Source of the DNA: Verrucomicrobiota bacterium
GTDB lineage: Bacteria > Verrucomicrobiota > Verrucomicrobiia > Limisphaerales > CANJSG01
Reading direction: 5' to 3'
NCBI GenBank assembly: GCA_038209745.1
Contig: JBBQXJ010000036.1
Location: forward strand, 1 to 44,249
DNA length: 44,249 bases
Part shown: positions 1 through 44,249 of the stretch, in pieces
Position numbering within the stretch: position 1 is the stretch's first letter
Layout: each line of letters starts with the position of its first letter
Translations under genes and position numbers: made by a program
The notes under the pieces: model-generated
The model's database searches: none
Seen by the model: the letters and a program-made list of their open reading frames with translations, nothing else
Told to the model about the DNA's origin: nothing

Positions 1-100
1 CCGCTCTGCGGAACGTCTCGTCGTAGCGCTTGGTTTGCGGGGCGCGGGCCGGGGGCTTCTCGGCCGCTTTCAGGGCTTCTTTCGGGGCTGGCTTGGTCAT
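1..100 (-). CDS. IS3-family transposase OrfA, N-terminal fragment (partial)
   Basis: ATG at 100 gives MTKPAPKEALKAAEKPPARAPQTKRYDETFRRA. KRYDETFRRA resembles the RYSxEFKxxAV start of the IS3 OrfA HTH. Not in the ORF track. Confidence 0.7.
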   Translation of the reverse strand, partial: MTKPAPKEALKAAEKPPARAPQTKRYDETFRRA

Positions 101-160
101 GGGCTCTTTCAGTTTATTCCCACGCCTCTCCAAGGTGTCCATCAAACCGGGTCAGGCCCA
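1..160 (-). mobile_element. IS3-family insertion sequence, left end (truncated by window edge)
   Basis: Minus strand from 160 reads TGGGCCTGACCCGGTTTGATGGACACC, a 5'-TG IS3-like terminal repeat, followed by an OrfA-like start at 100. Confidence 0.7.
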
Positions 161-280
161 ATCTCCGGAATTTGAATGATAGGGAATGAACGGCGGAGAA
201 GGGCTATCAATCAATGGGAGGGCACCCCTCTTTGTTTCTCTCCCCATCGGATAGGGTGAGGGAGGCGGGCCGTCTGGAAC

Positions 281-333
281 GCGGAGCATTGCTCCACGTG
301 TCGGGTGCAGGACGAAGCGGAGCGATGCTCCGC
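281..333. repeat. Two related short palindromes (REP-like)
   Basis: GCGGAGCATTGCTCCAC at 281-297 and GCGGAGCGATGCTCCGC at 317-333. Confidence 0.45.
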
Positions 334-381
334 GCTCCGGGGTGAAGTCAAACCGGCGGTCGGTCGGGGCGGATGCCGGAT

Positions 382-451
382 GACTGACGACTGACGACTG
401 ACGACTGACGACTGACGACTGACGACTGACGACTGACGACTGACGACTGAC
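382..451. repeat. Perfect heptamer tandem repeat (GACTGAC)x10
   Basis: Ten exact copies counted, intergenic, about 20 bp downstream of the isomerase stop. Confidence 0.97.
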
Positions 452-471
452 GCCGGCTCGGCGGGAGCGCC

Positions 472-1290
472 CTACCTCGGAAACCACTTTTGGAAACTCG
501 CCATCGTCTGTTTCGCCGCCATGTCGCCATCAGGCAGGGGAAGCACTTCGGCGGAGATGTAGCCGGTGTAGCCGATGTCCTTCAACGCGGCGGCGATGGG
601 CGCGAGGTCGAGGTGGCCGAAGCCGATGGCATGGCGGTTGGTGTCGGCGAAGTGGACGTGGCCGAGTCGCGGCGCTACTTGCCGCAGGGCTCCGGCGATG
701 TCGGCCTCCTCGATGTTCATGTGGAAGAGGTCGCAGAGCAGTTTTACGCCGGTGATCTTCCGTTCGTCCAGAAACGCGGCGGCATCGGCGGCACGGTTGA
801 AGAGGTTCGTCTCGTAGCGGTTCAACGGCTCGTAGAGGAACACCTGGCCGTGGGCCGAGGCCCGTTGGCCGAGTTCGGTCAGCGCTTCGGCCAACCAATC
901 CAAAGCCTGCTGGCGGGAGACGGCGCCTTCCCAGCGACCCTGCATGGAGCCGAGGATGGCGGGCGCGCCGACGAAGCCGCCGAGATTGATGATGCCGTGG
1001 ATGAACTCCTTGGCCCGCTGCCGGACGTCGGGATCGGGATCGGTCAGGCGGAGCTTGTGCTTCAGCCAACCGGCGCCGGTGCCGATGGCGGCGACCTTGA
1101 GCTTGTGCTGCTCCATCCGTTCCTGGAGCCGGCTGAGGGGAAGCTCCTTGGACGACGGCGGGAAGACTTCGACGGCGTCAAAGCCGTGCTCCGCGGCCTT
1201 GGCGAATCCGGCATTCAGATCGTCCCAGAAGACGAAGGGGCCGCCCTTGGCTTCAGGCACGAGCGAGACGGTGATGGCGGATTGGATCAT
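472..1290 (-). CDS. Sugar phosphate isomerase/epimerase (xylose isomerase-like TIM barrel)
   Basis: GFDAVE, YEPLNRYE, DLFHMNIEE, HVHFAD and GYISAE metal-binding motifs. Confidence 0.9.
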   Translation of the reverse strand: MIQSAITVSLVPEAKGGPFVFWDDLNAGFAKAAEHGFDAVEVFPPSSKELPLSRLQERMEQHKLKVAAIGTGAGWLKHKLRLTDPDPDVRQRAKEFIHGIINLGGFVGAPAILGSMQGRWEGAVSRQQALDWLAEALTELGQRASAHGQVFLYEPLNRYETNLFNRAADAAAFLDERKITGVKLLCDLFHMNIEEADIAGALRQVAPRLGHVHFADTNRHAIGFGHLDLAPIAAALKDIGYTGYISAEVLPLPDGDMAAKQTMASFQKWFPR

Positions 1291-1310
1291 GGAAAGATTG
1301 GCGGAGGGTG

Positions 1311-1380
1311 AACCGCCGATCTGCGCTGATCGACGCTAATCCCCGATTCTATCAGCGAAGATCAGCGTGGATCAGCGGTT
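1311..1380. repeat. Inverted array of degenerate 10-mers (hairpin element)
   Basis: AACCGCCGAT-CTGCGCTGAT-CGACGCTAAT, a 10-nt spacer, then ATCAGCGAAG-ATCAGCGTGG-ATCAGCGGTT. Confidence 0.8.
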
Positions 1381-1398
1381 CAATCCAGGGTCTGTGGC

Positions 1399-4300
1399 TC
1401 ACTCGAAGGCGTTGACCGGCTTAGCGCCTTTGCCCCACTTCTCCCAACCGGGAATGGGATGTTCCTTCATCATGTCTTCGATGCTGTAGAAGTCGACGCG
1501 GTCCTTGGTCGCGGTGCGAAGCTTGGCGACTTGGTCTTGGCTGATGGCCGGGAGGTCGTTGCCGAAGGACTGGCGCACGTAGGTCAGCACGGCGGCGATT
1601 TCCTCGTCGTTCAGGAAGACGCCGAAGCCGGGCATGGGCGGCACGCCTTTCGACGGATCATAGTGGTTGCCCGCGACTTCGATGGGGCCCCAGAGGCCTT
1701 TCAGGACGAGCTTGATCTGGCGTTCGTCGTTCTGGAACCACGGGTTGTTCTTGGCCACGAGCGGCGGGTAGACGTCCTTCATGCCTTGGCCGTTGGGCTG
1801 GTGGCAGGTGGCGCAATGGGCGTCGCGGTTGAAGACCTCGCGGCCGAGGTTGTAGGCCTTCAGCTGGTCGTCCGCGAGCTGGCGGGTGGGGCCGAAGACC
1901 TGGAGGGCGGCCGGCGGCGGGGCGGAACCGATCGTGTATTTGCCTTCAAGGTAGGCGCGGGCGTTTGGGTTGTCGGCGAGATCGAGCCGTCCACTGGCTT
2001 GGAGGGCGGCGACGTCGTCCTTCAAGGTGTATTCCAGGATCTGCTTGGTCACGGGGCCCATCCAGCGATCGAGCGGATGCTTGAGCGCTTCGAGCACGAT
2101 CCGGGCGCCGTCGGCGTTGTCGAGCCACGAGGCGGCGACGATGGCTTCGAGGCGGACGCGGCCATCGATGTCGTTCGCCGCCCGCATGAACAGCGTGGTG
2201 GCCTCCGGGATCTGGCGGGCGGAGAAGCGCAGGACACCGACGGCGGCTGCGCGGGCCTGATGGGACTTGGCGCCGAGGAGCTGCTTGATCAGGTCGACGT
2301 CGGGGCGGTCCTGCGACCAGGTGGCCCAGAGGGCTTCGCTGAGGTGGTGCTCGTAGCGGGGATCGGACTTGTCGAGCTTGGCGGCCCAGGCTTTGACGGC
2401 GGGGACGACTTCGGCCGCGGGACGTCCACGAAGCTCGCGCCGGGTGCGATAGCGCGAGCGGTATTCGGGCAGCTTTAGATTCTCGAAGAGCTGGGCCAGC
2501 GGCGCGCCGTCGATCTTGGCGGGCGTGACGAGCGGCCGGCTGGGATAGGTGATGCGGTAGATGCGGCCGTGGGTGTGGTCGCGGTTCGGATCGCGCGCGT
2601 TGTGCTGCATGTGGCCGACGAGCGCATTGTGCCAGTCGACGAAATAGAGCGAGCCGTCGGGCGCGAACTCGAGGTCCACGGGGCGGAAGTTCGGATCGCT
2701 GGAGCTGAGGAGATCGCCCGCGAGTTCGCCGGTGAAGCCGGAGCCGTCCTCCTGGACCGAGGAGAAGTTGATGCCGAGGAATCCGATGCTGTTGCAGGTC
2801 ATGTAGCGGCCCTGGACCTCGTCGGGGAAGTGGCGTGAGGAGACGAATTCGGAGCCGGAGGTGGGACGGGATCGTTTGGGGACGAAGAATCCGGCCCGTT
2901 CGATCTCGATGCCGTAGGGCATCTTGGCGGAGACGGGCAGGGCCCAGTAGTTTTCACCGCTCGACGCGTCGGCGATGACGCCCTGTTCCCAGTCGTCGTG
3001 CGCGAAGCCCCAGGGATTGTTCACGTCGGTCTGGGCGAAGCGCTCGAGGCCGAAGTTCTTCGGATCGAAACGCCAGACGCCGCCGTCGTTGCAGCGGCGC
3101 GGTCCGTAGGGGGTTTCCACCTGGCTGTGGAGGAAGCGGCCTTCCGACATGTAGAAGGCGCCCGAGGCGTCGGCCGTGTAGGCGGAGATGGCGTGGTGGG
3201 TGTCATGGGTGTCGAAGCCATGCATCAAGATGTCCATGCGGTCGGCGTGGTCGTCGTGGTTGGTGTCGACGAGGAGGCAGAGGTTCGGCTCCTGCGAGAG
3301 GTAGACGCCTTCCGGGGCGAGCTCGAAGCCGATGGGCAGCTGGAGGCCGCGGGCGAAGATCGTCTGCTTGTCGGCGCGGCCGTCGCCGTCGGTGTCCTCC
3401 AGGATCAGGAGCTTGTCGTCGGGGCGGCTGTCTCCCGGCCGGTAGTGCGGATAGGTCGGCATGACGGCGACCCAGAGACGGCCTTTGTCGTCGAAGGACA
3501 TCTGGACGGGGTTCTTCAGATCGGGGAACTCCTTTTCCGAAGCGAAGAGCGCGACCTTGTAGCCGGGCATCATGGTCATCTTTTCGATGGCCTGTTCGCC
3601 GTCGAGATAGGTGATGGGGCGGTTGAAATTCGTCGGCACCGGAGGCAGCTCGTGGGTCTTCGAATCGTCCACCACGAGATCCTTCTTCAGGCCACGGGCG
3701 ACGTCATGGATCAGGCTGTCGCGGATCGCGGTCATCTCGCGCGTCTTGAGGATCTCGTCGGGGTAGTTCTGCGGGCCGAAGGGGTCGTAGCGTTGGCCGT
3801 GGGTGTGGACGCCGTTCACGAGGTTGTAGTCGTTGTTCCAGCAATAGTCCCTCTCCTTGACCGCGCCGTGCACCAGCTCGGGATCGGCCTTGGACCGGAT
3901 CGCCTGCTTGCCGTAGATCCCGTCGGCCAGCCAGACGGCGATCTGCTGATAGCCCGCTTCCGTGGGGGCGAAGCCATTGATCGTCAGCGGCGCGAGGCCC
4001 TTCTCGGCGTAGCGGGCCTTGGACGGGGTGAACAGGTCGACAAAGGTGACGCCGTTCTGCTTCGCGACCTTGCCGACCGCTTGGGCATAGAGAACGAGGC
4101 TGGCGTTCTCCTTCTTGCCGTCGGGCAGATCGCGCGTGGCCGAGAAGTCCTCGAACGCGAGCGGCGACACCAGCACGAGGCGCGGCGCGGCCTGGCCGTT
4201 GTAGGCCCGGCTCAAGGTGTAGCGGGTGAAGGCGTCGAGCTCGGCCTCGAAGTTGGCGACGCGTTCCGGACCGTCGAACGATTCGTTGTAGCCGAAGAAG

Positions 4301-4746
4301 GCGACGATCGTATCGGCCTGCAAGTGGGTCAGCCACTGGTCGGGCGTGGAGAAGAAGCCCTTGCCGTTGTGCATGGCCAGCTCGGGATGGAACTTCTCGG
4401 CGCCGGGGAAGGCCCACTGCGAAACGCGCGCCGGATGCGGGCGGAATCCCGGGGTGTCTCCGGGACGTCCCATGTTGCGGACCACGAGCACCTGCTCCGG
4501 ATAACGCAGCTGAAGCTCCGTTTCGAGCCGGCTGAAATAGACGTCGCGCTCGGCCAGACCGTTCCCGAGGAAGACGACATGTTCGCCCAGGGCGGGAGGC
4601 GCGATCATCTGGGAACGCGCGGAGGCGGCCACCGGAGGCTCGTTCGTGGGTGCGTGCGGGCGGCGGTTGCCGTCCGCCGCGAAGGACGGCGCGGCTGCGG
4701 CGAGGCTCAGCAGTAGGGTGGCGAGTTTGGGGAAAGGCAGCTTCAT
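1399..4746 (-). CDS. PVC-type heme-binding protein (SGNH-like + beta-propeller dehydrogenase-like + HEAT repeats + cytochrome c)
   Basis: Signal peptide MKLPFPKLATLLLSLAAAAPSFA (start moved to 4746); FFGYNES; LEDTDGDGRAD; FRPVDLEFAPDGSLYFVDWHN; HEAT-like repeats; CATCH heme motif. Confidence 0.85.
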   Translation of the reverse strand: MKLPFPKLATLLLSLAAAAPSFAADGNRRPHAPTNEPPVAASARSQMIAPPALGEHVVFLGNGLAERDVYFSRLETELQLRYPEQVLVVRNMGRPGDTPGFRPHPARVSQWAFPGAEKFHPELAMHNGKGFFSTPDQWLTHLQADTIVAFFGYNESFDGPERVANFEAELDAFTRYTLSRAYNGQAAPRLVLVSPLAFEDFSATRDLPDGKKENASLVLYAQAVGKVAKQNGVTFVDLFTPSKARYAEKGLAPLTINGFAPTEAGYQQIAVWLADGIYGKQAIRSKADPELVHGAVKERDYCWNNDYNLVNGVHTHGQRYDPFGPQNYPDEILKTREMTAIRDSLIHDVARGLKKDLVVDDSKTHELPPVPTNFNRPITYLDGEQAIEKMTMMPGYKVALFASEKEFPDLKNPVQMSFDDKGRLWVAVMPTYPHYRPGDSRPDDKLLILEDTDGDGRADKQTIFARGLQLPIGFELAPEGVYLSQEPNLCLLVDTNHDDHADRMDILMHGFDTHDTHHAISAYTADASGAFYMSEGRFLHSQVETPYGPRRCNDGGVWRFDPKNFGLERFAQTDVNNPWGFAHDDWEQGVIADASSGENYWALPVSAKMPYGIEIERAGFFVPKRSRPTSGSEFVSSRHFPDEVQGRYMTCNSIGFLGINFSSVQEDGSGFTGELAGDLLSSSDPNFRPVDLEFAPDGSLYFVDWHNALVGHMQHNARDPNRDHTHGRIYRITYPSRPLVTPAKIDGAPLAQLFENLKLPEYRSRYRTRRELRGRPAAEVVPAVKAWAAKLDKSDPRYEHHLSEALWATWSQDRPDVDLIKQLLGAKSHQARAAAVGVLRFSARQIPEATTLFMRAANDIDGRVRLEAIVAASWLDNADGARIVLEALKHPLDRWMGPVTKQILEYTLKDDVAALQASGRLDLADNPNARAYLEGKYTIGSAPPPAALQVFGPTRQLADDQLKAYNLGREVFNRDAHCATCHQPNGQGMKDVYPPLVAKNNPWFQNDERQIKLVLKGLWGPIEVAGNHYDPSKGVPPMPGFGVFLNDEEIAAVLTYVRQSFGNDLPAISQDQVAKLRTATKDRVDFYSIEDMMKEHPIPGWEKWGKGAKPVNAFE

Positions 4747-4932
4747 GGGTTGCCGGCGATCAGACCAGCGATCGAAGGCGAAAGGCAAAAGCGAACTGTC
4801 TTTGATTCCGGTCCTTCGCCCGGGCAATTGGTCTTCCCGAATCGAGAGCGGTTGTTACCGTCGGCTCCTCAATCTCCCAGTTCCCGTCCCGGGAAGGTCG
4901 GGCGGCAGCGATCCTTCGAAACAGCAAATGCC

Positions 4933-6426
4933 ATGAGCAGATCCATCAACAAAGCGGGCCGGGTCAAGGCCGCTCTCAAGCGGCTCGGCGTCGGGCTTTT
5001 CGCCGTCGTGGTCCTGATCGGATTGATGGCGCAGGCGTCGGCTGCGGCTGCGAAGCCGACCAAGCCCAACGTGGTCTTCATCCTGGCCGACGATCTGGGC
5101 TGGGCCGACCTTGGTTGCTACGGCAGCACGTTCTATGAAACGCCGAACCTCGATCGGTTGGCGAAGGAAGGCATGAGGTTCACGGACGCCTACGCCGCCT
5201 GCAATGTCTGCTCGCCCACCCGCGCCAGCCTCATGTCCGGCAAGTACCCTGCGCGCCTCCATCTCACCGATTGGTTGAACGGCCGTCCGGATCGTCCCGA
5301 CCAGAAGCTGAACCGTCCGGATTTTCAGAAGTTCCTCCCGCTCGAAGAGGTCACCCTCGCCGAGGCGTTGAAAGACGCCGGCTACCAGACCGCGTTCCTT
5401 GGGAAGTGGCATCTGGGCGAGGACAGCCGCTACTGGCCCGAGCACCAGGGTTTCGACGTGAACATCGGCGGCAGCGGCGCCGGGCATCCTCCGTCCTATT
5501 TCAGCCCCTACGGACTCAAGAACCTGCCTGATGGACCCAAGGGCGAGTTTCTGGACGAACGCCTGACCGACGAAGCATTGAAATTCCTCGACCGTGCGGC
5601 CCGGCAGGACCAGCCGTTCCTGCTCTACTTCTCGCACTACGCCGTCCACACGCCTTTGCAGGCCAGACCGGGTCTCGTCGAGAAATACCGGGCCAAGGCC
5701 GCCAAGCTCGGTCGCTCCGGTCCGGACTTTCTGCCGGACCACGGGCTCCAGGTGAGAGCGGTCCAGAACCACCCCGTCTACGGCGCGATGGTGGAAAGTC
5801 TGGATACGAGCGTGGGCCGCGTGTTGGCCAAGCTGAAGGAGCTGGGATTGGAGTCGAACACCATCGTCGTCTTCACCTCGGACAACGGCGGGCTCTCCAC
5901 CGCCGAGGGCAAGCCGACGTCCAACCTGCCGCTGCGCACGGGCAAAGGCTGGGGCTACGAAGGCGGTGTGCGCGAACCGCTCTTGGTCAAATGGCCCGGG
6001 GTGACCCAGCCCGACAGTGTCAGCCACCAGCCGACGATTTCGCCCGACTTCTATCCGACGATCCTCCAGATGCTCGATCTGCCCCAGCGTCCCCAACAGC
6101 ATCTTGACGGCGTGAGCATCGTGCCTGCGCTCAAGGGCGACCCGCTGCCGGAGCGGCCCCTCTTCTGGCACTACCCGCATTACAGCAACCAGGGCGGCGC
6201 CCCCAACGGCGCGGTCCGTCTGGGGGATTTCAAGCTGATCGAGTGGTATGAGGACATGGGCGTGAGCCTCTTCAATCTGAAGTTCGACATCGGCGAACAA
6301 CACGACCTCGCCGCCGAGAATCCGGCCAAAACCGCCGAGCTGAAGAAGCGCCTGCACGACTGGCGCCAAGAGGTGGAAGCGCAGATGCCGACCCCGAATC
6401 CCAACTACAAGCCCCGGCTCCAATAG
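4933..6426 (+). CDS. Secreted formylglycine-dependent sulfatase
   Basis: PNVVFILADDLG, CSPTRASLMSG (CxPxR), GKWHLG and FTSDNGG motifs; signal peptide follows ATG 4933. Confidence 0.93.
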   Translation: MSRSINKAGRVKAALKRLGVGLFAVVVLIGLMAQASAAAAKPTKPNVVFILADDLGWADLGCYGSTFYETPNLDRLAKEGMRFTDAYAACNVCSPTRASLMSGKYPARLHLTDWLNGRPDRPDQKLNRPDFQKFLPLEEVTLAEALKDAGYQTAFLGKWHLGEDSRYWPEHQGFDVNIGGSGAGHPPSYFSPYGLKNLPDGPKGEFLDERLTDEALKFLDRAARQDQPFLLYFSHYAVHTPLQARPGLVEKYRAKAAKLGRSGPDFLPDHGLQVRAVQNHPVYGAMVESLDTSVGRVLAKLKELGLESNTIVVFTSDNGGLSTAEGKPTSNLPLRTGKGWGYEGGVREPLLVKWPGVTQPDSVSHQPTISPDFYPTILQMLDLPQRPQQHLDGVSIVPALKGDPLPERPLFWHYPHYSNQGGAPNGAVRLGDFKLIEWYEDMGVSLFNLKFDIGEQHDLAAENPAKTAELKKRLHDWRQEVEAQMPTPNPNYKPRLQ

Positions 6427-6438
6427 CCGGCCGGACCC

Positions 6439-6744
6439 GTGAGCGCCTTGCCCAAGTTCCTGACCGAGACGAAGGACGGCCTGCTGGTGAAGCTGAAGGT
6501 CCAGCCGCGTTCGTCGCGCAACAAACTGGGCGACTTGGACGGCGACGAATGGCGCATCTGGGTGACCGCGCCGCCGGTCGACGCGGCCGCGAACCAGGCG
6601 GTGCTGGAGCTGTTGGCCGACGAGCTTAAACTGAGCAAATCCCAGGTCCAACTCGTCCGCGGCGACACCGCTCGGCACAAAGTGGTGCGGATCACCGGGC
6701 TTACCGGGGCGGAACTGGTGAAACGGGCGGGCGGTCTCCTCTAA
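6439..6744 (+). CDS. DUF167 (YggU/UPF0235) family protein
   Basis: VKLKVQPRSS, APPVDAAAN and GDTARHK patterns; GTG start. Confidence 0.88.
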   Translation: MSALPKFLTETKDGLLVKLKVQPRSSRNKLGDLDGDEWRIWVTAPPVDAAANQAVLELLADELKLSKSQVQLVRGDTARHKVVRITGLTGAELVKRAGGLL

Positions 6745-6947
6745 GCAGGAACGATGCAGTCTGGATGGGGGAGCGCGCCCGCCCCGGGCGAAGTGGACCG
6801 CGCCCTCACGGTCCACGGGAGGCGCGGGAAACGATTCATCGCCTGCTTAGTCCGGGCGGCTGCGATCCCATTCGTTTCCAATGCATCGTTCCGGTTAAGG
6901 AAAACAGCCGCCCGGTCGCAAAGTTTCCCCGTTTCAAAGATCAGTAG

Positions 6948-7120
6948 TCAGCAGGCAGTATTTCGGCATCCGTCGGGGATCCGACCGAGGTCGCCCATCG
7001 GACAGCGGCCCGTGCTCCATCGCCAGAGGTCGATGGCCAGTTGGCGGACGAAGGCCACGACGGTCTCCTTCCGCAGGGAACTGCCGTCGGCCCAGCGGGC
7101 GAGCCTTTGGCCCTGCTCCG
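6948..7120 (-). pseudogene. Probable IS110-family transposase C-terminal remnant
   Basis: RKETVVAFVRQLAIDLWRWSTG resembles the K-x-x-VA-x-AR-x-L-x-x-x-LW C-terminal helix of IS110 transposases. No catalytic DEDD domain is visible and the boundaries are approximate. Confidence 0.5.
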
Positions 7121-7442
7121 GTCCCAAGCTCCAACGAGGGCGAACCATACCGGCCCGAGACAACGCCCTGGGTCCACACCCGGTCCGGGAATGGGCTGTG
7201 CTCTGGGCTTGCCTGCGACGCGGGTTGGGGTTGAGATCCTGGGTAATATGCGGGGTTCGAGGATGTATTCTTTGATCGACCAAAGAAGCGGGCTCTCTCC
7301 GGAGCCTTTCCTCAACCCTTCATGGCATCCAACGACGGCGGGCCATGGCGGGCGCAGTCGATGCGCCTCGGGGCCGCCGTCGCTGGGCTTCGGTCGTTAG
7401 GCCACTGACACAATTCTCCGACAACCCACAAACGAGGAAAAT

Positions 7443-7658
7443 ATGCAACCCACGCAACATGCTAAAATCAGCAACTTGTGTTTCGTCCTAGGCTTCGCCT
7501 CCATCGCCGGATCAATCGCGATCTGGTTTCTAACTGGTGGCACCGCACCAGAAGCACAGGCGCACGCGGAGCGTTTCGGTATCTTCGTGGGACTTTGGGC
7601 ACCGACATTCTTCATTCTGTCGAACCGCTTCAGCCGCTACGCGGACAAGAAACCCTGA
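7443..7658 (+). CDS. Small two-TM membrane protein (GIFVGLWAPT type), function unknown
   Basis: 71 aa, GAGG ribosome-binding site upstream, two hydrophobic segments. Confidence 0.8.
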   Translation: MQPTQHAKISNLCFVLGFASIAGSIAIWFLTGGTAPEAQAHAERFGIFVGLWAPTFFILSNRFSRYADKKP

Positions 7659-8107
7659 TTTGCAGGATGGGATGCGCCGGATCTATCCAGCGCCGCTTCA
7701 CCATGGGCTGTAACGAAGGGCGGGGCGCCATCGCGATTGCAATCGGCGGGCATCGTGTCCGCCGTCGCTTAGCTTGGGTCGTTGGGCGGCAAAGCGCGCT
7801 AAGGTGGATTCCGCAAATGGCAGCGTCCTCCTTTTGGTTTCAGGCTATCCGAAGGTGGATGGGTGTGATGTTCCGGGAGGTTGTTCATGGTGAGATTGAG
7901 TCTTGAGGTGGGCTGAACGGAATTGTCGGGGCATTTGTGTTGCACGATGACTGCCTCGATTTCTATTCGTGACATCGGCCTATTTGCGTTGGCGGTGAGC
8001 CTCGGCCTAGCGTGCCGCCCGATCGTGCGCCGCTTCCTGAAGGACGCTGGTAAGGGCGAATCTTCGGTCGCGTCCGAGGGGCCGCCGGTGGGGTCGCACC
8101 ACTGAAC

Positions 8108-8488
8108 ATGCCCATATTCCACGAGGGCCAGCGTTGCACCGCCTGTTGCCGCTGGCCGGAACAGGTGCGTCTGCCGGACGCCGAGATCACGCGCAGGGCC
8201 GCGCATCTCGGGTTGTCGGAGCATGAATTCATCCAGACCCAGACGGGGCTCCGCCCGGACCGGGACGGGTTGGCCCTGCAGGACAAGCCGAACGGCGAAT
8301 GCACTTTTCTCGTGGGTGAGAGCGGCGCGGTGCAACCGGTCAAACCGCAGCAGTGCCGGGATTTCCCGGATCTCTGGAACCTTCCGGGCTTCGAGAAGGT
8401 CTGCCACGCGATCCCGCGGCAGGTGGAAGAGGGGGAATATCGCCGGTTGATTCAGCGGGCGACGGGGCGCAACCTCCCGGCCGTTTGA
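8108..8488 (+). CDS. YkgJ-family (CxxCxxCC) cysteine-cluster protein, variant
   Basis: QRCTACCRWP, ECTFL and KPQQCRDFP motifs; two expected Cys appear to be Gly. Confidence 0.78.
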   Translation: MPIFHEGQRCTACCRWPEQVRLPDAEITRRAAHLGLSEHEFIQTQTGLRPDRDGLALQDKPNGECTFLVGESGAVQPVKPQQCRDFPDLWNLPGFEKVCHAIPRQVEEGEYRRLIQRATGRNLPAV

Positions 8489-8498
8489 ATCCAATTGT

Positions 8499-8996
8499 AT
8501 GAGCCAATCGAAGCCGCAACCCAAGTCGAAGTCCAAGCCGCCCAAGTGGGAGATCCGGGGCTCGAAGATCCAGGGTACGGGGGTGTGGGCGAGCGCGCAG
8601 ATCCGGTCGAAGAGCTACGTCCTCGAATACGTCGGGGAGATGATCGACAAGAAGGAATCGGCCAAACGGTGCGAGGACTCGAACCAATACATCTTCCACG
8701 TCGACGACACGCATGATCTGGATGGTAACGTGGATTGGAATCCGGCCCGTTTCATCAACCATTCCTGCGAGCCGAACTGCGAGGCGGAACAGGACGACGA
8801 CAACCGGATCTGGATCCGGGCGAAGCGGAGGATCCTGGTGGGTGAGGAGCTGACCTTCAACTATGGCTACGACATCGAGGACTACCGGGACCATCCCTGC
8901 GAGTGTGGGTCGGTCCAATGCGTGGGCTACATCGTGGCGGTGGAGCACTTCGAGACGTTGCGGCAGCGGGGCGGGCGGGCTTCGCGGGTGGATTGA
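8499..8996 (+). CDS. SET-domain lysine methyltransferase with post-SET Cys cluster
   Basis: IQGTGV, RFINHSCEPN, GEELTFNYG and CECGSVQC motifs. Confidence 0.92.
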   Translation: MSQSKPQPKSKSKPPKWEIRGSKIQGTGVWASAQIRSKSYVLEYVGEMIDKKESAKRCEDSNQYIFHVDDTHDLDGNVDWNPARFINHSCEPNCEAEQDDDNRIWIRAKRRILVGEELTFNYGYDIEDYRDHPCECGSVQCVGYIVAVEHFETLRQRGGRASRVD

Positions 8997-9056
8997 GCGG
9001 AATCGTGGCGGAAGGGTTGGGCTGGTTGAACGCCCGGCGGCCGGTATCTTGCGAGC

Positions 9057-10217
9057 GTGAGCATCGACATCAAATCCTTGGGCCGCGACGAGCTGGCGGC
9101 CCGCTTCGCCGAATGGGGCCAGCCGGGCTACCGCGTCGACCAGCTGCTCGAGTGGCTGTATCCCCGGCGCGCGGCTGCTTGGGACGCGATGACGAATCTG
9201 CCGAAGGAACTGAGGGAGAAGCTGGCTTCGGAATTGACGCTCCAGACCCTGGGCCTGGTCCTGCGCCAGGGCGCGCGCGACACCACGCAGAAGTTTCTCT
9301 GGAAGCTGACGGACGGGGCGATGGTCGAGAGCGTGTTGATCCCGGCGAATCCGGCGCTCTACGGCGACGCGAGCGATCGGCACACGCTGTGTGTTTCCAC
9401 GCAGGTCGGCTGTGCGTATGGCTGCAAGTTCTGTGCGAGCGGGCTCGACGGCTGGAAGCGCAATTTGCGGCCTGAGGAGATCGTGGAGCAGGTGTTTTCG
9501 ATCGAACGGCTGTGTGCCGAAGACGATGCCAGGACGGGGGAGGAGGATCCGAAGTGGGCGGACAAGTCTTCTGGGCGGGCGGTGGACAATCTCGTCATCA
9601 TGGGAATGGGCGAGCCGCTGGCGAACTACGACAATCTGATCAAGGCGTTGCGGCTGTTGAACGCGTCTTGGGGCGGGGGCATCGGCGCCCGCAAGATCAC
9701 CATTTCCACGAGCGGCGTGGTGCCGAAGATCAAGCAGCTCGCGGCCGAGCCGGAACAGTTCCGCCTGGCGATTTCCCTGCATGGAGCGACGGACTCCGTC
9801 CGTGACCAGATCATGCCGGTGAACCGGAAGTATCCCTTGGCCATGTTGACCGCAGCCTGTGAGGAATTCGTGAAGGCCAAGGGCAAGATGATCACCCTCG
9901 AATACATCCTGTTGGCGGGGGTCAACGACGGGCTCGACCAGACGCGGCCGCTGGGCGAACTGGCCCGCCGGCTGAACGCGAAGGTGAATCTGATCCCCTA
10001 CAACACGGTGGAAGGCCTGCCGTGGGTCCGTCCCGAAGCGGAGTCGCAGGAACGTTTCCTTGCCGCGGTGGAACAGTTCGACGTGCCCGTGACGCTGAGG
10101 CGCGAAAAGGGGCATGACATCGACGCCGCTTGCGGGCAGCTCCGGCTAAAGACGGAACGGGAAATGGCGATGCTTTCGCCGGAACTGGTTGCTGGATCCG
10201 AGTCCGGGTGTTCGTAG
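9057..10217 (+). CDS. rlmN: 23S rRNA m2A2503/tRNA m2A37 radical SAM methyltransferase
   Basis: CVSTQVGCAYGCKFC, MGMGEP and DIDAACGQL motifs. Confidence 0.95.
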   Translation: MSIDIKSLGRDELAARFAEWGQPGYRVDQLLEWLYPRRAAAWDAMTNLPKELREKLASELTLQTLGLVLRQGARDTTQKFLWKLTDGAMVESVLIPANPALYGDASDRHTLCVSTQVGCAYGCKFCASGLDGWKRNLRPEEIVEQVFSIERLCAEDDARTGEEDPKWADKSSGRAVDNLVIMGMGEPLANYDNLIKALRLLNASWGGGIGARKITISTSGVVPKIKQLAAEPEQFRLAISLHGATDSVRDQIMPVNRKYPLAMLTAACEEFVKAKGKMITLEYILLAGVNDGLDQTRPLGELARRLNAKVNLIPYNTVEGLPWVRPEAESQERFLAAVEQFDVPVTLRREKGHDIDAACGQLRLKTEREMAMLSPELVAGSESGCS

Positions 10218-10235
10218 CCTGACGTCGGCGCAGCA

Positions 10236-10376
10236 ATCGGGTGAATGCTCCCGTCAGGCTGAACGAGCAGAAATCCAAGCGGTCAAGATGGATCGGGCCA
10301 TCGGTCGTCGCACGCGGTCTAGGACATCTTGCCTGGATGGCCGACGAGGACGGTCGGACGGGAGCATTCACCCGAT
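10236..10376. repeat. 141-bp hairpin with perfect 20-bp terminal inverted repeats
   Basis: ATCGGGTGAATGCTCCCGTC at 10236-10255 is the exact reverse complement of 10357-10376. Confidence 0.88.
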
Positions 10377-10456
10377 CCGGTTTGTTTTGAGGCGATGTCC
10401 AAAGGGACCGGGAACGGTGGTCCAGCTGCAAAATCGAGGAAGCGCTCCGTGAAGAA

Positions 10457-11095
10457 TCATTCGAAGAGAAGCCGCGCCCGCGCGTCCGGGAGCCGGGACA
10501 GCTGTTGCTCCAGCGGGCCGCTGAAGAGCCTTCCCAATTCACGTTCTGCATCCCGGGACAACGCCTCTTCACTCGCGACACTCGTCCGGCTTTGCATCCG
10601 CGCCAGCATTTCGCCCGCTGCCGGACTCAGCCTTCGGCGATCAAGACCTGGAGCCGCGCCGGACAGATCGAGAATGCTCCATTCGAAGCGCAGGAGGGAC
10701 AGGCGCGAGGGAGTTCCCGATTCCTGCTGTCGAAGCCAATGGGCCAGCAGGTCGAAGAATTCCGGCACCGGTGTTTCCGTCTCCGTTGCCAGCTCGACCA
10801 GACGCACGGCATAGGCGGCTTGATCGAGGCGTTCATAGTCGGTGCGGATGGAGGGGAAGGTGGCGACGGGGACGGCTTCGCGCAGGGTGTGCAGCTCCGA
10901 TCGCCGGCTGCGCACGAAGCTGAAATCCGCCTGGAAGAACAGGTCGAGCTTTCCGCGGAACGGCGACTTGGCCCGACGCGCGCCCTTCGCCACCGTGGCG
11001 ATGCGTCCTTGGTCCCGCGTCAACCAATGGAGGATCAGGCTGGTCTCGGTGAGTGGCCGGATCCGGAGCACGATGCCATGGGCCGATTCCTCCAT
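10457..11095 (-). CDS. recO: DNA repair protein RecO
   Basis: GIVLR..LTETSLI, G.IATVAKGARR.KSPF.GKLD N-terminal OB pattern; start taken at MEESAHG. Confidence 0.88.
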   Translation of the reverse strand: MEESAHGIVLRIRPLTETSLILHWLTRDQGRIATVAKGARRAKSPFRGKLDLFFQADFSFVRSRRSELHTLREAVPVATFPSIRTDYERLDQAAYAVRLVELATETETPVPEFFDLLAHWLRQQESGTPSRLSLLRFEWSILDLSGAAPGLDRRRLSPAAGEMLARMQSRTSVASEEALSRDAERELGRLFSGPLEQQLSRLPDARARLLFE

Positions 11096-11105
11096 GACGG
11101 GCGTC

Positions 11106-11762
11106 TCAGGGCTGGTCGTCGTCCCGGGTGACCGCCTCAAAGGACAAGGAGCCAAGGCTGATGATGAACTTGATGCCGTCGGAGACCGGCATATCGAGGC
11201 GGCGGACCGACCGCTCGGGCACGACGAGGAGAAACCCGGATGTGGGATTGGGGGTGGTCGGCACGAACACGTTCAGCATCGGCTCGGTCTGGGGGCCGGT
11301 CAGGTCCAGCGAAGGTGTGCCGGTGATGAAGCCGAGGGCGCGATGTCCCGGCTGGGGAAATTCGACCATCACCACTTCCTGAAACGAGCTCTTCTTGCCG
11401 CTGGTGAAGGCCTGGTTCACCTGTTTGATCGTGCCGTAGACCTTGTTCACGAGGGGCACCTTGAGCAGCACATGGTCGAGCGCACCGAGCGCCTGCCGAC
11501 CGATGTAGTAGCGCGCCATCCTCCCCGCGACGGCGAGGAGGACGATGGCAAACAGCAGCGCGATGAGGCTCCACCACCAAATGACTCCGCCGTCGGCTTC
11601 GTGCGTCCACGTTTTTGGAAGGAAGAAGAGCAGGGTGTCGGTGACGGCGGCGATGTTGCGCAGGATCCACCACATCAGCCACACGGTGAGAATGGCCGGG
11701 AGCAATACCGCCAGTCCGGCGAAGAAATCCGCCCGCCAGCGTGTGATGACAGTCTTTGACAC
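11106..11762 (-). CDS. DUF502 family membrane protein
   Basis: Two TM helices, P.VNKVYGTIKQ and VFVPTTPNPTSGFL signature. Confidence 0.9.
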   Translation of the reverse strand: MSKTVITRWRADFFAGLAVLLPAILTVWLMWWILRNIAAVTDTLLFFLPKTWTHEADGGVIWWWSLIALLFAIVLLAVAGRMARYYIGRQALGALDHVLLKVPLVNKVYGTIKQVNQAFTSGKKSSFQEVVMVEFPQPGHRALGFITGTPSLDLTGPQTEPMLNVFVPTTPNPTSGFLLVVPERSVRRLDMPVSDGIKFIISLGSLSFEAVTRDDDQP

Positions 11763-11852
11763 GGCGGGAGACTACTGGAGCGCATTGCCGACGCCAGCGT
11801 GGAAGCAAAAGGGCCGGAAGGGACCGCCTGTCCAAGATCTCTTTCCGATCTG

Positions 11853-13841
11853 TCAGCCCCGGTCGCCGATCTTTTCTCCGCGAAGAACTTTCCGGTAGGT
11901 CGCCAGCGCGAGAAGCGGCCAAGCATTCCGGTACATGTCGTATTTCAGGTAGAAGACCTTCGGAAAACCGGTGCCGGTCACTTCGTCTTCGGTCCAGGAA
12001 CCATCGGGATTCTGGGTCCGGACCAAGTATTCGATGCCGCGCCGGACGCTTTCGCGGTCCGGATCCCCAAAGGCGAGCAGACCCATCACGGCCCAAGCGG
12101 TTTGGGACGCGGTGCTGGGGCCCTGGCCCTTGAAGACGGGATCGTCGTAGGTATTGCAGCGCTCGCCCCAGCCGCCGTCTTCGTGCTGGACGCTCTCCAG
12201 CCAAGCGCGGGCTCGGGTAAGCCACGGCTGGGCCATGTCAAGACCGAGCGCAGCCAAGCCGCGGCAAACCTGCCACGTGCCGTAGATGTAGTTCACACCC
12301 CAGCGGCCATACCAGGAACCGTCGTCCTCCTGCTGCCCCTTCACATAGTCCAGTGCGTCCTTGATCTGGGGGTGCTGGAGGTCCCAGCCCTCGTAGCCGA
12401 GGAGCTCGAGGATGCGTGCGGTGATGTCGGCGCACTCGGGGTCGAGCATCGCATTGTGGTCCGCAAACGGCACCTTTTCGAGGATGCCCTTGGTGCAGTC
12501 CTTGTCGAAGGCCGCCCATCCGCCGTCCCGGCACTGGAAGGCCATCATCCAGTTCATGCCGCGCTGGATCGAATCGTCGCGGCGCTTGCGGTCGGCGAGG
12601 GCGATTTTCCGCAGCGCGAGGATGACCATCGCGGTGTCGTCCACGTCGGGATTCCACTCGTTGCTGAATTCGAAGACCCAGCCGGAGGGCTCGACCTTCA
12701 CGGGGTTTTTGTGGATCCAGTCGCCCTTGAACCGGATCTCGCGGTCGATGAGCCAGTTCGCCGCCTTCTGCATCTGCGAGTGGTCGGCGGCGACGCCCGA
12801 TTCGCGCAGGCACATGGCGACGATGGCCGTGTCCCAGACTGGGGAAAAACAGGGTTCGCAACGGACGCTCTCTCCAGTTTCGTGCTGGAGCTTCTGGATC
12901 TCATGCCACGCGCGCTGCACTTGCGGATGTTCGCGGGCATAGCCCATGGCCTTCAAAGCGATGAGCGCGTTCAGCATGGCCGGGAAGATCGCGGCGAGAC
13001 CGTCGCTTCGCTCGAAACGCTCGAGCATCCATTGCTCGCACTTCTTCAGCGCGCTGCGCCGAAAGGGATGGATGCCGGCTTTGGCGAAGAGCTCGGCGAA
13101 CTTGTGGAGTCCGTCGAGCGAGAGGAAGAAGTTGCGCCAGGTGAACCACTGCGGGTCCCGGGGCAGGGCGAGATCACGCTCATGATAGCCCTCGGGGAAG
13201 AGCTCGTTCAGATCCACGCGAACGGATCGCGTGGGGCGGAAGTGGCTGATGATGGCCAGCGGCACGATCATCGCGCGCGACCAATTGCTCATATCCCAGA
13301 AATTCACGTGGAACCACTTGCCGATCATCAACACTTCGCAGGGGATGGTCGGGAGATACTTCCATGGGAAGAGGCCGATCAGGGCGAGATACTGCTTCGA
13401 AAAGGTGTTCATCCGCGGCACACCGCCGAGGCGGAGACCGACCTCGCGGGCCTTGAGCATCCGGGGATCGGTCACGGGCAAACCGGCCAGCTTCAGGGCC
13501 AAGTAGGCCTTGATCGTGGCGTTCACCTCCGAGGGTCCTCCGAAGTAGATGTTCCAACCGCCGTCGGGGAGCTGCTTGCTGAAGATGTGGTGGACCGCCT
13601 TGGTCTGCCACGCCGGATCGACGGATCCGTCCCAATGGTGGAACGCCACCAAATCGGCGATGAGCGTCACGTCCACGAAGAGCTCGCCGATCCAGTAGCC
13701 CTCAGGCTTCTGGATGTTCAGCAAATAGTTTTGAGACCGCTTGAGGGCGGTCTCGAACTCGTTGAACGGGTGTAACACGGACGCCGGTGGGGTCGCTTGA
13801 GACGACGGCCGCCGGTCCGCCTGAGAATGCTGAACCTGCAT
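11853..13841 (-). CDS. shc: Squalene-hopene cyclase
   Basis: DVDDTA catalytic motif, multiple Q-x-x-D-G-x-W repeats, GTGFP. Confidence 0.95.
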   Translation of the reverse strand: MQVQHSQADRRPSSQATPPASVLHPFNEFETALKRSQNYLLNIQKPEGYWIGELFVDVTLIADLVAFHHWDGSVDPAWQTKAVHHIFSKQLPDGGWNIYFGGPSEVNATIKAYLALKLAGLPVTDPRMLKAREVGLRLGGVPRMNTFSKQYLALIGLFPWKYLPTIPCEVLMIGKWFHVNFWDMSNWSRAMIVPLAIISHFRPTRSVRVDLNELFPEGYHERDLALPRDPQWFTWRNFFLSLDGLHKFAELFAKAGIHPFRRSALKKCEQWMLERFERSDGLAAIFPAMLNALIALKAMGYAREHPQVQRAWHEIQKLQHETGESVRCEPCFSPVWDTAIVAMCLRESGVAADHSQMQKAANWLIDREIRFKGDWIHKNPVKVEPSGWVFEFSNEWNPDVDDTAMVILALRKIALADRKRRDDSIQRGMNWMMAFQCRDGGWAAFDKDCTKGILEKVPFADHNAMLDPECADITARILELLGYEGWDLQHPQIKDALDYVKGQQEDDGSWYGRWGVNYIYGTWQVCRGLAALGLDMAQPWLTRARAWLESVQHEDGGWGERCNTYDDPVFKGQGPSTASQTAWAVMGLLAFGDPDRESVRRGIEYLVRTQNPDGSWTEDEVTGTGFPKVFYLKYDMYRNAWPLLALATYRKVLRGEKIGDRG

Positions 13842-14111
13842 CAGAAGCGCAGCGTGGGGAATGTCGCAAAACGAAGCAAGGGCAAGTTTTTAACTGACTA
13901 TCTGTGAGAGATTTGCGTGGAACTAAATGACTTCAAGCGAGTGAGACGCTTAAACCAAAAGCACTCCATGGTGGACGATATTTGCCTTGTTTCGAGACAT
14001 TGAATCTGGTCTAAAAGCGGCGCCAAGTCCGACAAAGCAGTTGCTCTGAAGGTGATCGGAGGACGAAGCGAATGGGCTTGGACGGGTGGTGGTTATTGAT
14101 CTCCAGACACT

Positions 14112-14771
14112 ATGAAGCGGATCTTGATGGCGGGATTGCTGGTTTGGGTTGGGACGAGCTGGTCCCGGGGCGAAACCGTCTATCATTCTTTCGGGTTGAG
14201 CCGCTCTCACGATCTTGGTTCCTCGCCCGATTTCCTCGATTTGAATTCCGACGGGGTAATCGACTTTCGTCTCAGCTGGGACCAGAGCAACACGGTCATT
14301 GGCGATGGCGGGTTCTATGCGCCATTTCTCATCAAGGGGATGAACGGCGCCTCATTTTCCTTTTCCGGGTCGGCGGTCGCCGTAGCGGAAGGAAGTGAAA
14401 TTGGGCCTTCGTCCGGATGGTGGACTGCGGCGGATTCCGAAGAGAGAGCGACGTTGGGATCATTCTCCAGAGACTCGTCGCGGAGCTGGACCGATCTGTT
14501 GATGGACGAGGGATCGCATACCTTGGCCGTTCGGTTCGGCGCGAAAGGCGGCGGCGACCTCTACGGCTGGATCCGCTACCGTGACTCGGTCGGCAATGGC
14601 AGCACCGAATGGGGCCCGCAAGTCTTCGACTTCGCCTACAACTCCGTCCCCGATCAACCCATCCGCTCGGCGATCGTGCCGGTGCCGGAACCCGGAACCG
14701 GCGCGTTGGCATGTCTCGGAGCCGGTCTCGGTCTGGCAGGATTTCTCAGAGCCCGTCTGAAAAAGAGATGA
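14112..14771 (+). CDS. PEP-CTERM sorting-domain surface protein
   Basis: N-terminal signal peptide, DLNSDGVIDF motif, C-terminal VPEPGT + hydrophobic helix + RARLKKR. Confidence 0.88.
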   Translation: MKRILMAGLLVWVGTSWSRGETVYHSFGLSRSHDLGSSPDFLDLNSDGVIDFRLSWDQSNTVIGDGGFYAPFLIKGMNGASFSFSGSAVAVAEGSEIGPSSGWWTAADSEERATLGSFSRDSSRSWTDLLMDEGSHTLAVRFGAKGGGDLYGWIRYRDSVGNGSTEWGPQVFDFAYNSVPDQPIRSAIVPVPEPGTGALACLGAGLGLAGFLRARLKKR

Positions 14772-15194
14772 TCCCGCACAAAACGGGTCTTTTGCAGGAA
14801 GAAGCCTGATGATCCGGGGTGAAGGGCGGTTCGGAACCCTCTCGGCAGCGGGGTTGGTGCGATGAAAAACCGCATTTTCCCCACCTGTATGACCGAGACC
14901 CGCAGGAAGCTCATCGAGCCCCACCTGCCGGAGCCTGCCCGCCCTGGCAGACCCGTCTAGCCCGTCTTCTGCCGCTGGCCGCTCGACGGCAACTGGAAGT
15001 TCCTCAACGACCGGCTCTGCGCCGGCATCCTCGAACACCGCTCCTTCGCCTCGCTCAGGCAGAGCCTCGCCTCGTCCCCGACCACAAGGCCACCGGATCC
15101 AGCTCCGAAGCCTTCGTCTCGATCTCCATGATCCGCCTCATGGTCAACCGACTCTCCTGATCCCCGGCACATAATCCCTTTTTCAGACGGTCTC
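14749..15194 (+). mobile_element. Internally deleted IS5-family (IS1031-like) element
   Basis: Terminal IRs GAGCCCGTCTGAAAAAG (14749-14765) and CTTTTTCAGACGGTCTC (15178-15194), 16/17 match; TNA flanks (TCA/TAA); transposase fragments MKNRIFPTCMTETRRKLIEPHLPEPARPGRP, FCRWPLDGNWKFLNDRL and SSEAFVSISMIRLMVNRLS*. Confidence 0.85.
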
Positions 15195-16123
15195 TAAGAA
15201 TTTGCCGCCAGTTGTTTGATGCGAGCGCGGAAGGTTTTCATTATTTCGGCAAGCCACGGGCTGGCAAACCGTTTGCGAACGGTGAGAGCGTAGTATTTTT
15301 CCGTCAGCCCCGGAACGCGCCGCATGAACTTGATGTTGCGCGACTGCAGTTCGCGTTCGACGACGATCTTCGAGACGAGCGCGAGACCTTCGCCGGAGAG
15401 CGCGAGCAGCCGGAGCAGCGCCATGTCGTCCACTTCGGCGTGAACGAACGGCTCGATGCCCGCGCTCGCCAGAATCAAATCAAAGTCCGCCCGCACATCG
15501 CTCTGGCGGCTGGGCAGGAAGAGCGGAACCCCTTTCAAGAACTGCGGAAATTTCCCGGGCGACAACTTCAGATTTTTTCCGCCGACGAGAAACACCGGCA
15601 CCTCTCCGAGCAGATGATTGAAAACGTTGTGCTCCTGATCGGCGCGCAGCGGGATGTTGGACAATATCAAATCCACCCTGTGTTCGTGCAACTGCCGCGT
15701 GAGTTCGTCCAGCGCGCCCGCGACGACGACGACCTTGGTCTGCGCGTCGGCCAGAATCGGCTGGATGAAATCGAACTGTAGATTCTTCGAGAGCGGCCCG
15801 ACCGCACCGATCCGCACTATCCTCTGCCGCGTCGCGCCGAACTGCCGGAAGTGGGTGATGAGTTCGTGGCCGGTGGTGAAAATTGTCTCCGCGTGCTCCA
15901 GCGCGACGCGGCCGCCGTCGGTCAAATGCAACTGCCGTCCGCGCCGCTCGAACAGCGGCTGGCCGAGCCACTCCTCCAGTTCGGCCAGTTGCTCGCTCAA
16001 GGTGGACTGCGAAATCTTCAGCTTCTCCGCCGCGCGCGTCACGCTGCGATGCCGCGCAATCATCCAGAAATGGCGCAGGTGGTGGTAGTTCAACCATTCG
16101 GGGTTTTCAAAAGCCGAATTCAT
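15194..16123 (-). CDS. LysR-family transcriptional regulator (NhaR-like), divergent from dabBA
   Basis: WLNYHHLRHFW, SVTRAAEKLKISQSTLSEQ HTH, LFERRGRQLHLT. Confidence 0.93.
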   Translation of the reverse strand: MNSAFENPEWLNYHHLRHFWMIARHRSVTRAAEKLKISQSTLSEQLAELEEWLGQPLFERRGRQLHLTDGGRVALEHAETIFTTGHELITHFRQFGATRQRIVRIGAVGPLSKNLQFDFIQPILADAQTKVVVVAGALDELTRQLHEHRVDLILSNIPLRADQEHNVFNHLLGEVPVFLVGGKNLKLSPGKFPQFLKGVPLFLPSRQSDVRADFDLILASAGIEPFVHAEVDDMALLRLLALSGEGLALVSKIVVERELQSRNIKFMRRVPGLTEKYYALTVRKRFASPWLAEIMKTFRARIKQLAANS

Positions 16124-16127
16124 GGGA

Positions 16128-16160
16128 TCGGAATAACCGAACGATAGAATAGAAACTATC
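16128..16160. promoter_or_regulatory. Putative LysR operator (T-N11-A dyad plus a second dyad)
   Basis: TCGGAATAACCGA at 16128-16140 and GATAG-N8-CTATC at 16143-16160 in the divergent spacer. Confidence 0.6.
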
Positions 16161-16214
16161 CATTATTGCGATGGAAAGCGTCCAGCTATGGTCAGTTCGT
16201 TGTTGGGATCCACT

Positions 16215-17834
16215 ATGAACAATGAACCGAATCAGATGCTGGCCGCCGCGCTCGCAGCGTCCGGCCCGCTCGCCCTGCTGGCCTTTGGGCTGGTCCCCGC
16301 CACGCTGCTAGACCGTCGCGGAATGAAATCGGCCCGGATCGGGGCGATGATTGCGCTGGCGGCTTTCGGACTGGCGGTGGCGGCCACCGTCTCCCGGGCC
16401 GTTTACGGACCGGCGGATTTCGTCTGGACCGTCGCCGGTCCGTTCCAGTTGGGTGTCTTTTTTGACAACCTCTCCGCCATCGTGCTCCTCCTCGTCGCGT
16501 TCCTGCTGGCGGTTGTGGCGCGCTATTCCGTCAACTATCTTGCTGGCGATCCGGCGCAGGGCCGATTCACCAAGTGGCTGTGCCTCACCGGCGGATCAGT
16601 GCTGACGATTGTGATTTCAGGCAACCTGGTGCAGCTCGCCGTGGCGTGGACGGCGACCAGCGTGAGCCTGCATCAACTCCTGGTGTTCTATCCCGAACGG
16701 CCGGGCGCGCGGCTGGCGGCGCGGAAAAAGTTCATCATCAGCCGGCTCGGCGATGCGTGTCTCCTGGCTGTGATCCTCCTCGTGTATCGGGAATTCCACA
16801 CCTGGAACTTCGCGGAACTTTTCGGGCTCCTCAACCAGGCCCGGTCAACCAGGTTCGCCACAGGAAGCTTCGCCATCAGTGCCATCTGCTTTCTGCTCGT
16901 GGCCGGGGCGATGTTGAGATCGGCGCAGTTTCCCTTTCACAGCTGGTTGCCGGACACGATGGAAACCCCGACGCCGGTTTCCGCGCTGATGCACGCTGGC
17001 ATCATCAACGCGGGTGGATTCCTGATCATCCGGCTGAATCCGCTCGTCACGCTGTCGCCGGGGGCGATGTCCACCCTGGCGTTGTTCGGAGCGTTCACGG
17101 CGCTGTTCGCCTCGCTGGTCATGCTCACTCACGCGAGCGTCAAGCGGTCGCTGGCCTTTTCCACCGTGGCGCAAATGGGCTTCATGATGCTCGAATGCGG
17201 CCTTGGTGCGTTCTCGCTCGCGGTGCTCCACCTCGTCGCGCATTCGCTCTACAAGGCCCATGCTTTCCTCGCCTCCGGTGGCATCGTCCGGCTGGCAAGA
17301 TCGGCCTGGGCGCCGACCGGAAAGCCGAACGCGCATCCGCTCAGGCTCACTGGCGCGCTCATCACAGCGCTCGGCCTGGTGCTCGCCGGCGCCTGGTTGT
17401 TCGGCATGGATTTCCGCCACGAACCCGGACTGCTCGTGCTCGGCAGCGCCTTTGCGATGGCCCTGGCCTACGCGCTGTGGAATCTGTGGAGCCAAACGCT
17501 CAACCTGAAACTCACGGCGTTCGGCGCGTTGTTCGGCGGCGGCATCGTGGTTGCCTTCTTCGGTCTGCACCGGTGGGTCGGTCATTTGCTCGGCGAGAAC
17601 GACTGGAACAATTCCCAGCTGGATTCCTGGCCCGGAATCCTGGTGGCCACGACGCTTCTCTCGCTCTTCCTGTCGGTGTTGGTCGTGCAGACCGAACTCC
17701 CGCAGTGGACGAGCCGACCGTGGTTTCAAGCGGTCTACGTCCACGCCCGGAACGGTTTCTACTTCAACACGCTGGCCAACCGTCTTGTCGCCGCCGTCTG
17801 GCCGGTGAAGAACGCCCCAAGAACCAAACCATGA
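16215..17834 (+). CDS. dabB: Inorganic carbon transporter membrane subunit (NuoL/ND5-like, DabB/MpsA)
   Basis: Many TM helices, SAQFPFHSWLPDTMETPTPVSALMHAG, HLVAHSLYKA; coupled to a DUF2309 gene. Start could also be 16188. Confidence 0.88.
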   Translation: MNNEPNQMLAAALAASGPLALLAFGLVPATLLDRRGMKSARIGAMIALAAFGLAVAATVSRAVYGPADFVWTVAGPFQLGVFFDNLSAIVLLLVAFLLAVVARYSVNYLAGDPAQGRFTKWLCLTGGSVLTIVISGNLVQLAVAWTATSVSLHQLLVFYPERPGARLAARKKFIISRLGDACLLAVILLVYREFHTWNFAELFGLLNQARSTRFATGSFAISAICFLLVAGAMLRSAQFPFHSWLPDTMETPTPVSALMHAGIINAGGFLIIRLNPLVTLSPGAMSTLALFGAFTALFASLVMLTHASVKRSLAFSTVAQMGFMMLECGLGAFSLAVLHLVAHSLYKAHAFLASGGIVRLARSAWAPTGKPNAHPLRLTGALITALGLVLAGAWLFGMDFRHEPGLLVLGSAFAMALAYALWNLWSQTLNLKLTAFGALFGGGIVVAFFGLHRWVGHLLGENDWNNSQLDSWPGILVATTLLSLFLSVLVVQTELPQWTSRPWFQAVYVHARNGFYFNTLANRLVAAVWPVKNAPRTKP

Positions 17835-20356
17835 ACGCAATCCTCGAACCCGTTGCCGTGGAAATGAACCCGTCGCTCCAGCAGGTCGTCGCCTCGGCCT
17901 GCAAACGCATCCCGCCGCTCTGGTCGCTGAAGAATTTCGTGGCGGTGAATCCGTTTGTCGGCCTGAGCGGGCGCCATTTCATCGACGCGGCCAACCTGAT
18001 TCGAAAAGTCGGCCACGGCGACATGCTCATGCCAACGGACTGGTATCGGGAGCAGATCGCCTCCGGGCGGATCCAGGATCAAGACCTTGCGGCCGCCGTC
18101 GAACTGGCGCACCGGACCTTGCCGTCCGGGAACGCCGCGCGCATCAAATTCGCCGATCTGGCCGAATTGAACGACGCGCTGGCGGAGCCAACTCCGACCG
18201 ACGCGACGGAGCGAATTCTGACGTTCGCCGATTTTCTTGATGTGGAGCTCGAAAGCGGTTGGGCGGGGTTCGTGGTGGAGGAGATTTCCAAGTGGTGTTC
18301 GGCCTACTACGACCAGGGCCAGTCGTCCTGGCGGATGCCGTGGCGCGACCGGGAACTGTTTGGCGCCTGGAAGGCGGCGGCGCAACTCGATGCCAACCCC
18401 GAACTCAACGGCCTGAAAAACTTTCGCCAGTTCGTTGCGGAACTGCCGGATGACCCCGCGGAACTGATCGCCCGGGCGCTGGACGCGTTGGGCGTGCCGG
18501 AACCGCTGCGGGAGGATTTTCTTCACCGGCAACTGATGAGCATCTCGGGCTGGAGCAGCTACGCGCAGTTTCTCGTGCGCGAAAAGGGCATGGCCGGACA
18601 AACGGACGACTCGTTGGCGCAACTGCTGGCCATCCGGCTGGCCTATGATCTCGCGCTGCTGAAACAGTTCGGCGACGAACCGACCAGAAGCCAGAGCTGG
18701 GTGAGGCAATTGGCGGCGCTGAAACAAGAGGAGGGCGACTTGCCGTCCGATCTGTTGGCGCGCTATGTCGCCCAGCAGGCGGTGGAATACGGCTATCAGC
18801 GGAAGCTTGCTGCCATGCTGAGATCGAAAGCCGACCGGCCGACAAACATGCCGGGGCAAAAACGGTTGCAGGCGATCTTCTGCATTGATGTCCGGTCGGA
18901 AGTGTTCCGCAGGTCGCTGGAGGCGCAGTCGGAAGCGATTGAGACGATCGGCTTCGCCGGGTTTTTCGGCATGACGATCGAGTATCTCCGCTTCGGCCAG
19001 TCGAAGGGCGCCGCGTGCTGCCCGGTGTTGCTCACGCCCAGGATCAAGGTGCGCGAATCGGTGCGGCATGGCTCGACCGCTGCCGAGGCAAAGCTTTTGC
19101 GGAGGTTGAATTTCCAACAGTCCGTGGCGGGCGCGTGGAATTCGTTCAAGACCTCGGCCATTTCCTGCTTCGCGTTTGTCGAGACCGCCGGGCTGTGGTC
19201 CGGCCTGCGGCTGGCGAAGGATTCGCTCGCCCTGGCCGGACCGGAATCCGCCTTTGCGGCGAGCGGCGGAAGACACGTGCTCGGCCCGCAGATTGAACGC
19301 GAAGTCCGTTGCCGCGACGAGCACGGGCACGATTTGGAAACCGGAATCCTCCTGGTGGACCAGATCGCGCTCGCCGCCGGGGCTTTGAAGAACATGGGGC
19401 TGACGGCGAATTTCGCGCGGATCGTGCTCGTTTGCGGCCACGGCAGCGCCACGACGAACAACCCCTACGGCTCGGCGCTCGACTGTGGTGCGTGCGGTGG
19501 TCATGCGGGCGACGCGAATGCGCGGGTCGCCGCCGCGATTCTGAACAAGCCGGACGTGCGCGACGGATTGAAGCAGCAAGGAATCTTGATCCCCGCCGAA
19601 ACCCGTTTTGTGGCCGGTCTGCACAACACGACCACGGATGAAGTGTTGCTCTACGATGTGGAGTCCGGTCCGACCAGTCAGTTGGCGGAATTGGGACAGA
19701 TCAGAACCTGGTTGTCCGCCGCCTCAAAAAAATCCCGGCGCGAACGGGCAGCCTCACTCGGTCTGGCGGAAGTGAAGGAAGCAGACCTGGACGAAACCGT
19801 TTTCAAGCGCAGCCGGGATTGGGCGCAAGTGAGACCGGAGTGGGGTCTGGCGGGCAACGCCGCCTTCATCGCCGCGCCCCGCGAACGCACGAAAGGTTTG
19901 AACATGGGCGGCAGAACCTTTCTCCACAACTACGACGCGACGCAGGACACGGACAAATCGGTTCTCACCCTCATCATGGTTGCGCCGATGGTCGTGGCCA
20001 GTTGGATCAACCTGCAATACTACGGCTCGACCGTGAACAACCGGCTCTTCGGCAGCGGCAACAAGACGATTCACAACGTGCTCGGCACGTTCGGTGTGTG
20101 GCAGGGCAACGGCGGCGATCTGCAGCCGGGGCTGCCGCTGCAATCCGTCCACGACGGCACCAAATGGCGGCACGAACCGATGCGGCTGAACGTGTTCATC
20201 GAAGCGCCGCGCGAAGCCATCGAGAGCGTGATCGCAAACCAGCCCGGTGTGCGGGAATTGATCCAAAACGGCTGGGTGAACCTGTTTGCGCTGGGTGAGC
20301 CGGGCAAGGGCTCCTGGAGATACTGTGGCGATCGATTTGAGGAAGAACCGGCCTGA
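17831..20356 (+). CDS. dabA: Inorganic carbon transporter subunit DabA/MpsB (DUF2309, beta-carbonic-anhydrase-like)
   Basis: PPLWSLKNFVAVNPF, FCIDVRSE, CGHGS, LDCGACGG (Cys/Asp/His/Cys Zn ligands), VRPEWGLA; ATG 17831 overlaps the dabB TGA (ATGA); 841 aa. Confidence 0.93.
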   Translation: MNAILEPVAVEMNPSLQQVVASACKRIPPLWSLKNFVAVNPFVGLSGRHFIDAANLIRKVGHGDMLMPTDWYREQIASGRIQDQDLAAAVELAHRTLPSGNAARIKFADLAELNDALAEPTPTDATERILTFADFLDVELESGWAGFVVEEISKWCSAYYDQGQSSWRMPWRDRELFGAWKAAAQLDANPELNGLKNFRQFVAELPDDPAELIARALDALGVPEPLREDFLHRQLMSISGWSSYAQFLVREKGMAGQTDDSLAQLLAIRLAYDLALLKQFGDEPTRSQSWVRQLAALKQEEGDLPSDLLARYVAQQAVEYGYQRKLAAMLRSKADRPTNMPGQKRLQAIFCIDVRSEVFRRSLEAQSEAIETIGFAGFFGMTIEYLRFGQSKGAACCPVLLTPRIKVRESVRHGSTAAEAKLLRRLNFQQSVAGAWNSFKTSAISCFAFVETAGLWSGLRLAKDSLALAGPESAFAASGGRHVLGPQIEREVRCRDEHGHDLETGILLVDQIALAAGALKNMGLTANFARIVLVCGHGSATTNNPYGSALDCGACGGHAGDANARVAAAILNKPDVRDGLKQQGILIPAETRFVAGLHNTTTDEVLLYDVESGPTSQLAELGQIRTWLSAASKKSRRERAASLGLAEVKEADLDETVFKRSRDWAQVRPEWGLAGNAAFIAAPRERTKGLNMGGRTFLHNYDATQDTDKSVLTLIMVAPMVVASWINLQYYGSTVNNRLFGSGNKTIHNVLGTFGVWQGNGGDLQPGLPLQSVHDGTKWRHEPMRLNVFIEAPREAIESVIANQPGVRELIQNGWVNLFALGEPGKGSWRYCGDRFEEEPA

Positions 20357-20441
20357 GCCGGATCCGCGAAAAAAGATTCCCTATCGGCAGCTCCGCTTCC
20401 TCCAAAAAGGCCGGCAGGTCGCATATGAAAACAGCGCACCG

Positions 20442-20489
20442 AACCGCCTCGCCTGACCGCTACAGAGAACGCCTTTTGCAGATGGGATC
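20442..20489 (+). mobile_element. IS5-family right-end remnant related to 14749-15194
   Basis: AACCGCCTCGCCTGA (NRLA*) versus AACCGACTCTCCTGA (NRLS*), 13/15. 16 nt later CTTTTGCAGATGGGATC matches the left IR 14/17 as reverse complement and is followed by TCA. Confidence 0.65.
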
Positions 20490-21476
<987 letters not shown>

Positions 21477-21557
21477 GGCGCGACGCTGTCGGACGGGATT
21501 CGTCGGTGCAAGTTCGGTCGCCGCTTCAAAGGCGCTTCTTAGTCGGAACCATTCCTT

Positions 21558-21726
21558 GGAACAGGAGATGGCGGAGAGGGCGGAGAGAGCGGAGCGGGAA
21601 ACAAAAGCGATCCGTGGATCATTCCGGGGACGAAGCGCGGCCACCCTTGGGTGAAGGCCGATCCGGCCATCCGAACGTCTCGCCTTCACGTCCTTTTTTC
21701 CTGCGGCCTCCGCTCGCTCCTGTTCC
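21558..21726. repeat. Inverted array of degenerate 9-mers (hairpin element)
   Basis: GGAACAGGAGATG-GCGGAGAGG-GCGGAGAGA-GCGGAG pairs with CTGCGGCCTCCGCTCGCTCCTGTTCC (21701-21726); inner GTGAAGGC/GCCTTCAC stem. Confidence 0.7.
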
Positions 21727-21839
21727 TTGTGCCTCGTTCCGGCTTAGTTCGGCTGCGGACGGAAGAGGTGTCGGGGCGCGGTCACAAAAAAGCCCACGAC
21801 CTTGATCGTGGGCTCTTCGGGACGAAGGCAAGGCCCGGA

Positions 21840-22994
21840 CTACTGCGCTGCCGGTGGAGCCGCCTTCTTCTCCTGCACAAGATCGTGGCGGGGTTTGACC
21901 AGCGCTTCGACGGTCCACTTGGAGACGAGGAAGGTTCGCCCGGCGAAGGCCTTCTCCTTCTTCAGCTTTTCGTTCAGCTTCGCCAATTGGTCGGCGAATT
22001 CTTTGTCGAGCTTGGTCTTATCCTCGGGCTTCTCGTCCGTTCCTGCCGTGCGCGATTGGGCAAAGGCTCCTTCCACCGTCACGGTCAGGGGATAGTCGTC
22101 ACCCAACAGCTTGCCGATCTGCAGTTCGTAGGTGAACCCGTCAAAGGTGGTGAAGCCGACCTTGGTCGGGTCTGCCAGACCGGCTTCCGCCGTCGATTTG
22201 CCGGCGAGCACGTCGTTGAAGGTTGCTCCGCCAAAGGAGCCGGTCACGCCTCCGACTTTGTTTTTGTCCAATGCTTCGTCGGCCGTGGCGTTTACCAGGG
22301 TCCAGGAATTGGTCTCCGCATCGCGGCTGAGCGTCCAGGAATTCGTCGCTTCCGGCGCGGTCAAGGCGATGGACCTGATCTTCTCTATCTTGACGAAGTC
22401 CTTGTTGATCCAGCGAGCGGGTGCCGGTTCCAAGCTGGCCAGAGTGTCGGACACGACGGACACCTTGTCTCCAGCGGGCAGGGGCAGCACATAGCGGCCA
22501 ACGGGATATCCGTCCGGACCGCCGTAGGGAGAGGGCTGCCCTCCTTGTTTCATGACCATCTTGCCGAGGAGGAGGGTCTTGAGCGGCTTGCCCGCAGCGT
22601 CCAGCAGTTCGACCTTCGTTCCCGAATTGGTGCCCGAAGAGGGCTCGGTCAATTCCAGACGAGGACGCTGGCTTGCGCCCACCTCGGTCGTTTGGACGAC
22701 CTTCACTTCGGCGAGTTTCCGGATGGAGTCGCGGATCTCGTCGAAATTGGCCGGGTAGTCGCCGCGTTCCTTCACCACCCATCCGGAGTCGGTCCTGACC
22801 AGCGTGACCGAGTTGGTGGATTGGGCGATGGACAGGCGGGCCACGGAGTTGACATCGAAGTCGCCGAGAACCTTTTGGCCTACGCCGGCGCCCGATTGCT
22901 TCCAGGAGCTTTGGTTCCGCTGGAACAGGACCAAGGCGCCTCCGCCGAGAACGACGAGGAGGACGACGAGAAGAATGAATTGCTGGCGTTTCAT
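21840..22994 (-). CDS. DUF4340 domain protein (accessory to Gld-like ABC system)
   Basis: Single N-terminal TM, GWVVKERGDYPAN, internally repeated periplasmic domain, operon position after GldG-like gene. Confidence 0.78.
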   Translation of the reverse strand: MKRQQFILLVVLLVVLGGGALVLFQRNQSSWKQSGAGVGQKVLGDFDVNSVARLSIAQSTNSVTLVRTDSGWVVKERGDYPANFDEIRDSIRKLAEVKVVQTTEVGASQRPRLELTEPSSGTNSGTKVELLDAAGKPLKTLLLGKMVMKQGGQPSPYGGPDGYPVGRYVLPLPAGDKVSVVSDTLASLEPAPARWINKDFVKIEKIRSIALTAPEATNSWTLSRDAETNSWTLVNATADEALDKNKVGGVTGSFGGATFNDVLAGKSTAEAGLADPTKVGFTTFDGFTYELQIGKLLGDDYPLTVTVEGAFAQSRTAGTDEKPEDKTKLDKEFADQLAKLNEKLKKEKAFAGRTFLVSKWTVEALVKPRHDLVQEKKAAPPAAQ

Positions 22995-24868
22995 TATTTC
23001 GCGGCGGTGCGTTTGCGTTTGAAGACGGCGATCGTGATGCCGCAGAGGGCGACGGCGGCGGGCATGGCGAGGAGGTTGATCGCCTTGAGGCGGTTCTGGA
23101 GGGAGTCGATTTCCTGGCGGAACTCCTTGCGGATCTGCTTCAGGTGTTTGCTGGTCTCGACCTGTTGTTTGCGGAAGTTCTCGATCTCCTTCTGCTGTTC
23201 GGGCGGAAGGATGACCTGCTGGCCGGTGCCGCCCTTTTGCTGCACGAGTTCGGTCAGCTTGCGTTCGATCTCCTGCTGGCTGTCGGTGAGGGCCTTGATC
23301 TTGCCGCGATATTCCTCCTGGGCGGCCGCCTCCATCTTTTGCACCAGCGTGAAGGGCCGGTTCACCGTCGCACGGCTGCGGACGGAGATCAGGTTGCTAT
23401 CGCCCGACAGTTTCTCCACCAGACTCTGCACGAAGGCGAGGTTCCCGAACCGGGGAGTGATGACCTTCTGTCCGAAGAAATTTTGCACTTGGGCCACGAT
23501 CTGGTCGTTGAGCATGTCGGTGTCCGCCACGAGGACGACCTGGGTCTCGGACTTCGATTCCTTGAGGGATTCGGCCGATGGCGCCGGGGCGTTGGTCTCG
23601 CCCTTGGCCGCCGGCCTGCCATTGGGGAACGCGGTCTTGAATTTGCCGCTGAGCTGGACCGCGAGCGCGTAGTCGACTCCGGAAGGCTTGAAATCCTTCA
23701 CCGCGTTTTCACCGCCCATCGCCGCCATGAAACCATCCACGAGCTGCGACGTGGTGGAGCTCTTGATCAAGACCGTTTCGGTCAGTCCGTCCACCGGTTT
23801 TCCCGTGATGGCGCCAGCCAGAAGCATGACGAGATCGTCGATCTGGGAGGTGACCACGTCGCCCTTGTTCATCGCGTCGGCGGTCAACCGCAGCACGGTG
23901 GGCGCATCGCCGCTCTGGTTCTGCGTCTTGTAGGTCATGTCGGCGACGACCTTGCCGCCGTCCATCGCCAAGCCCCACGCCTTCATCAACGTGTCGAGCG
24001 ACGACTTCCCGCCGGGCATGTTGCCGAACATCGGGTTCTGTTGCGCCTGCGACTTGTCGAAGACCGGGGCGGGATCGATGAAGGCGATGAGTTTCCCACC
24101 GCGCATCAGGAACTGGTCGATGGCGTATTCCGTCGTCTCGGAGATGTCCTTGGGATGGTCGACTAGCAGCAGGTTGATGCTGTCGTCGATCTTGTCGGTG
24201 GTCATCTCCACCTGTTTCACGTTGAAGGCCTGTTTCAATTCACCGAGGAAGATCGCCGGTTCCTGGGGGGGGCCGCCCCGCATCGCCACCATCGGATCGG
24301 TCCCGCCGAAGATGGGCAGCGCGCTCATGACGCCGATGACCGGCTTGGTCGGATTCATCACGAGACTGACGGCGCGGCTGAGCTCGTATTCCAGAAGCCG
24401 CTCGTGGTCCAAGGCCAGGGGCACGACGACCTTTTGGTCGAGCAGGCTCAGGACAAGGCCGAAGTAGATCGAGCCACCGTTCTGGAGCATCTGGGGCTCA
24501 AGGCCGTCCAGCCGGGCGGAATCCTCCGCGTCGGAATCGGGTTCCGGATCAAGCTTCGTGATCTGGATCTTGCCGCCGGAGACCTGGCGATATTCTTCGA
24601 GCAAATCCTGGACGCGGCCGGCGTAGTCCTTCAGCACGACCGGCATGTCCTTCTCCTTGAGGGAGGCGTAGAGCCGGGCCTGCACCGGGGTGTCGAGTTT
24701 CTTGAGGATGGCGCGGGTGCCGGCCGAGAGGGTGAACGACTTGTCGGCGGTGAAATCGAGGCGGAACTTCGCCTTGGTGCCGATGAAGTTCGCCGCGACC
24801 AGCACGACCAGCAGGATGACCACGCCACCAGTCGAGCAGAGAACGGTTTCGAGACGTTTGTTTTTCAT
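22994..24868 (-). CDS. GldG-like ABC auxiliary component
   Basis: RLDFTADKSFTLS.GT, AIDQFLMRGGK, N- and C-terminal TM helices, coiled coil. Confidence 0.85.
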   Translation of the reverse strand: MKNKRLETVLCSTGGVVILLVVLVAANFIGTKAKFRLDFTADKSFTLSAGTRAILKKLDTPVQARLYASLKEKDMPVVLKDYAGRVQDLLEEYRQVSGGKIQITKLDPEPDSDAEDSARLDGLEPQMLQNGGSIYFGLVLSLLDQKVVVPLALDHERLLEYELSRAVSLVMNPTKPVIGVMSALPIFGGTDPMVAMRGGPPQEPAIFLGELKQAFNVKQVEMTTDKIDDSINLLLVDHPKDISETTEYAIDQFLMRGGKLIAFIDPAPVFDKSQAQQNPMFGNMPGGKSSLDTLMKAWGLAMDGGKVVADMTYKTQNQSGDAPTVLRLTADAMNKGDVVTSQIDDLVMLLAGAITGKPVDGLTETVLIKSSTTSQLVDGFMAAMGGENAVKDFKPSGVDYALAVQLSGKFKTAFPNGRPAAKGETNAPAPSAESLKESKSETQVVLVADTDMLNDQIVAQVQNFFGQKVITPRFGNLAFVQSLVEKLSGDSNLISVRSRATVNRPFTLVQKMEAAAQEEYRGKIKALTDSQQEIERKLTELVQQKGGTGQQVILPPEQQKEIENFRKQQVETSKHLKQIRKEFRQEIDSLQNRLKAINLLAMPAAVALCGITIAVFKRKRTAAK

Positions 24869-24881
24869 CGCTGGAGAAAAC

Positions 24882-25625
24882 TTAGCCGGCGCGCTGGCTG
24901 CGGAGGACGACGCCGGTGGTGAAGAGCGAGAAGCCGATCACGGAAAGGAAGAAGAGCAGATCACGGCTGTCGATCACGCCGCGTTGCGCGTTCTGGAAAT
25001 GGGTCAGGCTGCTCAATCCGCTGACGAGGTTTGCAAGGCCGCTTCCGAGATGCTCGGCGACGAAACGGGGCACCGGCTCGAAGCCGCACAGGACGGAGGC
25101 CAGACAGAGGCTCACGGCCGAGACGAGGCTGATGACCTGGTTGCGGGTCATCGCCGAGGTCATCGACGTGATCGCGAGATAGGAGCCCGCCATGAGCCAG
25201 TTGCCGACGTAGCCGCAGAAGACGGCGCCGTTGTCGGGATGGCCGAGGTAGTTGATCGTGATCCAGGCTGGAAAGGTCATGGCCAGGGCGATGCCAATGA
25301 AGATCCAGGACGCGAGGAACTTCGCCACGATGGCCTGCCACGCCGTGATGGGCAGAGTCAGCAACAGTTCCAGCGTGCCGAGACGGTGCTCTTCGGACCA
25401 GAGCCTCATGCCGATGGCGGGAACGAGCAGCAGCATCAGCCACGGCTGGAACGTGAAGAACGGTTCCAGATTGGCCTGCCCGCGCTCGAGCAGTCCGGCG
25501 AAGAGGAAGGGGAGGCCGGCGGAGACCAGCAGAAACACGATCAACACCACGTAGGCCACGGGCGACGTGAAGTAGGCCGTGAGTTCCCGCTTGGTGATCG
25601 TCTTGATGTGGGACCAGGAGTTCAT
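24882..25625 (-). CDS. ABC-2 permease (GldF-like)
   Basis: KRELTAYFTSPVAY, MRLWSEEHRLGTLELLLTLP; real start 25625 overlaps the upstream stop. Confidence 0.9.
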   Translation of the reverse strand: MNSWSHIKTITKRELTAYFTSPVAYVVLIVFLLVSAGLPFLFAGLLERGQANLEPFFTFQPWLMLLLVPAIGMRLWSEEHRLGTLELLLTLPITAWQAIVAKFLASWIFIGIALAMTFPAWITINYLGHPDNGAVFCGYVGNWLMAGSYLAITSMTSAMTRNQVISLVSAVSLCLASVLCGFEPVPRFVAEHLGSGLANLVSGLSSLTHFQNAQRGVIDSRDLLFFLSVIGFSLFTTGVVLRSQRAG

Positions 25626-26578
25626 TTCGACGTGTCGGAAAGGGTGACGTTGCGGAAGACCTCGTCCAGCCGACCTTCGTCGGTGTGCAGCTCTTCGAGC
25701 TTCCAGTTTTCGGCTTTGGCCAACGCGGCGACCGAGGCGGCCAGATCGCCCTTCGCGGCGGTCTTGGTCGGCACCAGACGGAAGGACGCTTTGCCGGTGG
25801 AGGCGCTTTCGAGGGTCAGGACCTGTTTGGCCAAGGGCAGGGAACCCAGCCGGCCAGTGAGGTTGCCAAGGCCGTCGCCGGACAGCCGCACCAACACGGT
25901 GCCGGCGGTGGCCGAGCGGGCCTTGAGCTCTTCCGGAGTGCCGTTGGCCACGATGCTGCCGCGGTCGATGATGATCGCCCGGGAGCAGGCCGCGTCGACT
26001 TCTTCCAGAATGTGGGTCGAGAAGATGATCGCCTTGGTCCGGCCCATTTCTTTGATCAGGCCGCGCACCTCGTGCTTCTGGTTCGGGTCCAACCCGTCGG
26101 TGGGCTCGTCCATGACCAGCACCTCGGGGTCGTGCAGGATGGACTGGGCGAAACAGAGGCGGTGACGGAATCCTTTGGACAAGGTCTCCACCGACTGGTG
26201 GACGACGGCTTCGATGAAACACGTCGCGATGACCTTGTTCACGGCGCGCTTGCGGGCGTCGCCCGTCAGACCGCGGAGTTCCGCGATGAAATGGAGGAAT
26301 CCATGCACCGTCATGTCGGTGTAGGAGGGGGCGCTTTCAGGCAGATAGCCGAAGAGCCGGCGGGCTGCGATGGCATCGTCCACGATATCGTGGCCACCGA
26401 TGCTCACCGTGCCGCTCGTGGGCGGGATGAATCCGGTGATCATCCGCATGGTGGTCGACTTGCCCGCGCCGTTGGGGCCGAGGAAGCCGAGCACCTCGCC
26501 CTTTTCGACCGTGAACGAAAGGTTGTTCACGGCTCTCTTCGGACCAAACGCCTTGGTCAGGTTCTGGACTCGAATCAT
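25622..26578 (-). CDS. ABC transporter ATP-binding protein (GldA-like)
   Basis: GPNGAGKST, LSKGFRHR, MDEPTDGLDPNQ and STHIL motifs; start taken at MIRVQNL. Confidence 0.92.
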   Translation of the reverse strand: MIRVQNLTKAFGPKRAVNNLSFTVEKGEVLGFLGPNGAGKSTTMRMITGFIPPTSGTVSIGGHDIVDDAIAARRLFGYLPESAPSYTDMTVHGFLHFIAELRGLTGDARKRAVNKVIATCFIEAVVHQSVETLSKGFRHRLCFAQSILHDPEVLVMDEPTDGLDPNQKHEVRGLIKEMGRTKAIIFSTHILEEVDAACSRAIIIDRGSIVANGTPEELKARSATAGTVLVRLSGDGLGNLTGRLGSLPLAKQVLTLESASTGKASFRLVPTKTAAKGDLAASVAALAKAENWKLEELHTDEGRLDEVFRNVTLSDTSK

Positions 26579-26881
26579 GTGTTTTTGTCGGGGCCGGAGT
26601 TCTACACCCTCTGTCAAGGGGCACGTGCTATCCGACATTGGGTTGGATCCAATGTTCAAACTCCAAACGACAAAATCTACGCCTGACTGGTCTTTCCGAG
26701 ACAACGGCCCTTAGGTTTTGGGCTGGCACGGCCCGGTTGCCTGAACCGTGAAGAGGCGAGAAGCAAGGCGCAGCTCCTATCGCGGACGGATCTCAGCTCT
26801 CTGACGTCCGTGTGTTGGACGGTTCTTCGTCGTCGCGGGAAATCGTTTGCCCGCCGCAGCGAAGCCGCGTAGGGACACGCG

Positions 26882-28138
26882 ATGACTTTTGACACTCCCG
26901 GGCCCCGACCCCGCACGACGCCCCGGCCCGCCGTGCCGAATCCGCCGCGCCCCAAGGGTCCGCCCACCGGCGTGACTTGGCGCACTCCGTGGGTCCAGCT
27001 GAAGACCTTCAGCTACCACCCCACGATCTACCCGGCGATGATCCGCGCCGCCTCCACCGACGCGCGCGCCGGGTCGCTGGTCAACATCTACAACAAGGAG
27101 AGCGAACCCTTCGGCATCGGTCTCTACAACCCCAAGGCCCGCGTTCCGCTGCGCGTCTACCAGCACGGCGACGCCGAAGCGTCGGAGACGTTGTTCGACA
27201 CCTTGCTGGACCGCGCCATCGCGCTGAGGCTCGATGTTTTGAAGCTCCCGGCCGTCTCCGATGCTTTCCGCGTGGTCCATTCGGACGGCGACAGTCTGAG
27301 CGGGCTCATCATCGACAAGTTCGGGGACGTACTTTCCGTCCAGATCCACAGCTTGGGCATCTTCCAGCGTCTTGCCGGTTGGCTGCCGCGGCTCCATGAG
27401 CGTCTCGGCACCAAACGCTTCGTGCTCGAGGTGGACGATTTCATCGCCAAGATGGAAGGGATCCAGACACGCAAGCTGCCGACCGACGAAGTCCGTGCGG
27501 TGAAGATCAACGAGCACGGCGTCCGCTACGAAGTGGACTTTGCCGAAGGCCATAAAACGGGGTTCTTCTGTGATCAACGGGACAATCGTCGCCGTCTCGC
27601 TGAACTCGTCTCGGGCCGCCGGGTGTTGGATCTCTGCTGCTACACCGGTGGTTTCGCGCTGAACGCCAAGGTCACCGGCAAAGCGTCGGAAGTGACCGGG
27701 GTCGATCTCGATGAAAAGGCCATTGCCCAGGCCAAGCGCAACGCCAACCTCAACATGACCCGCGTCGACTGGGTGCATTGCGACGCCTTCTCCTATGCCC
27801 GCCAGATGCAGCAGAACGGCCAGCGTTGGGACGTGGTGGTGCTGGATCCGCCCAAGCTGATCTTCAGCCGCGAGGAGGCCTACGAAGGGATCCGGAAATA
27901 CGAGGATCTGAACACGCTGGCCGTGTCGCTGGTGGAACCGGGCGGGCTCTTCGTCACCTGTTCCTGCTCGGGCCTGCTTTCGGCGGAGGAGTTTGAACGG
28001 GCCGTGATCAAGGGCGCACATCGCCTGGGCCGGAAGCTTCAGATCCTCGATCGCACTGGGGCCGGCGCCGATCATCCCGTGCTGTCGAGCTGTCCGGAGA
28101 GCCTCTATCTGAAGCTGATCTGGGCGCGGGTCTTCTGA
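26882..28138 (+). CDS. RlmI-like class I SAM-dependent rRNA m5C methyltransferase
   Basis: PUA-like N-terminus, GHKTGFFCDQRDNR, VLDLCCYTGGF, VVLDPP, TCSCS. Confidence 0.88.
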   Translation: MTFDTPGPRPRTTPRPAVPNPPRPKGPPTGVTWRTPWVQLKTFSYHPTIYPAMIRAASTDARAGSLVNIYNKESEPFGIGLYNPKARVPLRVYQHGDAEASETLFDTLLDRAIALRLDVLKLPAVSDAFRVVHSDGDSLSGLIIDKFGDVLSVQIHSLGIFQRLAGWLPRLHERLGTKRFVLEVDDFIAKMEGIQTRKLPTDEVRAVKINEHGVRYEVDFAEGHKTGFFCDQRDNRRRLAELVSGRRVLDLCCYTGGFALNAKVTGKASEVTGVDLDEKAIAQAKRNANLNMTRVDWVHCDAFSYARQMQQNGQRWDVVVLDPPKLIFSREEAYEGIRKYEDLNTLAVSLVEPGGLFVTCSCSGLLSAEEFERAVIKGAHRLGRKLQILDRTGAGADHPVLSSCPESLYLKLIWARVF

Positions 28139-28612
28139 ACCTGGCCGATCACGTTCACGTCAGATTTTCGATGGCGATAGCGCGGAAGATAGGAGTGCCG
28201 TCGATCAACGGTCGGGCCGTGCCAGACGTCGGAATTTTTGGGCAATAGCCGGTCCGCGTCAGAGCGGGTTGGGCGTGGGTCACAGAAAGGTCGAGGCCGC
28301 ACATTGCGTCGATCACGCCTCTTTTTCCTCGGGGCGATCCGGGGCGGATTCCATGTTCCAAGTTGAGGAAAGTGTCCTTCGCCATCCGCACTTTCTGGCG
28401 TCTGGAAAGGACCATCAAGCGGGACTGGGGCCGGGCGCAGCCGGAGACCGCGCTTTCTTCTGGGCGATCTTGGAGACCTTGGACGGACTTTTGATTTCTG
28501 CGTGGCCGCAGTGTCACCCTGGAACCGCCTCGGCCTCTCTGCCGTTCCCCGCCTTTACAGGTTAGTGGGAATTTTGTGCACCCTGTCCGCAGGGGCTTCC
28601 CCTGGGATCGAA

Positions 28613-29986
28613 TCAGAGCTTCCAGACGACCAGGCCCCGCACGACAGTCGCCACTGCGCGACCCTTCATCGGCCATTGGTGGAACGGCGAGTTCTTCGAT
28701 TTGCTCAACGATTCGAACCGGTCGTAGGTCCATTCGTCCGTCGGATCGATCACCGTGACATCCCCATCGGCGCCGACGGACAGGTGGCCCTTCGACGTCA
28801 GACGCAGGAGCTTCGCCGGGTTGACGGTGAACTTCTCGATCATTTGCCCGAGCGAAAGGTAGCCCCCATGCACGAGCTGCATCAGCGACAGCGGCAGCTC
28901 GGTTTCCAGGCCCGTGATACCGAACGGCGCGGAGTCGAACTCCACTTCTTTCTGGAAGTCGCAGTGTGGAGCATGGTCGCTGGACAGGATCTCCAAGGTG
29001 CCGTCCGCGACTCCCTCCAGCACCGCCTGTCGGTCGGCCGCGGAACGGAGCGGGGGGTTCATCTTGAAGTTCGTGTCATACATCGGCCAGGCAACCGGTG
29101 TCCGGCCCTTCCAGTCCACCAGCCCCTTGCCATCGCCGGCCCAGAAACGTTCGCTGCCGGCGATGGCCATGTCCGTCAAAGTGAAATGGTGCGGGCAGGC
29201 TTCGCCGGAGATCGGCACCCCGCGCTTCTTCGCCTCGCGGATCAGCTGGATGCTGGCCGCGCTGCTCATGTGCTGGCAGTGGACGTGGCAGCCCGTCGCC
29301 TCGGCCATGATGATGTTCCGCGCCACGATCATGTCCTCGCCGGTCGAGGGCCACCCGGGCAGGCCCAGCACCGTGCTCCAGTAGCCCTCGTGCATCACGC
29401 CGTCGGCCACGATGGAATAGTCCTGGCAATGGTCCATGACCGGCAGGTCGAACATCCGCGCGTAGTCCAGGGCGCGTCGCATCAGATCGTTGTTCTGGAT
29501 GCAATGGCCGTCGTCGGTGATGGCGACGACACCCGCCTTTTTCAACGAACCGATCGGTGCAAGCTCCTCGCCGGCGATGGCCTTGGTGATGGCGCCCGTC
29601 ACGAAGACGTTCACGACCGCATCGCATTCCGCCTTGTCCTGGATCAACGCCACCGTGCTCGTGCTGTCGATCGCGGGCGATGTGTTCGGCATGCAGACCA
29701 CGGAGGTGAATCCGCCGCGCGCAGCGGCCGCTGTTCCTGCGGCGATGGTTTCCTTGGCGGACTGCCCCGGCTCGCGCAGATGGACGTGCAGGTCGATCAG
29801 GCCCGGGCAGACCACCTTGCCGGCGGCGTCGAGGATCGAAGTCCCCGGCGGCACCTGGCTGGCGAGGTGCTGGCCGACGGCCGCCACCTTGCCATCGCGG
29901 ATCCAGACGTCGGCGACGGAATCAAGATGGTTCGCGGGATCGATGACGCGCCCACCGGTGATGAGCAACGAAGCGGACGAATGCAT
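28613..29986 (-). CDS. pyrC: Dihydroorotase (multifunctional-complex type)
   Basis: PGLIDLHVHLREPG, MPNTSP, KMNPPLR, SDHAPH, APFGITGLET. Confidence 0.92.
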   Translation of the reverse strand: MHSSASLLITGGRVIDPANHLDSVADVWIRDGKVAAVGQHLASQVPPGTSILDAAGKVVCPGLIDLHVHLREPGQSAKETIAAGTAAAARGGFTSVVCMPNTSPAIDSTSTVALIQDKAECDAVVNVFVTGAITKAIAGEELAPIGSLKKAGVVAITDDGHCIQNNDLMRRALDYARMFDLPVMDHCQDYSIVADGVMHEGYWSTVLGLPGWPSTGEDMIVARNIIMAEATGCHVHCQHMSSAASIQLIREAKKRGVPISGEACPHHFTLTDMAIAGSERFWAGDGKGLVDWKGRTPVAWPMYDTNFKMNPPLRSAADRQAVLEGVADGTLEILSSDHAPHCDFQKEVEFDSAPFGITGLETELPLSLMQLVHGGYLSLGQMIEKFTVNPAKLLRLTSKGHLSVGADGDVTVIDPTDEWTYDRFESLSKSKNSPFHQWPMKGRAVATVVRGLVVWKL

Positions 29987-30012
29987 GGCCGGTGACGCTA
30001 CAAGGAGGATGT

Positions 30013-30041
30013 TTGACAAGGCAAGAGCGCCCCGGTATTCC
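30013..30041 (+). promoter_or_regulatory. Sigma70-type promoter for tRNA-Gly
   Basis: TTGACA-N17-TATTCC ending 16 nt upstream of the tRNA. Confidence 0.65.
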
Positions 30042-30057
30042 ATGCCTCCACTTCAGT

Positions 30058-30131
30058 GCGGGTGTAGCTCAATGGTAGAGCTCCAGTCTTCCAAACTGGC
30101 CACGAGGGTTCGATTCCCTTCACCCGCTCCA
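30058..30131 (+). tRNA. tRNA-Gly (TCC)
   Basis: GCGGGTG/CACCCGC acceptor stem, anticodon arm CCAGT-CTTCCAA-ACTGG, GGTTCGATTCC T arm, encoded CCA. Confidence 0.97.
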
Positions 30132-30446
30132 ACCTCCCGCTCAACGACTTACGAGTAAAATCACCTTTAGGGTCAACAACCCCGCGGAAATGTCGGTCCG
30201 TGTTCAAGGGGTGTTCATTGTGTTCAGCATCGAACTACCCGATTGATTTTCGGCTCTTCTTTTCGGGTGTCGGTGGGGGCTTTCTCCGGCCGATCTGCTC
30301 AAGGAATTGGAGACTTGATGCTGCGACCCATTCCAAGTTCAGGCTGCGGCCGAAGACGGCGGACTCCGGTGCCGTGACCCGCTGAAAAGTGCGTGCCCGC
30401 GAAGTCGCTTTGAAGCAACCCGAAGGCACCGTGAAAATGGGTTCGG

Positions 30447-31331
30447 CTAGAGCGGTAGGGTGGTGCGACAGGACGGAAAGCCGGAACAGCCCCAGAACTC
30501 GCCGCCGGCACCGGGTCCGTTCTTCGCGGTCTTCTTGAGCATTGTTCTCTCGCACTTGGGACACCGCTTGTCGGGATTCGTAAGGCACGATTGCAGCGCG
30601 GGGTCGTAGGGCAGATCCAGGGAGCGGAGCATCGCCATGAGTTCCTTTTCCTCGATCAGACGGATCTGGTTGCGGGCGGCCAGCGCTTTGGCGTCCGGCG
30701 TGAAGCCGTTGAGGGTCACCAAAATTCCCACCTTGAAGCCGAGATCGGTCATGGCACCGCACAGTTCCCGGACCTGGCGCACGCCGACATCGCGGGTCCG
30801 CCAGTGCTTGCACTGGACGGCCAGAGGATCGCCGTCCTTTTGAATGACGAGATCGACACCCCCGTCGGGATTCGCGCCGCCGCGACGTTCGACCGTGTAG
30901 CCTTTCCGGGCATAGACGGTTTCCATCAGCACCTCGAATTGGAACCAGTCCAGGGCCCGAAGCTTGTCCTCCCAGTGGTCGGAAGAGGCACGGATATTCG
31001 ACCCGCTTCCGGGCAACGCCCGTTCGGTGGGCTCTGGGAAGCTGGAGCGGGCTTCTCTGTTTTTCGCGATCAGTGGAAGCGGGTGGATCTGGTCGGAAGC
31101 CGGGCCCGGCGAGAGTGGCCGCAGCCGGCGTTTGTAGCGGAGGAAAAGGACCACCCCCAAGACGACGACGGCCAGACCGAACAGGCAGAAGGCTCCATAG
31201 AAGACGAACAAAGCGATGGCGTTCATCCGCTCCGTAAGTCCAGTCGTGCCGCCCGCCAGAGCGGCTAAGATGATCAATCCTCCGATCGGCTTGGCCAGTG
31301 ATTCGATGTCGTTGCCCCGTCTTCTCCTCAT
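30447..31331 (-). CDS. Membrane-anchored Mrr-like restriction endonuclease with C-terminal topoisomerase-type C4 zinc ribbon
   Basis: Two N-terminal hydrophobic helices; FQFE, DGGVD and AVQCKHW (Mrr_cat); CPKC...FWGCSGFPSC. Start could be 31367. Confidence 0.85.
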   Translation of the reverse strand: MRRRRGNDIESLAKPIGGLIILAALAGGTTGLTERMNAIALFVFYGAFCLFGLAVVVLGVVLFLRYKRRLRPLSPGPASDQIHPLPLIAKNREARSSFPEPTERALPGSGSNIRASSDHWEDKLRALDWFQFEVLMETVYARKGYTVERRGGANPDGGVDLVIQKDGDPLAVQCKHWRTRDVGVRQVRELCGAMTDLGFKVGILVTLNGFTPDAKALAARNQIRLIEEKELMAMLRSLDLPYDPALQSCLTNPDKRCPKCERTMLKKTAKNGPGAGGEFWGCSGFPSCRTTLPL

Positions 31332-31574
31332 AGTGAAGGTGCGGGGAACAGCCCGAACCTCTCCCATACATCGGCCGACAAGCCCATCGGACTTTAGGAT
31401 AGAAGATTCATTTGATCGGCAGCGTTGATCGTCGCGTTCCGGGGAAAGGCGTGGGTCTCCCCGGGTTCACTTCGATCATCGCCGGTGTCGCAGCCCTTCG
31501 GTGCAGGTTTACGGAGCGGTCTCGCCAAGATCGTTCAAGGGGAGATTCCGATGGGCCGAAGGGATCGGAAGGAT

Positions 31575-32405
31575 ATGGCGTATTTTCCCTCCAGGTGGTT
31601 CCGGGCGGCGGTTGTTTTCGCAGCTGTGATTTCGCTTGTGCTGATCGATGGCCAAGCGTGGGCCCAAACCTCGCGCCTCCCGTCGTTGGCCGAGACCAAG
31701 AAGAAGGCCGAGGCCGGGGACGCGCAGGCGCAGTTCGAGCTGGGACGCAGTTTCGTCGGGACCTTCGATAGTGGATCCGCCGCCCAATGGTATCTCCGCG
31801 CGGCTTCACAGGGTCATGTCGCGGCGCAGGGCGAGTTGGGTGGGATGCTGCTCAATGGAAAACCCCGGTTAGTCGGAATTGGAAGCGGCGTGGCGAAGAA
31901 CGAGGGAGACGCCGTGGTCTGGCTGGCAAAGGCGGCCAACGGAGGAAGTGTCGGTGCCATGCATCTGCTGGCCCGTTGTTGCTTGAACGGGACCGGAGTC
32001 AAGATTGACCGGGTTGAAGCCTACAAGTGGCTGAAGCTGGCGACTGACCGCTCCAGCATCGTGGCAAAAGTGGAGCTCGATAGTCTGATCCTGAAGCTTT
32101 CCTCGGAAGAAATCGCTCAGGGCCAGAGGCGGGCCGACCAGTTCCGGATCCAAGACCCGAAGCCTCGGACGTCGGCGGAGAGTTCCGGGTTAATCTCTGA
32201 TCATCTCGTTCTCAAAGGCATCATGGGCTCCTTCAGCAAGCGTCTGGCCTTGATCAACAGCCGGACGTTCGAGGCCGGGGAAACCGCCCTGGTAAAGACC
32301 ACAGCAGGAGACGTTGAAGTCCGGTGCCTCGAAATCGGGGAAGGCTTTGTCCGGATCAAGGTTGGAACAAACGCCGAACAAGTCCTTCGGCTCCCTGCCC
32401 ATTAG
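31575..32405 (+). CDS. Exported SEL1-repeat protein with C-terminal beta domain
   Basis: Signal peptide; AEAGDAQAQFELG, WYLRAASQGH, WLAKAANGG and EAYKWLKLA repeats. Start uncertain. Confidence 0.82.
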   Translation: MAYFPSRWFRAAVVFAAVISLVLIDGQAWAQTSRLPSLAETKKKAEAGDAQAQFELGRSFVGTFDSGSAAQWYLRAASQGHVAAQGELGGMLLNGKPRLVGIGSGVAKNEGDAVVWLAKAANGGSVGAMHLLARCCLNGTGVKIDRVEAYKWLKLATDRSSIVAKVELDSLILKLSSEEIAQGQRRADQFRIQDPKPRTSAESSGLISDHLVLKGIMGSFSKRLALINSRTFEAGETALVKTTAGDVEVRCLEIGEGFVRIKVGTNAEQVLRLPAH

Positions 32406-32479
32406 AGTGTGGCGGGTTTCCGCCTCGTGTGATTCCGGCCCTGTCCGAGGAGAGATCTTTTTCCGGCTCGCGCGCCGAC

Positions 32480-34153
32480 TTAATGGCCCTCTTTAAGTTC
32501 CGCAGTTCCGCTGCCGTCCGTGGGCCGGGCCAGAATCATCCGGGACACCACCGGCGCTTGTGGACCGACGTGGAAGGCGAAGACCCGGTCGCGGATGGCG
32601 TGGTCGGCGACGGTGAACCGTTCGACCTGGCGCTGGCGGTCGAGCCATGATTCCACGACGTAGGTCTCCACATACCGTGCCGGATCGAACGGATCATGGT
32701 ACAAGGCCCAACGCACGGCTCCGTCGCGACGTCGGACCCGGCCCAGTTCGTGGGCCGCTTCGACGAATTCCGTTCCGCGCGGGGGATCGATCCGGAAGGT
32801 CACCGAGATCAGCACCGGGCCGGCTTCAGGATTGGGTTCGATTATCACCTGCGGGGCCGCGCGGCCGAGCGAGCTGGCCAGTCGCGCCGGCGAATGGTCC
32901 TGATCGGCGAAGGCCATCAGCGGAAAGCGCCGCGCGATGGGCAGACCGAGGATCAGCCCTGCGGCCGCCGCGCTGAAGGCGATGTGCGTGTTGCTGTGTT
33001 CCGCGACCGCGCCCCAGACCGCGCTGCCGAGGGCCATGCCGCCTTGAAACACCATCTGATAGATCCCCAGCGACCGCGCCTGCACCCACGCCGGCACCGA
33101 CAACTGCACCGCGATGTTCAGGCAGGAAGTCGTGGTCGTCCACGCGACGCCACCCACGAAGAGCGCGACGATGATCGGGCCCAACCGGTGCCACCACCCC
33201 ACCACCAGCAACACCGAGGCAAAGACCACGCCGCTGGCGGTCACGATGGTGTCGGCGGACCAACGGCGACGAAAATACGGCAAGGCCAGCGCCCCCGTGA
33301 CCGCGCCCGCGCCGATGCAGCCGTTGAGGATGCCGTAGCCCATCGCGCCGTTTTTCAGGTTTTCACGGGCCACCACCGCGAGCAGCGCCCACATGCTGCT
33401 CACGCAGAAGGTTTGCAGGAAGGCCCGCACGAGGATCGACCGGAGCGCCGGGGCGAACCGCGTGTATCTCAGTCCGGCCCGCATGGAACCGACGAGCCGC
33501 TCTGCCGGCAGGGCACTGGTGAAGAGCGGTGTTCGTTTCCAGCGGAAGACCACCACCACGACAGCCACGAACGAAAGGGCGTTGATCAGGAAGACCACGC
33601 CGGCACCCAGCATGACCGAGGCGAACGCCGCCACGATCAAACCACCGGCGGCTGGTCCGACCGCCCGGGCGATGTTGAACGCGGCGCTGTTCAGCGAGAT
33701 GGCTTCCGGCAGTTCCTTGCGCGGCACCAGCTCCGGCACAATGGCCTGCCACGTCGGGCCGTTCATCGCCGATCCCGCGCTCAGCAGGAAGGTCAGCAGA
33801 AGGAGCGAGCCCACCCCGATCCATCCGGAGAAGGTCAACAGGCTCAGGATGACGGCTGCGGCCAGCATCCATCCGGCCCAAAAGAGCAGCAGCCGTCTGC
33901 GATCCAGAATGTCCGCCGTGGCCCCGGCTGGCAGACCGAACAGGAGCACCGGCAGGCTCGCCGCCGTCTGCATGAGGGCGATGAGAAAGGGGGACGTCGT
34001 GAGCGTGGTCATCAACCACGTGCCGGCCGTGTCCTGCATCCAGCTGCCCGTGTTCGAGACGACCGAGGCGATCAGCCTGCTTCGAAACAGAGGGCGACGA
34101 AGGGGCGACCAGACGCTGGTCGCGGCACCGGATGGACTGGGATCGCTCTTCAA
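32480..34153 (-). CDS. MFS transporter (MFS_3/DUF894 type) with C-terminal soluble extension
   Basis: 12-TM pattern, [30 protein letters not shown]-terminal RRRDGAVRW domain. Confidence 0.9.
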
Positions 34154-34530
34154 CGGCGACCACGCTATCCGGGGTCATCTCGGGAGAATATCGAAATCAG
34201 ACTGCAAGGGCTCGCGCGGTCAAAGATTGCCAGCCGCCCCGGTCTTGGTTTCGTTTGGGCGGACCGAATGCCCGGCCGAGGAATCCGATCTCCAGAGCCG
34301 GGATACGCCCCTGCAATGAAGGGATTTGCCCCTCCTGTCGTGCTCCGCAGAGTGCAGAGATTCTGACTGGGAACTGAACGGGAGACGACTGATGCCAACT
34401 CGGCCCTAAAAGCCCGCGCTGCCTGCTGCCCGGATGGACTGGAAGTCGTAAATAGGTAAACTTACCCAATAGAGCGCTCTTTCTACAAGGTGGACACTTT
34501 CGACGAGAATTGTCCGTTCTTGGGACGGAT

Positions 34531-34560
34531 TTGACAGTTTTTAATATCATTTGTCTTAAT
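34531..34560 (+). promoter_or_regulatory. Possible promoter of the secretion operon in an AT-rich spacer
   Basis: TTGACA at 34531 with a weak TG-n-CTTAAT at 34552-34560; the spacer is visibly AT-richer than the flanking genes. Confidence 0.3.
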
Positions 34561-34711
34561 GTCCTGATACCTCGTTTCAACCGGTTTGCAACAGACCTTT
34601 GATTTGGGCGCAGCAAGTCCGGATTCACGCGCTGCAATGTGACGAAATCGTGCTTGAAGATTATCTGCTCGAGGTCTTTGAAGACAAAGGTCTCTTCTTC
34701 AACAAAATCCT

Positions 34712-36211
34712 ATGAAACCGTTTCCCGGACGATTGTGGACAGTGCTGTTGGCCGGTAGCCTTGGATGTGCATCAATTCTGGAAGCGGCCGATTCGCCGAC
34801 CGCGGCCGGCAAGGCGGAGATGACGGTCCCGCAGGTTCTCGAAGAGGTTCTTCGTTCCAATCTTCGCCTCAGATCGCAGGCTTTGGAGCAGAGCATCGCC
34901 AAGGACCAGCTTCGAGGCGAGTGGGCCATCTTCGAGCCCGACTTTGTGGCTGGTGTGACCGATGAGGCTAATACCCGGCAGAACACCCGGGAGAGGTTCC
35001 TGAGTCAGGCGACGACCCTGTTCGACGAAAAAAACCAGATCTACTCGGCCGGCTTCGAAGGGCTTCTTCCGACCGGTGGACGTCTGAAAATCAGCGGCCA
35101 GAACCGCCGCCTGAAGAACAATCTCCAATTGACCGGCCAACGGGAAAGCGAGTCGTTTTCGGCCGTAACCCTGACGCAACCTTTGTTGAAGGGGGCGGGC
35201 TGGGGCACGACCGCCGCGCAGATCAAGCTGGCCTCGGCCCAGTCACGGATCGTGCTGCAGGAATACCGGCGGCAACTGATGCTCGTCCTGTCGCAGTCTG
35301 AATTGGCCTACTGGGACCTGGTCGCGGCTCGCGATCTGGCCGGCCTCCGTGCCTCCTCGGCCGACATGGCCAAGCGGGTTCTGACCGACAACAAGGCGCG
35401 GGTGGAAGCCGGGAAGATGACGGAGATCGAGGTCCTCCAGGCTGAATCCGGCGTGGCCGTGCGGGGGGCTGGCGTGACCGACGCGAAGCAACGGGTCGAG
35501 TCCGCTCTTTCCCAGTTGAACTCGTTCTTCGGGCGGACAACGGGCGACGCGGTCGTGCCGGCCGAGAAGCTGGATCCGAAGCCCATCGTGCAGGATCGTT
35601 CCGGGGCGTTGGAGCTGGCCTTTCGCAACCATCCAATTTACGTAAGCCAGTTGGAGAAATCCCGGCAGGACGACATCCGGCTTTCCTATGCCAAGAACCA
35701 GCGCTGGCCCCAGTTGGACCTGAAGGCCAGCTATGGTTTGAACGGGCTCGGAAGCGTGTGGGACGATTCCTGGTCGTTTGTCGGCTCAAGCGACTTTCCT
35801 TCGTGGTATGTCGGCTTCGAGCTGCGCATTCCATTGACCGGAGGTCAAAAGGCCCGCAGCCAGACCTCGGTGGCCCGCAGCCGCAGGGAACAGGGTCTGC
35901 TGGAGATCAAGGCCATCGAGGTCGAGCTGATCAACTCCGTCGCCTCCATCTTGACGAAGGTCTCGACGGCCGAGGAAAAGGCCAAGAGCTTCCAGGGCGT
36001 CGTGGCCCTCAACCAACGACTGTTGGACACCGAACTGAGCCGGCTCGACGGCGGCAAGAGCGACTCGCGAAAAGTTCTCCAGGCGGAGCAGGACCTGGCG
36101 GACGCCCGTGTGTCCGAACTGGAGGCCCGGCTCGATTGGAAGCGGGCCGAGGTCGAACTTCTGGTCCAGACGGGAACTTATCTGGATCAGCACGGCTTCG
36201 AGCTACACTGA
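34712..36211 (+). CDS. TolC-family outer membrane channel
   Basis: Signal peptide, two OEP-like halves (LTQPLLKG, AYWDL, KNQRWPQLDL, ELRIPL). Confidence 0.9.
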   Translation: MKPFPGRLWTVLLAGSLGCASILEAADSPTAAGKAEMTVPQVLEEVLRSNLRLRSQALEQSIAKDQLRGEWAIFEPDFVAGVTDEANTRQNTRERFLSQATTLFDEKNQIYSAGFEGLLPTGGRLKISGQNRRLKNNLQLTGQRESESFSAVTLTQPLLKGAGWGTTAAQIKLASAQSRIVLQEYRRQLMLVLSQSELAYWDLVAARDLAGLRASSADMAKRVLTDNKARVEAGKMTEIEVLQAESGVAVRGAGVTDAKQRVESALSQLNSFFGRTTGDAVVPAEKLDPKPIVQDRSGALELAFRNHPIYVSQLEKSRQDDIRLSYAKNQRWPQLDLKASYGLNGLGSVWDDSWSFVGSSDFPSWYVGFELRIPLTGGQKARSQTSVARSRREQGLLEIKAIEVELINSVASILTKVSTAEEKAKSFQGVVALNQRLLDTELSRLDGGKSDSRKVLQAEQDLADARVSELEARLDWKRAEVELLVQTGTYLDQHGFELH

Positions 36212-36222
36212 CCACGCCGGCC

Positions 36223-37047
36223 ATGAAGCGTTTTCATTTTTCGGCCGCGTCGAACTTCCGGCTGACGACTGGACTTCTTCTGCTGGTCGCGATGGCTTGC
36301 GAAGCAGCCGAAGTGGCCGGCTTTCTTCAACCGGTCCGCGAGGAAGTGCTTAGTTCGGGCGTGTTGGGACGGGTAGCGGAGATCCATTTCAAGGACGGTG
36401 CCCAGGTCGAAGAAGGCGCCGTCATCCTCGAACTCGACAAGCGATCCGAGGAGATCGAGGCGGCCCGGCGCAAGATCGTCTGGGAAGCCAAGTCCGAGCT
36501 CGAGGCGGCCGTCGCGCGGCGCGACACGATCCAGCACGACTACGATTCTTCCAAGAAGCTCGCCGAAACCACCCGGTCCGTGAGCGGGGAAGAACTGGCG
36601 AAGAAGGCCCTCGAACTCCGGGTCGCGAACGCCGAGGTGGAGCAGGGGGAGAAACGCGAGGACATCGAGAAGCTTGAATACGAGTTCGCCGTCGAACAGG
36701 TCCGTCGGCGGGAGATCCGGGCGCCCCACGCCGGCCAGATCGTAGAAGTGTTGCCCAAAGTCGGCGAAGTCTGTGAGCCCCGGCAGCCGCTGGTGAGGTT
36801 GGTGGACGTTTCCCAGTGCCATTTCATCGCGAACCTGGACGCGGCCCAGAGCTTCCGGTTGAAGGTGGGCCAGAAGCTTCCGGTGGATGTGACCGCTTCC
36901 GGTGGAACCGTGAAGGTGGAAGGGGTGGTGGAATTCATTTCGCCGGTGATCGATGCGGCGAGCGGCCTGCGGCGGATCAAGCTCCTGATCGACAACCGGG
37001 ACGGCCGGCTCGTTCCGGGGGCCCCGGCGGTGCTCAACCTCGATTGA
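36223..37047 (+). CDS. Periplasmic adaptor / membrane fusion protein (HlyD/RND-MFP family)
   Basis: Lipoyl halves GRVAEIHFKDGAQV and IRAPHAGQI around a coiled hairpin; FISPVIDAASG; start ATG 36223. Confidence 0.87.
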   Translation: MKRFHFSAASNFRLTTGLLLLVAMACEAAEVAGFLQPVREEVLSSGVLGRVAEIHFKDGAQVEEGAVILELDKRSEEIEAARRKIVWEAKSELEAAVARRDTIQHDYDSSKKLAETTRSVSGEELAKKALELRVANAEVEQGEKREDIEKLEYEFAVEQVRRREIRAPHAGQIVEVLPKVGEVCEPRQPLVRLVDVSQCHFIANLDAAQSFRLKVGQKLPVDVTASGGTVKVEGVVEFISPVIDAASGLRRIKLLIDNRDGRLVPGAPAVLNLD

Positions 37048-37062
37048 ACAGCCTCCATCGCC

Positions 37063-38886
37063 ATGCTCGCGCCCGAAGAAGCCGCCTCCCCGACGCCGAC
37101 CGCGCTGCAGAAGCTGGCCAGATTCGACGGACCGTCTCGCGAATTCTGGCCCCTGTTTCTTGAAGCCTCGCTCACGTTGACCGGTGCGGCGCGGGCCTCG
37201 CTGCATCTCCGCAATCCGGCCTCCGGTTGGCAGCGGTTTGTCGTCCAATCCGACGCCGCCGCGCCGCGCAGCCGGGAATGGCCCTGGCCCGAGGCGGCCC
37301 TACTCGATTCAGCCGAAGCCCTTGGTTGGGCGGAGGAGTCTTCCCCCGCCGCTGGTTCTCCAGCGTTCGTTGGCTTTCGTGTTGCCGCCGGTGAGGACGG
37401 GAGCCACGCGGTGGTTGCGCTTGCCTTCGGAAAGGCGCCGTCCACCGCAACTTTTCGCCCGGCGCTCGGAGTCCTTTCCGAATGGCCCGCCCAGTATCTC
37501 GCCGTGCGGCGGGCCGCAGTGGTCCGTGAAGAAAATGCCCGGCTGGTCACCGCCCTTGATCTGGGTCTTCTGGTGCAACGCGAGGAGAGATTTCTCGCCG
37601 CCGGAATGGTGCTCTGCAACGAACTCGCGGCGGGCCTTCATTGCGACCGCGTCGCGTTGGGCTGGCTGACGGATGACCAGATCGTCCACCTGAAGGCAAT
37701 CAGCCAAGCGGAGAAGTTCGAGCGAAAGGCCGACATTGTCCGGCGGTTGGAACTGGCGATGGAAGAGGCGATCGACGAAGGGCGGGACGTCGTTTATCCG
37801 GCACCGGACGATCCCGCTCCGTTGCGGGACCACGCGGCCTATTCGCGGGAATCCGGCGCGGACTGCCTTTGCTCCCTGCCGTTGTGCGTCGGGGAACACG
37901 CGGTGGGCACGCTTTTGGCGGAACGACGTGAAAGCCCCTTCAAACCGGATGATGTGCGCCGGCTTAGACTGGCCTGCGACCAGGTGACGCGGCGTCTGGC
38001 GGTCCTGGAGGAGAAGGACCATTGGTTCGGCCGCAGAGTGGTCCGATGGATCCGGCGGGAGGCGGAAACGTTCCTCCTTCCGAAGCGCACGGGCCGGAAG
38101 CTGGCCGGTGCGGTCGGGGCGCTGGCCGTGCTGTTTCTTTTGTTTGGACGGCTGCCGTATCGTGTCGAGGCGCCGGTGGCCTTGCGAAGCGAACAAGTGG
38201 CGTTTGTGACCGCGCCATTCGACGGCTATGTGCAGGATGTGGCCGCGCAAGTGGGCGACGAGGTCGTCTCGAACTCCGTCCTCGTCCGTTTCGACACCCG
38301 CGAGCTGCTCCTCCAGCAGTCCAGCGCGCTGGCCAACGTGATCCGCCACCAGCAGGAAGCGGAGAAGGCCCGCGCCTCCGGGGATCTGGCCGAGATGCGG
38401 ATCGCCCAAGCGCAGGTCGACCAGGCGAAGGCTTCTTTGGAACAGACCGGCTACCATCTTGGCCGCGCCGAGATCCGCGCGCCGTTCGCATCCGTCGTCG
38501 TCGAGGGTGATCTCCGGAAAAAGATCGGTTCGCCGTTTCGGCAGGGCGAAGTGCTCTTCCAGGTCGCGCGGCTCGACGTCCTTTATGTGGAACTGGAGGT
38601 GGCCGAACGCGACGTGCATGAAATCCTCGACGCCAAGTCGGCCACCATCTCGTTGGCCAGTGCCCCCGGAAACTCCCTGTCCGTGGCCATCGAGCGGGTC
38701 CACCCCTCGGTGCAGTCCCGGCCGTCCGGCGGAGTCTTCCTCGTGCGCGCCCGTTTGCCAGCGGAAGCCGAGGGTTGGTTGCGGCCCGGCATGACCGGAG
38801 TGGGTCGGATCTCCGTCGGCTGGAGGAATCCGCTCTGGATCTGGACCCACCGGACCTTCGACTGGTTCCGGCTGCATCTCTTCTAA
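37063..38886 (+). CDS. GAF-like domain + TM + HlyD-family membrane fusion protein
   Basis: Cytoplasmic GAF-like region (CDRVALG...SLPL...VGTLLAER...F), one TM, then APFDGYV, IRAPFASVV and LRPGMTG MFP motifs. Confidence 0.82.
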   Translation: MLAPEEAASPTPTALQKLARFDGPSREFWPLFLEASLTLTGAARASLHLRNPASGWQRFVVQSDAAAPRSREWPWPEAALLDSAEALGWAEESSPAAGSPAFVGFRVAAGEDGSHAVVALAFGKAPSTATFRPALGVLSEWPAQYLAVRRAAVVREENARLVTALDLGLLVQREERFLAAGMVLCNELAAGLHCDRVALGWLTDDQIVHLKAISQAEKFERKADIVRRLELAMEEAIDEGRDVVYPAPDDPAPLRDHAAYSRESGADCLCSLPLCVGEHAVGTLLAERRESPFKPDDVRRLRLACDQVTRRLAVLEEKDHWFGRRVVRWIRREAETFLLPKRTGRKLAGAVGALAVLFLLFGRLPYRVEAPVALRSEQVAFVTAPFDGYVQDVAAQVGDEVVSNSVLVRFDTRELLLQQSSALANVIRHQQEAEKARASGDLAEMRIAQAQVDQAKASLEQTGYHLGRAEIRAPFASVVVEGDLRKKIGSPFRQGEVLFQVARLDVLYVELEVAERDVHEILDAKSATISLASAPGNSLSVAIERVHPSVQSRPSGGVFLVRARLPAEAEGWLRPGMTGVGRISVGWRNPLWIWTHRTFDWFRLHLF

Positions 38887-38901
38887 GTCGGCCGTTCGGT
38901 C

Positions 38902-41025
38902 ATGAACACCTTCTCCGAATCCTGGCATCGCGTGCGCGGAGTGACCGTCCGGCTGCGCCCGCAAGTGCAGGCGCATCGGCAGCGGTTCCGGGGCGAGCTC
39001 TGGTTCGTCGTCCGCGAACCTTTCAACAACCAGTTCTTCAGACTTCGGGCCTCCGCCTACGCGTTCGTGCAGCGGCTCGACGGGGCCCGGACGGTCCAGG
39101 AAGCCTGGGAGGAGACGATGGCGGACGATCCCGAAGAGGCGCCCGGACAGCAGGACGTGATCGAGCTCCTGGCCCGGCTCTATGCGGCCAACCTCATCTT
39201 CACCGACCTGCCGGCGGACACCGCCGCCCTCTTCCAGCAACACCGCCGTCGCCACCATCGTGAGACCGTCGCGAAGTGGGTGGGAGCGATGTTCGCCCGC
39301 TTCCCCTTGTGGGATCCGGACGATTTTCTGCGCCGCGTTCTGCCGGTGGTCGGACCTCTCTTCAGCCGGTTCGGGGCGATTGTCTGGGCGGTCGTGGTGC
39401 TGGCGGGTTTGAAGGGTGTGATCGAGAACCGGGACGCCCTGTTCGCCGAGGCGGGACGGGCGTTGACCCCGGAGAACCTGCTCTGGCTCTACCTGGCGAC
39501 GGTCGGCATCAAGCTGCTCCACGAATTCGGCCACGCCATCCTCTGCCGGAAGTTCGGCGGCGAAGTCCATACCTTCGGCGTCATGCTCATGGTCTTCACC
39601 CCGATGCCCTATGTGGACGCGACCTCGGCGTGGTCGTTCCGGGAATGCTGGCAGCGCGTGATCGTCGGGGCAGGGGGGATGATCGTCGAAGTCTTCATCG
39701 CCGGATGGGCGGCCCTTTTCTGGGCGGCCAGCGGTCCGGGCCTCCTGCACGCGCTGGCCTTCAACGTGATGTTTTCGGCGTCGGTCTCGACGCTGCTCTT
39801 CAACCTCAATCCGCTCCTCCGGTTCGACGGCTACTACATGCTGATGGACTGGCTGCGTTTGCCCAATCTTGCCCAGCGCAGTCTCGGTCTGATCCGCTAT
39901 CTGGCGGAAAAACACTTCTTCGGACTGAAGCGGGAGAAGCCTCCGGCCCATCATGCCCGGGAAACCCCGTGGCTGATCGGCTACGGCGTGGCCTCCTTCT
40001 TCTATCGGATCGCGCTCTCGCTCTCGATCATCCTCTTCGTGGCGACGCGGTTTCCGGTGATCGGAGTTTTACTGGCCGGGGTTTGCCTCGTGGGCTGGGT
40101 GGTCGTGCCGGTTGGCCGGTTCGTGGGTTATCTCGCCACCAGCCCTCGATTGGCCAGGGTGAGGCCGCGTGCCTGGGGAGTCACCCTGGGCGGGACGGCG
40201 GTTCTGGTCATGGTGCTGGGCGTGGTTCCCATGCCCTCCAATTTGCGCGCTCCGGGCGTGGTCCAAGCGGAGCAATACACCCTGGTCGCGACGGCCAATC
40301 CCGGCTTCGTGGAAAAGGTTCTGGCGCCCTCCGGGAACGAGGTGAAGGCGGGCCAGCCGCTGCTCCAGTTGGCCGACCCGGAACTGGTGTTCGAAGTCCA
40401 TGAAGCCAAGGCCCAGCTCGGCGAAGCGGTCGCGCGGCAGCGGCAGGCGATTTCGCACGGAGGACAGAACCAACGCTCGATCGACAGTGCGCTGGAAGCA
40501 TTGCGTCTCCGTGAGGAGGACCTTCGCCGCCGGGAAGGGGAGCTGACGATCAAGGCCGCGCATGACGGCCTTTGGGTCGCGCCGAGGGCGGGAGACTTTG
40601 TCGGCCGCTGGTTTCCGCGCGGAACCGTGCTGGGCGAAGTGGTGAACCCGAGGAAGTTCACCTTCATCGCGCGCATCCCGACCCGGGATGGTCTGCAATT
40701 GATTTCCGGCGGTTTGCGCGGAGCCCGGGTGCGGCTCCTCGGCCAACCGGCGAAGCCGATGGAAGCGGCGAATATGCGCATCATCCAGGCCACCGCCGAG
40801 ACGGACGAAAGCGCCGGTGGCCGAAATGGAGCGGACCGGGAAAAGACTCCACCGGTTCCGACCTTCGAGCTCCGGTCGAATCTTGTGCCCGGGAGCGACC
40901 CTCCGAAGCTGCTGAACGGCCAAACCGGAGTCGTTCGCCTCTCGATTCCCTGGGAACCACTCCTCCAACAGTGGAGCCGTCGGGTCCGGCAACTGTTCCA
41001 GAAAACCCCCGGTGGCTCCTTGTGA
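38902..41025 (+). CDS. PqqD-like domain + M50 (site-2) zinc peptidase + HlyD-like adaptor fusion
   Basis: HEFGH (HExxH) and NLNPLLRFDG (NPxxxxDG) within the TM region; N-terminal RLDGARTVQE...LARLYAANLI; C-terminal lipoyl/coiled-coil. Confidence 0.85.
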   Translation: MNTFSESWHRVRGVTVRLRPQVQAHRQRFRGELWFVVREPFNNQFFRLRASAYAFVQRLDGARTVQEAWEETMADDPEEAPGQQDVIELLARLYAANLIFTDLPADTAALFQQHRRRHHRETVAKWVGAMFARFPLWDPDDFLRRVLPVVGPLFSRFGAIVWAVVVLAGLKGVIENRDALFAEAGRALTPENLLWLYLATVGIKLLHEFGHAILCRKFGGEVHTFGVMLMVFTPMPYVDATSAWSFRECWQRVIVGAGGMIVEVFIAGWAALFWAASGPGLLHALAFNVMFSASVSTLLFNLNPLLRFDGYYMLMDWLRLPNLAQRSLGLIRYLAEKHFFGLKREKPPAHHARETPWLIGYGVASFFYRIALSLSIILFVATRFPVIGVLLAGVCLVGWVVVPVGRFVGYLATSPRLARVRPRAWGVTLGGTAVLVMVLGVVPMPSNLRAPGVVQAEQYTLVATANPGFVEKVLAPSGNEVKAGQPLLQLADPELVFEVHEAKAQLGEAVARQRQAISHGGQNQRSIDSALEALRLREEDLRRREGELTIKAAHDGLWVAPRAGDFVGRWFPRGTVLGEVVNPRKFTFIARIPTRDGLQLISGGLRGARVRLLGQPAKPMEAANMRIIQATAETDESAGGRNGADREKTPPVPTFELRSNLVPGSDPPKLLNGQTGVVRLSIPWEPLLQQWSRRVRQLFQKTPGGSL

Positions 41026-43001
41026 ACACCGTTCTCCAGGACTCAACTTCGGTATCCGGCAATGCCGCGCCGCTGCCCAAGGGATTCGACGCGTTGAACC
41101 ACTTCGTCCACGGGCTCCACGCCCGTCGCCCCTCCAGGATGGCTGCGCTCCGGGCCACGGCGGATGCTGCTCTCTCCCAAGAAAGGGCTTTCAAGACCCT
41201 CGGGGACGAAGCGCTCCGGAGCCGTCTCGCTTCCGTTGGCGAACGGTTCCGGCGTCGAGCTGCGGCGTCGGATGCGGGGCTGTTGGCTGAAGCGTTGGCC
41301 GCTCTGCGCGAGGCGGCTTCCCGGGTCTGCGGGCTGCGCCCGTTTCCGGTCCAGCTCATTGGGGCGGCGGCTCTGCACCGGGGCTGTCTGGCCGAAATGG
41401 CGACCGGCGAAGGCAAAACGCTGGTCGCGGCGATGGCCGCGGTTTTGGCCGGTTGGACCCGTCGTCCCTGCCATGTCGTGACCGTGAACGACTACTTGGC
41501 AGCCCGCGACGCCAAGTGGTTCGAATCGTTGTTCCAGGTGGCCGGACTGTCGGTCGGAGTCGTGACCGGAGGAATGGACGTTGGCGAGCGGCGAGCCGGG
41601 CACCGGGCCGACGTCACCTTCACCACCAGCAAGGAGCTGCTGGCGGATTTTCTACGGGATCGGATCGCGCTGGGGCCGTTGACGGATGCGGATCGGCTGC
41701 GACTGCACCAAGGCGGCTGCCTCCGGAAGGACGCCGCCGGCTCCATCGTGATGCGGGGTCTCGGTGTGGCCATCGTGGACGAGGCGGACAGCATCCTGAT
41801 CGACGAAGCCGTGACGCCCTTGATCATTTCGCGGGAGCGGGAAAACGCCGATCTCCGCGATGCCTGCGTCGAAGCCCGTGAGCTGGGGGAATCGCTGCAA
41901 GCCGGACTCGACTACGAGGTGAACCCGCGCTTTCGCGACGTGGAACTGACCCCGGCCGGGCGAAAGCGGTTGGCCAGCGAGGCGGGAAACCTTCCTCCGC
42001 TGTGGAGGGGAACCGATCGGCGGCAGGAACTGGTCACCCAGGCGCTTCACGCCAGGGAGTTCCATCTCAAAGACCAGCAGTATGTCGTCCACGAGGGCAA
42101 GGTGGTCATCGTGGACGAATACACTGGCCGGATGATGCCGCAGCGGACTTGGCGGGACGGTCTGCACCAGGCCATCGAGGCCCGGGAAGGTCTGGAGATC
42201 ACCAGCCCCAGCGAGACTTTGGCCCGGATGAGCTTCCAGCGGTTTTTCCGGATGTTCCCGCGACTGAGCGGGATGACCGGGACCGCCTGGGAAGCCCGGC
42301 ACGAACTGTGGCGGGTCTACGGCTTGGCGGTGGTCCGAATTCCGACGAACCAACCGGTGCGACGGGAGCTGCTGCCGGATCGTTTTTTTGACTCCGCCGA
42401 GGAGAAATGGAGGGCCGTCACGGCCGAAATCGAGTGTCTCAATGCCAGCGGCCGACCGGTGCTGGTCGGTCTCCGCAGCATCGACGCGAGCGAGGAGTTG
42501 TCCCGGAGATTGGGAACGGTCCATTTACCTCATCGCCTCCTGAACGCTACCCGCCACCAGGAAGAGGCCGCCATCGTCTCGGATGCTGGGCGGCTCTGCA
42601 CCGTGACACTCGCCACCAACATGGCCGGACGCGGCACGGACATCCGTTTGGAGCAAGGAGTCGCCGAACTCGGAGGGTTGGCGGTGATAGCGACAGAACG
42701 GCACGAATCGCCCCGGATCGACCGTCAGCTTTTCGGTCGCAGCGGGCGACAGGGCGACCCCGGCACCGCCCAGGCGTTCGTCAGTTGGGAGGACGAAATC
42801 TTCCGCCGATTCCTCCCTTCGCCGGTGAGGTCGGGCCTTCGAAGAACGGCATCGAAGGCGGCGAGAACGGCCCAAGAAACCGCCGTGCTTTTGGCTCAAC
42901 GTCGGGCCCAAAACCAAGCTGCCGTCCAGAGACGTTTGGTGCTGAGATCGGACGAGTGGATCGACGAGTCCCTTGGGTTCGCCGGTGCTGGCCAAGTCTA
43001 G
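41022..43001 (+). CDS. SecA-like ATPase paralogue, C-terminally truncated (659 aa)
   Basis: EMATGEGKT, VTVNDYLAARD, VDEADSILIDEA, GLHQAIEAREG, GMTGTA, ATNMAGRGTDI, RIDRQLFGRSGRQGDPG; GTG 41022 overlaps the upstream TGA. Confidence 0.9.
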   Translation: MNTVLQDSTSVSGNAAPLPKGFDALNHFVHGLHARRPSRMAALRATADAALSQERAFKTLGDEALRSRLASVGERFRRRAAASDAGLLAEALAALREAASRVCGLRPFPVQLIGAAALHRGCLAEMATGEGKTLVAAMAAVLAGWTRRPCHVVTVNDYLAARDAKWFESLFQVAGLSVGVVTGGMDVGERRAGHRADVTFTTSKELLADFLRDRIALGPLTDADRLRLHQGGCLRKDAAGSIVMRGLGVAIVDEADSILIDEAVTPLIISRERENADLRDACVEARELGESLQAGLDYEVNPRFRDVELTPAGRKRLASEAGNLPPLWRGTDRRQELVTQALHAREFHLKDQQYVVHEGKVVIVDEYTGRMMPQRTWRDGLHQAIEAREGLEITSPSETLARMSFQRFFRMFPRLSGMTGTAWEARHELWRVYGLAVVRIPTNQPVRRELLPDRFFDSAEEKWRAVTAEIECLNASGRPVLVGLRSIDASEELSRRLGTVHLPHRLLNATRHQEEAAIVSDAGRLCTVTLATNMAGRGTDIRLEQGVAELGGLAVIATERHESPRIDRQLFGRSGRQGDPGTAQAFVSWEDEIFRRFLPSPVRSGLRRTASKAARTAQETAVLLAQRRAQNQAAVQRRLVLRSDEWIDESLGFAGAGQV

Positions 43002-43121
43002 AAGTCAGGCAGGAGATGATCCATTTGATAACAATAAAATCCGCGCTTCCGAGAAGATTGGAATTGATTGTCCCGAAATTGCGGCGCATTCGTCTCAGCA
43101 AGTCCCAACTCCCGTTGATCC

Positions 43122-44249
43122 GTGATCGGCAACCGTTACGAACTTGAACCGCTCGAAGCCCGGCTGATGCTGTCGGCCGATGTCGCCGGTTTGGCGGGTG
43201 GTGCTCTCGGAGCCGGTCAGGGCGCTCAGGCAGTTTTACGGGAGACCATGCACGAACCTTCTCCCGCTTCGACCAGTGGGAATTCGCTGTTCGACGGCCT
43301 GCAACCCTTGGAAGACGCGGGTCCAGCGGGGACCAAACCGGCGCACGTGGACACCCCGGCGACGCTCCCCACGACACCGGCCAAAGTTGCGGCCGACCTC
43401 GCGGAAAAGGTTCTCCAAACCAAGAGCGATGCAGCCACGGTCGTGTCGAAACTGACGGGACCCATGTCCCCGGCTTCGGACCCCGCTCTCTCCACCGCGT
43501 CCGCAGAGGTGCCTTCGTCCGTTTCCCTTTCCGTCGAAACCCTGACGGCCGCGAACGGGCCTCCCGTCGGCGGAACCAATTCCGCAACAGTTTTGAATCG
43601 CTCTGTTCCCCGCCGTCAGACTGATGGCGTTACAAACATTTCCGGAGCGATTTCCGCCGATATGACGTGGTCTGGAACCATTTATCTAAACGGCGACGCC
43701 CAGATCAATTCCGGCATCACGGTCATCATCCAGCCGGGCACGGTCATAAAGATAAAGCAGGGGGTCTCTCTCACCGTTTCGGGAACGCTTCAGGCCAACG
43801 GCACCACCACCGCTCCGGTCATCTTCACTTCGGCCCGCGATGCCAGCGTAGGTCTGCCGGTTCCGGGTGCTCCTACAGGAGATGCGGTGGCGGGCGACTG
43901 GCAATCGATCTACTTCGAGAGCGGTTCCAGCGCGTCGGTCTTCGGCAACGTCATCGTGCGTTATGCCGGTAACGCGTCGAGCCCCGGCAACCCGTCGTAT
44001 TATCGCTCGGCGGTCCGGTTGAACAACACGGCGGCGACACTGACGGACGTGCTGGTGTCGCAGTCCGACTCGGACGGGATCGAGATCGTGGGTGGGACAC
44101 CGAGTCTGACGCGGGTCACGGTGGACGGTTCGCGGTTCAGCGGGTTCTCGGAAACCACCCTGGCTCTGCCGACTCTTCGGAACCTGACGGCAACGAACAA
44201 CGGGTCGGGCAACGGCTACGTGTTCGTCGGCGGAACCTTGGCGGCGGAC
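43122..44249 (+). CDS. Large LEPRxLL-leader exoprotein with beta-helix region (partial, runs off window)
   Basis: Translated by hand: 376 open codons from GTG 43122 to the edge. YELEPLEARLMLSAD, an Ala/Pro/Ser/Thr linker, then IQPGTVIK, PVIFTSARD, GDWQSIYF beta-helix-type sequence. Start codon uncertain. Confidence 0.88.
   Translation, partial: MIGNRYELEPLEARLMLSADVAGLAGGALGAGQGAQAVLRETMHEPSPASTSGNSLFDGLQPLEDAGPAGTKPAHVDTPATLPTTPAKVAADLAEKVLQTKSDAATVVSKLTGPMSPASDPALSTASAEVPSSVSLSVETLTAANGPPVGGTNSATVLNRSVPRRQTDGVTNISGAISADMTWSGTIYLNGDAQINSGITVIIQPGTVIKIKQGVSLTVSGTLQANGTTTAPVIFTSARDASVGLPVPGAPTGDAVAGDWQSIYFESGSSASVFGNVIVRYAGNASSPGNPSYYRSAVRLNNTAATLTDVLVSQSDSDGIEIVGGTPSLTRVTVDGSRFSGFSETTLALPTLRNLTATNNGSGNGYVFVGGTLAAD

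Follow-up and report, generated by a model that had tools for sequence, protein, structure and literature searches.

The window, 44,249 nucleotides that make up the whole of contig C36 (anything beyond it lies on a different contig), closes with a tightly packed run of genes on the forward strand. Five of them, encoding TolC-like, HlyD, GAF-HlyD, M50-HlyD and SecA-like proteins, fill positions 34712-43001 with gaps of 11-15 bp or a 4-bp overlap, and a probable cargo gene begins 120 bp further on. An earlier sequence-only reading had described this operon, and its coordinates are exact. The features, with the parts of the M50-HlyD and SecA-like genes listed beneath each, are:

34712-36211, + strand: TolC-family outer-membrane factor, 499 aa (Pfam OEP, 108.7 bits in two stretches)
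36223-37047, + strand: small HlyD/RND_mfp-type periplasmic adaptor, 274 aa, after an 11-bp gap (HlyD_D23, HlyD_3)
37063-38886, + strand: GAF-HlyD adaptor, 607 aa, after a 15-bp gap (GAF 39.3, HlyD_D23 72.4, HlyD_3 52.2 bits)
38902-41025, + strand: M50-HlyD protein, 707 aa, after a 15-bp gap
38902-39216, + strand: RRE (PqqD-like) leader-recognition-type domain, aa 1-105 of M50-HlyD (Pfam PqqD 22.5 bits, cut-off 23.4)
39319-40224, + strand: seven-helix membrane domain with a site-2-protease-type active site (AF2 pLDDT 87.5; hydropathy)
39520-39534, + strand: HExxH, aa 207-211 of M50-HlyD
39802-39831, + strand: NxxPxxxxDG, aa 301-310 of M50-HlyD
40228-41025, + strand: periplasmic adaptor (MFP) domain of M50-HlyD, alpha-hairpin at aa 493-546 (HlyD_D23 25.1 bits; Foldseek)
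41022-43001, + strand: SecA-like protein, 659 aa, GTG start, 4-bp overlap (GTGA) with the M50-HlyD gene
41397-41420, + strand: Walker A of the SecA-like protein
43002-43121, no strand: 120-bp spacer between the SecA-like and cargo genes (direct reading)
43122-44249, + strand: 5' end of the LEPR-XLL cargo gene, GTG start at 43122, frame open at the contig end

A site scan found no promoter-like or terminator-like site within the spacer, and counts of such sites across 34100-44249 were at chance level. The TolC-like protein scores 100.5 bits against TIGR01844, under that model's cut-off of 225, and its gene is the first of the five in all 13 syntenic loci. Pfam finds HlyD_D23/HlyD_3 domains in all three adaptors. 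The small one passes the TIGR01730 cut-off (115.6 versus 94.9 bits) and has, by hydropathy, one N-terminal hydrophobic anchor or signal at residues 14-32; the GAF-HlyD protein comprises a cytoplasmic N-terminal part with the GAF domain (residues 184-310), one transmembrane helix (residues 347-365) and a periplasmic HlyD part.

The N-terminal RRE-like domain of M50-HlyD, which the sequence-only reading had missed, points to leader recognition more specifically than any other part. Its AF2 model (pLDDT 85.7) aligns by VIA-align with a lasso B1 protein bound to its leader (6jx3_B, Z 9.3), TbiB1 (5v1u_A, 9.2) and PqqD (5sxy, 8.4), and Foldseek returned zero matches for it at E <= 0.001. A complex prediction of this domain with the cargo leader scored 0.40 (best of three controls, 0.00), on a scale whose mark is reached by 116 of 157 solved complexes and 2 of 215 mismatched pairs, and whose passing scores at or below 0.60 comprise only 18 of the 157 solved complexes plus both passing mismatches. 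At least 54% of contacts agreed across the runs, with partner pLDDT of at least 44, and the prediction lends weak support to the pairing. In the membrane domain, which scores 23.3 bits against Peptidase_M50 (cut-off 27.2), the catalytic residues H207, E208, H211, N301, P304 and D309 are invariant among 53 sequences, and the AF2 model places the active site at the cytoplasmic ends of the helices. The top Foldseek matches of the MFP domain are MexA, AcrA, MacA and EmrA, with E-values down to 4.2e-13.

The fifth gene had been taken for a SecA paralogue. It does encode a true SecA homologue (SecA_DEAD 304.7, SecA_PP_bind 87.9, P-loop_SecA 183.1 bits), but a truncated one rather than a plain paralogue, and it scores under all SecA/SecA2 NCBIfam cut-offs (for example, 578.8 versus 814). 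Alignment covers residues 33-588/594 of the 778-844-residue B. subtilis SecA chain, so that NBD1, PPXD, NBD2 and the start of the scaffold helix are kept, whereas the wing domain, two-helix finger and C-terminal tail, that is, the region past residue ~590, are missing. In solved complexes these missing parts of SecA face SecY. The ATPase motifs are invariant in 31 orthologues, and the canonical SecA of the same genome is encoded on contig C22.

The cargo gene opens with a basic stretch followed by F-x-[LIV]-E-x-L-E-P-R-x-L-L-S-A-D, matched by the 24-position LEPR-XLL model NF012209 at 43143-43202 (22 bits, cut-off 17; 25.3 bits in the genome search, where this gene adjoining the cassette gave the single match). 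A loose L-F-D-G motif at 43287-43298 leads into beta-helix-like sequence. As the sequence-only reading had it, no classical hydrophobic signal peptide is present: a 19-residue hydropathy scan found zero hydrophobic segments in the first 376 residues. The final 141 bases of the window recur as the start of contig C43, and joining the two contigs there would keep the cargo frame open for about 12,555 aa, a size that rests on this overlap. Cysteine makes up 0.02% of the 12,226 residues on C43, compared with 0.91% in the genome's long ORFs, and no RTX (HemolysinCabind) family is among their Pfam matches. We read the cargo in this genome as one giant, nearly cysteine-free protein of adhesin/RHS type.

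Conservation of gene order and co-occurrence with LEPR-XLL proteins, both proposed as checks in the sequence-only reading, are borne out. All five genes are present in identical order in 13 of 13 related loci. Among 80 more distant loci, the best of at least 598 in the genome_contigs collection, the SecA-like gene directly follows the M50-HlyD gene in 70, and the GAF-HlyD gene lies upstream of it in 69; six of the ten loci missing the SecA-like gene are contig ends, and four have room for it (L046, L055, L064 and L072). Carriers are labelled as Verrucomicrobiota, Planctomycetota, Fibrobacter, Desulfobacterota, Alpha-, Beta- and Gammaproteobacteria, Nitrospira and others. A paralogous M50-HlyD cassette at L152-L154 has no SecA-like gene at all, suggesting that the motor may be dispensable for this machine type.

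To count co-occurrence, we defined the cassette as an M50-HlyD match at E <= 1e-160 and the tag as an NF012209 match, found in 30 and 37 of 401 Verrucomicrobiota genomes, respectively. The tag is present in 28 of the 30 cassette genomes and in 9 of the 371 others (both 28, cassette only 2, tag only 9, neither 362; raw counts that ignore shared ancestry). For 41 close genomes the corresponding numbers are 12, 2, 2 and 25. Seven of the nine tag-only genomes have weak matches (E > 0.001) in frames of 38-354 aa. Tag and cassette share one contig in 18 of the 28 genomes with both. No tag was found in cassette genomes G214 and G326, nor in close relatives G024 and G033; all four assemblies are split into 270-710 contigs and are 87-95% complete. 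Of the 401 genomes, 29 have a SecA-like orthologue, and each of these is among the 30 cassette genomes. Moreover, in five of five distant genomes (four of four without the unpublished G044), a LEPR-XLL ORF of 6,258-15,301 aa ends just upstream of the GAF-HlyD/M50-HlyD/SecA-like trio.

The sequence-only reading had allowed that such neighbourhoods may have been noticed before. This one was, and the same mechanistic guess is already in print: the locus is a complete 'secondary SecA_DEAD' locus as described computationally by Kamneva, Poudel and Ward (2015, PLoS One; PMC4452313), with its own TolC and cargo gene. Their main text lists a secondary SecA_DEAD protein, Peptidase_M50/HlyD, GAF/HlyD, a small HlyD/biotin-lipoyl protein and sometimes OEP, without an ABC transporter and in the same phyla, and proposes an ATPase role for the SecA_DEAD protein and a pore role for the M50 protein; in the one data set re-analysed there, most of the genes in the Methylobacterium extorquens copy were silent. 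That main text names no substrate, contains none of the terms LEPR, giant and PqqD, and describes neither an RRE domain nor the losses in the SecA-like protein, whereas here a full cassette, TolC included, lies immediately upstream of a probable cargo.

We think it likely that the locus encodes a dedicated, ABC-independent, envelope-spanning machine for the one-step export and maturation of LEPR-XLL giants. The ABC-less exporter put forward in the sequence-only reading gains from synteny, from co-occurrence with the tag and from the lack of a conserved ABC, RND or SecY partner; its mechanism remains one read from sequence and models. The cargo, which carries neither a Sec nor a Tat signal, would be made in the cytoplasm and its leader caught by the RRE-like domain, as the fold and the weak complex prediction suggest. 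By homology, the shortened SecA motor, with its ATPase core and preprotein clamp kept and its SecY-facing parts lost, would then use ATP to feed the unfolded chain N-terminus first. Passage through the inner membrane might, speculatively, run via an assembly in which the seven-helix M50 domain joins the anchors of the other adaptors, and the M50 active site, placed by the model at the cytoplasmic helix ends, would remove the leader. By analogy with homologous tripartite systems, the three adaptor types would together bridge the periplasm as a duct leading to the TolC-like channel; the cargo would then never fold in the periplasm, a conclusion that its near-absence of cysteine also suggests. 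The cytoplasmic GAF domain may, likewise speculatively, gate or regulate the machine.

Type I systems such as HlyB-HlyD-TolC and LapB-LapC-LapE export RTX proteins and giant adhesins. The locus shares with them a TolC-type exit duct, HlyD-type adaptors with cytoplasmic extensions, a very large, cysteine-poor, repetitive cargo and, probably, export of the unfolded protein in one step. It is nonetheless unlikely to be a conventional type I system with its ABC transporter encoded elsewhere, the SecA-like protein serving as cytoplasmic chaperone or unfoldase for the giant and the M50 protein as leader peptidase. TolC and HlyD-type adaptors are classical type I parts and the genome has 62 ABC ATPase matches; because TolC is often unlinked in these systems, unlinked parts would not be unusual. 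A 2026 preprint (10.64898/2026.03.19.712371), in the portion available, describes two giant Chlorochromatium proteins with LEPRxLL N-termini and proposes for such giants a SapC/TolC/HlyD type I system working C-terminus first. It also places a 'recently acquired secA' in the co-expression cluster of the Chlorochromatium giants, a hint in favour of the SecA-driven exporter. ABC ATPase matches occur in only 7 of 93 loci, scattered and at no conserved position, and SecY and RND in 0 of 93. No such partner, already missing from the visible operon, is conserved across loci; the SecA-like gene, by contrast, keeps its place beside M50-HlyD in 70 of the 80 distant loci and is found in 29 of 30 cassette genomes. 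Whereas type I systems have an ABC transporter, one adaptor and C-terminal signals, the candidate motor here is a SecA paralogue, the adaptors number three, the targeting motif is N-terminal and RTX repeats were not detected on C43.

The M50-HlyD protein also invites comparison with peptide maturation. The best NCBIfam match of its M50 domain is the daptide biosynthesis intramembrane HExxH metalloprotease (NF041824, 179.4 bits), followed more weakly by the YydH/LiaK epipeptide protease (NF058609); its N-terminal domain shows an RRE fold, as RiPP enzymes typically do, and in sequence and structure RRE folds and intramembrane HExxH proteases are the nearest relatives of the protein. As in PCATs and RRE-bearing RiPP leader peptidases, leader recognition and cleavage appear built into a membrane export component. 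A RiPP-type system is quite improbable, however. In it, the RRE-M50 protein would cut the leader off a small ribosomal peptide, much as daptide and epipeptide proteases do, the adaptors and TolC would expel the product, and the neighbouring giant would be coincidental. Both scores fall below their cut-offs (300 and 225 bits, respectively), no RiPP modification enzyme is among the Pfam matches of the window's 24 larger upstream ORFs, and the cassette tracks LEPR-XLL giants across phyla; all those systems handle short peptides, which need no SecA-type polypeptide motor, whereas here the substrate has thousands of residues and the protease forms one chain with a periplasmic adaptor.

We give very little weight to a two-step route, in which the SecA-like protein would deliver the cargo to housekeeping SecYEG, the M50 protein would stand in for signal peptidase, and the adaptors and TolC would collect the cargo in the periplasm, much as MacAB-TolC handles some peptides. 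In its favour, the ATPase core and the preprotein cross-linking domain of the SecA homologue are intact, and the genome encodes one SecY. Against it, the wing, finger and tail are missing, the leader has no hydrophobic core, none of the 93 loci carries a SecY-like gene, and the scarcity of cysteine agrees with a cargo that at no point folds in the periplasm. The locus also resembles the accessory SecA2 systems known from mycobacteria and Gram-positive bacteria (SecA2 alone or SecA2-SecY2) in devoting a second SecA to few, unusual and often very large substrates. But SecA2 keeps the scaffold, wing and finger and uses SecYEG or SecY2, whereas the SecA-like protein lacks these regions and the genome has no SecY2.

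Although GAF domains commonly serve as sensors, M50 proteases mostly work in signalling and small molecules are often pumped by HlyD/TolC sets, a locus for regulated intramembrane proteolysis or small-molecule efflux, with a GAF sensor, an M50 site-2 protease and efflux through adaptors and TolC, is barely credible. In the loci surveyed, the cassette has neither a conserved sigma/anti-sigma pair nor a conserved RND, MFS or ABC pump beside it; the window does have an MFS_3 gene upstream, divergent and not seen as a conserved neighbour. The LEPR-XLL tie, the RRE domain and the presence of a SecA-like protein would go unexplained as well. Kamneva et al. (PMC4452313) also held the GAF domain to be regulatory.

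For the proposed export machine, a further parallel lies in the giant proteins of Omnitrophota and actinobacteria described by West-Roberts et al. (2023, bioRxiv 10.1101/2023.11.21.568195), which, in the portion of the preprint available, have built-in SecA_DEAD and preprotein-binding domains without scaffold or wing. In both cases a wingless SecA module is tied to giant-protein export; theirs is fused into the giant, whereas the one here is a free-standing 659-aa protein that shares an operon with adaptors, protease and TolC.

The locus is an unusually complete example of a kind of gene neighbourhood that has been published on purely computational grounds. The sequence-only reading had supposed that similar neighbourhoods might have been noticed in comparative genomics, and Kamneva, Poudel and Ward (2015; PMC4452313) did describe them: secondary loci in which a SecA_DEAD protein, present besides the canonical SecA as it is in this genome, adjoins Peptidase_M50/HlyD, GAF/HlyD and small HlyD genes and optionally an OEP gene, with no ABC gene, an arrangement that our cassette shares. 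They proposed the SecA_DEAD protein as the ATPase and the M50 protein as the pore and called for experiments; the main text of that paper names no substrate, and the words LEPR, giant and PqqD are absent from it. Four features appear not to have been published: the strong comparative association with LEPR-XLL giants, the RRE-like domain as a reader, the precise extent of the motor's truncation, and a cargo free of cysteine.

The source assembly comprises 4.58 Mb in 140 contigs and is 92% complete, and the window is one entire contig (C36). Gene coordinates and spacings in the sequence-only reading proved exact, and each domain it had named was confirmed by Pfam and NCBIfam. The cassette and its presumed cargo are laid out as follows:

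34712-36211, + strand: TolC-like gene, an OEP-type outer-membrane factor by profile matches
36223-37047, + strand: small HlyD adaptor gene, after an 11-bp gap
37063-38886, + strand: GAF-HlyD gene, after a 15-bp gap
38902-41025, + strand: M50-HlyD gene, after a 15-bp gap
41022-43001, + strand: SecA-like gene, GTG start, overlapping M50-HlyD by 4 bp
43122-44249, + strand: cargo open reading frame (ORF), GTG start, after a 120-bp spacer, open at the window end

The cassette is conserved as a unit but scattered in its distribution. A full-length M50-HlyD orthologue (E <= 1e-180) was found in 13 of 40 relatives but only one of six same-genus genomes, and the distribution is therefore patchy. Synteny, which the sequence-only reading had proposed to look for, is complete among close relatives: the five genes stand in the same order at 13 of 13 loci, with the contig ending within the SecA-like gene at two of them. 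A wider search of one representative genome per species returned at least 598 stretches that encode an M50-HlyD relative. Among the best 80 of these, the M50-HlyD gene is followed by a SecA-like gene at 70 loci and preceded by a GAF-HlyD gene at 69, three Fibrobacter loci being without the latter, and a TolC-like match is present at 23. Six of the ten loci without a SecA-like match are contig ends, and at the remaining four (L046, L055, L064 and L072) no match was found despite room for one. Record titles place the cassette in Verrucomicrobiota, Planctomycetota/Phycisphaerae, Fibrobacter, Desulfobacterota, Alpha-, Beta- and Gammaproteobacteria, Nitrospira, Polarisedimenticolia, Rokuibacteriota, Methylomirabilia, Spirochaetota and others; these assignments are record labels, and single MAG labels may be wrong. 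We also scanned nine ORFs immediately 3' of the SecA-like gene at seven non-verrucomicrobial loci, labelled Gamma- and Betaproteobacteria, Desulfomicrobium, Nitrospira, Phycisphaerales and Spirochaetota. Four encode a small HlyD adaptor (L098, L069, L097 and L086), followed by an OEP gene in L086, and those scanned in L075, L061 and L078 matched neither HlyD nor OEP.

The co-occurrence with LEPR-XLL proteins that the sequence-only reading had suggested examining is pronounced. We counted as tagged any genome with a match to NF012209, the 24-position LEPR-XLL model. Among 41 close genomes, cassette and tag occur together in 12 and neither in 25; two carry the cassette only (G024 and G033, which are 87-89% complete and in 600-710 contigs) and two the tag only (G011 and, with a weak match, G022). 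In an even sample of 401 Verrucomicrobiota genomes, 30 have the cassette (M50-HlyD, E <= 1e-160) and 37 the tag (E <= 0.01), so divided that 28 have both, two the cassette only, nine the tag only and 362 neither, these being raw counts that ignore shared descent. SecA-like orthologues (E <= 1e-130) were found in 29 of the 401, every one among the 30 cassette genomes. Seven of the nine 'tag only' genomes have weak matches only (E > 0.001, frames of 38-354 aa). Another, G276, lacks any M50-HlyD match at E <= 1e-60 and has a tag match that is only partial (E 9.6e-4), and G442 carries a divergent full cassette, with a 37%-identical SecA-like gene, directly after a tagged ORF of 4,660 aa. In 18 of the 28 genomes with both, cassette and tag lie on one contig. 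Tagged ORFs are commonly 4,000-19,000 codons long, and in two genomes (G034:C30 and G036:C30; L132 and L133) LEPR-XLL frames reach 27,799 and 28,355 codons, very large for bacteria if real and uninterrupted.

The association extends across phyla. In five of five genomes tested (Burkholderiales, Mesorhizobium, Fibrobacter, Desulfomicrobium and the unpublished G044), the 3' end of a LEPR-XLL ORF of 6,258-15,301 codons lies immediately upstream of the GAF-HlyD/M50-HlyD/SecA-like trio, and an ORF that begins with the leader lies within 10 kb of the trio at one Nitrospira and one gammaproteobacterial locus. Because the pattern is both patchy and cross-phylum, it argues for a functional tie between the cassette and LEPR-XLL proteins, though the counts ignore shared descent. 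In one relative, G008, the SecA-like gene is followed at once by nothing more than a frame of 98 codons whose leader match is weak and partial (19.7 bits; G008:C157, about 25883; L019:10261-10560). This frame resembles what is left of a lost cargo gene, and G008 has intact tagged giants elsewhere, on different contigs. A stop-free frame of at least 1,000 aa was also tried as a proxy for giant neighbours and set aside: 44 of 93 loci have one, but the proxy is uninformative, since 87 of 162 random 20-kb tiles of our GC-rich genome carry one too.

We found no paper that ties the cassette to LEPR-XLL proteins, no experimental study of the cassette and no described export route for LEPR-XLL giants. 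A 2026 preprint (10.64898/2026.03.19.712371) reports LEPRxLL N-termini on two giant Chlorochromatium symbiosis proteins of 36,806 and 20,647 residues. Their export route is still guessed at there: a SapC/TolC/HlyD type I route, C-terminus first, is proposed, a sapC gene lies beside the giants, and a 'recently acquired' secA (Cag_1676) belongs to their co-expression cluster. In our own genome, which is 92% complete, neither SapC (PF07277) nor DUF3467 (PF11950) was found. A SapC-family gene (PF07277, 242.7 bits) does lie between the M50-HlyD and SecA-like genes of a Mesorhizobium record (L088:12325-13170).

The cassette-adjacent cargo is the single gene in its genome that matches NF012209. It presumably continues on contig C43, whose first 141 bases repeat the end of the window, an end that no other contig shares. 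Across the presumed join (window 43122-44249 plus G000:C43:1-36678; L148-L150), the reading frame is uninterrupted for 12,555 codons and reaches its stop 354 bases short of the C43 end. Pfam finds CARDB, Big_5, beta-helix, He_PIG, Big_9, cadherin-like and dockerin domains in the C43 part, together with RHS repeats (22 matched stretches, 665 bits in all), so that the presumed joined protein would hold an RHS shell inside an adhesin-like giant, amid Ig-like, cadherin-like, CARDB and dockerin domains. Cysteine makes up 0.02% of the 12,226 residues encoded on C43 and is absent from the first 376 of the cargo, against a background of 0.91%, a crude figure from long ORFs of the same genome. RTX repeats (HemolysinCabind), which together with a C-terminal secretion signal mark the cargo of classical type I systems, are not among the Pfam matches at E <= 0.001 in the 12,226 residues of C43, a search that presumes the join and to which non-RTX C-terminal signals would be unrecognisable. 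The absence of a hydrophobic signal, already remarked on in the sequence-only reading, holds for the whole of the first 376 residues by hydropathy.

At the N-terminus of the cargo, NF012209 matches residues 8-27 with 22 bits (cut-off 17; 25.3 bits in the genome search). The consensus of 40 N-termini is a short basic or polar start followed by F-x-[LIV]-E-x-L-E-P-R-x-L-L-S-A-(D/T); none of the 40 leaders has a hydrophobic core, and L11, E12 and R14 are invariant in the alignment with the 39 others. In many giants (N-termini L108-L146), a loose (D/S)-L-F-(D/E)-G motif lies about 40-60 residues past the LEPR-XLL motif, with the window copy, L-F-D-G, at residues 56-59 (43287-43298); it could be a second recognition element or a cleavage site.

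A candidate reader for this leader, absent from the sequence-only reading, opens the M50-HlyD protein. Residues 1-105 are PqqD-like, just under the Pfam cut-off (22.5 against 23.4), and form three strands and three helices in the AlphaFold2 (AF2) model. This is an RRE-type fold, a three-stranded sheet with a three-helix winged helix, and the domain folded alone reaches pLDDT 85.7. Using VIA-align, it matches leader-bound lasso-peptide B1 proteins (6jx3_B, Z 9.3, rmsd 2.8, 83 of 85 aligned; 5v1u_A, Z 9.2) and PqqD (5sxy, Z 8.4), and numerous further RiPP enzymes with an RRE populate the list. Certain unrelated winged-helix proteins match equally well (for example 8hkr_B, Z 9.9), and Foldseek against the PDB gave no match at E <= 0.001 (best E 0.009); the assignment is based on the Z-scores and on the kind of proteins in the match list. 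Complex prediction of the domain with the first 40 cargo residues gave weak support, with a score of 0.40 against 0.00 for the best of three controls, with contact agreement of at least 54% and partner pLDDT of at least 44. In calibration, 116 of 157 solved complexes and two of 215 mismatched pairs reached the mark; scores of 0.60 or less comprised only 18 of the 157 and both mismatches that passed.

The rest of the M50-HlyD protein could provide a membrane conduit. In the full AF2 model (pLDDT 87.5, 53-row alignment), residues 1-105 are followed by a linker helix and then, in hydropathy as well, by about seven membrane helices. The motif pair of M50 site-2 proteases is present, with HExxH at the end of predicted membrane helix 2 and NxxPxxxxDG right after helix 4, each within a predicted helix or at its end; H207, E208, H211, N301, P304 and D309 are invariant in 53 sequences. 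Since the predicted topology puts the N-terminus inside and the adaptor outside, we infer that both catalytic motifs are at the cytoplasmic face. The best family match is NF041824, an intramembrane HExxH leader protease of RiPP pathways, although scores remain under the curated cut-offs (179.4 against 300 for NF041824, 26.6 against 225 for NF058609 and 23.3 against 27.2 for Peptidase_M50). From residue 443 onwards the protein resembles the adaptors MexA, AcrA and MacA and includes an alpha-hairpin (E as low as 4e-13 in Foldseek, where the whole model matched adaptor proteins only). Of the other adaptors, the GAF-HlyD protein is predicted to have 345 cytoplasmic residues, then a single membrane helix and a periplasmic adaptor, and by hydropathy the small HlyD adaptor has only an N-terminal anchor.

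The putative motor is a truncated SecA. It aligns to Bacillus subtilis SecA from residue 33 and stops at 588-594 of 778-844. The aligned part, SecA 33 to about 590, corresponds to NBD1, the preprotein cross-linking domain, NBD2 and the beginning of the scaffold helix, which are therefore retained. The protein thus shares the DEAD motor and cross-linking domain of SecA and SecA2 ATPases (SecA_DEAD 304.7, SecA_PP_bind 87.9 and P-loop_SecA 183.1 bits) but lacks their wing, two-helix finger and C-terminal tail. Its scores are under the SecA family cut-offs (578.8 against 814; 573.7 against 800) and under every SecA2 cut-off, and a second, longer SecA match, 39-44% identical to it, lies on contig C22. 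Its Walker A, DEAD and arginine-finger motifs do not vary among 31 orthologues. A C-terminal motif (window 42900-43001), R and then D-x-W-L-D-x-x-L-x-F-x-G, is kept in 31 orthologues across phyla; it stands in place of the missing SecA C-terminal domains and may be a docking element for membrane partners. Wingless SecA domains have also been described built into Omnitrophota giants (West-Roberts et al. 2023).

Not every related cassette has such a motor. A paralogous cassette (L152-L154) consists of small HlyD, second HlyD and RRE/M50/HlyD genes, with no SecA-like gene nearby, and one of its carriers, G378, encodes four proteins of 3,100-4,900 aa that start M-A-I-Y-E-L-E-P-R-V-L-F-D-G, a leader variant located at the very N-terminus (G378:C1; L155-L158). 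Given these, the SecA-like motor may be an add-on rather than the core of the machine. L055 (Chthoniobacteraceae) has adaptors and M50-HlyD with no SecA-like match; an ABC ATPase about 2.5 kb downstream of M50-HlyD (L055:14627-15316) shares 64% identity with the ABC gene at 20493-21689 in the window, which is unrelated to the cassette.

Classical type I secretion, like the cassette, uses an HlyD-type adaptor and a TolC-type outer-membrane factor, both of which are recognised here by Pfam, NCBIfam and Foldseek, but it also uses a dedicated ABC transporter at the inner membrane, and none is conserved with the cassette. An ABC ATPase probe matched 62 places in the genome and seven of 93 cassette loci (1.44 Mb), at unrelated positions, so that no conserved ABC gene was seen across the 93 loci, though one may be encoded elsewhere in the genome. 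A SecY probe and two RND probes matched none of the 93; the genome has one SecY, and none of its 16 RND matches lies on C36 or C43. A conserved ABC, RND or SecY partner nearby, which would have told against the sequence-only reading, is thus absent as far as these probes see. The window's only ABC ATPase, and so the nearest one, lies on the opposite strand 13 kb upstream of the cassette, among these genes:

1402-4827, - strand: DUF7133/cytochrome c/GDSL protein, unrelated to the cassette
11856-13841, - strand: squalene-hopene cyclase, unrelated to the cassette
15197-16123, - strand: LysR regulator, divergent from the DabA-containing gene
16574-20353, + strand: DabA-containing protein of 1,260 aa, unrelated to the cassette
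20493-21689, - strand: lone ABC ATPase, unrelated to the cassette
32483-34153, - strand: MFS_3 transporter, immediately upstream of and divergent from tolC

Together, the LEPR-XLL tie, the RRE-like domain, the motor truncation and the cysteine-free cargo probably find their best explanation in a one-step, leader-guided exporter powered by a SecA paralogue. Its detailed mechanism is more tentative, a little short of evenly balanced: the RRE domain would read the N-terminal LEPR-XLL leader; the wingless SecA paralogue, rather than an ABC transporter, would drive the chain N-terminus first; and the M50 protease-adaptor fusion with two further adaptors would form a conduit leading into TolC. The inner-membrane conduit is the weakest link of this model. 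Whether the cassette is a separate class of double-membrane secretion system, and one that generally exports many of the largest proteins of bacteria (6,000 to more than 28,000 residues) across at least ten phylum-level groups, is a proposition that we regard as evenly poised. If the cassette does export LEPR-XLL giants, among which are the frames of 27,799 and 28,355 residues in related genomes, it would bring a new logic of motor and channel to protein secretion and add a second independent case of SecA at work outside the Sec translocon, and the near-absence of cysteine in the giants would be explained. This reading is directly testable, as copies are listed in Methylobacterium extorquens AM1 (META1p2399-2402; PMC4452313) and occur in a Mesorhizobium isolate (L088), there beside an 8,696-aa LEPR-XLL gene.

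The SecA-like, M50-HlyD and GAF-HlyD proteins each score below every NCBIfam cut-off and merit dedicated annotation models. A promoter and terminator scan of 34100-44249 stayed at chance level (one promoter-like match against 0.6 expected; 11 terminator-like against 9.9). All 20 sequencing runs that contain the sequence are DNA runs labelled sediment or soil metagenome, with no RNA run listed. Finally, a 43-codon ATG ORF in another frame (window 43016-43147) fills the spacer of 120 bp and runs into the start of the cargo gene; it may be due to chance.
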